Program-made: the position numbers and the translations under genes
NCBI GenBank assembly: GCA_043228905.1
Contig: JBHGNT010000008.1
Location: 3,658,001-3,722,000, forward strand
Length of the DNA stretch: 64,000 bases
Direction of reading: 5' to 3'
Origin: Azolla caroliniana
Lineage: Eukaryota > Plantae > Polypodiophyta
Part shown: positions 1 to 64,000 of the stretch, piece after piece
How positions within the stretch are numbered: position 1 is the first letter of the stretch
Layout of the letters: every line of letters starts with the position of its first letter
The notes under the pieces: model-generated
The model's database searches: none
The model's input: only the letters and a program-made list of their open reading frames with translations
What the model was told of the DNA's origin: nothing

Positions 1-1848
1 TAGTTTTTTCTTTATGTGATGCATGTATGAGTAGGGAAAAAAGTAAGCATGTTCTCTCACCTGGCTTGCCAGAAGAACTGTTTTCCATCAATCCGTGGCA
101 TGTCTCCTGGAATGGCTAAAGCCAATGATAAAGAAAGTATCTAACTTCAAACCATCATATGAAAATGATATATGTCTGCATTAGGATTTAAGTGTCTTGG
201 AACTTAAATAGGGTTTTTGGATTGAGGGGTTGAATCTTGATAAAGCATGTGCAAAGCTGTGCTTGAAAATACATGCAGGTAGCACTTTCATATGAACTGT
301 TCAAATTGAGAGGAGATTTACAAAGCATTTTCAAATTTAATGATAATATTCTAAAGCTAATCTTCATCAGGATTTTTCTAAATGGATGGAGATAATTGCA
401 AATAAGGATCTAGATCAAGAAGATAGCCTCGAAAAAGTTCACAGATCAATGAAAATTCCAAGGAGCCTTTTTTAGGTTGAGTTCCTCATGAATGACTCAT
501 TAAGGACATCCTGTTTGGAAAAGAGCTCTTTGCAGGTCCAAACTTGTCACTGTTGAATTTCAGCTCGTAGATTGAGAAGATAGTAATGAACTAGTAATGT
601 CACTTGTAGAATGCCATCTAGGTGAATCCAATGCAGAGATTTGCGAGGGTGATCCTGCATTTGATTGCTTTTCGGAGAGCTCTGTTAGGTTTTCACTGGG
701 GTTAATACAGAATTAAACCATAGGAAGCAAGAACAAGAAAAAAGCACAAAAGAAACATCCATTGAATCAAAAAAAGAAACCCTACTCCAGCCAGGACAAC
801 CTTCATTAGCGAAATACTCATCTGCATGCAGTGGTGAAACTGTTGTAGACCCTGTGTCAGAATTTGTCAATTTGATTCTAGTGGATGAATCTGAATCTGC
901 AGATACTAATGGACATTGCATATGTATATGTAAGAGAAACTGCAGTCTCACATAGTTCTCTAACTAAGTAGAGCCTCATGGTTCCATAAAGAAAAACAGA
1001 CATGAATCTACAGAGATATTTATGGATTGAGAAGAGTTCTTACCTGTGGAGTCCAAAGAGAATCCCAAAGGCTTTTCATCATCATGGTTTTGCTGCACAC
1101 GAAATAACCAGGAAAAGTTGATACCAACATTTTATCTCAGTTTTATAACACGAGGTCATCGCAACAGGAACACATAATCATCTTATGTGTGGCATTCATT
1201 ATATGCTAGCTAGACCTTACAACAAAAAGATATGGAGTTTGTGAGCATACCATGTCCATTTTATCTTCTTCTTCTTCTTCTTCTTCTTCTTCCAAGGACT
1301 GGATCAAAGTCCTCTTGAAAGTTTCCAACTGCCACAACAACTCTATAATTGAGCATATGAAGGGCTCAAATCTGAGCATTACATTTACAGAGAAATATAT
1401 GACTGGAAAATACGAGATTTGTGAGGAAATGCATAGTGGTACCTTTGTAACATCACGGGTCAGCTTCTTAAAACTCATGGACAGAGCATTCTTCTCGGTC
1501 AGTCAGTTTGGCCTGGTTCACACACTAATTATACTTCAGCATTAGATTTGTATTAAACTTCCTGAGTTCTGATGAGATCTTGCATTAACATAATTCTAAC
1601 ATAATTAACGATTGGGAAAAGAAAAGCTAAATAAAAACCGATTGCCAAAACTACTCTTTTAGCTTCTGACAAATTTGCATTGATTTGGTTCAGTTCACAA
1701 ACATAAATTACTTCAGCAATTTCTCTGGCATGAAGAACAGAAATTAGCGATGGAAAGGTTTTGATGGATCAAGAAAAGAAGAAGATGCAGAGCTAGAAAG
1801 TAAAGACACTTGCACAATGTCGGGCAACGTTTCTTTGCTAATCGGCCC
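1..1848 (-). pseudogene. Inverted, 5'-truncated copy (copy A) of the At4g15545/NAIP-like gene; exons 2-7 visible, continues off the window start
   Basis: Reverse complement aligns by eye to ~22965-25080, introns included. Exon 1 is absent, exon 2 has a 1-nt insertion (1443-1512 = 70 nt vs 69), the exon-6 donor is deleted near 540, and exon 3 has 9 Glu instead of 4. Confidence 0.85.
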
Positions 1849-1944
1849 AAAGCAAAAAGCAAATGTATGGGATTGAAATTGAAAAATCGGAAAGCAGAAT
1901 TGAAGAGCGAAGAGAAAACAAGAACAGGAAAAAAAAACCAAAAA

Positions 1945-2060
1945 AATTTATATCCATAAAGAAAACCCTAAAAGACTATATACATAAAAAAAACCCTAAA
2001 AGCTATATACATAAAAAACCATTAAAGCTGTAGGCATAAATTAAAAACCCTAAAAACTGA
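1945..2060. repeat. Short degenerate tandem repeat (~25-30 bp) containing AAACCCTAA telobox-like motifs
   Basis: About 4 copies of tatatacataaaaaaaaccctaaaag-like units. Confidence 0.6.
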
Positions 2061-2414
2061 TGAAGGGTTTACATTTGCATACATATCTAATAGGAAAGCT
2101 AAATAACGAGTAAAGAAGATCTACATTGAAAACAGAAAACAATTATTTTTGAGGGATGAATGATTAGAAAAAGCGATCCATTTTGGGGTGGGGGAGGAGA
2201 AGGAGAAGGAGAAGAAATGGCAGGAAACAGACAGGAAAAGGGAAAATCTGATGGGAAGATGATAATATGGCAGAAAGGAAAAGCTATTCAATAGGATTTG
2301 TGTGAAGAGATTTGATTTGTTCGGCTTTTCTTCACGTCACGACAGATATGTGTGTATATTATATGTAATGTACATATATGGTAAAATCCTTTTGAATTGG
2401 CGATGAAGAGAAAG

Positions 2415-3076
2415 ATACACACACACACTCTCTCTCTCTCTAGGTCTATCACGATCTTTGTAACCAACCTATCATTCCCTTTATCCCTTAGAGAGAGAGA
2501 GAGAGAGAGAAAGAAAGAAAGAGAGAGAGTTGAGAGGGAGAAACAGGGGAGGAGAGAGATGATAGAAACAGGGGAGGAGAGAGAAGATGGAAAGAGGAGG
2601 AAAAGAAAGGCAGCTTCTGCTCCTGAGGGGGAGAGGGAGAAGGAGGAGAGCAAGATTTTCACATTGTCTGTTTTACACACAGAGAAAAACGGACAGAGGA
2701 ACAGGGGAGGAGAGGTGGGAAAGATATGTAGCTTCTCTTCTCTTCTCTTTTTAGAGAGAGAGAGAGAGAGAGCTTCTGTTTAGAGAGAGGAGAGAATCAG
2801 GGGGAGGAGACAGAGCTTATTATGTTTGGAAAAGATAGAGAGAGAGAGAGAGAGACAGGAGGAGAGAGACAAGCAAGATAGCTTTTGTTTAGAGAGAGAA
2901 AGATAGAGAGAGAAAGAAAGAAAGAAAGAAGGGGACTAAGAGAGGGGGGGATCTATCTATCTGTGTCAACCCAGGGACAGTCTGAGTGTGTATGAATTTA
3001 TGTCAGTAAAGAAGCCTATGTGGGTATGGTATATGAACGAGATAAGAGGAACAGAGCTTAGAGGGAGAGAGTGACT

Positions 3077-3107
<31 letters not shown>

Positions 3108-3141
3108 TTTTACACATGTTTTTTGCTCAGAAGTATAACCG

Positions 3142-3185
<44 letters not shown>

Positions 3186-3290
3186 TTACCTTGGCTCTTT
3201 CTTTCCCTCTCAGCAGAGAGAGTGGAAAGGAAAGCCTCTTGTTTTCCTTCTTCTTCTTCTTCTTCTTCTTCTTCTTCTTTTTCTCTTTCA
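2415..3290. repeat. (GA/TC)n and (TTC)n microsatellite-rich promoter/5' UTR region
   Basis: Many (GA)n runs and a (TTC)n run directly upstream of the DUF863-like gene. The low-complexity ORFs here come from these repeats. Confidence 0.8.
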
Positions 3291-4185
3291 ACTAGATTTT
3301 GTGAACAGAGAGAAGGGGAAGGTTGAGTTGCCCCTCTTCCCAACATCATCTCCACCACTGCAGATCTATCTTCTTTTTGTTGTTGGGTTTATGAATATAA
3401 CAGAATCTTCAATAAGCACTAACCCTAACCCTATCCCTATCCCTATCTTCAGCCATCATGATCAGAGGGAGCCTGTCCTGTGAGACCAGAGAAGGTCTTG
3501 TTGCACCAACAGCAGCAAAATTATTGTCAAAGAACAGGTTAACTTCTGTTTGTTTGTTTTCTAATGCCCATTTTAATGTTACAACCTCTCTTTGCTTTTT
3601 CTGGAATCTTTCCAATAGATTGCTAGACCAAACTGGGTGTCTAATTTATGTACTGTTTTAGGCTTGTTTGTTATTTTCATATTAGTACCTCTCGTCGAAC
3701 CCTTTCTGAAGTGGGTGCCATGCATCGCCCAAAATGGGTCTCAAATTCAAGCTCTTGTTTGCATATAATGTATATATTTACAAACGGTGTTTTTCAGGTT
3801 AGATTGTTTGAAACATCTTTTGTGATCTTGTTTTTGTTTGCTTGCACATAGTCTATCCGTCTGTATAATTATATTACATGGTCTGTTTCTCTTACTTAAT
3901 TAGTGCTAAAGTTCTTCATGGGCAATGTCTCTACTCATTATTCTTTGGAGAACTAATAGAAAAACTTGGTGAGGTGGATATTGTGCTTGGGTTTACATAC
4001 TTTATAAATGTTGTTTGGAAAATACAAACCTTTTATGGTTATCCCATGATGCGATATCATCTTGAAGATTTCTATATGCTAAATTAATATGAGATTGCTT
4101 GTACCTACTTTGCCTAACCTTTATTTCCCACTATTTTTTGTAGGGTGAGTAGCTTTTGAGTATTATATCGGCCGCTGGTAAAGAT

Positions 4186-7068
4186 ATGGAGAGATTTGGT
4201 GCCAGCACAATGGAAGAACATCAGATTCCACTGAATTCAGATGTGATGAAACATAGCACATTCATGAATAAAGCTTACGTGAGAGAGATTATGTTGCAAC
4301 ATGAGAAAACTTTCAAAGAACAGGTTAATTTGCATATTTCTCAATGTTTTTTTGATGTTATAGCCTATATTATTCTTTTTGCTTGCACAGTGTGTATGCA
4401 TGTTGTGTACCAGACTTTTCTTCTACATCGCATTTGTATGCGTTGTTGATGTATTTGAAGTGCTTTCCTATGGTTTTTAGAGCGTCTCTATGCTTTTAGT
4501 GCTTCCTTTTCCTGCTTTTACTGCTTTATGCTCATGAATGTTGTATTTCTATCTTAAATTATTTTGGTGATACCATACTCTTTTAACTAGGGATGCAAGT
4601 AGATTTTATATGAAAGAGACAGAGTTGAACTAACCATACATCTATATATCAGGTGCATGACCTTCATAAGCTTTATGAAGTGCAGAAGGCATTAATGCGT
4701 AAGGCCAAACTTGGGGAATCAGCCATTTTACTTAATTCTACTCAATTAACTGATGCTAAGATATTACAGAGCCTTCCCGATGAAAATTTAAAGCATAAAA
4801 GCAACTTTGGGAGTATAGATGAGGCTAGACGAGGCCCAAATAAGAACACAAATACCTCAACGAGGAAAAAGGTTATAGACCTTGAGCAACTGCCTGAAGA
4901 TGACACTGATGATGAACTAGACAAACCTGAGAATGATGTAAGCGGGTCACGTCAAGAGCCGATTTCTTGTGACAGCATTATATTCTACCCAAACTCAAAC
5001 TATGACGTTCGTAACAATCCTCTCCAAAGTGTGCAAGGATCCAAGGTGCCCCCAAATCTTGATGAGAAACCTTTGGATTTTGGAGGTATGAATATACAAA
5101 CTAATACAAAAGTGGTAACCCAGCCTCAACAGAATCACGAAGGAGCAATGACTCGAGCTGTAGGAAAGGAGACACATTGGGTTATTCAGGTTCTTGTCTA
5201 TTTCTCTCCGTAAGAATGTAGGTTTAAACATTATAAGAAGTTTGTTCTTTTTTAACGATAGAAAGATACATATAGATTGATTGATTGATATATAGACATT
5301 GGTGTTTGTTCTATTAAGGGCAACCGGGCTTTTTCCCTCATAATGTTAGGTCCTAAACTATCACACAATTTGGGAATCCCAGCGGGAAAGTGTCTCCAGT
5401 ACTGGTGTATATTCTTTATTTTATGTTATGACACCCAACTCTAATCGCCAAATGTTGTTTTCACACCAGGGCTCTGATGGTAGCGCAAGAGCATTGGGTT
5501 GCCATGCTTTACTTCACCAAGAAGAGGATAAACTAGCTTCTTGTCATAAAGCATCACAGGAAGATTCCAATCTTGGGTTCAACACCACATCAGGTGTGGA
5601 TGTATTTAGTGCCAAAGGACGACATCAAGAGCTTGAAACAAATATTTGGTATCCGCAAAATGATGTTGCTGCACCCATGCCTGAACAACATTGTTTCCCG
5701 AACGGAAACCATACAGGAGCAGGATGGCTACTACCACCATTGCAAAATACTACTCATCGAAGCTTATATCCTCAACAAGCGGTTTATAACCTTCATGCTA
5801 ATATGAATAGCTTCCTCGGGAATAATAACTCAAGCAGCCCTCCAATCAGTCAAAAGCTCACTGTCCAGAAGCCTCTGAACGTTATGTTGAAGAGTAGTGA
5901 CAGTGATGCGGTACATTTGAAGCCGATGTCATCACCGCAAGAAGGTTGCAAAGAAGAAGAAATAAATGATGCGAAAATGAAGCATGAGGAAGGGAACAAT
6001 GTGATGGCCATTCACATGCCGACTTCTCCTTCCATGCCAGAGGCCAGACGAGGTTTAAAGCCATCTTTGCAACAAGTAAGTGTTTCAGGGGTGTGTTTTA
6101 CAGATGGAGCACTTGAAGAGTTCAATGAAGACATGCTTAGTGGAAGCTACCGAAAAGATGATGCCATCGGCCCCCAAATGAAGAAACCACAACTTAGTCG
6201 CCAAAGACAGGCCTCGGACTTGAGCACATCGAGTCAAGTCACAATGCAAGCGGTATCCATGCAATCTTCAAGCACTGAGGTGCTTGGCAATGTCATCAAG
6301 CAAGAAAGAGAATGCTCCTCGAAAACATTTGAAAGCAATGCAATGTCCCGGAAACTATCAAATTCAACAATCCGGAAGAGGAAGTCCATGGCAATGGCAT
6401 CATCAGATAATGATGATGCTAATTATAATGACAATGATGGTGATGGCGATGATAACATCTCGGGTATGGACAACCTTGCAGCCTCGATACTTTTGAGTTT
6501 CACACAGAAGCTGCCACCGATGAAGAAGAGGCGGGTCGAATGTTCAAAGCTTGTCGATGAATGCTCGAATAAGTATCAGAAAACCAATGGAAACAACGGT
6601 GTTAAGGTATGCCCTAGGGATCAGTGCATGGACATTGAGTCTTCTGATAGTGGGCACCTAGGCTCAAAAACAATAAAGGTAGAATGTGGCTTTAAGAGAA
6701 GGGGAGTTAGTCCCGAGAAGGAGAGGACAAGAAGAAGAGAAACCAAAAATGGTGCAATAAGCACGATTGTGAAGGTAGATGTTCATACGCTCCCAAGGGG
6801 CCGACGGAGTTCCCGAGGACCGCTAGTGGCCGGCCGAGATGTCCATGAGATCAATGGTAAAGAACACTCGGAGCATTGTGATGGCAATGGCGAGCAAGGT
6901 ATTGAAGGTACCAATACCAGAAGAAGGAAGCAATCTATCGATAACCCGGATAAATTTGAGGTTTGTGTAAAAGACAATGCTTGGAAAGGTGTTGACCGGA
7001 AGAAGAGTCGGTCGCGACTGCCCGTTGCCCAAACCCCCAAAGTTCCATTTAAGAAGGCTCAAAGATGA
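4186..7068 (+). CDS. DUF863-like plant protein, ~757 aa; join(4186..4323,4653..5189,5470..7068)
   Basis: Splicing two phase-0 GT-AG introns gives VREIMLQHEKTFKEQVHDLHKLYEVQKALM, resembling the conserved DUF863 N-terminal motif. Also an IDLEQLP motif, AASILLSF and a basic C-terminus. Probable 5' UTR intron ~3538-4143. Confidence 0.75.
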
Positions 7069-10000
7069 TACAACTCTTGGAAAAGACATGATGTAGCTTC
7101 TTATTGTATGTTTTTGCACAATTTACTCGAAAGTAAAGAGAGTTTACGTTCTACTTTCACTTTGGGGGCTTCTTTTTTTTAATCCTTTCTATATATATAG
7201 ATATATTGATACAAGATAATATGTTTGTTTTTTCTATCATGATCAAAAGGGGATTATTTCAAAATTTCAACAGCAGACACATTCGTTGTCATTTGTTTAA
7301 AATGAACTTGTTCCGAAAGGTAATACGAGCATAGCACGAGCTTCCCCATCTCGACGTGTAAGGCATTCGAATCGTACAACTTTTGCTTTCATATTGCTGT
7401 GTAGGATGCTTTGAAGAAATCTTAAGATGAGACAAACCCTCCACTTCAACTTTGTAATTCAAGCTTAGTCTACATGAAAGCAAGCACATGTGCATTATCT
7501 CTTGATTTTGTGAATAATATCATTCTTAAACATTATATAGATCACAAATGTTACGGTAACTTTCCAAGTCTAGTTGAAGAGTGCGTTATGTGACAATCAA
7601 CTGTAGTCTTGCAAGAGAAAAGAAATAGAAATCCAATTATTAAAAAATGCATTAAGAATGTTTGGTTATTTGAATATATGGGACCTCAAAGAGTGTTGTA
7701 TACATGTATTGTAATTTGCCCTTGAAAAAGCTATAAAATGTAGCAAGTCTAGAGTCGAATTTCAAATAGATAGATTGAAAGAAAAGGATAAGTGTGAGGA
7801 ACGATTTTCTATCATGTTTTTGGTGTGGCAACGGCAATGTATGATTGGGTGTATCCTATCATTTCTTTGTAAGTGTCCCCACCCATTAGGCTTGATGTGA
7901 GTACAATAGTATTGCAATTTGTTGCTCATGGAATCATGATTATGTTTGTCTATGATTACATCCACAATGTCTTTTTCAATGCATTGGCTTGAGCATATCC
8001 TCCATGGAGACCTATATTCTAGGAACCTTCCTTATGCTCTATCTTTGAGCATAAACAATCACTTGTGAACCATGCCCTATCATGTAAACTTTTCTTTTAT
8101 TGAGGTTCATTAGGTCATTCTTCTAGACTCTCAAGGACAATGATATATTACATCATCATCAGAGTCTTTCTCTCTCACACACACATAGATTCAACAAGGT
8201 TGTATAATATTTCAAGAACTTGTAAGGATGATGCAAATATTGTCAATGACACTATGCAAATTCTTTTCTCATTTGCTTGACTATAAAACCAAACTAATGG
8301 AAGATCCAACAAATGATATTCAACCACAACTTACTCGTTCCGAAGACAAAGTAGGGTATGACGATGACGATATTGAACACTAGAGTCATTATTGGTGGGG
8401 TAGTTAGTCTATCATGGGACCAATACAAATTGTTTTGAAAAGATGAGGAGTCCAGTGCATTGATGACCAGAGGTATACATATATGTGTATATACATGATG
8501 ATAGGGGTATATTTCTATAAAGTTGTCTCATCTTTCTTTCTTGCCACATTACCCTTTAAATTCATATTCTATATTTACTACACACTTTTACGGTCTAATT
8601 TTGTAGATGCCAAAATCTTATGTAGTTCTTTTGTTTCGCTTTTTCATTTTCAACTTTCGTTGTTTTTCTTTTTGTTTTACCATTTTAAAATCCACCACCT
8701 ACACAAATGAGCAGAGAACGTTGTAACAATTGATTGGTCCCATGGGTCGCACACCAAAGGATAGAAGATATCAATGAATGTGATCCCCCACACAATTCAC
8801 TACGACGCATATCGATGTTATCCTCTGGATTACTTGAACCCATAGCCCCTATACCATGGTACTTTGATTGACCACCTAAGGGCAACTTGGTAGACATTCT
8901 ATGACATTCACGTGAATGTAAAAGTTTTAGTATGGCATAGGTCAAGTTGGCCTTTTGAAGATGTTTGTATTTTGCTTCATTCCATTTCTCTTTGTGATAT
9001 TCTATATCTCAAGCCATCAACCCACTTGGACCACATTTCCACGTCACTTTCAAGTCTCTATACTTCTACACTTAAAACAATATATTCCTAAACAAGATGT
9101 TTTGTGTCTATTTAATAATGATGAACTTAAAGAAACTTAACTATCTTTCTCAACGATCCAAGATCATAAGAGAAGTAGATAAAGGAACCCAATTCACAAC
9201 ATTAAATAAATGTTAATCAATCATGCCTGGCATTGTGACATTGATCATTTCTATGTGTTTTCACCAACATGGTCCAAGGTGTTAGGTATTGTCTCTCAAT
9301 CAATCTTCTTTATGCTTGGCTACAATTTATAATGTCATTTTATTTCATGCAATCATTGAACATGGAAGGATGGGTCTTTTGTGGGAAGTATAGAGATATA
9401 TGCTTCGGATTCTATGAGATGTTGAAAAAAGTTCATCGTGGTGTTTCTCAAAATTACATCCATGTGCTTGTAAGATAGGAAAATGAAAGTGATGATATAT
9501 CAACTATGTTATTTCCTTCTTCTTTTCCTCCAGAGAAAAAGGCCTATCAATCCATCCAATCATATATTTGGAGAATGCAAATGCCATACTTGGCAAATAG
9601 GACCATCCAAAACCTATGTTTATAATTATGTTAAATATTGATAATGTGTCGATCACTGTTTTACACATGGAAAATAGTTACGCGATAGGTCTAATCATGG
9701 TCGCTTTATTATGGCGATGACATCCTAACATCATTAGGGAGCTAGAAAAATGCGACTCATGGGACCCAAAAAATGTATAATTACAAGAGTATCTCCTCTG
9801 ATGGTGTGGATGGTCATGCGTACTACCACAACAACTCATGCATTTTTCTTAGGCCACTCATATGTTTAGGTGGAGTGCATATACAATATATGTGCCTAAA
9901 GGAGTAGGCAAGGTTGGTGTGCCCAATTTGTTGAAGGGTGAGATTTGTGCATTGAGTATTGATGGTGATATGAGATGGTCCTCTTCCTTGATCTCTTGAT

Positions 10001-11897
10001 TGTCGTAGGCCCTCCAAGTGCAATATGCTCTAGGTAGACCTCAAGATGCGTCATTCTCGAATTCAAGATCATGACTAGGAGTGTGGAGGAGAACAATAGT
10101 CCTTTTTCACCTTGAATGTATGGGGATGATAACTTATAAGAAGTGGGTAGGAGTGTCCCGTCATTTTTGAGAGGAAGAGAGGTGTGTGTGCATGCAATCG
10201 GCTCATTGTATTTGTTTTCTCAAAAATTGTGACACTATTTTAAGGCCGGTTTTTATGTATTTGCAATTGAGCTCAAATCATTTGATTCCAGAAAGGTCAT
10301 CAAATTGAGTGGTGGAGGAAATTACATGGTTTGGGTCTCACAACTTAAGATACTGTTGAAAATGACAAGATGTCGAATATGTGGTCATGACATATGAATG
10401 ACTTTCATTGCACTAAAATGAGTAACACAATCGATGTTCTGAAAGATGAGTATGGCCAGTGCATACTTCATCAATCGAAGGACATTAAAGAGGATTTATT
10501 TCTCATAAAGTCTTTATATTGCATGCGTGGGTTTGCCGAAAAACACTTGCTGGCATAATAAGAAGTATTGTGCTTTAGAGAATAAATTTGTAATAGGAAT
10601 TGGAGGAATGCACACGGACATTGGAAAGTACACAATATGAAGAACCAAAAAGATGAGGTCAATATAATAACAGATCTCACATTTCCGAAGACCCATTCAT
10701 ACATATGAGATGAAGGAATGATAAAGGAGGGTCTACACACTACATGGAAGGAACGACACAAGAGATGATGATGAGCATAGTCAAGAAGATTCACATTTAG
10801 AAATCTTAGTAATCAATCGAAGATGGGAGTGGTGGGGGATAGATGTTGGCTCAAAAGAAAAGACATAAAGTGTAGAAGAGTCTCTGGTTTTAGAAGACCT
10901 CTTCATAAAAATGGGATGAATGAATAATACCGAGGAGTCGACGCGACAACAACCCCCCAGAAGGACACAATAAGGTGGCCTCGAGTTCTAGAAGACTATT
11001 AAAACTACAGAACAGAACGCCACTTATCTTTTTCTTCCTTATTTTTCTAGCTTAGATGCTCCACCATTTTCAACCTTGGAAATTATACTACCCTTTTTTT
11101 CCATGCGTCTCATTGATTGTTTCGCATTGCGATGATGGAGACAAGGCGTGTTGAAAACAATAATGAGACGACTACTGTTTGTGTGAATTCAACGTTCAAA
11201 ATGACACTCTTGCCTTTTTGTTGGTTTTTTTTCTCTTGTATGACATGTGTGTAAATGGGTTAATGGAGAAGAAAAGCACGATGAATATTTGTGTGAGTTC
11301 AACCTCACGACAATTGTTTTCGTTAGAAATCCAACTTTTACGAAAGGACTATGGATGAAACGAAGAAAATTCAAACAAATATTCATTCGCGTGGAAACAT
11401 CGACCTTACAGAAAGGAAGAGACCAAAACACGGTTCGTTTGTGGTTTTTTTGAGTATCATGAAAGGGGCTTCCAGGTAAAGGCTACTTACTATTAGAACA
11501 AAGACCCGGGTGCGCGATAAGTTTCACCCGAAACTCGACCTTACGAGGGAGCAGGCAACAGGGGTAAATGAACAGAATCAGATGATAAAAATCATTCGGG
11601 CGAATTGTCAAAACGTGGGACAGGACACGATCTTCTGTCAGGTTTTCACGATTCATGAAGGTCACCATCTTCTATCGGGTTTTTCCGATGAATCTAGGGG
11701 GGGACTGGAAAGGAATCATGACGATGATTCCATCGTTGACAAGTGACAAAGCGGAACGGAACCGATTGGATCCAATCGAGAACCCCCCCAAAAAAGAAGT
11801 GGACTGGGAATCTGAAGAAATCTCATGTGGGAATGATGACTGAAAAATCAATCAAACCTTTTAGGAAACCTCAAGGAAAAGCCTAAAGTTTGCAACA

Positions 11898-12012
11898 ACA
11901 CAACAACAACAATAGTAACAAGAATAATAATAATAAGTTTTTTGGAAAATAATAATAATAAGTAGAAATAATAGTAATAATTATTATTATTATAATAATG
12001 ATGATGATGATG
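11898..12012. repeat. Compound trinucleotide microsatellite (CAA/AAT/TAT/GAT)n
   Basis: Directly visible. Confidence 0.8.
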
Positions 12013-12279
12013 GATTGAAGAGTAAACAATAATATTCAATTGATTTTCATTGAACCTTTAAGAAACAAACAAGAGACTAAGGTTAAATAATCAATCAGAG
12101 AAATGGGATCCATAATTAGTTGTTGAAATGAATAATTGTTCTGTTTTGCTAATTTTTCCTGTTAACTTTTGGAAAGCCTAAGGTTGCACATTCTATATAA
12201 TATATATACATATACTATTTACATTATGCAATATATTGAAGAATGAATTGATTTTACTTTCGTTGGGGAATTCTGTTCT

Positions 12280-12860
12280 AACCCTAATCTGTTGATCTCT
12301 CTGACCTGTCTGTCTGTCTGTCTCTCGATCCAGACCTTAACCTTCTTCTTTTCTCCCTTCCTCATCTCTCTCAGATTGCCCTCCATGTTTGGCTGTAATC
12401 CCTAATTTGGATTTTTGTGTGTGCACTAATTAATTAATTCAACCATAGCCTTGACTCTGCATGCCTGTTTCTGTCTGTCTCTCTCTGAGGTGAAACTTAA
12501 ATCTTTTTCTTCCTTCCCCATTTCTCAGATTGCCCTCCATGGTTTACCCGTAAACCCTAATTTGGGTTTTTTTGTATGTGTGTGCATGTGCAATTTAATT
12601 CACCACAGACTTCACTCTGAATTTCTCTCTCTCTCTGATGTAAACTTTTAACCTTTTTCTTTCTTCACCATTTTTCAGATTGCCCTCCATGATTTGGCCC
12701 TAAACCCTATTTGGGTTTTTTTGTCTTCAATTCAATTCAACCATAGTCTTGAATCTACATCTTTCTCTCTCAGTTGTTAACCCCAATTTTTTTCTTCCTT
12801 CACTATTTCTCAGATTGATTTCAATGGCTGGACCTAAACCGTAATTTGGGCTCTTTTCTT
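12280..12860 (+). repeat. Four degenerate ~135-155 bp tandem units upstream of the LRR-RLK
   Basis: Core tcagattgccctccatg...ccctaatttgg recurs at ~12371, 12526, 12676 and 12810. Confidence 0.75.
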
Positions 12861-13458
12861 TTATCCCTATGAATATTTTTTCTTTCAGCTTCTAGGACAA
12901 AGGTTTTAGAATTAGAGCTTCAGTTTCCTAATCAGTGAATCCGGAGAATTTCCGCTTCTAGAAACAAGATTACTGGTTGTGAATTAAAGTTTCTTTTTCT
13001 GAGATTTCAGGATTAGGGGCTTTGCTCTGTCTGAGTATTAGTTTTTCCTTTCTCAGCTTAGGTGATTAAGATTTTTTCCTCAGGTTTTGAGATTTGGGTT
13101 ATTATTTTTTCGGGTATTTCAGTTTCTAGAGTAAAGCTACATGATTTAGATTTCTTTCTCCTGCTAAAAGTTGAAATTTTGGTTCTAGAACAAGGTTATA
13201 GGGCTTGGATTGACCCTTTCCTTAAATTAGGGTTTTTTTTCCTTGAGATTTTCAGCTTCTCGAACAAAATAAATATATGTTTTTTTGGCTTGACATCACA
13301 AAACCCTGATTTAGAGCATGAGAGGGCCTATGAAAAAGTCACAGCCTTTGGATTGATCTCTTCATAACAGCCTTAATTTAGGGTTTCTGTTAATTGTTTT
13401 CTAGCTTTTAGGGCAGAGTATACGTACTTCATCTATATAGAGTTTGCTCCATCTTGAG

Positions 13459-16400
13459 ATGTTTGGGGGTTATACAGCTTTTATAGTCTGGTGCTCATTT
13501 ATACACATTTATGGTGCCTATGCTTTTTCTGTTGATGGAGAGGCTCTCATTGCCATAAAAGCATCAATCCATGAAGACCCTCTTGGGCTTCTTTCTGATT
13601 GGAAGAAGGGTACAGATCCTTGTACATGGAAAGGGGTAAGGTGTAATTCGGTCTCGAGGGTCATTTCTCTCACTATTTCAAGCAGGTCTGTTTCAAAAGG
13701 TTCCGGTGTGGTCTCCCCTAGTGAAGATGCAAGAAACCATGGGTCTACAAGTGAAGATACAGTAAATCATGGCTCTACAAGTGAAGCTACCACAAATCAT
13801 CATATTTACAGAATTCCAGGTATAAAAAGCCATATTCCTACTGGTGAAAATGTAAGAACTCGTTTCTCCAGCAGCGAAGATGCGACAAATCGTGTTTCCA
13901 TAAGCGAAGGTATGTTGGATTTGAACTCTTCACCTTACACAAGGCAAAGGCTTGATGTGCGAAGATGCGAGCTTCGGGCTTTTCAAAGCTCATCGGAAGC
14001 TTCCACCATGGCCAAGCTCTCAGGCACCATTTCCCCTGCCATCGGGAACCTGTCTCAATTGAGAATTCTCTCTTTTCCTTGCAATTCATTCTTCGGAGAG
14101 ATTCCCGACCAAATTTCATCATTGATGAATCTCGAGTGGTTAGATCTAGCTGAGAATGAAATGTCTGGTTCCATACCCCGAGGCATTGGACGCCTCTCAG
14201 GATTGAAGTATATAAATTTGGGTTACAATGCATTTGAAGGCAAATTACCCACCACTATTTCATGCTTGCAGAAGCTGAAGGTTTTAAATGTGGCTGGGAA
14301 TAGGCTCTCTGGAGAGGTACATGTTTCTCTCGGAAAGCTTCCTGAGCTTGAGGTCCTCGATATATCTTCCAACATGTTTGTGGGCACAATCCCATTGGAT
14401 ATAACAGATGATTGTCACAAATTGGTGCATGTTCATATGGAAAACAATTTCCTCACCGGGAGAATACCATCGGGTTTCGGAAGGTGTCCATACCTGAAAA
14501 CACTGAAGGTTTCTTCCAATCTTCTAACTGGGCCTATTCCTACTGAGATTGGAGAATTGAAGAAACTAGAGGTTCTGGATGTCTCTCAAAATCGCCTTAA
14601 TGGAAGCATCCCTTCCACACTGGCTAAATGCTCTCAACTCTTGTTTCTTATTCTCACAAATAGTGCCAATGGTCCATGCATCCATGATGGTGTTTCAAAG
14701 GATGTAATAGGCTGGAATCCGAAACTGGCAGAATACCCAAGAAAGGAAGAATTCAATTCATTTTCAGCTATTCCAGTGGCTCTACTCAACCTTCCTAGAC
14801 TTCAGCTTTTATGGGCTCCTAGGGCAGCAGCATCCGTAAGTGGCATTTTACCCACTTATTGGGGGAGCTGTAAAAGTCTTCAAGTTCTTAACCTAGCGGA
14901 AAACTCTCTCACCGGAACTCTTTCGGAAGGATTGACACAATGTAGAAGATTGATTTATCTTGACTTGGGTGGTAACAAACTGGAAGGCTATCTGCCATCA
15001 AAGCTGTCCTTCAATTGCATGGCCATGTTTAATATAAGTGGGAATTCTTTTAAAGAATCTCTTAGAAAGGTTTCAAGAGATGGACCATGGAACTGCCCAA
15101 TGCTTCTATCAGATCGCAGCAGATCCAACATGAGGATGAAGATAAAAGCTTACTTTTCCAGCTTATACTGTGGTAGTGTGAAACCCAGGTTTCCATATTG
15201 GATTTCAAATCATGGGATGCCAGTGATTCATGATGTAAATGAGAATGATTCTACTGGATCCCTCATAGGGGATAGAATTATGGAGAAAAAACCATCATAT
15301 GGGTCCATCATTTCAATAAACAAGTTCAAAGTCTTACTTTCAAAGCGTCTTTTGGCATCTTGCCTAAAGTTTGAGGCTTTAATATCGAGGCTGAGCTGGA
15401 ACAAATTCCTCAGTTGTGAATTTCTCATAGATTTCAAGTCTAATTCAGACCAGATCATTGGGTCTATTCCTAAATCTTTAGAGAATGGAAAGAATCTTGT
15501 TCATCTTGACTTCTCAATGAGGATGAATGATTTGAATGAGTATAATTTTAGGCGGCGTCGTCTTTTTGGAATTAGTTCCAATTCAACTTTGGCACCACAT
15601 GCTGCTGAATCTTCTTTGGAGAAAAGGACTCATTCACTAAATGCGATAATAATTGCCGCTATCACATCGGGATGTGTTATTGGATTCGCATTTGTTATCT
15701 TTCTGGTCTTGTTTGCATATTTTAAAGGATGGATTCCTATTCGTCGGAGAAGGCATATAGCTCTGCCTGAGAGATGCCAACTAGTCACATTCGAGAACAC
15801 TTTTGGGTTTGAGTTAACTTATGAAAATATTGTGGAGGCAACAGGACAATTCAGTTTGAATAACCTCATTGGTAGTGGTGGCTTTGGATGTACTTATAAG
15901 GCTGAGGTTAGGCCTGGATTATATGTAGCTGTGAAGAAAATCTATCTAGGAAAGTTTGAAGGCACTCAACAATTTGAGGCCGAGGTGCATAGTCTGGCAA
16001 AGGTACGGCATACGAATCTGGTCACTCTTATTGGCTACTATGCAAGCAAAAATGAGATGTTCCTCCTATACAATTATTTACCAGGGGGAAATCTCCAGAG
16101 CTTGATCCATGATGGAGAAAGAGGATTTGTGAGCTGGAAGGTACGATATAAGATTGCTCTGGATATTGCCGAAGCATTGATTTATCTCCATGATGAGAGG
16201 ATTCTTCATCGTGACATCAAGCCGAGCAATGTTCTCTTGGACAAGAACTTGAATGCATTCCTGTCCGATTTCGGGCTTGCAAGGCTTTTGAATGCATCCG
16301 AAACACATGTAACTACTGATGTATTTGGGACTTTGGGCTATGTAGCTCCGGAGTATGTTCTACAACGCCGTGTTTCGGACAAAGCCGATGTGTACAGCTA

Positions 16401-16668
16401 TGGGGTGCTTTTGTTAGTGCTCATATCAGGGAAGAAAGCGCTTGACGGTAGCTTTTCGGAGCATGGACCATCCGTAGACATTGTTGCATGGGCGGGCCAG
16501 CATTATGAGAGTGGAAAGTTGAAGAAGGTTTTTGCTCATGGCTTGTGGGAGCAAGGTCCCCAATCAGAGTTGATTAATGTCTTGAAGCTCGCGCTTAAAT
16601 GCACCGTGGATTCTCGTTCCGTGAGGCCATCCATGCGAGAAGTAGGGGATGCATTAAGGAATATATGA
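13459..16668 (+). CDS. RPK2: LRR receptor-like Ser/Thr kinase, RPK2/TOAD2-like, intronless
   Basis: Signal peptide, LRRNT (DPLGLLSDW..CTWKGVRC), LRRs, RPK2-type LWAPRA..WGSCKSL and CMAMFNISGN segments, TM helix IIIAAITSG, and a kinase domain with GSGGFG, VAVKK, HRDIKPSN, DFGLARLL, ETHVTTDV.GT.GYVAPEY. First ATG at 13459. Confidence 0.88.
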   Translation: MFGGYTAFIVWCSFIHIYGAYAFSVDGEALIAIKASIHEDPLGLLSDWKKGTDPCTWKGVRCNSVSRVISLTISSRSVSKGSGVVSPSEDARNHGSTSEDTVNHGSTSEATTNHHIYRIPGIKSHIPTGENVRTRFSSSEDATNRVSISEGMLDLNSSPYTRQRLDVRRCELRAFQSSSEASTMAKLSGTISPAIGNLSQLRILSFPCNSFFGEIPDQISSLMNLEWLDLAENEMSGSIPRGIGRLSGLKYINLGYNAFEGKLPTTISCLQKLKVLNVAGNRLSGEVHVSLGKLPELEVLDISSNMFVGTIPLDITDDCHKLVHVHMENNFLTGRIPSGFGRCPYLKTLKVSSNLLTGPIPTEIGELKKLEVLDVSQNRLNGSIPSTLAKCSQLLFLILTNSANGPCIHDGVSKDVIGWNPKLAEYPRKEEFNSFSAIPVALLNLPRLQLLWAPRAAASVSGILPTYWGSCKSLQVLNLAENSLTGTLSEGLTQCRRLIYLDLGGNKLEGYLPSKLSFNCMAMFNISGNSFKESLRKVSRDGPWNCPMLLSDRSRSNMRMKIKAYFSSLYCGSVKPRFPYWISNHGMPVIHDVNENDSTGSLIGDRIMEKKPSYGSIISINKFKVLLSKRLLASCLKFEALISRLSWNKFLSCEFLIDFKSNSDQIIGSIPKSLENGKNLVHLDFSMRMNDLNEYNFRRRRLFGISSNSTLAPHAAESSLEKRTHSLNAIIIAAITSGCVIGFAFVIFLVLFAYFKGWIPIRRRRHIALPERCQLVTFENTFGFELTYENIVEATGQFSLNNLIGSGGFGCTYKAEVRPGLYVAVKKIYLGKFEGTQQFEAEVHSLAKVRHTNLVTLIGYYASKNEMFLLYNYLPGGNLQSLIHDGERGFVSWKVRYKIALDIAEALIYLHDERILHRDIKPSNVLLDKNLNAFLSDFGLARLLNASETHVTTDVFGTLGYVAPEYVLQRRVSDKADVYSYGVLLLVLISGKKALDGSFSEHGPSVDIVAWAGQHYESGKLKKVFAHGLWEQGPQSELINVLKLALKCTVDSRSVRPSMREVGDALRNI

Positions 16669-16898
16669 GCCTGTCTTTCGCTTTCGGACATGCATGTGGT
16701 GGTGCCGCATTGACATAGTGTCTTTTTTATGAGAGGAAGTGAAGAAAAAGCTTTGGTGGAGAGATGGAAGAGGCTTAAAAGCCATCTTGTTGTAACTAAT
16801 CGTCTTGCCAAAATTCTTCTTGTATATGTACATATGAGGGAATGAAAGAATGGTGGATCCAAATCTCAATTTATATTTGGTAGTGACAAAAGCTCGAG

Positions 16899-16970
16899 CC
16901 TATACCTATACCATTGGGTATAGGTATAGGTATAGGTATAGGAGTTCCATTCCCATCACCTATACCTATA
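16899..16970. repeat. (GGTATA)n / (TATACC)n inverted microsatellite forming a hairpin
   Basis: cctatacctatacc-attg-ggtataggtatagg is a perfect 14-bp stem (16899-16930), with more units following. Confidence 0.7.
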
Positions 16971-19900
16971 TGTGGGGGGGCTGAAAGGAGGAGATCTCAA
17001 AATGTCCATCAAAATATTTGAATGTGCCTATGGAGTTGGCTATGGTGTAAATGGAAAAGGTTTTGAATTGAAACCCTAGAGCACATAAAAATGTATCACA
17101 TCGCCACAAGCATATGGCCTGAACCACTAATAAGCTAACATGGTCTATTAGACATCAAGCTATTTTGAATAGTTTTGTATGGATTTAAAGAAATGCACCC
17201 ACCCACAACGGCTATAATGGCTCTTCTCACAAGCTCCATTTTTACTCTTTGTACTATCGTGTGATTGGGGGCATGTAATCAAGCCTCATTGTTCCAATAT
17301 GTACACAAATTGTTTGAAACTAATATCGCCCATGATTATTTATGGTTTTGGTATAACTCAATCGGATTATGTCACACATCGTTTGCAAAATGGTTCTCTT
17401 TAGGGGTTTGAACCTCTTGTTGATACTCACACAACCCCCTAATTGTGGTGAATTATGCTGTCTTTGACATTTTATTGAATAGTTCTCTCTTTCGTGTTTT
17501 ATTTTTCTCCTTTTGCTCTAGGCATGGTCGTGTCACTATCTACCTATTTGGACATGTTACATGCTCTAGTACTCCTATACATCATCCATCAAAGCCTAAT
17601 TCTTAGTTGAAGGGTTGTTATGTCCTTAATTGATTTGACTTGGTAAAAAACACTTGTATCATGTATGAACTAAAGGTTGTAACTTTGGTTTCCTCTCCCC
17701 AACCTAGCATTAAGCATTCTGCCAAAGTGTTCTCCAAGTCTATCTTTACTTGGTACAAGTGTCTAGGAAATTGTGTATTTCTGGCTTCATTGCACCAACT
17801 AAATCATTATCTTTCCTCGTGTAAGAGATTGAGGAGTTACGGGAGTGAAGTACTCAAATATGGCGATTGGACTAGTAATTAAAGTGATTTCTCTTGAAGG
17901 GAAGGCTTATCCACTCGAAAGAACATGAGGGGCATGCAATGTAAGTGCATATTCAAAGCATAATTGAGAAAATGTAAGTGCATCTTCAAAGCACAACTGA
18001 GAAAAGAATGGGCAAGTTTAAATGAATAAAGGTAGTGTATGAAAAAAATGTCTTGGCGTTGGGTGAGAAAATACTAACAACCAAATAAAGATAATCTCAT
18101 GTAGCTAGTGAAGACTCAAGAGAAGGCCCAAATGAATGGCCAAGAATAGAAATTGTCCTAGAAAGTGGCTAAACAAGAGCCACAAATGGACAAGTTAGGA
18201 CCACTTTTGGTGCATTTAAATATGCCATTTAAACCCCATTATGGTTATTGCAAAAGGAATCAATCACTAAATAAGAGGTGTTCGAGTCACATTGTGCCAT
18301 GTGCATAAGGTCTTGCTTTGTTGGTCTCAATTTCATTAGGATTTTAGCCATGATCTTACATATAATTTAATTACGCTTTATCTTCCAAATAGATATTTCA
18401 AAACATCATAAATCCTTTGAAAGTAGAGTCTTCCATCCACATATCCTCGATAGTAACATATTTGGCATGCCCTGTGTGGCAACTTATGAGATCAATCTGA
18501 CTCACATATTGTTGATGATTTCTAGAAAGAGATGTTCATCAACATTGCTCTATTATCTAACTAGACTCATATGACCAAAGAAAAACCAAATGCCATTGTG
18601 ACATATTTTTATTACAACCTAACTAAAGAATCAATAGATTTTATCATTATTGTGCACACATCCCCATGAACAATGATAATGCACACTAAACCAAAGTACA
18701 CATAATCTCTAGATAAATTACATTCTCAAGTTCCAAAGCCTTTTGTTTTAGATGAACAACACATGTTCAATGGAAACACCGTTTGCAATAATTCTTTGTC
18801 ATTTTTTGTGAACGTGTGTGTTGCCTTTCTGAACGTGCAAATCCAACTCGATTCCATTTACTAGGTGTGACGAATAGATGAAGGGTGCCCTCCAAAGTCA
18901 TGTGAGTTTTGTTTCGATGACACCCAAAGGATAAATATATCGAGCTTTTAAATTCCTAGACAATACAACTAATAGATGTCGTGCAAATAATATTTGTCTG
19001 GTCTCCACACATGTTATGCATTATTGTTTCTATTGAATTGCACGAAAATGATTGAGTAACAAGACAATAAAGAAGCTTCTAAGCTAATTTGGTGGTCCTA
19101 GATGTCTTATTTGTTTGTTTGTAATTAGATAAATGGTTAGTTATCCAACCAATGAAAAACTTTGAAATCAATATGATACAATATATCAATACCACGTTGT
19201 TGGAAACAAACCTACTTGTAGCTTTTATCAATTAGGTACTATACATTATGTTTTACGTTGAAACTTTGTAGTGGGAAAAGTAATCCTTGAATCTTAGTTT
19301 ATCCCTAATTAATGATGAATAAAGTAAATGATACCATGATATGTCATTTGTGTGCGATACTTCACAAATACGGCTTTGCAAGTTTTAATCGTCTCTAGCC
19401 TACATGTTGAACACGTGGGATGTGACTTTTACATTGATTTTCAATTTTACTAGAATGATTATGACAATTAGACCCAAATAACATTATTTTCTCTATGAAT
19501 GCGCTCAAGGTGTTTTCATTGAATAAAAAAATGTTCACAATTTTTCGGCCCACTGAGAACGATGTTGAGGATAATCCAATCCATAATGAATTCTATCACG
19601 GAGACCAACGATAGAAATTCAAACCCAAGATTTCTAGACGATTGATAATGGGGTCAATGCATATACATAAGTGGATTGACACAAAGGAGTACCTAGAGTT
19701 GGCAAGATAATGAACTGCAAAGGCCAAACTCAATGCCCATCTACCATGTTTGAGTACAACCAAGCTTGCATATAACCATTAATAGTGCTCAAAGCCATGA
19801 ATCTACACTGTTTGACAAGTTCTTTGTGACATGAACATATCATATCAATGTATGGCTTTGGTTGAGATGTCTAATTCTTGTTAGATTTACGTGACAATAT

Positions 19901-22275
19901 AAGAAAATATTGTTGGTCATTTCAAAGTCTTACCGTCCATTAATATGTTTGCTCGCATCCATCCAAACATCTAAATTATTCTCTACAACAAATTGTTTGT
20001 AAAAGCATAATCCTTTGAAGGAAATGAATAAATCACAACTTGCCAAATCTTATCCATAAGGAAACTCAAGTTGAATTACCTTTTGGGAATACTACTGATT
20101 CTTAACTGGGCTATTAAGAATGCCCCACTTGTTTATATTGTTTTGGTTTTCTTGCATTCATGTATTCATTAATGAGACTAGACTTTTTGTAAGAGGTATA
20201 GTGGGATATGCTAACAAACGAAAAGATAAGAACTAGCATTATTTTTAGGGAAAGCGACAAGTTTATGCCTGCTTAGTAACATGTAATTGGATTAAGTACA
20301 AATAGGCAAATGGGTATATTGGATATTGTATAGGAAGAAAACAACCAACATTGTTGTTTATAAGTAGGCAAAGATAGATTAGGCATATGGCTTAGCTAAT
20401 TTGCAAAGGCTCTCTAACATATCAATAGTACCTTAAATTTTATGACAACTATATCCACTAGAATAAAACATTACATGTTGAAGCACAATGTGAAACCATG
20501 GCATTTATATGTATAAATATGATGCGTAGTGATGAAGGTGTCATGTAAACAAACTCAAGGTTGTGGATTTAGGTCTAACATCACTCATCTTGTCAACTTG
20601 TAATCATGTCCAATAGTTCCCACTCTTTAATACCTATTCTCCTACCTCTTTCCATCCGGAAACTATGGCTTTACAAAATCGTTGACTTGCCAAGAGGCTT
20701 GATCTACAGATTACATGACTCCTTTCATTTATATTTCTTTATTACGCGACCACATCTTGTAGCTTTGCCTCATAAAATGTCATGCTAATACAGAAAGGCT
20801 ATAAAATTTAGACCTTACATAATCAAGGTGGTTAAGAAATAATAAACTATTTAGACCTTGACTAATTGACGCTAATGGGGCAAAAATAAATACAATTTAG
20901 AGCTTCCTTAAGTAGCGCCTTGTATCTAACACGATGGATAGTCAGTCTCTATGTGTCGTACTAAAAGACTCTTTTGTCGAGCACTTTTTTTTTAGTATGT
21001 CTAACCACATGTTTCCATCGAGTAAACAAGAAATGCCTACCCATTTGAATTGGGCTTAAGTTATTATACTCTTATTGAAGTTTTGTATTTGCCTATGGTT
21101 CGAACTTCAAAGATCTCTCGACACCTGAATAATGTCTTTGGACCCTGTTCTACTAGAAGTGATTGATTGATGGGAACACGCAAGAATCACACACACAGTC
21201 AAAAGCCAGAACCAAAGCTTTCACACGTTTTTATTCTTGGTTGTATTGACAAATCTCTCGACATCAGTGCCAACCTCTTTACTTTTACACGAGCGGAGGG
21301 GGGTGTGCACACATAAGTCATGTGCCTCATCCGGACAGATCCCCCGATTCAAGCAAGAATGTTTGGGAATTGCCTCTCTTGTTTTCTTTTTCTTTTTGCC
21401 CATGGAAGATCGATCTCTCGTCGTGTTTTCGGATGTGTTGGACGAGAGCGTGGCAAGCCATACCCATGACAGGCCATGCCAAAGCAGTAGCTGCACTTGT
21501 GGCTTTCCCGAACCGGAGCGATAAGGCTCCACGCCACGAATTCTGATGCGAGCGGGGTGATCCAGGTCCAAACCGGAAGCCCAAAAACTTTCTTCTCCGA
21601 TCGGATAATGTCTTCTCTTGGCAAACTCTCTTTGTCCGCCCACCCACCCGCCCGCCCATCTATTTGGCCACCCGATCCACCAGTTGAAAATGACAAGTTT
21701 CCCAGGGGGGCCATGGGTTTCCCTGGTACAGTCTTTCCAGAAGTTTTGACTTCCGTTTTTCCCGTTTCGGAAACGCTCCGTTTCCTCCTGTTCGCCGTTT
21801 CGTTCTCCCGTTTCAGCCTCCTCTCGTGAAATTCTGAGTGTCTTCGCTCCGAGCCGTTCCTTACATAGAGAATAATCTAAAACATGTTCTGATTTCTTCA
21901 GTTCTTGCATTAAACGTAGCATCAATCTAAGTGTGACCATTTCACTCCAATTTTAGTTCCCTGCACCCCAAATGCAATGGATATGAATGAAGATCCGTTC
22001 GATTTCCTTAGTGCTTGTCTATCTTAAATCTGCCTTTTTGATTTAGTGTTTTTTTCGCCATAATTGACCTTGCAGACATGTGGTAGCGGCAATGGAAGGG
22101 CTAATAATAATGTCCGATTCATGCATCATAGTGGGTTGAAACCCTAGTTTTCTCACAGATTGATTTATGGTTCTCATAGGTTAATTCGATGCCTCAAAAG
22201 TGGGGATTAATCCTTGCAAAATCTTAGTGCCTGATAGGTTTGATTTTTGTGGCCTCCATTCATCGTGCCATTGGA

Positions 22276-25200
22276 ATGGCGGATTTTGAGCTACCTAAGG
22301 AAATGTTAGCTGCACTTCCCTCCGATCCATACGAGCAACTCGATGTGGCTCGCAAGATTACCTCGCTGGCCGTAGGGGCCCGAGTCTCGAAACTCGAGGC
22401 GGAAGCGCGGACATTGCAACTGGAGCTCGGCGAGAAGGACAGCACCATCCGCAGCCTCGAGGATCATGTGGCAGCCCTTGAACAGTCATTGCAGGATACT
22501 TCTCGTCGACTTTCTCATGCATTAGAAGTGCAGGTGCAGTGTTTTAAGCACAAACAATGTTCATGAAGGGAGTAGAACCCCAACAGATGCATACATACAT
22601 ATCCAAAATTTTATCTAATTGCTGTAGATTTTTAGTTCCTTGGAGTAGAATCCAATATATGCATACATACGTCTCTAATATTTTTATCTGATTGCTGTAG
22701 ATTTTTAGTAGTAGAACCCCAACAGATGCATACATACGTATCTAAAATTTTATCTAATTGCTGTAGATTTTTAGTTCCTTGGAGTAGAATCCAATATATG
22801 CATACATACGTCTCTAATATTTTTATCTGATTGCTGTAGATTTTTAGTTCCTTGGAGTAGAATCCAATATATGCATACATACATCTCTAATTTTATCTGA
22901 TTACTGTAGATTTGTAGTTTCTTTGCATAATTTGTATTCATTTTGTATAATTCAAAACGAATCTGAGCCGATTAGCAAAGAAACGTTGCCCGACATTCTG
23001 CAAGTGTCTTTTCTGTCTAAGCTCTGCATCTTCTTCTTTTTCTGATCCATCAAAACCTTGCCATTGCTAATTTCTGTTGTTCATGTCAGTGAAATTGCTG
23101 AAGAAATTTATGTTTGTAAACTGAATCAAATCAATGCAAATTTGTCGGAAGCTAAAAGAGTAATTTTGGCAATCGGGTTTTTGTTAACTTTTCCTTTCCC
23201 AATCGTGTTTTTCCAAGCAGAAATTGAGACTGTTCGCTGTTCATTTGTTTATGAAGTAGGGTAATGGGCCGAAAAAATTATGTTAATGCAAGATCTCATC
23301 AGAACTCAGGAAGTTTAATGCAAATCTAATGCTGAAGTATAATTAGTGTGTGAACCAGGCCAAACTGACGACCGAGAAGAATGCTCTGTCGATGAGTTTT
23401 AAGAAGCTGACCCGTGATGTTGCAAAGGTACCACCATGCATTTCCTCACAAATCTCATATTTTCCAGCCATATATTTCTCTGTAAATGTAATGCTCAGAT
23501 TTGAGCTCTTCATATGCTGAATTATAGAGTTGTTGTGGCAGTTGGAAACTTTCAAGAGAACCTTGATGCAATCTTTGGAAGAAGAAGAAGATAAAATGGA
23601 CATGGTATGCTTACAAACTCCATATCTTTTTGTTGGAAGCTCTAGCTAGCATATAATGAATGTCACACATAAGATGATTATGTGTTCCATACTGCCATAA
23701 GATGACTATCCGTTCCATACCGATCTCAACCCTCTGTAGACTCCTTGGTGTATCGGATATCCTATCATCATCATCAAAACTACAGGATCTCCAGTATCTC
23801 TCTGCCTAGTCCTGGCCAATCTAAGCTGTCATAGTGGTGGGCATGTGCACACTAAATTAATGGCTAAGAATGCTAAATGTTGCGATGACATAGATTCGTG
23901 TTGTAAAACAGTGAGCTAAAATGTTGGTATCAACTTTTCCTGGTTAATTTCTTGTGCAGCCAAACCATGATGATGTAAAGCCTTTGGGATTCTCTTTGGA
24001 CTCCACAGGTAAGAACTCTTCTCAATCCATAAAAATCTCTGTAGATTCATGTCTGTTTTTCCTTATGGAACCATGAGGCTCTACTTAGTTACAGAATTAT
24101 GTGAGACTGAGGTTTCTCTGACATATACATCCATGTGCAATATGCATCATTATCTGCAGATTCGGATTCATCCAATACAATCAAATCGACACATTCTAGA
24201 ACAGGGTCTACAACAGTTTCACCACTGCATGAAGATGAGTATTTCGCTAATGAAGGTTGTCCTTGAGAAGGGTTTATTTATTTATTCAATGGATGTTTCT
24301 TTTGTACTCTTTTCTTGCTCTTGCTTCCTATGTCTTAATTCTGTATTAACCCCAGTGAAAACCTCACAGAGCTTCCCAAAAAGCAATCAAGCACAGGATC
24401 ACCCTCGCAAAACTCTGCATCGGATTCACCTAGATGGCATTCTACAAGCGACATTACTCGTTCATTACCATCTTCTCAATCTTCGAGCCGAAATTCAACA
24501 GTGACAAGTTCACCTCCTCAAACTGGTATATTTTGGACCTCAAAAGAGCTCTGTCTTTTCAAACGGGATGTCCTTAATGCGTCATTCATGAGGAACTCAA
24601 CCTAAAACAGCCTCAGAATTTTCATTGATCTGTGAACTTTTTTTGAGGCTATCTTCTTGATCTAGATACTTATGTTGCACTTATGGGCATGCATTTAGAA
24701 AAATCTGGATGAGGATTAGCTTTAGAATATGGTTATTAAATTTGAAAATGCTTTATAAATCTCCTCTCAATTTGAATAGTTCATATGAAAGTGCTACGTG
24801 CGTGCATGTATTTTCAAGCACAGCTTTGCGCATGCTTTATCAAGATTCAACCCCTCAATCCAAAAACCCTATTTAAGTTCCAAGACACTTAAATCCTAAT
24901 GCAGACATATATCATTTTCATATGATGGTTTGAAGTTAGATACTTTCTTTTCCATTGGCTTTAGCCATTCCAGGAGACATGCCACGCATTGATGGAAAAC
25001 AGTTCTTCCGGCAAGCCAGGCGAGAGAACATGCTTACTCTTTTCCCTACTCATACATGCATGACATAAAGAAAAAACTATATTGTTAGGTTGTATGCCCT
25101 TACCATGTGAATGGATGTCTGATGCAGGATCCGGTTATCATATGATCAATTTAATGCATTTCTGAGCATCATCAAAGAACTTAATGCTCATCGCGAGACC

Positions 25201-25390
25201 AAAGAGGTGTACATTTCTCTCTTTATCTTTGCTTGATTGATACATATGCTTATTTGTTGGCATAAATTATTCCCCTGATTTAAATGGGAAATAGGAGACA
25301 TTGCGGAAAGCTGATGAGATTTTCGGACCGGACAACAAAGATCTGTTTTCTACGTTTCAAGCTCTTCTTGGTCGTCGTGGTGTCATATGA
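22276..25390 (+). CDS. At4g15545/NAIP-like coiled-coil protein; join(22276..22533,23359..23427,23542..23604,23960..24008,24160..24255,24370..24525,24974..25019,25128..25206,25295..25390)
   Basis: N-terminus LPSDPYEQLDVARKITSLA, KKLTRDVAKLETFKRTLMQSL, a Ser-rich middle and C-terminal RIDGKQFFRQARIRLSYDQFNAFLSIIKELNAHRETKEETLRKADEIFGPDNKDL all match this family. Exons join in frame; intron 7 needs a GC donor. Confidence 0.88.
22570..22915 (+). repeat. Intronic minisatellite, ~57-62 bp units (about 5.5 copies, partly as a 119-bp dimer)
   Basis: Repeats of gagtagaatccaatatatgcatacatacgtctctaatatttttatctgattgctgtagatttttagtt. Confidence 0.85.
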
Positions 25391-28300
25391 AGAGGTATTC
25401 AAAATAGAGATTGTCTTCAGAACTACTGAAATATCTCATTGTTATTACTGTGTTCGATTATCCGCAGTTCGGTTCACTGATCCTCTTCTATCTTGAAATT
25501 TATTCATTAGCTCATGGAATAGAATCTGGCATTCATTCCTGAATCCTCCATGTAAATTTGATTAATTTGTAATCTCATTTCATTTCATGTTGATCCTAAA
25601 CATGTTCATGAATTCTCTATGTAAAACATCATCCAATTCATTCATTATCCATATACATATATATGATTCATTGAATAATCTATCTTTGGGTTATAAGTTA
25701 ATATAACACAACTTGTATTGCATGTGCTAATCTTGCTAATATAAGATGAAAATTAAATGCCTTGTATTGCCATATAATCTTGTGAGTGCACTAATGGTCC
25801 TAAATCTTCAGTATTCTAGGACTTTATAATAGCCGGTCAATGGAGGAAACTTACATTTAGGTTAACGTTTAAACTTTTAATTCATTTTCAATTGATAATG
25901 GAGTTCCTCCATTGGCATAGATCATCACTACAACCATGATTGCGACTTTGATCTCGCAGAGACATGAAGTTAACTTGTAAGTGACAAACTATACATTGGA
26001 TGAATACACAAGCAAAGCAATCCATCTTTTACTGTGTAATGTTGTGATTCATTTTATGTGCGTCAATGTTTTGTATAAGGCTTGGTGCAATATAGTTCTT
26101 AGATCAATCATGTCTTTTGCAAAACAAGCATATACTAAACTAAAACACATATACCGTATTGAATGAGGAACTTCTCCTAAAGCGCATATGGTGGAATTTT
26201 TTACGTCAATCAGAAGTCATCGATTGTTAAGGTCCAATTCAAGAGTAATAGTTAATTCGTGTGGAATCTAGAGTAATTTCATGATTGTGTCAAACCTTGA
26301 AGTTGCAATACTCTTGATTCGTCGAGCACTCACCCACCATATAGGAGCTTTGGCAATTGAAGCAATTAAGCTTTGGCCATGGAGTGTGTTTTGAGTACAT
26401 GCCATCATCCACCAGCTCCATAAAGTGTGACACCACCTCTTCAGATATTTATACTCGTACTCATCTTTCCTTTTGTCTTCGGTGTAAGATTGGCGCCCCT
26501 TTTCTTCACTCAAGCCTAAGCATCAATGGAGGACCTAGGATGTAAGTATAAAATGAGAGTAGTTAATCTCATTGGCAAGAAAGGAGTATCTTTGTTGGAA
26601 TGTTGTTGAGACACAAATGGTGCCACCAAGCTCTTCCTAACAATAACTAACAATAACGGTCTAGTGGCTACTGATGTAGTGTTCAATTTGCTCATAAGAA
26701 TGCCCTTGCACCACAAAATTTGAGATCATCTTACTGATCTAGGTGGACTTGTAATCATTGACATTCCCTAATCTAAATGACAATTAAGGTGTTTGTTGCA
26801 TCTATACTACCAAGTTGGCCAATAACTAGATTTTGTAACACATTATATAGGTGTTATGGCTTCGAACAAGATGGAATGGAAGAATAGCATAAGAAAAGAA
26901 GAAAAAAAAACAAGAGGCCAATGTAATTATATTAACAAGAAGAACAATATTGCAAGAATACGTCAAAGAATGTCAATGAACCAATATGTGTCTTCAATGA
27001 CAACACTATCTTCTTATATAGGTAGCTTGTGTTTGGAAAATAAGGGAGTCTTATCTTGTAAGAATGTATAGAATTATTGTAAGAAAACTCTATTGAATAC
27101 TAAAAGTCAATCCAATCATCATTAATACTGATGACAACAAAGATATTGTCCCAATGTTTGATTTGACCATCAAGCTCTGGATGATAGTTTGAAGGGAGAT
27201 TACAAACAATTTGGAGGAGTCCATGCTACATATATTTCCAAAATCTAGAGATGAATTTCAGCCCTCAATCATTAAGAAGGTCACGTGGAAGACCATGATG
27301 CCTAAATACTTCATGCATATCTAGATCTTTTGTGTTTTGACTATTGATAATCTTTTTGCATGGGATGTTGTCTGTCATTGGGGAATGACATCCCCCAATC
27401 TCTTGGTTAGCCCATCAAAAGGAAGGCAGCCCCTCGAAACTTGGTAGTTACCCTTGGAATTGCAACACTCCAAGGTATGAGTCATGTTAATCCCTTTGAG
27501 AAAATGTGATTCAATAGCTTTGTTAGAGGACTAGATTCGTAGTTGTAATGTATGTTTTTAGTAAAAGAAACTTTGGTATTGACCATATGGTTGATTGTAA
27601 GCCTTACCAGTTTAAGACAATCAATGGAAACCTATCGCTTTAGATTTCATTATTGATCTTCCAACTTTCAAAGGTTTTTATGTTATTCTTACTCAATAGA
27701 GTATCAATTTATTAGGATGACATAAAGTGTAATTGAATGTGTGTGCCTAAATGTGCATAAGTGCAAGTAATCTATTTTATGTAGGGAGAGTACGTTTAAG
27801 TGTATGTGCACAATTATACATGTGTGTTTAAGTAAATATAAATGTGTAAAGTGTATGAATATGCTTCGAGTTTGTATTAAATTTTTGTGTATATGCGCTT
27901 GAAATGTGTATGTGTTTTTGTATGTGTATGGAAATAATTTATGATGTATATGTGAGTAGGTTTGAGAAGTGATGTAGGTGTAAATGTAAAAGTGTGTTTA
28001 TGTTGGTGAATATGTGTACAAGGAGGGTTATTTGGGGAAATGAAAAGAGTTTAGATTTGTGGGTAAGGCCATAATAATATTCTTTTTCCCTTTTGTGAAG
28101 TGTAAAAGAAGGATTGAAGGCTCGTGATGTAGATGTGATGTGGCGGATGATGTCAACTATTGGTCTGACGGTGTGTCGTGGCAGTAGACAACAACAATGT
28201 TAGCAATGAGTGTGGTGGCATAGCAGAGCTTGAGGAAGCTCCTCAACTCATGAGCTTTCCTTTTTATTTATTTATTTACTAAATTACAATTTTAAAATTT

Positions 28301-28633
28301 TAAGTCAATTTGCAAAATTGAGCCTCCCTCATTCGAGGAAAAATTAAATTATCGGAAAAACGAAATTGGCCTTGTTTCAGTGGACGGGATTTGTTTTCAT
28401 TGAGGATGATAAAGCAATACACACACCATCATATTAGGTTGTGTTTGACTATCTTAGGTATTGGGAGATGTGGTTTAATTGGACACTGAGAAATGGGTTC
28501 TTGTTTGATGGACTTCTTGGAGTAACACAATGACTCCTCCTCTGTGGGATAAAAGGGAAGTTGATTTGGCAATTTCCCCAAGATGAGGTAGAGTTACGTA
28601 ATCTAGTATTACAACACTTGAGAGGGTTCACCT

Positions 28634-28740
28634 TGTTGAGAATCAAGCTCAACCTAGTCTAGCGTGTGAACACACCTTTTGAGAATCTATGAGCACTCAA
28701 AGATCAAAAGTCACCACTACCTTCTACACATTAACTATGT
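28634..28740 (+). mobile_element. Degenerate LTR fragment related to the Copia-1/Copia-3 LTR
   Basis: tgttgagaatcaagctcaacctagtctagcgtgtgaac matches the LTR start at 30392 and 57665. Confidence 0.65.
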
Positions 28741-29706
28741 GTCAACAAGTTCACGTTCTGAAGTGGAAGGATCTCACACAATTGGAAGGATAAGGCATAG
28801 ATTTCAGGGTTTTTTTAACCTCCTCACAAAAAATGTGATACATGTAGCACATGTGCTCAAAAACTCAATGGAAAAGCTAAAAATCTCACCATGTCATAAA
28901 ATTGAAAATTCACACAATTAGGCAAATGTCACAAATTTACGCCATGTTTTTTACCGTCAAATTAGCAACTCATGTTTTTTTATAACAAACAATATTCACA
29001 ACGAGCGATTGATTTAAAAACAATTAAGCTTTATATCAATCAAATTCTTATAAGCTTATATTGTTAACCATTCATACCAAAAATACAATCAAGAGTTATT
29101 CCTATCATAAGAATCACTATTATAGAGCCTAGTATACAATGGTGACTCATCCTCCTCCTCCTCATCAAATGTACCAATCAAAGCATTGTCTTCATCTAAA
29201 AGCAAATGTTGTGACTCCAAATCATGTGTAGAAGATTTGGTCTGCCTTCGATCTGAGAAGCCTTGTAGACGAGACAATTTCTCTTTTATTATGTCTATTG
29301 TTGACTTCCTTAAATGTCCAACTTTTGTCAATGTAAAGTTGTACACAATGATATCCACCTCTTGCAAGTCAAGGGTTGATGTGTTACGAATATTTCTTTT
29401 CTACTTTCTATTTCCTCTTGACGTTGAGCATTCCATCATCTCCAATGTATACTTGCTTGTAAATGCATTCTTGCTTTTAGTGTTGTACTTGAATGCATCT
29501 TTGTAGACTTTATCTAATTTTGGTTTTTATGCATCACCACGTCCAATACTTTACCAATTCAAAATTAGTGCCCTAGGTCATTGTTATCCCCAAGTGTGGC
29601 AATTAACATCCCAACCTTTATTCCAACGGGCTTTTGCTACTTTTGTGATCCTTGGTCCCCATAAATGTCTCTTTGTTGTGGATGGCGCAAGTTGTCAAGA
29701 TCCACA

Positions 29707-30289
29707 TGTTAAGGATCTATGTATTGATGGAGTAAGCTCCTCGATGTCGTGGTGGGATTCGGACCGGCGTATACCCTCTTGATGGCGAATTGGGCGGAGA
29801 TGGTTGTCGGGCACCTCCGAGCCTCACACTCACTTAACAACTAATAGATGATTAGGCACAATATCTCCCTCACTCTCTCAAGCTCGCTCTCATAAACAAT
29901 GGGGTAATGAATGTAGACAACAAGATTAATGAATATATTTATTAACCCTCTTTGCTAAGAGGTCTAGCACCAACAAGGAAGAGAGATTAGTGTTCTCTAA
30001 CTGAACACTTCACTAATCTCTCTTAAGCTTAAGGGTTACAAGAAAGAGGAGAGGAAACTTCTAGCTCTTAATCACTTAGGAGATCCTTACAAATGGAGGA
30101 ACCTCCACAAAGCCACTACCATGTGGTTTATATAGCATTTACATTTAGGGTATGGACCTTTCACATTTCGATGTCCTTTAGCCCTTTTTCCTCTTGTCAT
30201 TCCCTCTATGTAGGTCCTTTAGCCATACTATGTCCTTGTTGATGCGCTCTTCTTCACGACTGGTCGTAGTGCTATCCAAGGGCTTAACA
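29707..30289 (-). mobile_element. Solo LTR
   Basis: TGTTAAG...CTTAACA inverted termini, 5-bp flanks CCACA/CCGCA (TSD with 1 mismatch), no internal domain. Confidence 0.65.
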
Positions 30290-31839
30290 CCGCATTAGGT
30301 GCATGAGGTGACGTTTGAGAGTTAGGCATGTGAACTTGTATGCACCATGTAAATGGTATTTGCAAGGGCCAAATATCGGTGAAGGAATTATTGTTGAGAA
30401 TCAAGCTCAACTTGGTCTAGTGTGTGAACTCACCTTGAGAATGAATAGACACTCCAACGGTCAAGAGTCACCATTATGTCACCACTTTGTATTCTAGCAT
30501 TTAGTATGAGTCACAGAATCATATTCTATGACACATAACTTATGAGCTTTCACATTCCCCATGCTCCATGAGTCTTGTAGTTAATGAAGAGAGAGGGTGA
30601 CTATATAAAGGACTCTCCTCTCACCTTGTATCATGTTGAGTCTTTCTCCTTTGTTAATATACTTTTACCTTGCGTATTCTCTGTGTCTTATTCCTTGTCT
30701 CTCTCACTCACTCTCTCTCTCTCTCTCTCATACACACACATAACTCATATATCTCTTCCGCTTCACAAGAATCCATCTCTTGATTCTTTACATGGTATCA
30801 GAGTGATTTGGTAGTTTGATCTAGCCCATTCGCCTCATCGTGATCGTGTGTTGTGCTCCACGCCGACGACCAAGAACCGGCTCATCGCTATCGTAGCTTC
30901 ACTACATAGCTCGCATTCGAAGAGAGAAGAAGAAGAAGAAGAATCAACATAATGAATACTCAAATGGGGAGCGCTCTCCCTACCGAGAAGTTGGATTGAA
31001 ACAACTTCGCATCTTGGGAGTACAAGATGCACCAATACCTTGTCGAACAAGGCTATTGGAGTTACATCAAAGGAGCGCACGAAGACTGGCCCATCGACAC
31101 GACTCCCGGATACGCGACATGGGAGCAAGCCGCAAGCTACAAGCCCCGTGATGTATTGTTTGGCGACATGTGTTCACGACCACATGCTCGGTTACATTCG
31201 AGAAGCCAAGACACCGAAGGAAGCGTGGGAAAATTTACGAAAGATTTTCGCCGCCAACATGACCGCGAGGAAGCTTCAACTCCGCCAAGAGTTGAACAAC
31301 ATTCAATAAAGGGACATATCCATCACGACATACACCTTGAAGATCAAGGAGCTTTGCGACTCGCTCGGCTCAATAAGCGTAAGTATCGATGATGATGAGA
31401 TGGTGCAAATATGCCTCGGCGGCCTCGCACGACGGTTCAACCCGATGCGAACCGCCGTTCTAGCAAGGGAGAAATCTCCCTCCTTCTTCGAGCTCCAATC
31501 AATGCTATTGGTCAAAGAAAATCACGTGCGTACAAGGAGCAATGAGTCGGAAGGTCACATGCTCTACACACACTCGAATGGAAGAAGAGGACACAGACGA
31601 GCGAGAGGCCGATTCGGCCAAGGACAAGGTGGATGAGGTCCGACCTATGACAACAACTCCCAATTTCGACCGCAAAACGGAAGCCAACGAGGAACCTTCG
31701 CAAGAAGGGGGAGCTTCCACTCCTGCCTGAGCTGTCAAAACACAACCGAATGCGGATATTGCGGAAAGCTCGGCCACCACGAAGGAGAGTGCCGAAAGAA
31801 GATGCGCGAAACGACTTCCACAAGCCGAGAACTCACGAA

Positions 31840-32018
31840 TTACGCACACAATTCCGACTACGAAGAGTATAGCGGAATGTACAGGCACAACTCTGACTAC
31901 GAAGATCGTGGCGGAATGTATGCACATAACTCCGACCGTGGCGAAATGTACGGGCACAACTCCGACTACAAAGATCGTGGCGGAATGTATGCACACAACT
32001 CCGACCGTGTCGGAATGT
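31840..32018 (+). repeat. Coding tandem repeat (39/30-nt units, YAHNSDYEDRGGM / YAHNSDRGEM) between gag and protease of Copia-1
   Basis: Visible in ORF 31802-32155; the same array is at 58940-59150. Confidence 0.85.
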
Positions 32019-32796
32019 TCATGATGAAACATAGAGCAAACTCTATGTCGGCCTCTACCTCAACTAGTGCCTCCGGTCCAGAAGACGTATGGTTCGTCGA
32101 TTCCGGTGCCTCGAAGCATATGACATCGCATCAAGAATGGTTCCGAGAACTTTGAGAGCCGGACTGACCCAGCTATGTCGAAACCGGAGACGACACTATG
32201 CACCCGATTCGGCACATCGGCAATGTTCCGTTTGGAAAAGAAGGTGATCGGATGTGTCGTGACTCTTGAGTAGGAAGCAGAGAGAGAGCGATGGCGATAG
32301 AGATAACGATAACGATAGAGATGGCGAGAGCGGTAGAGATAGCGATAGTGATAGCAAAAGAGAGTGAAAGAGGGAGAGAGTGCGAGAGAGAGAAAAGTAT
32401 AAGTGAGAGATAAGAAATGGGAATGCGATTATTATTATGAGAAAGAAGATTACAAGGAGTAGGCTAAGGGCTAAAGACTGGTGTTGAACCGAATGAGTTG
32501 TGATGAGTGTATGGACTCTTATTTATAGGCCCTTATGGAGTATTCTAGAATGTTCTAGAATATTTTAGATATTTATGAATAATAATAATAATAAATATAA
32601 TCATGAAATATTCAAGAACATTCTAGAATAATCTAGAATGTTCTAAATATCTCGTAATAACTAAACATATAATTATTATGGTTACATCTCACATATGTTA
32701 TTACAATGGTTAAAGTACAATATGTAAACCAAGAGGTTATGGGTTCGATTCCTGGTTCGCCAAGATGAATGTCATGATAAGCCAAGATGTATGTCT

Positions 32797-35700
32797 TCAT
32801 GACATTATCCCCCCTTTTCGATGACGAGTTGCACGAGTCGGAAGAAAAGAGTTCAGACTTGGTTTATGAGGATATTGGTTGTGAAATGCAACAACCATAT
32901 CGGAGGCATTGGCAAGATGTTCGGCAGGCTCCCATGTTCGATCATTAGGTGTATAGCCTAACCAATCAACCAAGTAGTATAGTTTGTTGCGAATGATCTT
33001 GGAGTCGAGGATAGCGGCAACCTCATATTCAGAGCCATTGGAAACGTCAATTGGAGGTGGGGGAGGTGTAACACGACCCGGAATAGAGCTCGTTGTGTAG
33101 GGCTCCAAAAGTGAAACATGGAAGACCGGGTGAAGACGCATATGAGGAGGAAGATCAAGACGAAATGTCACATCATTGATCTTACCACTTATGACATATG
33201 GGCCAAAACGTTGATAATCCAATTTGTAGCAAGGTCGGTTCGTTTTAATGCTACCTTGTAAAAGCCATACACGATCGCCTACTTGAAATGTAGTTGATGA
33301 ATCACGCCGATGACGGTCAACAATCTTCTTTTGAGTGTTTTGGGCTTCACATAAATGATGCAAAAGCATATCCTGAACTTCTTGGAGTCGAGTGAGCCGA
33401 TCTTCAGCAGCTGGGTTTTTTGGGAGTTCAGGATGTTCAAGCATCGTCCAACGAGGATGGTACCCAATGTTTGCAAAAAATGGGGAATATCCAGTAGAAG
33501 AATGCTCGGAGTTGTTATAAGCAAATTCTGCCAAAGGTAGTAAATCCACCCAATCATCTTGTTGATAGTTGACAAAACAACGTAGATATTGCTCGACTGT
33601 TTGGTTGGTGCGCTCACTCTGCCCATTAGTCTCTGGATGGTAGCCGGAAGAGAGTTTACAAGAAGTATGTAAGAGTTTGAACATGTGCCGCCAAAATTTC
33701 GAGATGAATTGGGGACCCCGATCACTGATAATATCATCCGGAAGACCATGATGGCGAAACACCTCCTGCATGAGTAAATCAACTGTCTCTTGACTAGTAA
33801 TGGTCTTTGTGCATGGAAGGAAATGTGCCATCTTCGTAAAACGATCGACAACCGTGAGAATCGAATCAAATCCCTTGGAAGGTGGAAGATCCGTAATAAA
33901 GTCCAAGGAAATAGATTTCCATGGGCTCTCCGGAATAGGCATTGGCTGTAATAAGCCATATGGATGACGTCGAGGCTTTTTTGATCGGCAACATGTATCA
34001 CAGCTACAAACATAATCCGTAACAAAATGGCGAAGCCGTGGCCACCAATATCGGCGAGAAATCAACTCAAAAGTCTTGTGGATGCCGAAGTGTCCTGCCA
34101 TTGGTGTGTCATGACATTGTTGCATGACTTTGAGTCGAGAAGGACCGTCAGGCACATACAAGAGAGTTTGTCGAAAAAGTAACCCATCATGCCAACTAAA
34201 CTGGGTGTAGTCTAGACGAGGATTTTGAGTTTGGGAGCTAGATGCACGATTTGGGATAATATGGCTCAAAACCTCTTGGGCGAACGCAACAGTCGCAATC
34301 TGCTCACGAATGGAATCAAGAAGCCTTGAATCTCCCGGTGTGTTGATGGTATGCATTGCCATTATTCGTAGACGATCAGGACCTAAGAGGATTTGCTTTT
34401 GGCTTTCAAATGCGGCCTCTCCAGGTTGAAGTTCCATATACGAACGTCTAGATAAAGCATCTGCTTTTCCTTGTTGCATCCCAGGGCGATATAGAATTAC
34501 AAAATCGAAACGAGTTAAGAACTGCGCCCAACGAGCTTGTCGTCGATTCAAGACTCGAGCACTTTGAAAGTATGTTAGATTTTTATGATCATTGTAGACA
34601 ATAATCTGCTGAGAAGAACCCTCCAGAAAATGACGCCATTGTTGAAAAGAATCCACAATGGCAAGAAGCTCTTTGTCGTGAATCTCATAGTTGATTTCTG
34701 CGGCTTCAAATTTTCGTGAGTGAAAAGCCACCGGGTGCAGTTCACCATCATCACCAATTTGGGATAGTACACTTCCGAGTGCGAAATCCGATGCATCAGC
34801 TTCAAGTATAAAGCGCCTCATTGGATCGACATGGATTAAGATTGGTGCGGATGTAAATGCTTGCTTTAAACCCTCAAATGCAGAGTTCGCATCTATACTC
34901 CATACAAATGATCGATTCTTGTGCGTCAGTTGAGTGAGGGGCAACACAATTTTTGAATAATCTTTGATGAACTTGCGATAAAAGTTTGCGAACCCCAAAA
35001 AACATTGCACATCTCGCACGGACTGTGGTGTTTGCCAATCCAAAATTGTTTGAACCTTTGATGGATCCATAGAGATGCCATTTGAAGAGACTATGTACCC
35101 CAAAAACTCCACTTGACATTGGTCGAAACTACACTTCTCCAATTTTGCATAGAGACCATACTCTCGTAGCCGTTGCAAAACTTGGCGAACATGTATATCA
35201 TGTTCTTCTTGAGTTTTTGAGTAGATCAAGATATCATCCAGGTAAACAATGATGAAGATATCGAGGAAGTCTCGAAAAATATCATTCGCCATATGTTGGA
35301 AGACTGCTGGTGCATTCGTGAGGCCAAAAGGCATCACTGTGTACTCAAAATGACCATAGCGAGTGCGGAACGCCGTCTTCCATTCATCCCCAGGACGAAT
35401 TCGAACAAGGTTGTAGGCACCTCGAAGATCTAACTTCGTGAAATACTTTGCTTCACTGAGGCGTTCTAGAAGGCTTGAGATCAATGGGAGAGCATATCGG
35501 TTTCTAACGGTCACTTTATTCAAGCCTCGATAATCCACGACCATACGAAGCGTACCATCTTTCTTCTTAACGAAAAAGATGGGTGCACCAGCAGGAGATT
35601 TTGAATGTTGGATAAAACCATTTGCCAAGTTCTCATTGATATATTCTCGAAGAACCTCTAACTCCGTGGGCGAAAGATTATAAATTGGTCCCCATGGAGG

Positions 35701-36441
35701 CTCTTTTCCTGGCTGCAAATCAATTGGGCAATCATATGGTCGATGCTCTGGTAGTCTATTAGCCTTCACCTTATCGAACACATCGGAGAATTCTATGTAC
35801 TTCTTTGGTAGTTGGACCCCCAATTCTTGTGAGCTAGATGAGGGAGTTGCTAAAACCGCAAATATCATCATGTCTTCCTTTCTTCCATCCTCTCGTAATT
35901 GATGTATAGAGATTGTTGAAATTGTGGGGGATCCTAGATCCTTAGTTGAAGCTTCAAGAGACTTGGATTGTACGGTGACCTCTTCAATAGTTCTTTTTCT
36001 CCAATCAATGGTTGGGTTATGTAACTCAAACCAAGGAAGACCAAGAACTAGAGAGTGCTCCGGACTACTAATGATGTTAAATGAGATGACACTAGCCAAA
36101 TTACCTAGGACTACACGAATTGGTTCAGACTCTTCGACTATATCTCTTGATGCTATAGGGCGACCATCGATGACTCCTACAACTACTGGGTTTGGGAGTT
36201 TTTTCAAGATGATGTTTTGAGTCAATGCAAACTCGCGATCCATGAAACAAGAATTGGCTCCGGAATCTAGGAGGGCAGAGGCTAGGGCGCGATGACCTGT
36301 AGATGTGCTAAGCTCGACTTGTGCAGAAAAAACTCTACTAACTTGATTTGATGAAATGGAACCACAACTAGGTACTGACTCTACATAACTAGGATGGTCC
36401 AACCAAATGGCTCCTATTTTGGCCGGACTTATTCGTTTAAC
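32797..36441 (-). CDS. pol: Chromovirus Pol (protease-RT-RNase H-integrase-chromodomain), in the -1 frame relative to gag
   Basis: ALLDSGA, YLDD, ADASD..ELLAI, HHCC plus DDE integrase, GPY motif and chromodomain EYEVAAILDS..YLVDWLGY..RTWEP. No ATG start is needed if expressed by frameshift. Confidence 0.94.
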   Translation of the reverse strand, partial: VKRISPAKIGAIWLDHPSYVESVPSCGSISSNQVSRVFSAQVELSTSTGHRALASALLDSGANSCFMDREFALTQNIILKKLPNPVVVGVIDGRPIASRDIVEESEPIRVVLGNLASVISFNIISSPEHSLVLGLPWFELHNPTIDWRKRTIEEVTVQSKSLEASTKDLGSPTISTISIHQLREDGRKEDMMIFAVLATPSSSSQELGVQLPKKYIEFSDVFDKVKANRLPEHRPYDCPIDLQPGKEPPWGPIYNLSPTELEVLREYINENLANGFIQHSKSPAGAPIFFVKKKDGTLRMVVDYRGLNKVTVRNRYALPLISSLLERLSEAKYFTKLDLRGAYNLVRIRPGDEWKTAFRTRYGHFEYTVMPFGLTNAPAVFQHMANDIFRDFLDIFIIVYLDDILIYSKTQEEHDIHVRQVLQRLREYGLYAKLEKCSFDQCQVEFLGYIVSSNGISMDPSKVQTILDWQTPQSVRDVQCFLGFANFYRKFIKDYSKIVLPLTQLTHKNRSFVWSIDANSAFEGLKQAFTSAPILIHVDPMRRFILEADASDFALGSVLSQIGDDGELHPVAFHSRKFEAAEINYEIHDKELLAIVDSFQQWRHFLEGSSQQIIVYNDHKNLTYFQSARVLNRRQARWAQFLTRFDFVILYRPGMQQGKADALSRRSYMELQPGEAAFESQKQILLGPDRLRIMAMHTINTPGDSRLLDSIREQIATVAFAQEVLSHIIPNRASSSQTQNPRLDYTQFSWHDGLLFRQTLLYVPDGPSRLKVMQQCHDTPMAGHFGIHKTFELISRRYWWPRLRHFVTDYVCSCDTCCRSKKPRRHPYGLLQPMPIPESPWKSISLDFITDLPPSKGFDSILTVVDRFTKMAHFLPCTKTITSQETVDLLMQEVFRHHGLPDDIISDRGPQFISKFWRHMFKLLHTSCKLSSGYHPETNGQSERTNQTVEQYLRCFVNYQQDDWVDLLPLAEFAYNNSEHSSTGYSPFFANIGYHPRWTMLEHPELPKNPAAEDRLTRLQEVQDMLLHHLCEAQNTQKKIVDRHRRDSSTTFQVGDRVWLLQGSIKTNRPCYKLDYQRFGPYVISGKINDVTFRLDLPPHMRLHPVFHVSLLEPYTTSSIPGRVTPPPPPIDVSNGSEYEVAAILDSKIIRNKLYYLVDWLGYTPNDRTWEPAEHLANASDMVVAFHNQYPHKPSLNSFLPTRATRHRKGGIMS
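36390..36441 (-). other. -1 programmed ribosomal frameshift signal (G UUA AAC + 6-nt spacer + H-type pseudoknot)
   Basis: Minus strand reads GTTAAAC gaataa GTCCGGCCAAA aTAGGAgcca TTTGGTTGGAC ca TCCTA: 11-bp stem 1 and 5-bp stem 2. Confidence 0.8.
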
Positions 36442-37556
36442 ACATCCTCTAATTGGCTCAAGACATCAAATCTATTCTCATGGCATGGGCTATTAGGCTT
36501 AGTACTTAAGTTATTAGAAGTGATAGTAGAACTTGATGTAGGGTTGTCATGTGCACTTACTTGGTAAACTTGACGCCTGGGTTTATGTGGACAATTCACA
36601 GCTATATGTCCTGGACCACCACAGTAGAGGCATAGGCGATGCGCCCGACGTCGTTGTTTCTCAGCATCTGATAAGGGCCCTCGACGTTGTGTCGACTCTA
36701 TTTCCATCGGAGTGGGACCATCCCTCGTAACGGGTCTAGAACCTTGTGGCGGTGTGGCGACTATAGAAGCGTATGTCTGTTCCGGTTGGCGGCGTAACAT
36801 TTGTTGACGTTCAGAACGTCGCTCAAATAGGCGATTATCACATCGCACAGCTCGGCTAATAGCTTCAATAAGAGACTTTGGATCTTCATGGAAAGTAAGA
36901 AGAAGATCTTTGACATCGTTACGCAAACCCTGACGGAATTGATCCATTAAGGCTGCCTCATCCCAAGGGATGTCGCATGCCAAGAGACGGAAATCTGCGG
37001 CATAAGCTGAAGCGGGACGATCTCCTTGTCGGAGTCTTCGAATCTTGTTTATTGCAGTCCTAGTGCTATCCGTATCTCCAAAACTAGCTTGAAACTCCTT
37101 AACGAATGCCTCGAAATCCTCTAGTAATGGTGATTTCTTCTCAAGAAGTGGTGCAAACCATGCTAACGCTGTACCGCTTAGCAAGGTTCCTATTAATCCC
37201 ACACGGGCAGCATCAGTTGGATACCGATTGGGATGTAACTGAATCACCAAACGAACTTGATTCAGGAAACCTCGAAAGAGAGATCTGGTACCATCAAACT
37301 TGGCAGGGAGGCTAATCTTTGGTTCCCTTGGGGAGTTTTGAACCCCCGCCGCTTGTTCTCGTAATGTTAATATAGTAGCCTCAAGTTGATGAACCCGTTG
37401 TGATAACTCCTCATATTGATGAGCTTTCTCAGTACTGACTTGTTGAAGATCCCCGAGTAGCCTTTGATTTTCTTGCTCTAATGCCACAAACTTAGTGGTG
37501 ATCATATCGAGCTCCGAAAGGACACGCATATACTCTTGCTTGCTGACCGACTCCAT
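36429..37556 (-). CDS. gag: Chromovirus Gag (coiled coil, capsid, CCHC zinc knuckle)
   Basis: 375-aa ORF with LPAKFDG, LRQG..ASAYAADF, PTPMEI and CLYCGGPGHIAVNC. Confidence 0.92.
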   Translation of the reverse strand: MESVSKQEYMRVLSELDMITTKFVALEQENQRLLGDLQQVSTEKAHQYEELSQRVHQLEATILTLREQAAGVQNSPREPKISLPAKFDGTRSLFRGFLNQVRLVIQLHPNRYPTDAARVGLIGTLLSGTALAWFAPLLEKKSPLLEDFEAFVKEFQASFGDTDSTRTAINKIRRLRQGDRPASAYAADFRLLACDIPWDEAALMDQFRQGLRNDVKDLLLTFHEDPKSLIEAISRAVRCDNRLFERRSERQQMLRRQPEQTYASIVATPPQGSRPVTRDGPTPMEIESTQRRGPLSDAEKQRRRAHRLCLYCGGPGHIAVNCPHKPRRQVYQVSAHDNPTSSSTITSNNLSTKPNSPCHENRFDVLSQLEDVLNE

Positions 37557-37627
37557 AACCGCGGGGGAAAAAGAAAGAAGGATAAAGAAGAAAGCTTGCT
37601 AGGGTTATTGGAGGAAGGGAAAAGAAT

Positions 37628-37638
37628 ATTCGGTTCAA
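37628..37638 (-). other. Self-priming primer-binding site (TTGAACCGAAT) complementary to the predicted transcript 5' end at 37870-37880
   Basis: Lies 2 nt from the 5' LTR end, does not start with TGG, and is a perfect 11-nt complement of ATTCGGTTCAA, which begins 33 nt after the TATA box. Confidence 0.85.
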
Positions 37639-37905
37639 ACTGTCGTGACTCTTGAGTAGGAAGCAGAGAGAGAGCGATGGCGATAGAGATAACGATAACG
37701 ATAGAGATGGCGAGAGCGGTAGAGATAGCGATAGTGATAGCAAAAGAGAGTGAAAGAGGGAGAGAGTGCGAGAGAGAGAAAAGTATAAGTGAGAGATAAG
37801 AAATGGGAATGCGATTATTATTATGAGAAAGAAGATTACAAGGAGTAGGCTAAGGGCTAAAGACTGGTGTTGAACCGAATGAGTTGTGATGAGTGTATGG
37901 ACTCT

Positions 37906-38030
37906 TATTTATAGGCCCTTATGGAGTATTCTAGAATGTTCTAGAATATTTTAGATATTTATGAATAATAATAATAATAAATATAATCATGAAATATTCA
38001 AGAACATTCTAGAATAATCTAGAATGTTCT
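37906..38030 (-). promoter_or_regulatory. LTR promoter: TATA box (TATAAATA, 37906-37913) with two heat-shock-element arrays (37928-37947, 37996-38030); duplicated in the 3' LTR (32520-32644)
   Basis: aTTCtaGAAtgTTCtaGAAt and aTTCaaGAAcaTTCtaGAAtaaTCtaGAAtgTTCt fit alternating nGAAn/nTTCn pentamers. Confidence 0.78.
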
Positions 38031-38082
38031 AAATATCTCGTAATAACTAAACATATAATTATTATGATTACATCTCACATAT

Positions 38083-38148
38083 GTTATTACAATGGTTAAA
38101 GTACAATATGTAAACCAAGAGGTTATGGGTTCGATTCCTGGTTCGCCA
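38083..38148 (+). other. Degenerate tRNA/SINE-like segment in LTR U3 with Pol III B box (also 32697-32762)
   Basis: TACAATGGTTAA (weak A box/D-loop-like), GGTTCGATTCC (canonical B box, 38128-38138), ending in CGCCA. Cloverleaf stems are poor. Confidence 0.5.
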
Positions 38149-40313
38149 AGATGAATGTCATGATAAGCCAAGATGTATGTCTTCATGACAGGATGCAGAT
38201 GGATTTACAAAGTGAAGTACAACGCCGACGGTTCTGTCAACCGCTACAAAGTGAAACTCGTAGCGAAAGGCTATGCACAAACGCACGGAGTTGACTATGA
38301 AGAGACCTTTGCCTCGGTGGCAAAGATGACGACGGTATGAACTGTAATTGCGCTTGCTGCTGTGAAAGGGTGGCACCTCCATCAAATGGACGTCAAGAAC
38401 GCCTTTCTACAAGGCGAATTAGAAGAGGTGTACATGATCCAACCACCCAGCTTGAACTCGAGCACCCATCCGAAAGCTGTTTGCCGATTCAAGAAGCCAC
38501 TCTACGGCCTCAAGCAAGCACCGTGTGCTTGGCATTTGAAGATAATGCAATATCTTCATCAAATCGGCTTCTGTATGTCAAAATCGGACAACTCCCTCTA
38601 CATACGAAGCGATTCCGCAAGTCCGATCGTCATCATCTTATATGTGGATGACCTAGTCATTGGAGGTGCGCATCTCGTCGAAATCAATAAGGTCAAATCC
38701 CTCCTTTCCGACAAGTTCGAGATGATGGACATGAAGGAACTCCACTACTTCCTCGGCATCGAGGTAATTCGGACTCCGACCGGAATCATGATTTCTCAAC
38801 GGCACTACATCCTCAACTTGTTATACAAGTTTGGTATGGCTAAGTGCAAATCCGTAGCAACCCCACTCGATCGCAATCTCAAACTAGATGCGAACTCTGG
38901 CAGCAAAGCGTGTGAGCCGTCTCAGTATCGGCAACTCATCGGGAGTCTCATCTACCTCACGATCACTCGACCCGATCTCAGTTATCCGGTCGGTCTCCTT
39001 AGTCAATTCATGCAAACACCGCGTGATACTCACTTGGATTGCGCTAAGCGAGTTCTACGGTACGTGAGCGGCACAATGGATTGCGGCATCCTCTACAAGA
39101 CCGCGATGCCAATATGCCTCGAGGGGTACACAGACGCCGATTGGGCTGGCTACAAAGCCGATAGAAGATCAACCTCCGGATTTGTTTTCTCCCTCGGCAG
39201 CGGAGCAATATCCTGGAGTAATAAGAAGTAGTCTACCGTCGCTCTTTCAAGTACGGAGGCGGAATACAGGGGCGTAGCCGTAGCTGCGTGTGAAGCCGTA
39301 TGGCTCAAGAGGATTTTGAATGATCTGGGCGTACCCATCAAGGATCTGACTTCCCTTTACTGCGACAACATGAGCAATATCTATTTGGCTCGGAACCCGG
39401 TGTTCCACGTGCGGACAAAGCACATCGACGTGCACTATCACTTCATCCGAGAGTGCGTTCTAGTTGGCGATGTCGACCTACAACACATTAGCACAAATCT
39501 TCAAACGACCGACATCTTCACTAAAGACTTAGGAGCCTACAAGTTGTGGCAATTCATGACCGATCTCGGATTGACGATCCTTGACCTGCCAAGCTTGAGG
39601 GGGAGTACTAAAGACATTACGCAATAACGCATGGATTCTACAGGCCGCACACACTACGCAAGAACATGTGGATTACGTAACCACGCAATGAAGCCGCGAA
39701 GAGCCGATCTACCGCGCAAAGCCGCGAAGAAATACGCAAGCTGAAGCACAGACTTCGCAACTACGCACAACGCAAGCTGGAGCACGAATTCCGTAACTCC
39801 GCATAAATGCGAGTCGACACGAGTCGACGCAGACTCCAGAACGTGAGTTGAAGCGGATTTCGGATACCGTCTGAAACCGACCTGACTTGAGCTTGAGGGG
39901 GCGTGTTAAGAATCAAGCTCAACTTGGTCTAGTGTGCGAACTCACCTTGAGAGTGAATAGACACTCCAACGGTCAAGAGTCACCATTATGTCACCTCTTT
40001 GTATTCTAGCATTTAGTATGAGTCATAGAATCATATTCTATGACACATAACTTATGAGCTTTCACATTCCCCATGCTCCATGAGTCTTGTAGTTAATGAA
40101 GAGAGAGGGTGACTATATAAAGCACTCTCCTCTCACCTTGTATCATGTTGAGTCTTTCTCCTTTGTTAATATACTTTTACCTTGCGTATTCTCTGTGTCT
40201 TATTCCTTGTCTCTCTCACTCACTCACACACACACTCTCTCTCTCATACACACACATAACTCATATATCTCTTCCGCTTCACAAGAATCCATCTCTTGAT
40301 TCTTTACAATTAT

Positions 40314-41660
40314 CAATAATTCCTTGTTGATCGCTAAAGAACATGTCCCACCATGAGGTATCCTGTGGTCCAACATACTTCTTTGCATTATCAATATGCT
40401 TCCTTTTGTCCTATAAGGCTTGCATCCAGAAGTTCCTTTGTTCATCTACCAAGTCACTGTGCATTTCTTTTTTAGTCTCAATTGCCATTTGTTTTGCACC
40501 ATAAACGGTAGTCGATGGCATATGAAGCAAGAACTGGCAATCACCTTATGGCTCCCATTGTGGGGAAGATGAATATTGCTTTGCATTCAACAACGTACAA
40601 CCACTTATATCATTTTTCTTTATCAAGAATATGTGATTGAAGCTAATATTGTTCAATAGGGCTAACACTTTCACATTCCCCTCCCTGCCATTTATTGTGT
40701 ATTTCTTAAAGTCATATATCTCCTTTAAGTGGATCACATTCAGACTTGGCGTATATGCATCACAAATGACGTCAAATAACTTTGGTAATGTGAAAGCATC
40801 ATATCGAGACAATTGCTTGGAGAATGTACTGAACATTTGATCAACATGGTCATGTGTGTGACCTACTAGAAGGAAGTTAACTTTCACTTTCCTAAACACA
40901 CCCAGTTTTACCAACATACTCAAATATCCAAAGATAGTTGAATTCTTGTTCTCCCTAGTAGTGTTGTCCAATTGAATGTAGAGAACAGGGAGCAATTATC
41001 TAAAAGATGCAACCTACAGGTAGTTGGCATTACTTCACAGTTAAGCTTGAAGTAGTTCTTCATCCAACCGATTGGATTTCTTCTAGATGCACCCTTCATA
41101 CTTGGAACATCGCCGCCATCGATACTAAGATCACCGTTGAGAACTTGCTATGTAATCTCAAGTTGCTAACGCATAACGAAATCTTGAATGCAACTCTACA
41201 ACATTATAGTCCATAGAAGATATAATACTCAAATGAGATCTTGATGTTTGACAATATGTCCTTCACCATCTGCATGTGTGTCATAAGATAAGAGTTTTGC
41301 TCATCACCAGTGAGTGAGAAATAGTATCTCCTTAATGACCCCAACTTATCCTTTCCAAAAGCAGACATGCAACTACGTGCACAAACAGTCTTTGCTGACA
41401 TCAACTTTGAGTTGGTTCTCAGATGTCACGAGGGCAAACCTATCTCGGCTGTTTCGACGTGGAACCCTCTCCTAAAATGCATAGGGATTGCCAATTGAAT
41501 CTCCTCTACACATACATTTGTTGCCTCATTTCGTTCGTTTACTTTCCGTCTACGCACCACCCGCAACACTTGTGGTAGCTTGAATGTCATTCTCTTCATT
41601 CCTTAAATCCTCATTGTAGTCGTACTCATCAATCGAGAACTCATGACTTATGGCGATAGT
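40314..41660 (-). mobile_element. Decayed DNA-transposon transposase, Sola-like (DUF7869-type)
   Basis: LYIQLDNTTRENKN...FLLVGHTHDHVDQMFS motif in ORF 40546-40995 and a Cys-containing upstream fragment at 41204-41404. The superfamily assignment is from memory of the motif. Confidence 0.6.
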
Positions 41661-41699
41661 TGGTGGTGTCCATATACATATAAATATAAAAATATCTAT

Positions 41700-41723
41700 T
41701 TAATATATATATATACATATACA

Positions 41724-41765
<42 letters not shown>

Positions 41766-41766
41766 A
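41700..41766. repeat. (TA)n microsatellite
   Basis: Directly visible. Confidence 0.9.
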
Positions 41767-41835
41767 ATATTAACGTTATAACTATATGTAAATATAAGTT
41801 TATAAGTATGTAAGTATAAAACTAAGTATACGACT

Positions 41836-43665
41836 CTTGAACAGTCATTGCAGGATACTTCTACTCGACTTTCTCATTCATCAGAAGTGCAGGTGCAGTC
41901 TTTTAAGCCCAAACAATGTTTATGAAAGGTCTAGAATCCAAACAGATGCATGCATACATCTCTAAATTTTTTATCTGATTGCTTTAGATTTGTAGTTCCT
42001 TTGCATAATTTGTATTCATTTTGTATAATTCAAAAGGAATCTGGGCGGATTAGCAAAGAAACGTTGCCCGACATTGTGCAAGGGCATTTTTCTTATCCAT
42101 CAAACCCTTTCCATCGCTAACTTCTGTTATTCATGTCAGAGAAATTGCTGAAGTAGTTTATGTTTGTAAACAGAACCAAATCAACGCAAATTTGTCAGAA
42201 GCTAAAAGAGTAGTTTTGGCAATCGGTTTTTGTTAACTTTCCCAATCGTGTTTTTCAGATTCATCCACTAGAATCAATTTGACAAATTCTTGTAGATTCA
42301 TGACGATAAAAATATCTGTGGATTCATGTCTGTTTTTCTTTATGGAACCATGAGGGTCTACTCAGTTAGAGAACTATGTGAGACTGAGGTTTCTCTTACA
42401 TATACATGTGCAATGTCCATTAGTATCTGCACATTCAGATTCATCCCCTAGAATCAAATTGACAAATTATGGAACAGGGTCTACAACAGTTTCACCCCTG
42501 CATGAAGATGAGTATTTCGTTAGTGAAGGTTGTCCTGGAGTATGGCTTCTTTTTTGATTCAATGGATGTTTCTTTTGTGCTCTTTTCTTGTTCTTGCTTC
42601 CTGTGTTTTAATTCTGTATTAACCCCATTGAAAACCTAACAGAGTTCTCCGAAAAGCAATCAAGCTCAGGATCACCCTCGCAAAATTCTGCAACGTATTC
42701 ACCTAGATGGCATTCTACAAGGGACATTACTCGTTCATTACCATCTTCTCAATCTACGATCCAAAATTCAACAGTGACAAGTTCACCACCTAACACTGGT
42801 ATATTTTAGAGCTCAAAAGAGCTCTGTCTTTTCAAACAGGATGTCCTTAATGAGTCATTCATGAGGAACTCAACCTAAAACAGCCTCCTCGAAATTTTCA
42901 TTGATCTGTGAACTTTTTTGGGGCGATCTTCTTGATCTAGATCCTTAAGTTGCACTTATGGGCATGCATTTAGAAATATCCTGATGAGGATTAGCTTTAG
43001 AATATGATCATTAAATTGGAAAATGCTTTATAAATCACCTCTCAATTTGAAGAGTTAATATGAAAGTGCTACCTACATGTATTTACATGCACAGCTTTGC
43101 CCATGCGATATCAACCCCTCAATCCAAAAACCGCATTAAAGTTTGAAAACACTTAAATCCTAATGCAGACATGTATCATTTTCATATGATGGTTTGAAGT
43201 TAGATACTTTCTTTTCCATTGGCTTCAGCCATTCCAGAAGACATGCCACAGATTGATGGAAAACAGTTCTTCCGGCAAGCCAGGTGAGAAAACATGCTTA
43301 CTCTTTTCCCTACTCATACATGCATGACATAAAGAAAAAACTATATTGTTAGGTTATATGCCCTTACCATGTGAATGGATCTCTGATGCAGGATCCAGTT
43401 ATCATATGAACAATTTAAAGCATTTCTGAGTGTAATCAGAGAGCTTAATGCTCATCTCAAGACCAAAGAGGTGTCCATCTGTCCTATAGATGAAAGTTTC
43501 TCTCTTTATCTTTGCTTGATTGATACATATGCTTATTAGTTGGCATAATTATTCCCCGGATTTAAATGGGAAATAGGAGACATTGCGGAAAGTTGATGAG
43601 ATTTTTGGACCCAACAACAAAGATCGGTTTTCTATGTTTCAAGCTCTTCTTGGTCTTCGTGGTGT
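41836..43665 (+). pseudogene. Copy B of the At4g15545-like gene (exon-1 tail, partial intron 1, exons 5-9)
   Basis: Homology to 22477 onward. Exons 2-4 are deleted near 42255, the exon-5 acceptor is CAG>CAC, and the stop codon is lost at the junction with copy C. Confidence 0.85.
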
Positions 43666-46600
43666 TCAGCAAAACCATGATGATGAAACTGAGATAAAAT
43701 GTTCTATGAACTTCTCCTGGTTATTTCGTGTGCAGCAAAACCATGATAATGAAAAGCCTTTAGGATTCTCTTTGGACTCCACAGGTAAGAACTCTTCTCA
43801 ATCCAAACAAATCTCTGTAGATTCATGTCTGTTTTTCTTTATGGAACCATGAGGGTCCACTTAGTTAGAGAACTATGTGAGACTGAGGTTTCTCTTACAT
43901 ATACATGTGGAATGTCCATTAGTATCTGTAGATTCAGATTCATCCACTAGAATCAAATTGACAAATTCTTGTAGATTCATGACGATAAAAATCTCTGTGG
44001 ATTCATGTCTGTTTTTCCTTATGGAACCATGAGGGTCTACTTAGTTAAAGTACTATGTGAGACTGAGGCTTCTCGTACATATACATGTGCAATGTCCACT
44101 AGTATCTGCACATTCAGATTCATCCACTAGAATCAAATTGACAAATTATGGATTAGGGTCTACAACAGTTTCACCCCTGCATGAAGATGAGTATTTCGCT
44201 AACGAAGATTGTCCTGCACTAGGTTTTTTTTTTGATTCAATGGATGTTTCTTTTGTGCTCTTTTCTTGTTCTTGCTTTCTAAGTTTTAATTCTGTATTAA
44301 CCCCATTGCAATCCTAACAGAGCTCCTGAAAAAGCAATCAAGCACAGGATCACCCTCGCAAAACTCTGCATCGGATTCACCTAGATGGCATTCTACAAGT
44401 AACATTACTCGTTCATTACCATCTTCTCAATCGACGAGCCTAAATTCAACAGTGACAAGTTCACCACCTAAAACTGGTATATTTTGGACCTTTAAAAGAG
44501 CTATGTCTTTTCAAACAGGATATCCTTAATGAGTCATTCATGAGGAACTCAACCTGAAACAGCCTCCTCGGAATTTTCATTGATCTGTGAACTTTTAGGA
44601 GGCTATCCTGTTGATCTAGATCCTTATGTTGCACTTATGGCCATCCATTTAGACAAATCCTGATGAGGATTAGCATTAGAATATGATCATTAAATTTGAA
44701 AATGCTTTATAAATCTCCCGTCAATTTGAACAGTTCATAAGAAAGTGCTACCTGCATGTATTTATAAGCACAGCTTTGCTCATAATTTATCGAGATGCAA
44801 CCCCTCAATCCAAAAACCCTATTTAAGTTCCAAGACACTTAAATCCTAATGCAGACATATATCATTTTCATATGATGGTTTGAAGTTAGATACTTTCTTT
44901 TCCATTGGCTTTAGCCATTCCAGGAGACATGCCATGCATTGATGGAAAACAGTTCTTCCGGCAAGCCAGGTGAGAGAACATGCTTACTCTTTTCCCTACT
45001 CATACATGCATGACATAAAAAAAAAACTATATTGTTAGGTTGTATGCCCTTACCATGTGAATGGATGTCTGATGCAGGATCCAGTTATCATATGATCAAT
45101 TTAATGCATTTCTGAGCATCATCAAAGAACTTATGCTCATCGCAAGACCAAAGAGGTGTGCATTTGGCCTATACATGAAATTTTCTCTCTTTATCTTTGC
45201 TTGATTGATACATATGCTTATTTTTTGGCATAATTGTTCCGTTGATTTAAATGGGAAATAGGAGATATTGCGGAAAGCTGATGAGATTTTTGGACCCAAC
45301 AACAAAGATCTGTTTTGTATGTTTGAAGCTCTTCTTGGTCATCGTGGCGTAATATGAAGAGTTATTCAAAATAGAGCTTGGCTTCAGAACTGCTGAAATA
45401 TCTCATCGTTATCACTGTGTTCGATTATATGCCCAGTTCGGTCCACTGATCCTCTTCTATCCTGAAATTTATTCATTAGCTCATGGAATATAATCTGGCA
45501 TTCATTTCTGAATTCTCGCTGTAAATTTGATTAATTTATAACCTCATTTCATTTCATAATGTTGTGATCCTAAACATGTTCTGAATTCTCTATGTAAAAC
45601 ATCATCCAATTCATTCATTATCCATATACATATATATGATTCATTGAATAATCTATCTTTGGGTTATAAGTTAATATAACACAACTTGTATTGCATGTGT
45701 TAATCTTGCTAAAATAAGATGAAAACTAAATACCTTGTATTGTCGTATAATCTTGTGAGTGAACTAATGGTCCTAAATCTTGAGTATTTAGGACTTCCGT
45801 TCGGGTTAATGTTTAAACTTTTAATTCATTTTCAATTGATAATGGAGTTCCTCCATTGGTAGAGATCATTATTACAATCATGATTGCGGCTTTGATTTCG
45901 CAGAGACATGAAGTTAACTTGTAAGTGACGAACTATACAATGGATGAATCCAAAAGCAATCCATCTTTTATTGTGTAATGTTGTGATTCATTTTATGTAC
46001 ATCAATGTTTTGTATAAGACTCGGTGTATTATAGTTCTTAGATTAATCATGTATTGTGCAAAACAAGCATATCCTAAATTAAAGCTCATGTAGCATATTG
46101 AATGAGGATCTTCTCCTAAAGCTCATATTGCGGAATTTTTTACGTCAATAAGAAGTCATTGATTGGTAAGATCCAATTCTAGGGTAGGAGTTAATTTGCA
46201 TGGAATCTATAGTAATTTCATGAGTGTGTCAAGCCTTGAAGTTACAATACTCTTGATTCATTGAGCACTAGCTCACCATATAGGAACTTTGGCAATTGAA
46301 GCAATTCAGTTTTGGCCATGGAGGTACACTGATAGTGCACCTCCATGGAGTGTGTTTTGGGTACATGCCATCATCCACCAGCTCCATAAAGTGGGCTCCA
46401 TAAAGTGGGATTCCACCTCTTCATGATGTTTCTACTAATACTCATCTTTTCTTTTGTCTTCAATGTAAGCTTGGCTCCCTTTTTCTCCATTCAAGCCTAA
46501 GCATGAATGTAAGACCTATGATGTAAGTATAAAATGAGAGTAACTAATCTCATTGGGGAGAAAGGAGTATCTTTGTTGGAATGTTGTTGAGACACAAATG

Positions 46601-46945
46601 GTGCCACCAAGCTCTTCCTAACAATATTTAACAACAGTTTTGTGGTTACTTGTGTAGTGTTCAATTCGATCATAAGAATCCCATTGCACGACAAAATTCG
46701 AGATCATCTTACTCATCTAGGTGGACTTGCAGCCATTGATATTCCCTAATCTAAATGACAATTAAGGTGTTTGTTACATCTATAATACCAAGTTGGCCAC
46801 TAATTAGATTTTGTAACATATTATAGGTGTTACGGCCTAGAACAAGATGGAATGGAAGAATAGCATAAGGAAAGAAGAAAGAAATAAGTGGAGAATGTAA
46901 TCATCTTAACAAGAAGAACAATATTACAAGAATATGTCAAAATAA
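43666..46945 (+). pseudogene. Copy C of the At4g15545-like gene (exons 4-9) plus ~1.6 kb of duplicated 3' flank
   Basis: Homology to ~23900-26965. Internal duplication of intron 4/exon 5, and a 1-nt deletion in exon 8 (gaacttatgctc vs gaacttaatgctc). Confidence 0.85.
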
Positions 46946-48831
46946 TATACATGTTGTGGGTCTAATCTACTCGTGTCATCCAACTATTTATTTGTACTAT
47001 TGGATTTCTGTCCCTGTGTTAAGTGCAAGTCTTAGGGCCGGCAACTTTTCGTACTTGATCGGCTTGTGACACCCTTGTGTTTCCATTCCTACATAACCAC
47101 GATTCCTTGACCCGATTACCCTAAGAGTAATCGAAGGTGTTATCTCCGAAGAAGAGATAACACAATTTGGCACGCCCGGTTCACGTTGTGAAGCACAACG
47201 AACAGTGTAGGAGGAACAACCCCCGTCGCTAGTTCGGTGCCCCCTCGCACCAAGCGTTCTCGGCTACCATCTAGCTACGCCGAGCCCGCCGAGGAAAATT
47301 TTGACTTAGTGCTCACGCAACAATCATCGCTAGAGCCAGTAGAGTCGTCTCCCTCTCTGTTAATTGCACTAGACACCCAATCAAACTTGGGCCTTGACCT
47401 ATTGCGCCTCCAAGCCCTCCCGAAGTTACCCAAACCGAGTGTAACCCATTTCCGGCGTTACCAGAAGACCCAGACTTCGACACCATGCCCTATCCATATC
47501 CCCGTTATACAGATGGCCCTGATGCGGAATCCCACATCCATTCTTTTGTGTCAACTTAGCAAGCCAACCATTCTACGCAGCATCTCACCGTTGCAGAGGT
47601 TGATGCGTCCAAAATTGCAGAATTCACATTGTCCCTCGATGGACCCGTTGCTCGATGGTATTCCCGTTGCGATCTTGGGGAATTTGTTACGTTTTAGGAC
47701 ATTCACACTCAATTCCTCGAACTTTTTTACTACGAGATACCTAAGCGGGAACTGCTCCGCTAGTTCTACGCTATAATACAAGAACCGCATTAGACGGTTT
47801 CTCAGTTCACAATCCGATTCTAGGATCTCTATCGGCAGCTCGCTCAAGATGTGTTCGCAAATAATTTAAAAGACGCGTTCCTTGCCGGCCTCCGGGAGCC
47901 CCTCCGAACAACTCTCACCTTGATAGATTTTTCCCAATAGACCATTGAGCAAGTGGTCGCTTGTGTCCTCGCAATGGATAGAGCCCAACATAGTACTTCT
48001 TTTTTGATGGGCTCACTCCAACACGCCTTGCCGACCCATGAAGAAACCCAGTTTCGGGAGGCTCTCCAATGCACAACGTGCACAAAATCCGGCCACTCGG
48101 CCGTGGATTGTCCTCTCCGCCCACACTGCCCGATCTACCATTCTCGGGTGCATACGGTCGAATAATGTGAGTACAATATGCTTAATCGTACAACCTTTGG
48201 TTCTGTACAACAGATTGAGCCATACCACGATCGCCCTCAATAGGATGATCGTTCCTCACCTCGGAATAGGGACGCCGAACAACCTTGGTACTGACCCAAG
48301 CAGGATTGCTATCGCTAGGATAACCAGTACTGACTTGAGGAGCCGTGTTATTGGCTAGATAATCGATCTTGACCCGAGGATGACCGCTACCAACATCGTG
48401 ACGACCGCTATCGCCTTGACGACGACTATTACTACTACAATTACGACCGGGAAGACTACTTATGAACCAAGGTATTAACAGTATGATCGGCGACTCCCTA
48501 TTAAAATTGCGGTTCCCCGCCCTCAGACAATCGACGACCCTCAGACAATCAACGTTGCGACCCTTCGCGCCTCGATAACTGACGACCCCCCCCCCCCTCC
48601 TCCCCCCCCAAAAAAACCAGAGCATTACACCACTCAGTGCCCGACAAATGATCGCTAAAAAGCCCCTGCAGTAAATATCATTATGGTGGACATCCAACAA
48701 GTCATCACCCGGAGTAAGGCTCAAAAAACCCAATGGGATATACAAGACGAAGTTTAGCAAGCCGCCAAGCAATGGATAGAGATAGCCAATGTTGCCAACA
48801 CCGAGAGAATGCATACCGAGATGAAGGATAT

Positions 48832-51800
48832 TGTTAGAAATTGACGCTTTCCAAACCTTCTCCTCTCGGCCACAAGCGAGGAAACACGAATCAATGCAGC
48901 AGTAAATCGAAAACACAGAGAGAGACTCGAATGCACAGGGTTTAGCGTGGAAAACCCTAGACGGGAAAAACCACGGGAGTGCAAGACTCCAACTATCACT
49001 ATACGCAGGGAATGTACAATGGCGAGCTGCAAGGCGACGACCTTGAGCTCGCTGTCCTCGCCACAGGCGGCAGTATTACACAGAGGTGTCGACCTCTTCC
49101 TTTCTCTCTCTCTCTCTCTCTCTCTCGGCTGCTCTCACTTCGCTCCCTCTAAGTGGAAAACAGAAAAATGAGCAACAACTACAAAACTGTTTGCCCTAAG
49201 TCATATTTATACACATATGACTTTCGGGCTATTTACAAATATAGCCTCGAGGGCCCTTGGCAAACATATTCACAAATATGTCCCCGCATCCGGATCTCTC
49301 TCCGGGTACATTCGTCATCCGGCTCCGTAGCCGGGGTCTTCATCATCCGGATCCGAAACCGGGTCTTCATCATCCGGTTCCGATACCGGGTACTCCTCAT
49401 TCGGGTCTTCATTCCCGATTCCCAGACATCTGACCATCCCATCCGGAGGGACCGTAATCCCAACAAACTCCCCCTTCACTTCGGCATGGGATGTCTTTCC
49501 AGTCCGACCCTCTTCCGGCACGCTTCCAGCTTGTCGGGTGTGAGCACTTTGGTCAGCATATCTGACCCGTTCTCGTCCGTGTGGATCTTCGTCAGCACGA
49601 ACTCCTGGTCTTCTATCCTTTCCCGGATCCAGTGATATCTTCGCTGGATGTGCTTCGTCCGGGACTGATAAGCCGCGTTCTTCGCAAGGTGGATGGCACT
49701 CTGACTGTCGCAGTAGAGTCGGTACTCCTCCTGCCGGATACCGAACTCTCTAATGAAGTCCTTCATCCATATTATTTCCTTGCCGGCTTCAACAGCCGCC
49801 ATGTACTCCGCCTCCGTAGTTGACAACGCAACCGTCTTCTGCAGCCTCGACTGCCACGAAACAGCTCCCCCTGCATACGTCATCACATACCCTGATGTGG
49901 ACCGGCTGGTATCTGCATCAGCCGACATATCCGAATCGGTAAAGCCGTCGAGTTCGGGTTTACCGGAGCCGAATCGGAGGCACACGTTTGCCGTGCCCTT
50001 CAGGTATCGGAGTATCCACTTGGTCGCGTTCCAGTGCTCTTTGCCGGGATTGCTCATGTACCGGCTCACCACTCCGACTGCATATCCTATGTCCGGTCTT
50101 GTACACACCATTGCGTACACCAAGCTTCCGACGGCAGAGGCATATGGTACTTTCATCATGTCCTCCTTCTCAGCCTTTGTCTTGGGGCTTTGCTTGCTGG
50201 ACAACTTGCAGTTTGCCGGGAGGGTTGACCCGACCGGTCTTGCTTCCGACATGTTGAACCGGTGAAGCACCTTTGTCACGTACTTCTCCTGTGACAGCCA
50301 CAACTGCTTCTTCTTCCGGTCTCGGATGATGTGCATCCCTAGTATTTGCCTCCGGACCCAGGTCCTTCATTGAGAAGGTTCGGTGAAGCGCTTTCTTCAG
50401 CATCCGTATCTTGACCTGGTCCCGTCCGACGATCAACATGTCGTCCACGTACAGGAGGAGTATTAGAAAGTCTCCTCCTTCGAACTTCTTCACAAACACG
50501 CAGTGATCGGACTGCGTTTTGTGGTACCCTTCGTCGGTCATGAAAGAGTCGAACTTCCGGTACCATTGCCGGGGAGCCTGCTTCAGTCCGTAAAGGCTCT
50601 TCTTCAACCGGCATACCAGGTGCTCCTTCCCTTTCTTCTCGAATCCTTCCGGTTGCTGCATGTAGATCTCTTCTTCGAGGTCGCCGTGAAGGAATGTCGT
50701 CTTCACGTCCACCTGTTCTACCTCGAGGTCCATGCTTGCCGCTATGCTCAGCACCGTCCGGATGGAGGTCATCTTCACTATCGGGGCAAATATCTCGTCG
50801 AAGTCGATGCCCTTCTTCTGCTGGAACCCCTTCACCACGATCCTGGCTTTGTATCTCGGGGGGTTTCCGGCATCTCCCGGTTTCAGCTTGAACACCCACT
50901 TGTTTCGAAGTGCCCGCTTTCCTTTCGGCAACTCCACAAGTTCATATGTGTGGTTCTCATGCAGGGAATCCATCTCCTCATGCATGGCACTTAACCACCT
51001 GCGGCTATGGGTGTCAAGCTTTGCTTCTTCAAAACTCTCCGGCTCCCCCTCGTCGGTTAGCAGCACGTGCTCTGGTTCCGGAAATCTCCGGGGGGCCCTT
51101 ATCTCTCTTAGAGGATATCTCCGTTCCGGAGCTTCGGTAACCGGCTCCTCCGTTTCCTCTTCATCCGAATCCATTTCGGGATCGGGGCCGGTTCCGGTAT
51201 CAGTTTCATCTTCCTCGGCCGGTTCTGTTTCTTCACCATCTTCGGCCGGATCCTCGAGTGCTAACCGGTCCCTTGCCGGTCAGGACTGCTCCTCGTAGAG
51301 TTGATCCTCACCGGTCGACTTGGAGCTCTTCATCTTCTTCTCCGACTCCCAGTCGGCGAGTGTCTTGTCCTCCATGAAGATGATATCACGACTCCGGAAT
51401 ATCTTTTTGTCGACCGGGTCCCATACTCGGTAGCCGAACTCGTCATCGCCGTAACCGAGGAATATGCATGGCCGGGTCTTTGGATCTAGCTTTCCTCTCC
51501 GGTCCTTTGCCACATGCACATATGCGAGACACCCGAACACCTTCAGATGCCGGTAGGATACTTCCCTACCGGTCCACACTCTCTGCGGCGTGTCTCCGTC
51601 CAAAGGTACTGAGGGTGATCTGTTTATCACGTATGTCGCCATCGACATTGCCTCAGCCCAAAACCCCTTGGGTAATTTCGCATGCGCCAGCATGCTCCGG
51701 ACCCTCTCCATTATGGTCTGGTTCATCCTCTCGGCCAGCCCGTTCAGTTTCGGTGTCTTCGGCACAGTAAACTCGAGCCGGATTCCCTTCGAGCGACAGT

Positions 51801-54212
51801 ACTCCTCGAACTGCCCCCGGTATTCCCCTCCGTTATCCGCTCGTATCGCTTTCAGCTTCTTGCCGGATTCCCTTTCCACTCTCGCGTGGAGTTCTCTGAA
51901 GACGCACAACACTTGGTCCTTTGTCTTCAACGGTGCCGTCCACAGCTTCCGGCTGTGGTCATCAATGAATGTCACGAAGTACTGGGCTCCGCCATGTGAC
52001 CTCGTTTCTACTTGACACACGTCAGTGTGCACCAACTCCAATGGTGCGCTACGTCTCGTCGGTGGCCTTGAGTGGAAGGAGGTTCGGTTCTGCTTACCGG
52101 CCAGGCAATCGGTGCACTTCTCCAGGTGCACATGCTTCACTGGAATAAGGTTGTCTTCTACAAGCCTCTTCATCCCCTTCTCACTCATGTGGCACAGTCT
52201 CTTGTGCCACAGCTCACCGGCAGTGTCGGCTGCCACGTTCAACTCCTCCGGACACAACCAGGCATTCATAAGGTACAGTGTGTTGACTTTCCGGGCCCGA
52301 GCCACTATCAGGCTCCCCTTGCTGAACTTCATTACGCAGTTCTGGATGCTACCTGTGTAGCCTTCATCATCTAGCCTCCCGGCCGAAATCAGGTTCAATC
52401 GAACCTCCGGAACGTGTCGGACATCCTTCAGCAACATTTTGCATCCGGTCGAGGTTGTCAACCATACGTCTCCTATGCCGGCAATCCGGCACGTACCTTC
52501 ATTTCCCATCCGAACACAGCCATGCTCACCGGCTGTGTAGGATGAGAAGTATCTTCTTTCCGGGGTCAGGTGGAACGACGCTCCGGAATCGACCACCCAG
52601 GTAGTCTCATCGCCGGCAATGTTTAGTTCACCTTCTTCGGTGATGAGCATGATCTCCTCTTCACTTGCCGCGAGTGCCGTCGTTCCTTTCCGGTCCTGCC
52701 CTCGCCGATCCGAACCATTCCGGTCCGTGCCTCCCCGGTAAGCACCGTTCCGTTCCGAAGACTTCTTCGAATCGGTGTCGCCGGCTCCGTTGTCTTTTCG
52801 GTAATGCCGACAATTCTTTCGGAAGTGCCCCGGCTTCCCACAGTGGAAGCATGTGGGCCTTCCTCTTGACTGCGACCGGGTCCCCGACTTCTCCCGTCTT
52901 TGCGGACTCCGGTTCCGTCGTCTTCCCCGATCCGATTCGGTAAGCAGCATCTTAGGATCGGAGGCCGGTTCTTTATCTCTCCGACGCGCTTCTTCGTTCA
53001 AAATGCTTGTCTTTACCGTTTGTAGGGACAAGTTATCTTCGGTGCAGGAGGTGCTGAGAGTCACCACCAAGTTCTCCCAGCTTTCCGGCAATGTACACAT
53101 CAGCATGATGGCTTGCATTGCATCCTCCAACGGGAACTTGATCGCCGCAAGCTGGTTCACGAAACCCATGAACGTGCTTACGTGTTCCACCATACTCTCG
53201 CCGTCCCGGTACTTGAGGTTCACTATCTTCCTCATCAGGGAGGTCCGGTTCAACGCATTCTTCCTCTCGTAGAGGCCCGACAGCTTCTGCCACATCTCAT
53301 ATGCGTTGGTGTCGTTCGCCACATGTTGTAGAACGCTCACGTCGACGTATTGCCGAATGGTTGCAACGGCTTTCCGGTTCAGAAGCCTCCATTCCGTCTC
53401 AAGTACCCCCTTGGGTATTTCCGACCTGTCGATCGGTTCATACAGGTCCCGAACAATGAGCAGATCCTCCATCTTTATCTTCCAGTCGGCGTAGTTCTGC
53501 GCATTCAGCACCATCATCCCCGGCTGCCCGCTGCTGCCGCCTTCCATTTTCTGCACTGCAGTCGCTCTGATACCAGATTGTTAGAAATTGACGCTTTCCA
53601 AACCTTCTCCTCTCGGCCACAAGCGAGGAAACACGAATCAATGCAGCAGTAAATCGAAAACACAGAGAGAGACTCGAATGCACAGGGTTTAGCGTGGAAA
53701 ACCCTAGACGGGAAAAACCACAGGAGTGCAAGACTCCAACTATCACTATACGCAAGGAATGTACAATGGCGAGCTGCAAGGCGACGACCTTGAGCTCGTT
53801 GTCCTCGCCACAGGCGGCGGTATTACACAGAGGCGTCGACCTCTTCCTTTCTCTCTCTCTCTCTCTCTCTCTCGGCTGCTCTCACTTCGCTCCCTCTAAG
53901 TGGAAAACAGAAAAATGAGCAACAACTACAAAACTGTTTGCCCTAAGTCATATTTATACACATATGACTTTCGGGCTATTTACAAATATAGCCTCGAGGG
54001 CCCTTGGCAAACATATTCACAAATATGTCCCCGCATCCGGATCTCTCTCCGGGTACATTCGTCATCCGGCTCCGTAGCCGGGGTCTTCATCATCCGGATC
54101 CGAAACCGGGTCTTCATCATCCGGTTCCGATACCGGGTACTCCTCATTCGGGTCTTCATTCCCGATTCCCGGACATCTGACCATCCCATCCGGAGGGACC
54201 GTAATCCCAACA
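48832..54212 (-). mobile_element. Full-length Ty1/Copia element (Copia-2, Tnt1/Tork-like) with two disabling lesions
   Basis: 634-bp LTRs at 53579-54212 and 48832-49465, TSD GATAT, primer site TGGTATCAGAGCG (53563-53575, minus), polypurine tract 49466-49480. The gag-PR-INT-RT-RH frame is broken by a stop at 51280 and a frameshift near 50350. About 6 LTR differences noticed. Confidence 0.95.
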
Positions 54213-54812
54213 GATATTACTATCGGTCCAGCGACCCCCTCTCAACCTACTGGGTCACCAGATGATGACCTTGTTTGGCGAGCACTCACAAGTTGCCAAA
54301 TCTCCATGCCCTTGCATAAGCTTTGGCATTTACTCCCACAATTCAAGGACACGACAACATCTCTCACCACCGGCAAAGAACCACCCACCTTGCCTATACA
54401 CCTTGCTGAGCTAGGCACCGGTCCACCACTGATGGACTCTTAGAACCCCGTAGTTAAGCTCATAATCAAAGGCCGCGACGTTCACGGTTGCATTATTGAT
54501 GGGGTTCGGGTGTTAATGTCATCAGTGAGGCTACATGTCATGACCTCGGCATCACCCAATGGGAGCCATGTCCGTTTTGGTTTCGAATGGAGGATACCCA
54601 TTCAGTTCGACTAATGGGGTTAATCTACCACCTGGACTTTATCCTCTCGGCGGTGGTATTACACCTCAATGCTCCCGGTGCGTATCGAATGTTGCTCGGT
54701 CGTCCATGGCTATGCACTGCCAACATTAAGCAGCACTGGCAACGGAATATGATCTACTTTCGGCATGGAAAAACCAAGGTCCGTGTCATCACGGAGGAAT
54801 GGATCACGACGT

Positions 54813-55543
54813 TGTCGCGTTATTCCGCGAGTACGTATAGGATCCGAGGCAGGACCGCGGGGGTCTTGGACTAGGGAGTAGAGGAGAAAGAATAAGATAT
54901 AATATAGAAGCTTAGCTCAAGAGGAGAAGAGGAAAGAATAAGACCATGACATAGAAGGAGAGATTGGCGAAGGCAAGATACTCAACAAGTTATATTAAAA
55001 CAAACGAATGATTACAACAATGGTGGCCGCATGGGCCACACCAAACAACTAAGAGAAAACCCTAACCGAGGATGAATAAGGAAACCCTAAACGAAACCCT
55101 AATCCTAAAACGATAAGAACTCTAGACTAAGTGGTATACCTCTCATACGCAAAATAGGCAACCCCCTCAAAAGGGACCCCACACTCCCTTTTATAGTGGT
55201 AAGGGGTGAGGCACAATACAATAAGAGTGGTCAATTCCCCTTTCATTCAAAGGAGAATATTTGCCCCGATCTCGAGATTGATGGGCCTTAACTCTCTCTC
55301 CTCTAGCCGTCCTACTCAATGCCCATCACTCTTACATTCATTTTGTATGTACCTCCCTCTAGTCCACAAAGTGCACATCGCATTTACACTTAACAACTTT
55401 GTAGAGCACCTTAACTCCTTACACTTTACATTTGCTTATTTGTCCCTATGTTACAATTTCCCTAAGTTCATGTGCAATGTTGCACATCTCCGTTTTATCT
55501 ATCCCGCTCGGTTTTCTCACCATGGACGAAAAACATCACCACA
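54813..55543 (-). mobile_element. Solo LTR inserted in the old Gypsy pol
   Basis: TG..CA termini and 4-bp flanks ACGT/ACGC. Removing it restores the host frame (..ITT-PPD..). TATA-like CTATAAAA on the minus strand near 55190. Confidence 0.65.
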
Positions 55544-56580
55544 ACGCCTCCCGACACTAGCCTGTTATATGTTGAAGGAGTCCACATGCTCGACGGACTC
55601 GCTGATGAAGAAGTGGACCATTTCTTAGAGGAACATCCCACGATTATTCCTTTGTTTGAAATCGATGTTCTCGCGGCCATCGAACCATACGTATCCAAGC
55701 CAACCACTTTTGAGAACGAGGTACCGCATGAACCTGACCCGAAGTCCATTGAGGAATTACGACATGCCCGCGACGAGCTTGATCAGGAATTGGCTATTTC
55801 TCAAAGGGTGAAGGCGTCCACACCAGAAGAAATTAATCTCGGTTCCCCCACCGAGCCATGCACCCTTAAAATCGAAAAGGAACTCGCTTCCGAAGAAAGA
55901 GAAGCCTTGGTTGGGCTGCTGATAGACTACCAAGATGTGTTTACCTAGTCATACAACGACATGAAGGGGCTAGATCCCCAATACTATCAACACCGAATCT
56001 ATCTTCAGCATGATGCATGACCAATGCAACAACGCCACAATCAGATGAATCCCAATTACGCGACTAAAGTAAAGGAGGAAATCGACAAACTCCTCTTAGT
56101 AAGGTTCATTCGACCAGTAAAATGGGCAACATGACTAAGCCCTATCGTCATCGTTCCGAAAAAAAATGGTCAAATCCGAGTCTGTGTTGATTACCGCAAG
56201 CTGAATGCAGCAACTGTTATGGATGCCTTTAATCTTCCATTCACAAATGACATTCTCGATGTGGTGCCTGGCCATGAATGCTATAGTTTTTTAGATGGGT
56301 TCAACGGGTATAATCAGATCCGAATGCACCCTGAAGACCAAGAAAAAACAAGATTCGTAACCGAATGGGGCGTGTTTGTGGTGGTGGTAATGATGTTCGG
56401 ACTAAAAACGGCACCGGCCACCTTCCAAAGAATAATCGCTGAAATTTTCAATGATTACATTCCCGCCTTTATGCAAGTCTTCCTCGACAATTTTGCCATG
56501 TATGGCTGGCAGATAGAGCACCTTAGCCACTTACGCTTTTGTCTAGAACGATGCTGGCAAGCCAGGCTAAGTCTAAATAG

Positions 56581-56679
56581 TGAGAAGGGCAGTTTCCCTA
56601 AGTTAGTCAGTATAAAGTTGACTTTGTAACCTAGTTATAAAGGGTTTCTTTAAGTTACAATAAACTCTTGACATTGTGC

Positions 56680-56741
<62 letters not shown>

Positions 56742-57597
56742 CGTAATAGTTGTATTTCTATCTACGTTGCTATTAATCTACCTTGCTTGCACACGCTTAT
56801 GATATTCTTCCAAAGGAGTACTATTTTTGTTCTACATTAGATGACGGTGTTCCCAACATGATGGACGCTAATTTCATGACAACACACTTACCATGCTTCG
56901 CCAACGGCATACCTCTAAAAGCAGTAATCGACACCGGAACCTCACTAACCCTCTTCTCCTTCGAAACATGGGAACATCTAGGGTTCCCAAATCTCGAACT
57001 GTGCCACAACAACTTCCTTGGCTTCAATGGCTCCACATCAAGCTACCTCGGAACCTTCTAGTGTGCAATCAAGACACAATATAGCACCCATTCAATTTGA
57101 GTTCAGGTCCTTCCAACAAAAGTGTTGTATACACCTTGCCTTCTCGGTTTGGATTGGTGTCACATGAGTGCTTGTCTACTATCACCAAGCAAGAACACCA
57201 TCTCCTTCCAAACTGTGAATGGTGTGAAGTCAGAAAAACTCGTCACAACAACAACACAACCACCTCCAGCCAATCTCGATAAACCCCAAACCATGACAAC
57301 GTCCAAACAATACGAACTCCCACAACCACCAATCATACAAGATCAAAGTAATGCCTACATCAGAGGAAGGAAAGGCACGCCACATAACTGGGTGAACATC
57401 CACGCGACTTTCGCCGAAGGACCACGCCGAGGGGAATGTGTCGTCTGGTGAGTCCGAAAAGAGCTCACAAATGCCCAAGGTTGGCACAAAGGTGCGACCC
57501 CATTCTGGGTCCCTAAACGAAGTCGGCTCCCCACCCACGACCACACCACGATTGCATGAAACACTCAACAACTCCTCACATCAACCAAACACCCCGC
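56581..57597 (+). mobile_element. Retroelement fragment: LTR-like (TC)n segment followed by a decayed aspartic protease frame
   Basis: LKAVIDTGTSLTL (DTG) and CLLGLDW flap motifs in the same frame, separated by a stop. Confidence 0.55.
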
Positions 57598-60500
57598 TGT
57601 TGGGATTTCAGTCCCTCCGGATGGGATCCGGTTGAGAATCGGAGGGGCCGGATTGGACGAACCGTGTTGAGAATCAAGCTCAACTTGGTCTAGTGTGTGA
57701 ACTCACCTTGAGAGTGAATAGACACTCCAACGGTCAAGAGTCACCATTGTGTCACCACTTTGTATTCTAGCATTTAGTATAATTCATAGAATCATATTCT
57801 ATGACACATAACTTATGAGCTTTCACATTCCCCATGCTCCATTAGTCTTGTAGTTAATGAAGAGAGAGGGTGACTACATAAAACACCCTCCTCCCACCTT
57901 GTAAAATATTGAGTCTTTCTCCTTTGTCAATATACTTTTACCTTGTGTATTCTCTATGTTTCACTCTCTCTCTCTCTGTCTTACACACACACACATAACT
58001 CACATCTCTTCCGCTTCACAAGAATCCATCTCTTGATTTTTTACATGGTATTAGAGCGATTTGGTAGCTCGATCTAGCCCATTCGCCTCATCGTGATCGT
58101 GTGTTGTGTTCTACGCCAACGACCAAGAACCGGCTCATAGCTATCGTAGCTTCGCTACATAGCTCGCATTCAAAGAGAGAAGAAGAAGAAGAAGAATCGA
58201 CATAATGAATACTCAAATGGGGAGCGCTCTCCCTACCGAGAATTTGGATCGAAACAACTTCGCATCTTGGGAGTACAAGATGCACCAATACCTTGTCGGA
58301 CAAGGCTATTGGAGCTACATCAAAGGAGCGCATGAAGACCGACCCGCCAAAGCGACTCTCGGATACGCGACATGGGAGCAAGCCGCAAGCTGCATGATGT
58401 ATTGTTTGGCGACATGTGTTCACGACCACATGCTCGGTTACATTTGAGAAGCCAAGACGCCGAAGGAAGTGTGGGAAAATCTACGAAAGATTTTCACCGC
58501 CAACACGACCGCGAGGAAGCTTCAACTCCGCCAAGAGTTGAACAACATTCAACAAAGGGACATGTCCATCACGACATACACCTTGAAGATCAACGAGCTT
58601 TGCGACTCGCTCGGCTCAATAAGCGTAAGTATAGATGATAATGAGATGGTGCAAATATGCCTCGGCGGCCTCACACCACGGTTTGGCACGATGCGAACCG
58701 TCGTTCTAACACGGGAGAAATATCCCTCCTTCTTCGAGCTCCAATCAATGCTATTGGTCGAAGAAAACCACGTGCATACAAGGAGTAATGAGTCGGAAGG
58801 CCACATGCTCTACATGCACTCTAGTGGAGGAAGAGAACGCGGACGAGCGAGAGGCCGATTCGGCCAAGGACAAGGCGGACGAGCGAGAGTGCCGAAAGAA
58901 GATGCGTGAATCAGCTTCCACAAGCCGACAACTCACGAATTACGCACACAACTCCGACTACGAAGATCGTGGCGGAATGTATGCACACAACTCCGACCGT
59001 GGCGAAATGTACGGGCACAACTCCGACTACGAAGATCGTGGCAGAATGTATGCACACAACTCCGACAGTGGCGAAATGTACGGGCACAACTCCGACTACG
59101 AAGATCATGGCGGAATGTATGTGCACAACTCCGACCGTGGCGGAATGTTCATGATGAAACATAGAGCAAACTCTATGTCGGCCGCTACCTCAACTAGTGC
59201 CTCCGGTCCGGAAGACATATGGTTCGTCGATTCCGGTGCCTCGAACCATATGACATCACATCAAGAATGGTTCTGAGAACTTCAAGAATGGTAAGAAAAA
59301 TTAAATTAAAAATGTCTTGCATGTACCGACCATTACGAAGAATTTGGTCTCCGTCGTCCAAATTGTAGAGCAAGGGATGCAAGTTCGATTTAATCAAGGC
59401 GGTTGCTTCATCGAAAAAGAGGGCCGACTCATCGCACGCGGATGAAGAGAGGGCCAGATGTTCATTCTCGATTCACGCGAGATGAAATCCGCCATGTTTG
59501 CGAAAAACACGAAAGCCAACTCCGACGTAGACCTATGGCACAAGCGAATCAGCCACATCAATCTCAACAAACTCAAAGCAATGAAATCGAAAGCAGTCGT
59601 CATCGGACTCCCGACATTCAAAGAGAAGGATATTGAAGATGTATGCGAAGCGTGCCAATTCGGCAAGCAACACCGACACCCATTCCCGAAAGAGAGGAAC
59701 GTGAGCAAAGGTCTACTCGACGTAGTCCATTCCGACGTATGGGAACCGGCGCAGATGGCTACATTCGGCGGATGTTGATATTACGTGCTCTTCATCTATG
59801 ACTTCTCTAGGCACACTTGGATCTACCCGATGTGGCAAAAGAGCGAAGTGTTCGGACACTTCCAAAATTTCAAAAACGAAGTCGGAAAAGCCACCGGTCG
59901 TCATGTACGATGCCTTCGATCCGATGGCGGCAAGGAGTACTTCTCGGATGATTTCACGACGTATCTCCGAAAAGAAGGAATTCAGTGAGAATTCACTTGC
60001 TAACACACTCTGCAACAAAACGGAGTAGCCGAGCGCAAAAATCGGCACATCCTCGAAGTAGCGCAGGCCATGATGAACGAGAAGCAAATCCCCAAGTCAT
60101 ATTGGGCCGAAGCTGCAAATACGGCCGTCTACCTAATGAATCGGTGCACAACATCTGGCGTGCACGAGGTCACTCCGCACGAAAAATACTTCAGAAAAAA
60201 GCCGGACTTATCGCACATCCACATATTCGGCGCGATAGCGTACGTGCACATCCCCAATGAGAAGTGTCAAAAGCTTGACCCAAAGTCGGAGAAATGTATC
60301 CTCGTAGGATACTCATTGGATCAAAAGGGGTACATGTGCTACAACCCCTCAACTCAAAAATCTCGAGTAAGTCGAGACGTCATTTTTGACGAGTCCGCAT
60401 CCTGGTACGCACCAGAGACAACTCCGACTCCGACTCCGCTCGACCCGGAATTCGCCGAACAAGAGATCAAGGATGAAGATCGCCTTATGCGCATATTCGA

Positions 60501-62953
60501 AGAAAGTCTGATCATGACCCATTGAGCGAACCACAAGAGCCTTTGAGCGATCAAAGCACATCACGGCCTAGCCCGAAGATGGACAAAGGCAAGGCGAAAA
60601 TGTCGGAATACGAAGACGATCGCTTCAACGACGATGCGTCGACTCACTCACTCGACAGTGAGTTCGGTAATTTCGAGGTACCAATCGGAGCTAAGAAAGC
60701 CCTCATCTCTGCAAATGAAAAGCTCCGCCGATCCACCCGTGAAAAGAACCCCGTAAACCGATTCGACTATAACGATTATATGGCGTACCATTACGCCTTT
60801 ATGATGAAGGTAGCGACAGTACGGGAGCCGGAAACCTTTTCGGAAGCCGCGAAGGACCCACAATGGATCGAATCAATGAACGAGGAGATGCAGGCACTAC
60901 GGAAGAACGACACGTGGGGATCTCGTTCCCACCTCACCACACAAAAAGGCGATCGGATGCAGATGGATCTACAAGGTGAAGTATAACGTTGATGGCTCCG
61001 TAAACCGCTACAAAGCTCGACTCGTAGAGAAAGGATACGCTCAGACGCATGGCGTCGACTACGAAGAGACCTTTGCCCCGGTAGCAAAGATAACGATGGT
61101 GCGGACCGTAATTGTGATTATCGTGGCGAAAGGGTGGCACCTCCATCAAATGGACATCAAGAACGCCCTTCTACAAGGCGAATTAGAAGAGGAGGTGTAC
61201 ATGATCCAACCACCCGGCTTCAACTCGAGCACCCATCTGAAATCTGTATGCCAACTCAAGAAGCCACTCTACGGCCTCAAGCAAGCACCGCGTGCTTGGC
61301 ATTCGAAGATAACGCAATATCTTCATCAAATCGGCTTCCGTATGTCAAAATCGGACAACTCCCTCTACATACAAAGCGATTCCACAAGTCCGATTGTCAT
61401 CATCTTATATGTGGATGACCTAGTCATTGGAGGTGAGCATCTCGTCGAAATCACTAAGGTCAAATCCCTCCTTTCCAACAAGTTTGAGATGACGGACATG
61501 AAGGAACTCCACTACTTCCTCGGCATTGAGGTAATTCGGACTCCGGCCAGAATCATGATCTCTCAACGGCACTACATCCTCAACTTGTTATAAAAGTTCG
61601 GGATGGCTGAGTGCAAATCCGTGGCAACCCCGCTCGATCGTAATCTCAAACTAGATGCGAACTCCGGCACCAAAGCGTGTGAGCCGACTCAATATCGGCA
61701 ATTCATCGGGAGTCTCATCTACCTCACGATCACTCGACCCGATCTCAGTTATCCAATCGGTCTCCATAGCCAATTAATGCAAACACCGCATGATACTCAC
61801 TTGGATTGCGCTAAGCGAGTTCTACGCTACGTGCGTGGCACAATGGATTGTGGCATCCTCTACAAGACCACAATGCCAATACGACTCGAAGGGTACACAG
61901 ACGCCGATTGGGCCGGCTACAAAGCTGATAAAAGATCAACATCCGGATTTGTTTTCTCCCTCAGCAGCAGAGCAATATCCTGGAGTAGCAAGAAGCAGCC
62001 TACCATCGCTCTTTCAAGTACGGAGGCGGAATACAGGGGCGCTGCCGTAGCTGTGTGTGAAGCCGTATGGCTCAAGAGGATACTCAAGGATCTGGGCATA
62101 CCCATCAAGGATCCGACTCCCCTTTACTGCAACAACATGAGCAGTATCTATGTGGCTCGGAACCCGGTGTTCCACGCGCAGACAAAGCACATCAAAGTGC
62201 ACTATCACTTCATCCGAGAGCGCGTTCTAGCTGGCGATGTCGACCTACAACACATTAGCACCAATCTTCAAACGACCGACATCTTCACTAAAGCCTTAGG
62301 AGCCGACAAGCTATGGCAATTCATGACCGATCTCGGATTAACGATCCCTGACCTGCCAAGCTTGAGGGGGAGTACTGAAGACATTACGCAATAACGTGTG
62401 TGTATTCCGCAAACCGCGCACACTACGCAATAACGCGTGGATTTCGCAACCACGCAATGAAGCTGCGAAGAGCCGATCAACCGCGCAAAGCCGCGAAGAA
62501 ATACGCAAGCCGAAGCACAGACTACGCAACTACGCACAACGCAAGCTGGAGCACGGATTCTGCAACTCCGCATAAAGCGAGTCGATGCGGATTCCGGAAC
62601 ACGAGTTGAAGCGGATTTCGGATACCATCTAAAACCAACCCGACTTGAGCTTGAGGGGGCGTGTTGAGAATCAAGCTCAACTTGGTCTAGTGTGTGAACT
62701 CACCTTGAGAGTGAATAGACACTCCAACGGTCAAGAGTCACCATTATGTCACCACTTTGTATTCTAGCATTTAGTATGAGTTATAGAATCATATTCTATG
62801 ACACATAACTTATGAGCTTTCACATTCCCCATACTCCATGAGTCTTGTAGTTAATGAAGAGAGAGGGTGACTACATAAAGCACCCTCCTCCCGCCTTGTA
62901 AAATGTTTAGTCTGTCTCCTTTGTCAATATACTTTTACTTTGCGTATTCTCTG

Positions 62954-63010
<57 letters not shown>

Positions 63011-63297
63011 CACACACACATAACTCACATCTCTTCTGCTTCACAAGAATCCATCTCTTGATTTTTTACAAACCGAATGAAGGAACCGGATTCGGATATG
63101 AAGAGGACCCGGATGAAATCCGGATGAGATCCGGAAACCGGATTGGATGGACCTGGTGAGAATCGGAAGATGGGACATATTTGTAAATATGTCAGAGTGA
63201 GCCCTCTGAGGCTAAATTTGTAAATAGCCTAAAAGACATATAGGTATAAATATGACTTAGGGCAATCACAGTAGTTGTTGTTGTATCATCGTTGTTC

Positions 63298-63332
<35 letters not shown>

Positions 63333-64000
63333 CGTGAGCACTCTTTGTTATAACCGTCGTTTGACGAAGACTGTAAAAGCACGAGGTCGTTGCCTCTGTG
63401 TTACATTTTGTATTCCTTTCTCCCATAGTGATAGTTGGAGTCTGTGGGCTCTCGTGGTTTTTCCCTATTAGGGTTTTCCACATAAACATCATGTGTACTA
63501 CTCTTTGTTGTGTTTGTGTGTACGTGCATTCAACTCCATTCCCATTTCTGTGTTTGATTCTCCATAGAGTGCTTGAGGCTCGGTTGTTGTCGACCATTAT
63601 TCCGCATAAGTACTCTTCAATCTAGTATCAGAGCTAATAACATAAGAAATGGAAGAACCGTTTGGCGGCATGTTCAAGCTCACCGGCTCCAACTACTCAT
63701 TGTGGAAGTCGAAGATGAGGGACATGTTAGTGGTTAAAGATCTTTGGTTGCCGGTTTAGTTCGGGGACAAGAGACCGGATAAGATCAACACCACAATGTG
63801 GGAGGTGATGCACATGAAGACGATGGCATACATCCGGTGCTTCATCGACATGAGCCTGCCAACAACTTCAACGAAGAGAGCAAGGCTCATGAACTCTAGG
63901 AGAAGATCGACATCATGTTTCAGAACAAGAACATCGTGAATAGGGTTTAGGTATTCCGGAAGTTAGTGAGGCTTCGGTACCAAGATGGCTCCAGTATGGC
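57598..64000 (+). mobile_element. Copia-4 (related to Copia-2): 5' LTR split by Copia-3, degenerate primer site and decayed gag running off the window
   Basis: LTR start tgttgggatttcagtccctccggatggga resembles the Copia-2 LTR and resumes at 63076 to ~63619. TAGTATCAGAGC primer site, then gag MEEPFGGMFKLTGSNYSLWKSKMRDML from 63649. Confidence 0.8.
57665..63070 (+). mobile_element. Ty1/Copia element (Copia-3, same family as Copia-1), decayed
   Basis: LTRs 57665-58045 and 62662-63070, TSD AACCG, primer site TGGTATTAGAGC. gag/PR/INT/RT/RH fragments carry many stops. Confidence 0.93.

What the first reader, a model, noticed from the sequence alone, without database searches (positions are those of the whole stretch)
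32255..38190. Young intact chromovirus combining a heat-shock promoter, tRNA-independent self-priming, pseudoknot frameshifting and a chromodomain
Seen: near-identical 550-bp LTRs, perfect GGATG TSD, open gag and pol, and the cis-signals detailed in the separate findings below. Known: each module is described on its own (HSE-driven Copia elements such as ONSEN, self-priming Tf1, -1 frameshifting in sushi/PEG10, chromodomain integrases). Inference: this is a possibly still active, stress-inducible Gypsy element of the Tf1/sushi-Tcn1 type in a land plant. I do not know of this combination being described for one plant element.
Basis: partly seen in the sequence, partly recalled or inferred. Interest (0 to 1): 0.85.

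Follow-up and report, generated by a model that had tools for sequence, protein, structure and literature searches.

The report
Heat-promoter Tcn1 retrotransposons in a fern
This is a young, intact copy of a jumping-gene family with over a hundred copies in what is likely a water fern; its likely self-priming, likely frameshifting and chromodomain are standard for its lineage, but perfect heat-shock switches in its promoter, shared by most sister families, would make it a heat-triggered element of a kind so far proven only in cress plants and a flatworm.

Summary
In detail: a 5,936-bp minus-strand Ty3/Gypsy element with 550-bp LTRs (1 mismatch), GGATG target duplication, open gag and pol, nested in an older Copia element; at least 107 copies exist. 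It matches the Tcn1 chromovirus lineage, closest to Selaginella SM-Tcn1 (81% over 216 RT residues, hand count; same LTR and junction signatures). Self-priming, overlapping gag/pol and a cage-type chromodomain are published Tcn1 traits, so three of the four 'modules' are one inherited package, not a new combination. Self-priming is well supported (primer and binding site co-vary across families). A -1 shift site plus 11-bp stem is conserved; the pseudoknot's second stem is not. What is new: (1) perfect heat-shock elements just upstream of TATA in 4 of 6 sister lineages, absent in two and in outside relatives, with 925 HSE-TATA cassettes genome-wide; (2) the host is likely a water fern, whereas plant Tcn1 was reported only from mosses and Selaginella. 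Heat induction and present activity are untested. The scan's earlier notes held nothing on this family. New variant of a known kind.

The parts
37641..38190 (-). 5' LTR, 550 bp, TG...CA
32255..32804 (-). 3' LTR, 550 bp, 1 mismatch to the 5' LTR
32250..32254 (+). Target-site duplication GGATG, left copy
38191..38195 (+). Target-site duplication GGATG, right copy
37997..38014 (-). Distal perfect four-unit heat-shock element (starts 101 nt before TATA); copy in 3' LTR at 32611-32628
37929..37946 (-). Proximal perfect four-unit heat-shock element (starts 33 nt before TATA); copy in 3' LTR at 32543-32560
37906..37913 (-). TATA box of the 5' LTR
37870..37880 (-). Predicted self-primer: 11 nt at the inferred transcript 5' end, perfect complement of the primer-binding site
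37628..37638 (-). Primer-binding site, 2 nt after the 5' LTR, complementary to the LTR
36429..37556 (-). gag, 375 aa (Retrotrans_gag, Ty3_capsid, zinc knuckle)
36435..36441 (-). Predicted -1 slip heptamer G TTA AAC, in register with gag and pol frames
36390..36428 (-). Predicted frameshift stimulator: 11-bp stem (36428-36418 with 36407-36397); possible 5-bp second stem (36416-36412 with 36394-36390)
32797..36465 (-). pol frame, 1,222 codons stop to stop: protease (LDSGA), RT (YLDD), RNase H, integrase (HHCC, DDE region), SH3, chromodomain; stop lies inside the 3' LTR
32878..33027 (-). Type I chromodomain with the three cage aromatics (Y1147, W1168, Y1171)
32805..32818 (-). Polypurine tract abutting the 3' LTR
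30392..40308 (+). Older host Copia element into which this one inserted (LTRs 30392-30792 and 39904-40308, 96.8% identical; ATTAT duplication; frames interrupted by stops)

Best explanation
This is a recently inserted, intact copy of a high-copy chromovirus family that likely belongs to the Tcn1 lineage and sits in a likely water-fern genome; it likely primes reverse transcription from its own RNA, likely makes Gag-Pol by a -1 ribosomal shift, and is predicted to be switched on by heat through the heat-shock elements in its LTR. Mechanism, step by step: (1) heat shock factor would bind the two four-unit elements 33 and 101 nt before TATA (elements shown; binding and induction inferred, about 0.65). 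(2) Transcription would start about 33 nt after the TATA start, so that the first 11 nt fold onto the primer-binding site and, once cut, prime minus-strand DNA as in Tf1 (pairing and co-variation shown; start site and cleavage inferred from Tf1, about 0.95). (3) Most ribosomes stop at the gag stop in the spacer; some slip -1 at G_UUA_AAC against the 11-bp stem and read pol (frames, site and stem shown; shift inferred, about 0.9; a true pseudoknot about 0.5). (4) The polypurine tract primes the plus strand, integrase makes a 5-bp duplication, and the cage-type chromodomain likely reads methylated histone tails (domain shown; targeting not shown). Steps 2-4 are the inherited Tcn1 package; step 1 is the added module, likely present in the ancestor of the fern families and replaced in one branch.
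For: Anatomy. Copies: 107 exact matches to a 24-nt junction motif, control 0; of the 19 best copies, 11 have identical LTRs, 16 have both frames open, 18 a perfect duplication, 19 both HSEs and the slip site, 18 the full 11-nt primer match. Self-priming: in 16 copies from six lineages the match is 11/11 in 14 and 10/11 in 2, five different primer/site sequence pairs co-vary, and the TATA-to-primer distance is 33-34 nt in 15 of 16. Frameshift: site, 6-nt spacer and 11-bp stem kept in all six lineages, with a G-C to A-U double change in lineage C. The published SM-Tcn1 record, read by eye, has the same LTR-end/binding-site junction, an 11-nt complement 34 nt after TATA, a canonical G_GGA_AAC site, a 6-nt spacer and an 11-bp stem with two double-sided changes; RT identity 175 of 216 (hand count) against 72% for the best named fungus and 50% for a seed plant. 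Tree: fungal/vertebrate side, in a starred clade with a chytrid, far from the seed-plant row. HSEs: perfect runs of 3-7 units within 101 nt of TATA in lineages A, B, E, F although upstream LTR identity is only 42-60% between lineages; 925 four-unit-HSE-plus-TATA cassettes genome-wide, control 0. Host: neighbouring RPK2-like gene groups with named fern genes; 523 Mb, contig 22 is 12.8 Mb and contig 23 is 0.6 Mb; Azolla has 22 chromosomes.
Against: No expression or heat data were available, so induction and present activity are unshown. No labelled Tcn1 sequence could be put in the tree; placement rests on a hand count and on signatures. The second pseudoknot stem is 5 bp in A and B, 4 bp in E and F, and weak or absent in C and D; lineage E has G_UCA_AAC (25 of 28 matched junctions), a poor tandem-slip site. 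Lineage B has only one perfect three-unit run. The moss chromovirus RLG1 is repressed by heat. Flanks show no targeting: retroelement domains beside 14 of 19 copies versus 12 of 19 fixed control stretches; GC 43% versus 44%, p=0.74. The host gene has a long branch (0.96), so its place in the tree is less sure.
Confidence: 0.7

Rival explanations
1. An ordinary Tcn1 family whose HSE-like runs are not a working heat switch: they are 10-bp repeats of a TCTAGA palindrome amplified within LTRs, or real sites kept silent by methylation, and the element is expressed in development or not at all.
For: TCTAGA occurs 4-7 times in the upstream LTR of A, B and E, often out of HSE register in B; two sister lineages spread without HSEs; moss RLG1 is heat-repressed.
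Against: Perfect in-register runs of 4-7 units sit at a heat-shock-gene-like distance from TATA in lineages whose upstream LTRs hardly align; lineage F has a 4-7 unit run with only one TCTAGA; 0 of 5,000 shuffles.
Confidence: 0.25
2. The lineage reached this fern by horizontal transfer from a Selaginella-like or fungal source rather than by descent from early land plants.
For: 81% RT identity to SM-Tcn1 (hand count) across a split of about 400 million years (date recalled); PCR surveys of ferns, Salvinia included, found no Tcn1; no row named Adiantum or Ceratopteris among the best 120 hits of either pol search, though those ferns are in the database.
Against: RT is strongly conserved in this group (72% even to a mucoralean fungus); most close hits are unnamed; annotations often mask transposons; sister lineages within the genome already span 84-92% in the same segment, so the stay is old. 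No clade test was possible.
Confidence: 0.3
3. Pol is made by a -1 shift stimulated by a plain hairpin, or by slippage of one tRNA only, rather than by a classical tandem slip at a pseudoknot.
For: Only the AAAC core, spacer and first stem are common to all lineages; the second stem fails in C and D; young lineage E (LTRs 99.5-100% identical in 3 of 4 copies) has G_UCA_AAC.
Against: A and B keep a 5-bp second stem and E and F a 4-bp one at a similar place; G_UUA_AAC with a pseudoknot is the known site of equine arteritis virus.
Confidence: 0.45

Closest known systems
SM-Tcn1 of Selaginella moellendorffii (Novikova et al. 2010, PMC2864245; passages and supplement S3 read whole)
   Same: Size about 5.7-5.9 kb, two overlapping ORFs, domain order, type I chromodomain, LTR-end/binding-site junction, TATA-to-primer spacing (34 versus 33 nt), 6-nt spacer and 11-bp stem with the same loop start, 81% RT identity over 216 residues (all by eye).
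   Different: Lycophyte host; canonical G_GGA_AAC site; no perfect HSE seen by eye in its LTR. The authors reported no evidence for self-priming; the complement is visible in their record.
Plant Tcn1 lineage, chromovirus|Tcn1 of REXdb (Neumann et al. 2019, PMC6317226; passages and one supplementary table row)
   Same: 5-bp duplication, length within 5,466-9,444 bp, self-priming, overlapping gag and pol, chromodomain with aromatic cage.
   Different: Reported only from moss and club-moss; no heat-shock promoter mentioned in the passages read.
Tf1 / Tj1 / MAGGY, Tf1-sushi group (PMC4600332, passages)
   Same: Self-priming from the mRNA 5' end (shown for Tf1); MAGGY chromodomain binds H3K9me2/3 and steers integration. 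MAGGY activation by heat is recalled and appears in a search listing, not read in the original.
   Different: Fungal hosts; no HSE passage found in the MAGGY stress paper searched.
ONSEN (Copia, Brassicaceae) and HSE-bearing Ty3 families of Macrostomum lignano (PMC12801592; abstract and section 10)
   Same: Canonical HSEs in the LTR promoter; these are described as the only two validated cases of HSE-driven LTR elements.
   Different: ONSEN is Copia; the flatworm families are Mag, CsRN1 and Gmr1/Osvaldo clades, not chromoviruses; here function is untested.
Physcomitrium RLG1 and RLG2 (Vendrell-Mir et al. 2020, PMC7466625; passages)
   Same: Young, transcribed Gypsy families of a seed-free plant; RLG1 has a chromodomain; RLG2 is induced by heat and ABA.
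   Different: RLG1 is repressed by heat; the passages give neither a lineage nor HSEs for RLG2.
PEG10 and equine arteritis virus frameshift signals (PMC5009743, PMC3835772; passages)
   Same: -1 shift at a heptamer followed by a short spacer and a 10-11 bp first stem; G_UUA_AAC is the EAV site.
   Different: Those pseudoknots are established; here the second stem is short and not kept in all lineages.

Membership tests
Ty3/Gypsy chromovirus | Domain order gag-PR-RT-RH-INT with C-terminal chromodomain, LTRs, PPT | tested here: met
chromovirus|Tcn1 | RT-RH-INT phylogeny inside the Tcn1 clade | tested here: inconclusive
   Tree of 87 rows puts it with fungal and unnamed rows, away from the one seed-plant row and the algal rows, but no labelled Tcn1 row was available; 175 of 216 RT residues match SM-Tcn1 by hand count, above all named rows
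chromovirus|Tcn1 | Self-priming binding site instead of a tRNA site | tested here: met
   11-nt complement, co-varying across lineages; no tRNA library was searched against the site
chromovirus|Tcn1 | Chromodomain with aromatic cage (type I) | tested here: met
   Y, W, Y align with the cage positions of HP1/CDY/MPP8 chromodomains
chromovirus|Tcn1 | 5-bp duplication, 5.5-9.4 kb, overlapping gag and pol | tested here: met
   against the table row
chromovirus|Tcn1 | Published plant host range: mosses and Selaginella | tested here: not met
   Host likely a fern; a range note, not a defining sequence trait
Seed-plant chromoviruses (Reina, Tekay, Galadriel, CRM) | tRNA-Met primer site; chromodomain lacking the full cage | tested here: not met
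   Self-complementary site and full cage; 50% RT identity to the one seed-plant row
HSE-driven LTR elements (ONSEN-like behaviour) | Canonical HSEs of three or more units upstream of TATA | tested here: met
HSE-driven LTR elements (ONSEN-like behaviour) | HSE- and HSF-dependent heat induction | not testable with these tools
   No heat-stress RNA data available
Pseudoknot-stimulated -1 frameshift | Slip heptamer, 5-9 nt spacer, first stem | tested here: met
   compensatory changes in lineage C and, by eye, in SM-Tcn1
Pseudoknot-stimulated -1 frameshift | Conserved second stem | tested here: inconclusive
   5 bp in A and B, 4 bp in E and F, weak or absent in C and D

The most novel reading that the evidence does not exclude
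A Tcn1 lineage close to the Selaginella element colonised water ferns, gained a heat-shock-factor promoter early, kept it across four lineages and is still heat-mobilised, seeding some 900 HSE-TATA cassettes that can rewire the heat response of the fern: the first heat-shock-element-driven chromovirus in any plant, possibly acquired by horizontal transfer.
Probability: 0.35. Interest if true: 0.72.

Novelty: new variant of a known kind. Interest (0 to 1): 0.5.

Why it matters
Validated HSE-driven LTR elements are described for only ONSEN and one flatworm (PMC12801592). A heat-driven chromovirus in a fern would be an independent case, with a built-in control: sister lineages in the same genome with and without HSEs. 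Some 900 HSE-TATA cassettes could put nearby genes under heat control in a plant whose genus (if Azolla) is known for heat sensitivity (recalled). A fern host widens the plant range of Tcn1 and bears on the open question whether the lineage was retained or transferred. The co-varying primer, binding site and junction stem give sequence-level support for self-priming and -1 frameshifting in plant Tcn1, which had been predicted, and show the primer in SM-Tcn1 where the original paper found none.

Tried and rejected
Expression: no RNA holder listed; laying three possible-RNA runs and one DNA run gave 8 short contigs in X22, none in X23, and X20 is probably DNA: no verdict on expression. Insertion targeting: flank domains 14 of 19 versus 12 of 19 controls, host-gene domains 0 versus 3 of 19, GC no different: no support, low power. 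A 23-nt binding-site pattern matched only this copy, so a junction pattern was used for counting. Four short SM-Tcn1 peptides did not identify a stored protein as that element (two had no match, two matched several rows). Cluster listing for 10 close homologues gave no organism names. L163 and L176 (2 of 17 fetched) were left out of the LTR test because no clear LTR pair was found. Metagenome loci were mostly distant (39-65% identity for 76 of 79); of 19 with a repeat pair only L098 had a three-unit HSE. Literature: no report of Tcn1 in ferns in searches 'Tcn1+fern+chromovirus', 'Tcn1+ferns+retrotransposon' from 2013, the six-term fern search (none of the 30 listed holds Tcn1) or in PMC8282616, PMC13469084, PMC12924346; no plant chromovirus with HSEs. 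Lineage tables in figures, databases or supplements not held (the REXdb element list and FASTA, five .doc files of PMC2864245, fern genome papers) may already list fern Tcn1. Rejected: tRNA-primed seed-plant chromovirus; contamination by a fungus (copies on 22 chromosome-scale contigs, nested in host elements); artefact of assembly (distinct duplications and flanks).
Full report
Observation. The element runs on the minus strand from 38190 to 32255. Its LTRs are 550 bp with one mismatch, end in TG and CA, and are flanked by GGATG on both sides. gag (375 aa) and pol (1,222 codons) are open and overlap, pol lying in the -1 frame. Pfam finds gag, zinc knuckle, RT, RNase H, integrase, SH3 and Chromo domains, and the catalytic motifs are present. 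It sits inside an older Copia element whose LTRs are 96.8% identical.

Family and age. A DNA search of the own genome scored 19 full-length copies (out of 8,490 first-look candidates), the other 18 being 99.3-99.5% identical to this one. Of the 19, 11 have identical LTRs, 6 one mismatch, 1 a 2-bp gap and 1 three mismatches; 16 have both frames open; 18 have a perfect 5-bp duplication. A 24-nt junction motif has 107 exact matches, reversed control 0. Searches with four plus one diverged homologues showed at least five further lineages in the same genome (here B-F), 84-92% identical in a 210-residue RT segment, several with 99.4-100% identical LTRs. The family is young; that it still moves is not shown.

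Host. An RPK2-like gene in the window falls in a 15-row clade (100/99) whose named members are all ferns, on a long branch. The genome has 523 Mb; contig 22 is 12.8 Mb and contig 23 only 0.6 Mb. Azolla filiculoides is listed with 22 chromosomes. A water fern of that kind is the likely host; this is inference.

Self-priming. The site 2 nt after the 5' LTR is perfectly complementary to 11 nt that begin 33 nt after the TATA start; 1 of 5,000 shuffles gave such a match. In 16 copies from six lineages the match is 11/11 in 14 and 10/11 in 2; five different sequence pairs occur, each changed on both sides, and the TATA distance is 33-34 nt in 15 (the other lacks the TATA box). Co-variation may come from selection or from the site being copied off the primer; both need self-priming. 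The mechanism is that of Tf1 (PMC4600332, passages). The start site itself was not measured.

Frameshift. G TTA AAC lies in register at the end of gag, followed by a 6-nt spacer holding the gag stop and an 11-bp stem. Site and stem are kept in 19 of 19 family copies (two with one stem change) and in all six lineages, with a G-C to A-U double change in C; lineage E has G TCA AAC. G_UUA_AAC is the site of equine arteritis virus. The second stem is 5 bp in A and B, 4 bp in E and F, and weak or missing in C and D. A -1 shift at a structured site is well supported; a pseudoknot is possible, not established. The stem also codes conserved residues, so only the compensatory changes speak for RNA structure.

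Chromodomain. It matches HP1, CDY and MPP8 chromodomains and keeps the three cage aromatics, the type I form described for Tcn1 in seed-free plants (PMC3350952, passages). Targeting was not detected: retroelement domains flank 14 of 19 copies and occur in 12 of 19 control stretches.

Lineage. In a quick RT-RH tree of 87 rows the element and its sister lineages form a starred clade within a starred 47-row group that holds a chytrid row, next to mucoralean rows and far from the seed-plant and algal rows; no labelled Tcn1 row was available. The SM-Tcn1 record in the supplement of PMC2864245, read by eye, settles most of this: 175 of 216 RT residues identical (best named row: 72%), the same LTR-end junction, an 11-nt primer 34 nt after TATA that the authors had not found, and a G_GGA_AAC site with 6-nt spacer and an 11-bp stem differing by two double-sided and two single-sided changes. 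Neumann et al. give plant Tcn1 as 83% self-priming, 60% overlapping frames, 100% chromodomain, 5-bp duplication.

Heat-shock promoter. Each LTR has two perfect four-unit elements, starting 101 and 33 nt before TATA; 0 of 5,000 shuffles gave one. Perfect runs occur in lineages A (4, 4), B (3), E (4, 5) and F (4 to 7), whose upstream LTRs are only 42-60% alike, but not in C and D, which carry other repeated motifs there. C and D group together in the tree (support 84), so one replacement after an early gain is the simplest reading. The outside relative L033 has the priming signature but no such element, nor, by eye, has SM-Tcn1. A four-unit element followed by TATA occurs 925 times in the genome, control 0; the 100 listed matches mostly repeat the spacers of these lineages. 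Function is untested.

Comparison and novelty. It works like Tf1 in priming, like PEG10 or EAV in decoding, and is predicted to work like ONSEN in induction. It is very likely a Tcn1 member, pending a tree with references. HSE-driven LTR elements are described as validated only in ONSEN and Macrostomum (PMC12801592); moss RLG2 is heat-induced and RLG1 heat-repressed (PMC7466625). Plant Tcn1 was reported from mosses and Selaginella only, and not found in a PCR survey of ferns; my searches found no later report, but unseen supplements and databases may hold one. Whether the fern got it by descent or transfer is open.

Verdict. A real, young element; a new variant of a known kind. The heat-shock promoter spread over a fern radiation, with HSE-free sisters as a control, and the range extension earn 0.5.

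Noticed in passing
L164 and L166, upstream of the LTR TATA box (lineages C and D): In place of HSEs these LTRs carry repeated TGCATG/CATGCA and CCAAnTGG motifs, which recall RY and ABA-type elements (labels recalled): a possible promoter swap to a spore, desiccation or ABA programme.
   Followed up: partly
L167-L169, L110-L139, gag/pol junction (lineage E): A young lineage uses G TCA AAC, a poor tandem-slip site, in front of the same stem; how it shifts is unexplained.
   Followed up: partly
L170 / L127 (G000:C9, about 1.28 Mb): An older copy (LTRs 95%) has lost the shift signal by deletion, leaving gag and pol in one 1,674-codon frame; its 5' LTR also lacks the TATA box.
   Followed up: no
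SM-Tcn1 record, supplement S3 of PMC2864245: The published Selaginella element shows by eye a self-primer and a -1 shift signal that the paper did not report.
   Followed up: partly
window 13441-16668 (+): Single-frame RPK2-like LRR receptor kinase gene on a long branch among fern homologues.
   Followed up: partly
window 31833-32009: The host Copia element carries short tandem repeats between gag and protease coding a repeated YAHNSD-like peptide; a related Copia copy at about 58400-62400 has them too.
   Followed up: no
window 49476-53580 (-): A further GC-rich Copia element with long open frames.
   Followed up: no
P0023: A related pol (69% identical) carries a dUTPase domain (PF00692), as described for some fungal Gypsy elements.
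   Followed up: no
L005 / L176 (G000:C14, 13.50-13.51 Mb): A family copy sits head to head with a copy of lineage F, which is itself followed by another related copy.
   Followed up: no

What the first reader, a model, noticed from the sequence alone, without database searches (positions are those of the whole stretch)
37628..37880. Tf1-type self-priming: primer site is the exact complement of the predicted first 11 nt of the transcript
Seen: after the 5' LTR the minus strand reads GT-TTGAACCGAAT with no TGG tRNA complement. Its perfect complement ATTCGGTTCAA starts 33 nt downstream of the first T of the TATA box. Known: S. pombe Tf1 primes reverse transcription with the first 11 nt of its own RNA. 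Inference: the same mechanism operates here, with a transcription start at 37880.
Basis: partly seen in the sequence, partly recalled or inferred. Interest (0 to 1): 0.72.

Follow-up and report, generated by a model that had tools for sequence, protein, structure and literature searches.

The report
Self-priming retrotransposon with genomic priming scars
A young jumping gene in what is likely a fern has a primer site that pairs exactly with the predicted first 11 bases of its own RNA, its relatives keep that pairing with different letters, and dozens of miscopied insertions are joined at that very site, so it most likely starts copying itself without a host tRNA, a trick already known from yeast Tf1 and predicted for related moss elements.

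Summary
Observation confirmed. The site belongs to a 5,936-bp chromodomain Ty3/gypsy element (LTRs 549/550 identical, 5-bp TSD). The PBS (37638-37628) pairs 11/11 with 37880-37870, 33 nt after the TATA box; 0 of 20,000 shuffles match there. In six primer types of this genome the letters change but the pairing holds: 129 of 135 scorable loci have at least 10/11 pairs, and 7 of 11 pairs show double changes. The bases just after the PBS are scrambled among copies, unlike in a tRNA-primed control. 54 genomic sites read U3-primer-reversed U5. Of 11 such copies that reach the primer's edge, 5 stop there, 6 run into U3 and none stops at the predicted cap site, as RNA cleavage after the primer would predict. 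The start site and the cleavage were not measured. Self-priming is shown for Tf1 and was predicted for 83% of plant Tcn1 elements (PMC6317226); this scan saw it before in peat-moss genomes. New member of a known kind; the likely fern host and the scars are the additions.

The parts
38191..38195 (-). Target-site duplication, upstream copy (5 bp)
   Evidence: same 5-mer at 32250-32254
37641..38190 (-). 5' LTR, 550 nt, TG...CA
   Evidence: one difference from the 3' LTR
37906..37913 (-). TATA box (first T at 37913)
   Evidence: a TATA box at the same spacing (primer 3' end at +42 to +44) in all six primer types
37870..37880 (-). Predicted self-primer: first 11 nt of the predicted transcript, predicted start 37880
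   Evidence: start inferred, not measured
37862..37868 (-). Weak inner stem arm (3-5 predicted pairs with the LTR end, probability 0.47-0.58)
   Evidence: 8-bp strong stem at the same place in types D and E
37639..37640 (-). 2-nt spacer between LTR end and PBS
   Evidence: also 2 nt in types B, C, D
37628..37638 (-). Primer-binding site, exact complement of 37880-37870
37625..37627 (-). Variable junction directly after the PBS
   Evidence: control
36429..37556 (-). gag ORF (capsid, CCHC knuckle), first ATG 37556
32797..36465 (-). pol frame overlapping gag by 37 nt: protease motif, RT, RNase H, integrase, chromodomain
32878..33027 (-). Chromodomain with the aromatic Y, W, Y residues of the group I type
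   Evidence: PF00385 E 1.8e-11; residues printed; cage positions recalled
32808..32819 (-). Polypurine tract
32255..32804 (-). 3' LTR
32250..32254 (-). Target-site duplication, downstream copy; the element interrupts the RT frame of an older copia element on the + strand

Best explanation
This young chromovirus-type LTR retrotransposon likely primes minus-strand DNA synthesis with its own RNA: a transcript predicted to start at 37880 would fold so that its first 11 nt pair with the PBS two bases past the 5' LTR, and a cut after nt 11, inferred to be made by the element's RNase H as in Tf1, would free the 3'-OH. Shown here: the element's anatomy, the exact duplex at fixed spacing from TATA and LTR end, its covariation over six primer types, the scrambled junction after the PBS, and rearranged insertions joined at the primer's 3' end. 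Inferred: the start site, the cut and the enzyme; that plus-strand synthesis copies the still-attached primer to rebuild the PBS (which would explain both the covariation and the scrambled junction, through untemplated additions); and that the rearranged copies are reverse-transcription errors in which strong-stop DNA with its primer was copied or folded back.
For: Exact 11-bp duplex, 0 of 20,000 shuffles at that spacing. 176 Gag loci examined, 135 scorable: 103 have 11/11 and 26 have 10/11 Watson-Crick pairs; pairs 4-10 change on both sides between types A, B1, B2, C, D, E; cross-type pairing of the window's primer falls to 5.0-5.6 of 11 with types D and E. Types follow the Gag tree; one copy (L183) has a private double change. 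In family B pair 8 is T-A in 62 and C-G in 40 of 107 copies. LTR ends verified in 10 of 16 fetched elements, 9 with 5-bp TSD. Pairing ends at a C/A step 32-33 nt after TATA in every type. The junction after the PBS is the most variable 6-column window of about 440 columns in three young subfamilies (n = 15, 10, 11); in the tRNA-Met-primed copia of this window the first three bases after the PBS are unchanged in 73 of 78 copies (hand count). 33 + 21 sites read U3-primer-reversed U5; of 34 loci examined, 11 reach the primer edge: 5 stop there, 6 run on into U3, 0 stop at the predicted cap site; 7 have matching 5-bp TSDs, one (L270) with U3 at both ends. RT-RNase H groups with fungal and vertebrate elements, apart from angiosperm and Closterium ones (100/99). 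Tf1 mechanism: PMC7175516 passages, PMC11042837 passages.
Against: Start site, cut and primer were not measured. The leader as a whole folds no better than shuffles (z -0.80). Of the Tf1 three-duplex 'pretzel', the inner duplex is weak in types A, B and C (3-5 pairs, p 0.34-0.65) and no outer duplex was predicted in any of 6 representatives. 41 of 176 loci lacked an anchor and were dropped; PBS bases 1-3 were part of the anchor; four C-type copies were mis-sorted into B by my flank rule. 2 of 30 close copies have a PBS mismatch. The junction borders a pyrimidine run where slippage adds variation. 23 of 34 rearranged loci do not reach the primer edge, and a TSD around a copy with normal ends cannot tell an RT error from a later chromosomal rearrangement. 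The tRNA set was partial (39 sequences, 12 isotypes).
Confidence: 0.9

Rival explanations
1. A host tRNA fragment ending in the T-loop primes the element; the PBS resembles the complement of a T-arm and the LTR arm is incidental.
For: An ARAGORN-called tRNA-Val(AAC)-like gene has 10 of the 11 letters in its T-arm (L240); tRNA-Asn T-arms match 9 nt including the spacer.
Against: The matches are internal, not at a 3' end; types C, D and E have PBS letters unlike a T-arm; the LTR arm follows every PBS change; reversed copies stop at the primer edge rather than at the cap site.
Confidence: 0.03
2. The duplex is real but structural (packaging, translation control or dimerisation); priming happens some other way.
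For: Covariation alone shows pairing, not priming; the flanking Tf1 duplexes are weak or absent.
Against: The site lies 2 nt from the LTR end where a primer must bind, no other PBS is present, and the rearranged copies show the arm's 3' end continued by sequence copied from the PBS-U5 side, with the polarity of minus-strand priming.
Confidence: 0.04
3. Self-priming is right but the main start is some bases upstream of 37880 (for example 37885 or 37887), so the primer carries an unpaired 5' tail, or the 11-mer of another RNA copy primes in trans.
For: Other pyrimidine-A steps at +23, +26, +28 from TATA; the duplex forms equally with such starts; in family B 13 of 81 copies extend the PBS by a G complementary to the base upstream, three by more.
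Against: In family A only 2 of 100 listed normal copies extend pairing by one base (hand count), and the scrambled junction begins right where pairing ends in each family, as expected if the copied primer ends there.
Confidence: 0.12

Closest known systems
Plant Tcn1 clade of chromoviruses (Neumann et al. 2019, PMC6317226: passages and supplementary file 5 read; Novikova et al. 2010, PMC2864245: passages and section 7 read)
   Same: 5-bp TSD, length 5,936 bp (clade range 5,466-9,444), overlapping gag and pol frames (60% of the clade), chromodomain with aromatic residues, no tRNA PBS, complement of 10 nt or more in the 5' LTR (self-priming predicted for 83% of 1,500 elements), RT closer to fungal and vertebrate elements than to seed-plant ones.
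   Different: Host is likely a fern, whereas both papers report the clade only from mosses and club-mosses and Novikova found no Tcn1-like clone in 26 ferns and horsetails by PCR. The passages read give a prediction from complementarity alone, without covariation, junction variation or rearranged copies. No named Tcn1 reference was in my tree.
Tf1/Tf2 of Schizosaccharomyces pombe and Tj1, Tosmo1-3, Tcry1 (PMC7175516, PMC11042837, PMC4600332, bioRxiv 10.1101/2022.12.06.519325: passages read; Levin 1995 and Atwood-Moore 2006 not held, titles seen in reference lists only)
   Same: 11-nt 5' segment complementary to the PBS, chromodomain integrase, primer copied into the PBS, RT reported to add untemplated bases.
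   Different: Two overlapping ORFs; a 2-nt spacer between LTR and PBS (in Tf1 the PBS letters follow the LTR directly according to the passage); only one weak flanking duplex predicted in place of the full three-duplex pretzel; no experiment.
TAR (Houba, Osr-1) Ty1/copia lineage (PMC6317226 passages)
   Same: Plant LTR elements with predicted self-priming (89%).
   Different: Other superfamily, no chromodomain, independent origin.

Membership tests
Chromovirus (Ty3/gypsy) | Order PR-RT-RH-INT with C-terminal chromodomain, LTRs TG...CA, TSD, PPT | tested here: met
Tf1/sushi group | RT groups with fungal and vertebrate chromoviruses, not seed-plant clades | tested here: met
   28-row RT-RNase H tree, split 100/99; rows named by host only, no Tf1 or sushi reference; 27 of 120 listed hits used
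Tf1/sushi group | PBS complementary to own 5' region, not to a tRNA 3' end | tested here: met
   tRNA set partial
Tf1/sushi group | Primer is the very 5' end of the transcript | not testable with these tools
   indirect support only; contigs cannot show a start
Tf1/sushi group | RNase H cut between primer and the rest of the RNA | not testable with these tools
   indirect: 5 of 11 reversed copies that reach the primer edge stop there, none at the cap site
Tf1/sushi group | Three-duplex pretzel structure | tested here: inconclusive
   central duplex p 0.89-0.96 in 6 of 6 types; inner duplex strong in D and E, weak in A, B, C; outer duplex predicted in 0 of 6
Tcn1 clade | Monophyly with named Tcn1 references | not tested
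   no named Tcn1 sequence was available from the tools; REXdb fasta supplement too large
Tcn1 clade | Group I chromodomain, overlapping gag/pol, 5-bp TSD, 5.5-9.4 kb | tested here: met
   against supplementary file 5; cage positions recalled
Tcn1 clade | Host is a moss or club-moss (reported range) | tested here: not met
   an RPK2-like gene of the window nests among fern sequences (SH-aLRT 100 and 97, long branch, one gene); a range statement, not a molecular feature

The most novel reading that the evidence does not exclude
A fern genome carries a large radiation of Tf1-type self-priming chromoviruses, outside the reported range of the clade, and its own insertions record the reaction: the scrambled bases after the PBS mark the RNA's cap site, and dozens of integrated reverse-transcription errors preserve the primer joined to strong-stop DNA that ends at the cleavage site. 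That would let priming mode, start site and cut site of any LTR family be read from a genome assembly alone.
Probability: 0.6. Interest if true: 0.55.

Novelty: new member of a known kind. Interest (0 to 1): 0.4.

Why it matters
The mechanism is known and was predicted for this plant clade, so the finding as written is ordinary. What it adds: in the papers read, plant self-priming rests on complementarity alone; here covariation, a junction footprint with a tRNA-primed control and integrated error products give independent genomic support and point to the cut site. A fern host would widen the range of a clade whose patchy spread has been used to argue for horizontal transfer from fungi.

Tried and rejected
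RNA evidence: no RNA holder listed; the four runs laid are contigs of relatives, which cannot show a start; contig ends at 37867 and 37890 were not used. Whole-leader folding gave no signal. My first tRNA comparison read broken lines and was redone. The base count after the family A PBS (A 63, C 23, T 12, G 2 of 100 listed, 123 in all, by hand) is biased: the pattern's last letter excluded the rearranged class later found. LTR pairs were not found for 6 of 16 elements, both type E copies among them, so the LTR end of type E rests on motif likeness. A cap-templated C at PBS base 12 was considered; C is also the local background, so not claimed. Literature: searches for Tcn1 with fern terms and for strong-stop or inversion products of self-priming elements found nothing to the point; subscription journals, most supplements and the large supplementary files 1 and 3 of PMC6317226 were not seen, so absence from print is not shown. 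Levin 1995, Atwood-Moore 2006 and Esnault and Levin 2015 were not held. Eight earlier notes on this genome concern another lineage.

Full report
Observation. On the minus strand the 5' LTR (38190-37641) ends in CA, then come two spacer bases and the 11-mer at 37638-37628. Its exact complement lies at 37880-37870, starting 33 nt after the first T of the TATA box at 37913. The duplex is 11 bp and cannot be extended on either side. Of 20,000 dinucleotide shuffles of the LTR, 21 held an 11-nt complement to a start 0-5 nt past the LTR and 0 held one 25-40 nt after the TATA position. Predicted pair probabilities are 0.78-1.00, though the pyrimidine-rich leader as a whole folds no better than shuffles (z -0.80).

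The element. It spans 38190-32255 (5,936 bp); the LTRs differ at 1 of 550 positions and are flanked by a 5-bp duplication, so it is very young. It interrupts the RT frame of an older copia element. Gag (capsid, CCHC) and pol (protease motif, RT, RNase H, integrase, chromodomain) lie in overlapping frames, with a polypurine tract before the 3' LTR. An RT-RNase H tree of 28 rows (27 picked from 120 listed hits) puts it with fungal, frog and fish elements and apart from angiosperm and Closterium ones (100/99); no named Tcn1 or Tf1 sequence was in the tree. An RPK2-like kinase gene of the window nests among fern sequences (SH-aLRT 100 and 97, on a long branch), so the host is likely a fern; this rests on one gene.

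Covariation. The 30 best close copies all keep the LTR arm and 28 keep the PBS (one is the window itself). Two Gag profile searches gave 300 matches; I examined 178 loci (60 delivered, 118 fetched), dropped 2 duplicates, and of 176 found both a TATA and an LTR-end anchor in 138 and a third, pairing-independent anchor in 135. Watson-Crick pairs of 11: 103 loci have 11, 26 have 10, 5 have 9, 1 has 8. Six primer types occur (A, the window's; B1, B2, C, D, E). Pairs 4 to 10 change on both sides between types; pairs 1-3 (part of the anchor) and 11 do not vary. The window's primer pairs on average 5.6 and 5.0 of 11 with the PBS of types D and E. Pair 12 holds in B and C, and pair 13 in only 15 of 135 loci; in each type the pairing ends at a C/A step 32-33 nt after TATA. 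The types follow the Gag tree of 48 of 136 rows, and copy L183 has a private double change. My flank rule mis-sorted four C copies into B. Whole elements confirmed the LTR end before the PBS in 10 of 16 cases (types B, C, D; 9 with a 5-bp TSD); RT identity to the window is 76-83% for B and C and 55-59% for D.

tRNA rival. Among 98 tRNA genes (39 distinct, 12 isotypes; a partial set) the best match is 9 nt inside a T-arm and none is at a 3' end. A T-arm pattern search gave 3 sites, one in a tRNA-Val(AAC)-like gene with 10 of the 11 letters. Such a primer cannot explain types C, D and E or why the LTR arm tracks the PBS.

Junction footprint. In three young B subfamilies (15, 10 and 11 copies) the most variable 6-column window of about 440 columns is the one just after the PBS. 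In a genome-wide B2 pattern (238 sites, 100 listed) base 12, left free, is T in 100 of 100, base 13 takes all four letters, and the sequence then returns to sublineage motifs. In family A base 12 is A 63, C 23, T 12, G 2 of 100 listed (by hand, rearranged copies excluded by the pattern). In the tRNA-Met-primed copia of this window the three bases after the PBS are unchanged in 73 of 78 copies (by hand). Tf1 copies its primer into the PBS and adds untemplated bases (PMC11042837 passages); a scrambled junction where pairing ends is what that would leave (inference). Slippage in the adjoining pyrimidine run adds to the variation.

Rearranged copies. Two B2 sites continued past the PBS as the complement of U3. 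Patterns for this junction found 21 sites in family B and 33 in family A, with 0 for the reversed control patterns. I examined 34 loci (12 B, 22 A). Read on the element strand they run U3, primer, then the reverse complement of the LTR end for a variable length, then jump to other sequence; second junctions differ, so most are separate events (L298 and L299 look like one). Eleven reach the primer's 3' edge: 5 stop there (L266, L272, L274, L276, L293), 6 run on through the primer's complement into U3, and none stops at the predicted cap site; two more stop 2-5 nt short; the rest end earlier. Seven have matching 5-bp duplications; L270 has U3 at both ends, which a normal insertion cannot give by simple later rearrangement. 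Likely reading: growing DNA switched onto minus-strand strong-stop DNA that still bore its primer and ended at the cut site, or plus-strand strong-stop DNA folded back on its own primer sequence, and the products were integrated. With an outside primer, strong-stop DNA should reach the cap site 11 nt further. For copies with normal ends, chromosomal template switching after insertion is not excluded.

Pretzel. The central duplex is predicted in 6 of 6 type representatives; an inner stem with the LTR end is strong in D and E (8 pairs) and weak in A, B and C; no outer stem was predicted. Tf1's three-duplex structure (bioRxiv 10.1101/2022.12.06.519325 passages) is thus only partly matched.

What is known. 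Tf1 pairs its first 11 bases with the PBS and RNase H cuts between bases 11 and 12 (PMC7175516 passages). Neumann et al. 2019 predicted self-priming for 83% of 1,500 plant Tcn1 elements by the same complementarity test and found the clade only in mosses and club-mosses (PMC6317226 passages and supplementary file 5; files 1 and 3 too large to see, and they may list close relatives). Novikova et al. 2010 found no Tcn1-like clone in 26 ferns and horsetails and no evidence of priming mode in the Selaginella element (PMC2864245). PMC3350952, PMC7466625, PMC4600332 and PMC13469084 were seen as passages only. Earlier notes of this scan report the same signature in peat-moss-like genomes.

Verdict. 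Real and well supported; works like Tf1 with probability about 0.9; a likely member of the Tf1/sushi group and Tcn1-like, strict Tcn1 membership untested. New member of a known kind. Interest 0.4, carried by the genomic scars and the likely fern host, not by the mechanism.

Noticed in passing
G000, 54 sites, e.g. L270, L283, L285, L286, L289, L291, L292, L293: Rearranged insertions reading U3-primer-reversed U5, several with perfect 5-bp TSDs; L270 is a palindromic U3-to-U3 insertion; L293 holds the same rearranged LTR twice.
   Followed up: partly
window 48830-54212, minus strand: Young copia element (636-nt LTRs, 99% identical) with a canonical tRNA-Met-type PBS near 53575; 78 pattern matches in the genome; used as control.
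   Followed up: partly
window 13441-16668, plus strand: Intronless RPK2-like LRR receptor kinase frame (1,075 aa) on a long branch among fern sequences; may be fast-evolving.
   Followed up: partly
window 5350-7068, plus strand: 572-aa open frame with no Pfam match.
   Followed up: no
window 37826-37890, run X3: One 105-nt contig of a relative (depth 6.5) ends in an A run on the element strand about 20-30 nt beyond 37826, a weak hint of a poly(A) site some 75-85 nt after the predicted start.
   Followed up: no
window 37907-38036 and the same part of the 3' LTR: U3 holds an imperfect palindrome with repeated TTCTAGAA units just upstream of the TATA box, resembling heat-shock elements (motif recalled, I21).
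   Followed up: no
G000:C5:17987927-17993943 (L031, L038, L039), C2:20108306-20111379 (L048), C11:692924-696555 (L049, L050): Tandem arrays of tRNA-Lys(TTT)/Asn(GTT) with a 368-bp period, of tRNA-Ile(TAT) and of tRNA-Arg(TCT).
   Followed up: no
window 1-1850, 22477-26967, 41836-46941: Three copies, one inverted, of an unidentified 2-4 kb repeat, 88-95% alike.
   Followed up: no

What the first reader, a model, noticed from the sequence alone, without database searches (positions are those of the whole stretch)
37906..38030. Two heat-shock-element arrays immediately upstream of the Gypsy LTR TATA box
Seen: four perfect alternating pentamers (TTC-GAA-TTC-GAA, 37928-37947) about 15 bp upstream of TATAAATA, and a seven-pentamer array with one imperfect unit (37996-38030), in both LTRs. 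Known: three or more alternating nGAAn units bind HSF trimers. Inference: heat-inducible transcription, and the 3' LTR could also drive heat-induced antisense read-out into the host Copia gag.
Basis: partly seen in the sequence, partly recalled or inferred. Interest (0 to 1): 0.75.

Follow-up and report, generated by a model that had tools for sequence, protein, structure and literature searches.

The report
Heat-shock promoter in self-priming Gypsy LTR
A young jumping gene in a probably moss genome carries two heat-shock-factor-type motif arrays just ahead of its start signal, kept in the same place by related element families, so it likely switches on under heat or similar stress, although no expression data could be found.

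Summary
Observation confirmed. Both LTRs of a young minus-strand Ty3/gypsy chromovirus (32255-38190; LTRs differ at 1 of 550 bases) carry a 4-unit perfect HSE 14 nt above TATAAATA and a 7-unit array; 0 of 20,000 shuffles give two such arrays. The TATA is independently supported: an 11-nt self-priming site 33 nt below it pairs with the PBS, and site and PBS co-vary across five families. Four families (RT 80% or more identical) keep HSE arrays in TATA register; an equally young sister family (RT 63%) has none in 19 of 19 loci. Cores change less than spacers, weakly for the four flagged units (p=0.086), clearly over seven (p=0.007, post hoc). Heat induction is inferred; no RNA data. Antisense read-out would enter an already broken Copia. 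Added here: a degenerate tRNA-like A/B-box unit lies antisense at the outer U3 end across these families. HSE-driven LTRs are known (ONSEN, flatworm Ty3). The scan had no note on this sequence but has noted tRNA-like units in other Gypsy elements.

The parts
32255..38190 (-). Full-length Ty3/gypsy chromovirus, 5,936 bp, TG...CA ends, 5-bp TSD GGATG
37641..38190 (-). 5' LTR, 550 bp
   Evidence: one mismatch to the 3' LTR
32255..32804 (-). 3' LTR, 550 bp, with the same HSE arrays, TATA and tRNA-like unit
37928..37947 (.). Proximal HSE, four perfect alternating nGAAn units (copy at 32542-32561)
37996..38030 (.). Distal HSE, seven units with one imperfect; also a long palindrome (copy at 32610-32644)
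37906..37913 (-). TATA box TATAAATA (copy at 32520-32527)
   Evidence: 32-34 nt above the self-priming site in all families
37870..37880 (-). Self-primer, 11 nt, predicted first bases of the transcript (predicted start 37880; 3' LTR equivalent 32494)
37628..37638 (-). Primer-binding site, exact complement of the self-primer
38083..38148 (+). Degenerate tRNA-like unit, antisense to the element: A-box-like stretch at 38091, B box at 38128-38138 (copy at 32697-32762)
36429..37598 (-). gag reading frame (Retrotrans_gag, Ty3_capsid, weak CCHC), stop to stop
32797..36465 (-). pol reading frame (RT, RNase H, integrase, SH3, chromodomain), stop to stop
32805..32818 (-). Polypurine tract
30392..40308 (+). 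Host Ty1/copia copy that the element interrupts; LTRs 96.8% identical over 405 nt; integrase region missing; gag-protease region has stops

Best explanation
The U3 of this young self-priming Gypsy element holds two HSE arrays above a TATA box, and they likely bind host heat-shock-factor trimers, which would fire the TATA promoter under heat or similar protein-damaging stress at the one start site predicted to yield primer-bearing, replication-competent RNA. Shown: the motifs, their spacing, the primer/PBS complementarity and its co-variation, conservation across families, host HSF domains. Inferred: start site at 37880, HSF binding (each 4-unit run is a '4P' element), induction, and selection on the element to keep the proximal array in register with TATA while arrays grow by 10- and 20-bp duplications that preserve the GAA/TTC alternation. 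The enhancer looks like a swappable module in a fixed frame (tRNA-like boxes, enhancer, TATA, self-primer), since a sister family has the frame with RY-like repeats instead of HSEs.
For: Chance excluded. Start site: the PBS is complementary to 37880-37870; primer and PBS change together in five primer variants across families, always 32-34 nt below TATA; 13 of 91 examined PBS-pattern hits are rearranged copies joined at primer base 11. Conservation: among 63 anchored LTRs from the 80 long loci plus the window, lineage A keeps units U1-U4 perfect in 18-22 of 22 distinct promoters and lineage B keeps U3-U5 in 10-13 of 15; intact families at 80-88% RT identity carry arrays (15 of 21 non-G loci); 19 of 24 family-type metagenome hits carry a perfect run, while the only 3 of 96 others that do are family members by eye; one (L233) has six perfect units with different spacers. 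Tree changes per position: cores 2.33, spacers 3.62, linker 6.22 for U1-U4 (core<linker p=0.005; core<spacer p=0.086); the middle core base has no shared change in any of seven units. Tail-to-tail spacers take 11 values; head-to-head spacers are mostly TA. 667 HSE-15 nt-TATA sites in the genome against 2 for the reversed control. Ten HSF domain matches in the host; 9 of 25 small-HSP loci have a perfect run of 3 or more units, 4 of 25 have four. Precedent: ONSEN binds HSFA2 (PMC3907296); HSE mutation abolishes heat response of a flatworm Ty3 LTR (PMC12801592); heat shifts Tf2 to its primer-bearing start (PMC5341516).
Against: No RNA, reporter or binding data. Within lineage A spacers are about as constant as cores, the four-unit core-versus-spacer test is not significant, and the seven-unit test was chosen after looking; columns are not independent and 6 of 72 rows with indels were dropped. 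The arrays fold strongly as RNA (z -4.9; -5.6 to -7.4 in families A, E, F). Two flatworm Copia families with an HSE were not induced. In intact lineage B only one 4-unit run is perfect and family E has only a 3-unit perfect run far from TATA. The 667 count uses a pattern cut from this element, so it measures copy number, not function.
Confidence: 0.72

Rival explanations
1. The arrays bind HSFs, but the relevant signal is not heat: desiccation, oxidative or developmental HSF activity, or repression by class B HSFs, sets the element's timing.
For: HSEs do not specify which HSF binds (established knowledge, recalled). The host has ten HSF domain matches of untested class. The sister family carries RY-like repeats at the same place (4 hexamer hits, 61 of 5,000 shuffles reach this), which hints that these LTRs tune to various stress or maturation programmes.
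Against: 4-unit arrays were the strongest heat-responsive type in Brassicaceae LTRs (PMC5059998); the same spelling occurs at host small-HSP genes.
Confidence: 0.13
2. The arrays are selected as an RNA or DNA hairpin at the 3' end of the genomic RNA (packaging, strand transfer, termination) and only resemble HSEs.
For: The distal array is a long palindrome that mirrors spacers as well as cores; z -4.9; z -5.6 to -7.4 in families A, A2, E, F.
Against: HSE arrays are palindromic by nature. Lineage B keeps the array and register with weak folding (z -1.7 and -2.8). The proximal array is fixed relative to TATA, which points to a DNA-level promoter role. Rfam gives only sub-threshold miRNA-hairpin matches.
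Confidence: 0.08
3. The arrays are neutral expansions of a TTCTAGAA-containing 10-mer, carried along by descent.
For: Unit number varies in 10- and 20-bp steps among copies; the 10-mer with spacers CA/TA dominates; spacers are more conserved than the neighbouring linker (p=0.03).
Against: Arrays persist in four families whose LTRs otherwise align at about 70-80% or not at all; register to TATA is kept; cores change less than the linker (p=0.005); L233 keeps six cores with other spacers.
Confidence: 0.07
4. (First reader's add-on) The 3' LTR drives heat-induced antisense RNA into the host Copia gag, with a regulatory effect.
For: Geometry is right: the predicted 3' LTR start (32494, minus strand) points into the + strand Copia gag-protease region directly behind 32255.
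Against: No RNA data. The host copy lacks integrase and has 5-12 stops per frame over this region, so nothing functional is there to silence in cis; an effect on other Copia copies through small RNA is speculation. This is one insertion among hundreds.
Confidence: 0.1

Closest known systems
ONSEN/COPIA78, TERESTRA and COPIA37 of Brassicaceae (PMC3907296, PMC5059998; passages read)
   Same: Clusters of four or more nGAAn units in the LTR; promoter region poor in CG/CHG (1 CG, 0 CHG in 130 nt here, not significant for this copy, p=0.14; significant in families E, F and also HSE-less G).
   Different: ONSEN is Ty1/copia in seed plants and has binding and induction data. Brassicaceae elements gained their elements repeatedly at species-specific positions; here one TATA-anchored array is shared by a clade of families.
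HSE-bearing Ty3 families of Macrostomum lignano (PMC12801592; passages read)
   Same: Ty3/gypsy LTRs with canonical HSEs upstream of the start site.
   Different: Animal host; Mag, CsRN1 and Gmr1 clades, not chromoviruses; independently gained; experimentally shown.
Tcn1-type chromoviruses of mosses and club-mosses; Tf1/sushi group (PMC6317226, PMC2864245; passages read); Cryptococcus TCN3/TCN12 (10.1101/2025.05.19.654958; passages read)
   Same: Self-priming PBS, chromodomain with aromatic cage, about 6 kb, 5-bp TSD; TCN3 and TCN12 have putative HSEs and move at 37 C.
   Different: No HSE array in a plant Tcn1-type LTR turned up in searches. The first 400 nt shown for P. patens RLG1 and RLG2 transcripts do not resemble this LTR by eye.
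S. pombe Tf2 (PMC5341516; passages read)
   Same: Self-priming element whose replication needs RNA that starts at the primer; heat favours that start.
   Different: The Tf2 switch is attributed to nucleosome remodelling, not to an HSE array.
Helenus/Cassandra/Ajax TRIMp3 elements (PMC10886601; abstract, Results part 1 of 2, Discussion read)
   Same: tRNA-derived A and B boxes conserved inside LTRs.
   Different: Those are short non-autonomous elements thought to be Pol III driven. Here the unit is in autonomous coding elements with a Pol II TATA promoter and lies antisense, upstream of the enhancer. The paper also says that other Repbase LTRs contain tRNA-like parts.

Membership tests
HSF-driven heat-inducible LTR promoter (ONSEN type) | At least three, for 4P at least four, adjacent alternating nGAAn units in U3 | tested here: met
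   definition from PMC5059998
HSF-driven heat-inducible LTR promoter (ONSEN type) | Units lie upstream of a true TATA and start site | tested here: met
   self-primer co-variation places the predicted start 33 nt below TATA; no 5' end data
HSF-driven heat-inducible LTR promoter (ONSEN type) | Cores more constrained than spacers | tested here: inconclusive
   p=0.086 for U1-U4, p=0.007 for U0-U6 (post hoc)
HSF-driven heat-inducible LTR promoter (ONSEN type) | HSF binding and heat induction | not testable with these tools
   needs EMSA, ChIP, reporter or heat RNA-seq
Tcn1-type chromovirus (Tf1/sushi group) | Ty3/gypsy order RT-RH-INT with C-terminal chromodomain | tested here: met
Tcn1-type chromovirus (Tf1/sushi group) | Aromatic cage in the chromodomain | tested here: met
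   Y, W, Y read by eye; cage positions recalled
Tcn1-type chromovirus (Tf1/sushi group) | Self-priming PBS instead of tRNA PBS | tested here: met
   criterion of 10 or more complementary bases from PMC6317226
Tcn1-type chromovirus (Tf1/sushi group) | RT groups with reference Tcn1 elements | tested here: inconclusive
   groups with unnamed metagenome, fungal and vertebrate proteins away from a seed-plant outgroup, but no named Tcn1 reference was in the tree; quick tree of 25 of 61 rows
TRIMp3/Helenus | tRNA-derived A and B boxes in the LTR | tested here: met
TRIMp3/Helenus | Short, non-coding, non-autonomous element | tested here: not met
   5.9 kb with gag and pol frames
Functional tRNA gene | Folds as a cloverleaf and is called by tRNA finders | tested here: not met
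   ARAGORN 0 genes; no Rfam tRNA match at E up to 5

The most novel reading that the evidence does not exclude
These self-priming chromoviruses have a modular LTR in which an ancient antisense tRNA-derived A/B-box unit recruits TFIIIC as a portable chromatin barrier (or Pol III antisense promoter), shielding a swappable enhancer, HSEs in one clade and RY repeats in its sister, so that elements that land in silent chromatin can still fire at the exact primer-bearing start; hundreds of such cassettes would spread insulated heat-inducible promoters through the genome.
Probability: 0.2. Interest if true: 0.8.

Novelty: new variant of a known kind. Interest (0 to 1): 0.5.

Why it matters
HSE-driven LTRs have been validated in few systems (ONSEN and flatworm Ty3 families, by PMC12801592's own count). 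This would add a young, multi-copy chromovirus from a probable non-seed plant, where the array is a long-kept clade trait and not a recent gain. The self-primer gives the start site for free, and an HSE-less sister family in the same genome is a built-in control, so the test is cheap. At least 667 HSE-TATA cassettes could make nearby sequence heat-responsive. The conserved antisense tRNA-like boxes in autonomous elements are the less expected part and have no explanation yet.

Tried and rejected
Expression: the look-up of sequencing runs listed no RNA holder; laying four contig runs shows related LTR pieces in other samples but says nothing on level, strand or heat; no evidence either way. P. 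patens link: RLG2 is described as heat- and ABA-induced and RLG1 as heat-repressed, but the supplementary table gives RLG2 39-43 under heat against 37-38 (BCD) or 18-34 (BCDA, continuous light) in unstressed protonema, the transcript cells were cut at about 400 letters and the motifs were not found in the held text, so homology could not be shown; not used. The DNA search for LTR copies returned only 40 identical copies, useless for conservation, hence the PBS- and RT-based sampling. RT identities of 64-74% first seen for lineage B came from decayed copies; intact ones are 81-82%. Ten of 74 PBS-type loci had no primer anchor and one (L140) a false one; most are truncated or interrupted (L068 and L138 still show the array). 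In one search, five of 40 loci (L317, L319, L329, L333, L334) gave no usable LTR pair and L326 had no perfect run. A short Pol III RNA ending at a T-run beside the PPT was considered: four T follow in this family only, so it is not general. The T-arm stem of the tRNA-like unit is not kept, one A subfamily has a changed B box, and L216 and L233 gave no B-box match within 240-270 nt. Rfam miRNA matches are far below thresholds. The TSD was doubted because integrase is missing beside it; the deletion junction lies about 15 nt away, so the TSD stands. Earlier-findings look-ups by place and by sequence were empty.

Full report
Observation. The coordinates are right. 37928-37947 holds four perfect alternating pentamers and 37996-38030 seven with the fifth imperfect. 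The element is transcribed on the minus strand (gag 36429-37598, pol 32797-36465 with RT, RNase H, integrase and chromodomain), so TATAAATA at 37913-37906 lies 14 nt downstream of the proximal array. The LTRs (32255-32804, 37641-38190) differ at one base and are flanked by GGATG. No other perfect run of three or more units exists in the window; of 20,000 shuffles of the LTR, 2 give one 4-unit run and none gives two. The host genome is 523 Mb in 1,503 contigs. That it is a moss or other non-seed plant is my inference from the element type (PMC6317226, passages); I did not test it.

The TATA box is supported independently. There is no tRNA-type PBS; the 11 bases after the 5' LTR are the exact complement of LTR bases 37880-37870, the Tf1-type self-priming arrangement predicted for Tcn1 elements. 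In sister families primer and PBS change together (five variants, 11-12 nt) and the primer always lies 32-34 nt below a TATA. Of 91 PBS-pattern hits examined (of 264 in the genome), 13 are rearranged copies in which U3 and the first 11 bases of R are joined, in most cases to inverted U5, as expected of aberrant products of a primer-linked cDNA (inference). The start site is therefore predicted at 37880. In S. pombe Tf2 only RNA from the LTR start carries the primer and heat favours it (PMC5341516, passages), which gives a reason for tying a stress enhancer to this TATA.

Family. The window's subfamily is young: 40 of 40 scored hits are identical over 331 nt; 13 of 14 full-length copies with mapped ends have LTRs at least 99.6% identical and 12 of 14 show a 5-bp TSD. 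I sampled copies by PBS and by RT, not by HSE. Of 80 long PBS loci, 74 were PBS-type and 63 gave a valid primer anchor. Lineage A keeps units U1-U4 perfect in 21, 21, 22 and 18 of 22 distinct promoters; lineage B keeps the same register, with U3-U5 perfect in 13, 11 and 10 of 15. Among 40 RT-selected loci, families at 87-88% (E; long degenerate array), 81-82% (B; four units at -38) and 80% (F; four plus five units) RT identity carry arrays, and they form one clade with the window element (SH-aLRT 99). Family G (63%; LTR pairs 98-100% identical) has the same self-priming frame but no HSE in 19 of 19 loci; CATGCA repeats sit there instead (4 hits; 61 of 5,000 shuffles reach this; the RY label is recalled). 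A metagenome scan on TATA plus primer gave 120 loci (scan stopped at its limit): 19 of 24 family-type loci have a perfect run, 2 of the 5 without are cut off by contig ends, and the 3 of 96 others with a run are family members by eye. L233 has six perfect units with different spacers; L163 has the primer and PBS but no HSE.

Core versus spacer. On a tree built from the sequence downstream of the array (66 of 72 distinct promoters; 6 with indels dropped; the linker was part of the tree input), changes per position for U1-U4 are 2.33 (cores), 3.62 (spacers), 6.22 (linker to TATA): core<spacer p=0.086, core<linker p=0.005, spacer<linker p=0.03. Over U0-U6, chosen after looking, cores 2.57 and spacers 5.07, p=0.007; the middle base of the core has no shared change in any unit. 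Across 31 distinct perfect runs, GAA-nn-TTC spacers take 11 values and TTC-nn-GAA spacers are TA in 37 of 51, in line with the recalled aGAAn preference. Unit number varies in 10- and 20-bp steps, so expansion is the mechanism of growth, but it keeps alternation and the proximal register.

Host side. Ten HSF DNA-binding-domain matches. Of 25 small-HSP loci fetched (33 matches), 9 have a perfect run of three or more units within 1 kb upstream of the domain and 4 have four units, in similar spelling; by this measure the LTR equals the best host HSP promoters. The HSE-15 nt-TATA pattern occurs 667 times against 2 for the control, a copy count.

Against. No expression or binding data were available. 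The arrays fold strongly as RNA, though lineage B keeps them with weak folding. An HSE does not guarantee induction (two flatworm Copia families). CG/CHG scarcity, an ONSEN trait, is not significant for this copy and is also seen in HSE-less family G.

Antisense read-out. The 3' LTR points into the gag-protease region of a + strand Copia, but that copy is older (LTRs 96.8% identical), has lost its integrase region at a junction about 15 nt from the insertion, and has stops in all frames. Read-out is possible, consequence unlikely.

An added feature. At the outer end of U3, on the strand opposite to the element, lies a degenerate tRNA-like unit (38083-38148). A profile from 37 host-assembly tRNA genes scores it 20.9 bits; 36 of 72 promoters score 8 or more, all antisense; the best of 1,440 shuffles scores 5.6. 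The A-box-like TGG lies 36-37 nt before the B box in families A, B, E and F; family G keeps the B-box core with a TGG at 43 nt, though its profile score is only about 2 bits. It is not a working tRNA, its stems are not kept and no terminator is shared, so a DNA-level TFIIIC site is my preferred guess; pairing of the genomic RNA with tRNA loops is an untested alternative. Helenus elements have such boxes but are short and non-autonomous (PMC10886601; its supplements not seen). Searches listed nothing on such a unit in autonomous chromovirus LTRs, judged from listings; this library lacks most subscription journals. Earlier scan notes describe tRNA-like units in Gypsy elements or LTRs of other genomes (unchecked).

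Comparison and verdict. It works like ONSEN and the flatworm Ty3 families and parallels the putative HSEs of Cryptococcus TCN3/TCN12. Searches listed no HSE array in a moss or plant Tcn1-type LTR. It meets the structural criteria for a Tcn1-type chromovirus; tree placement with named references was not possible. It is not a TRIMp3. All papers were seen as passages or named sections, none whole; PMC2864245 reports no self-priming in the Selaginella element SM-Tcn1. Verdict: real, probably a functional stress promoter (0.72), a known strategy in a new lineage, with a modular LTR frame that makes it a variant worth testing. Interest 0.5.

Noticed in passing
window 38083-38148 (+) and 32697-32762 (+): Antisense tRNA-like unit with A- and B-box-like motifs at the outer U3 end, kept across related families.
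   Followed up: yes
L336-L354 (family G LTRs, 353 bp): Young self-priming sister family with CATGCA (RY-like) repeats where this clade has HSEs; in it the B-box core is enclosed by an inverted repeat of the LTR end.
   Followed up: partly
L043, L044, L047, L050, L053, L054, L056, L095, L103, L110, L122, L126, L132; also L098, L182, L199: Rearranged copies in which U3 plus the 11-nt primer is joined, mostly to inverted U5; 13 of 91 PBS-pattern hits, a frequent trace of aberrant self-primed reverse transcription.
   Followed up: partly
window about 32240-32254 and 38191 onward: Host Copia has an internal deletion of about 1.6 kb (integrase) joining protease to RT, with the Gypsy inserted about 15 nt from the junction; a fuller relative lies at about 57660-63070.
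   Followed up: partly
L163 (metagenome): Element-like sequence with the same 11-nt primer and matching PBS, TATA 31 nt upstream, but an unrelated U3 without HSE.
   Followed up: no
L216 and L233 (metagenome): Further promoter types of the clade: L233 has six perfect units with distinct spacers; L216 has a duplicated array one base out of the usual register.
   Followed up: partly
L262-L281 (G000 C9, about 17.9-18.26 Mb): Large cluster of small heat-shock protein genes, several with HSEs spelled much like the lineage B LTR array.
   Followed up: partly
L286-L294, L303-L305: Tandem arrays of tRNA-Lys, tRNA-Ile and tRNA-Arg genes with degenerate copies in the host genome.
   Followed up: no
window 48830-53876 (-): A second Copia family with LTR stretches 98% alike and GC about 0.53; no perfect HSE run in it.
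   Followed up: no
window 13441-16668 (+) and 5350-7068 (+): An LRR receptor-like kinase frame (1,075 aa), and a 572-aa frame without Pfam match.
   Followed up: no
window 1-1850, 23000-26300, 42000-46250: An AT-rich repeat family in several direct and inverted copies (85-97% alike), not classified.
   Followed up: no
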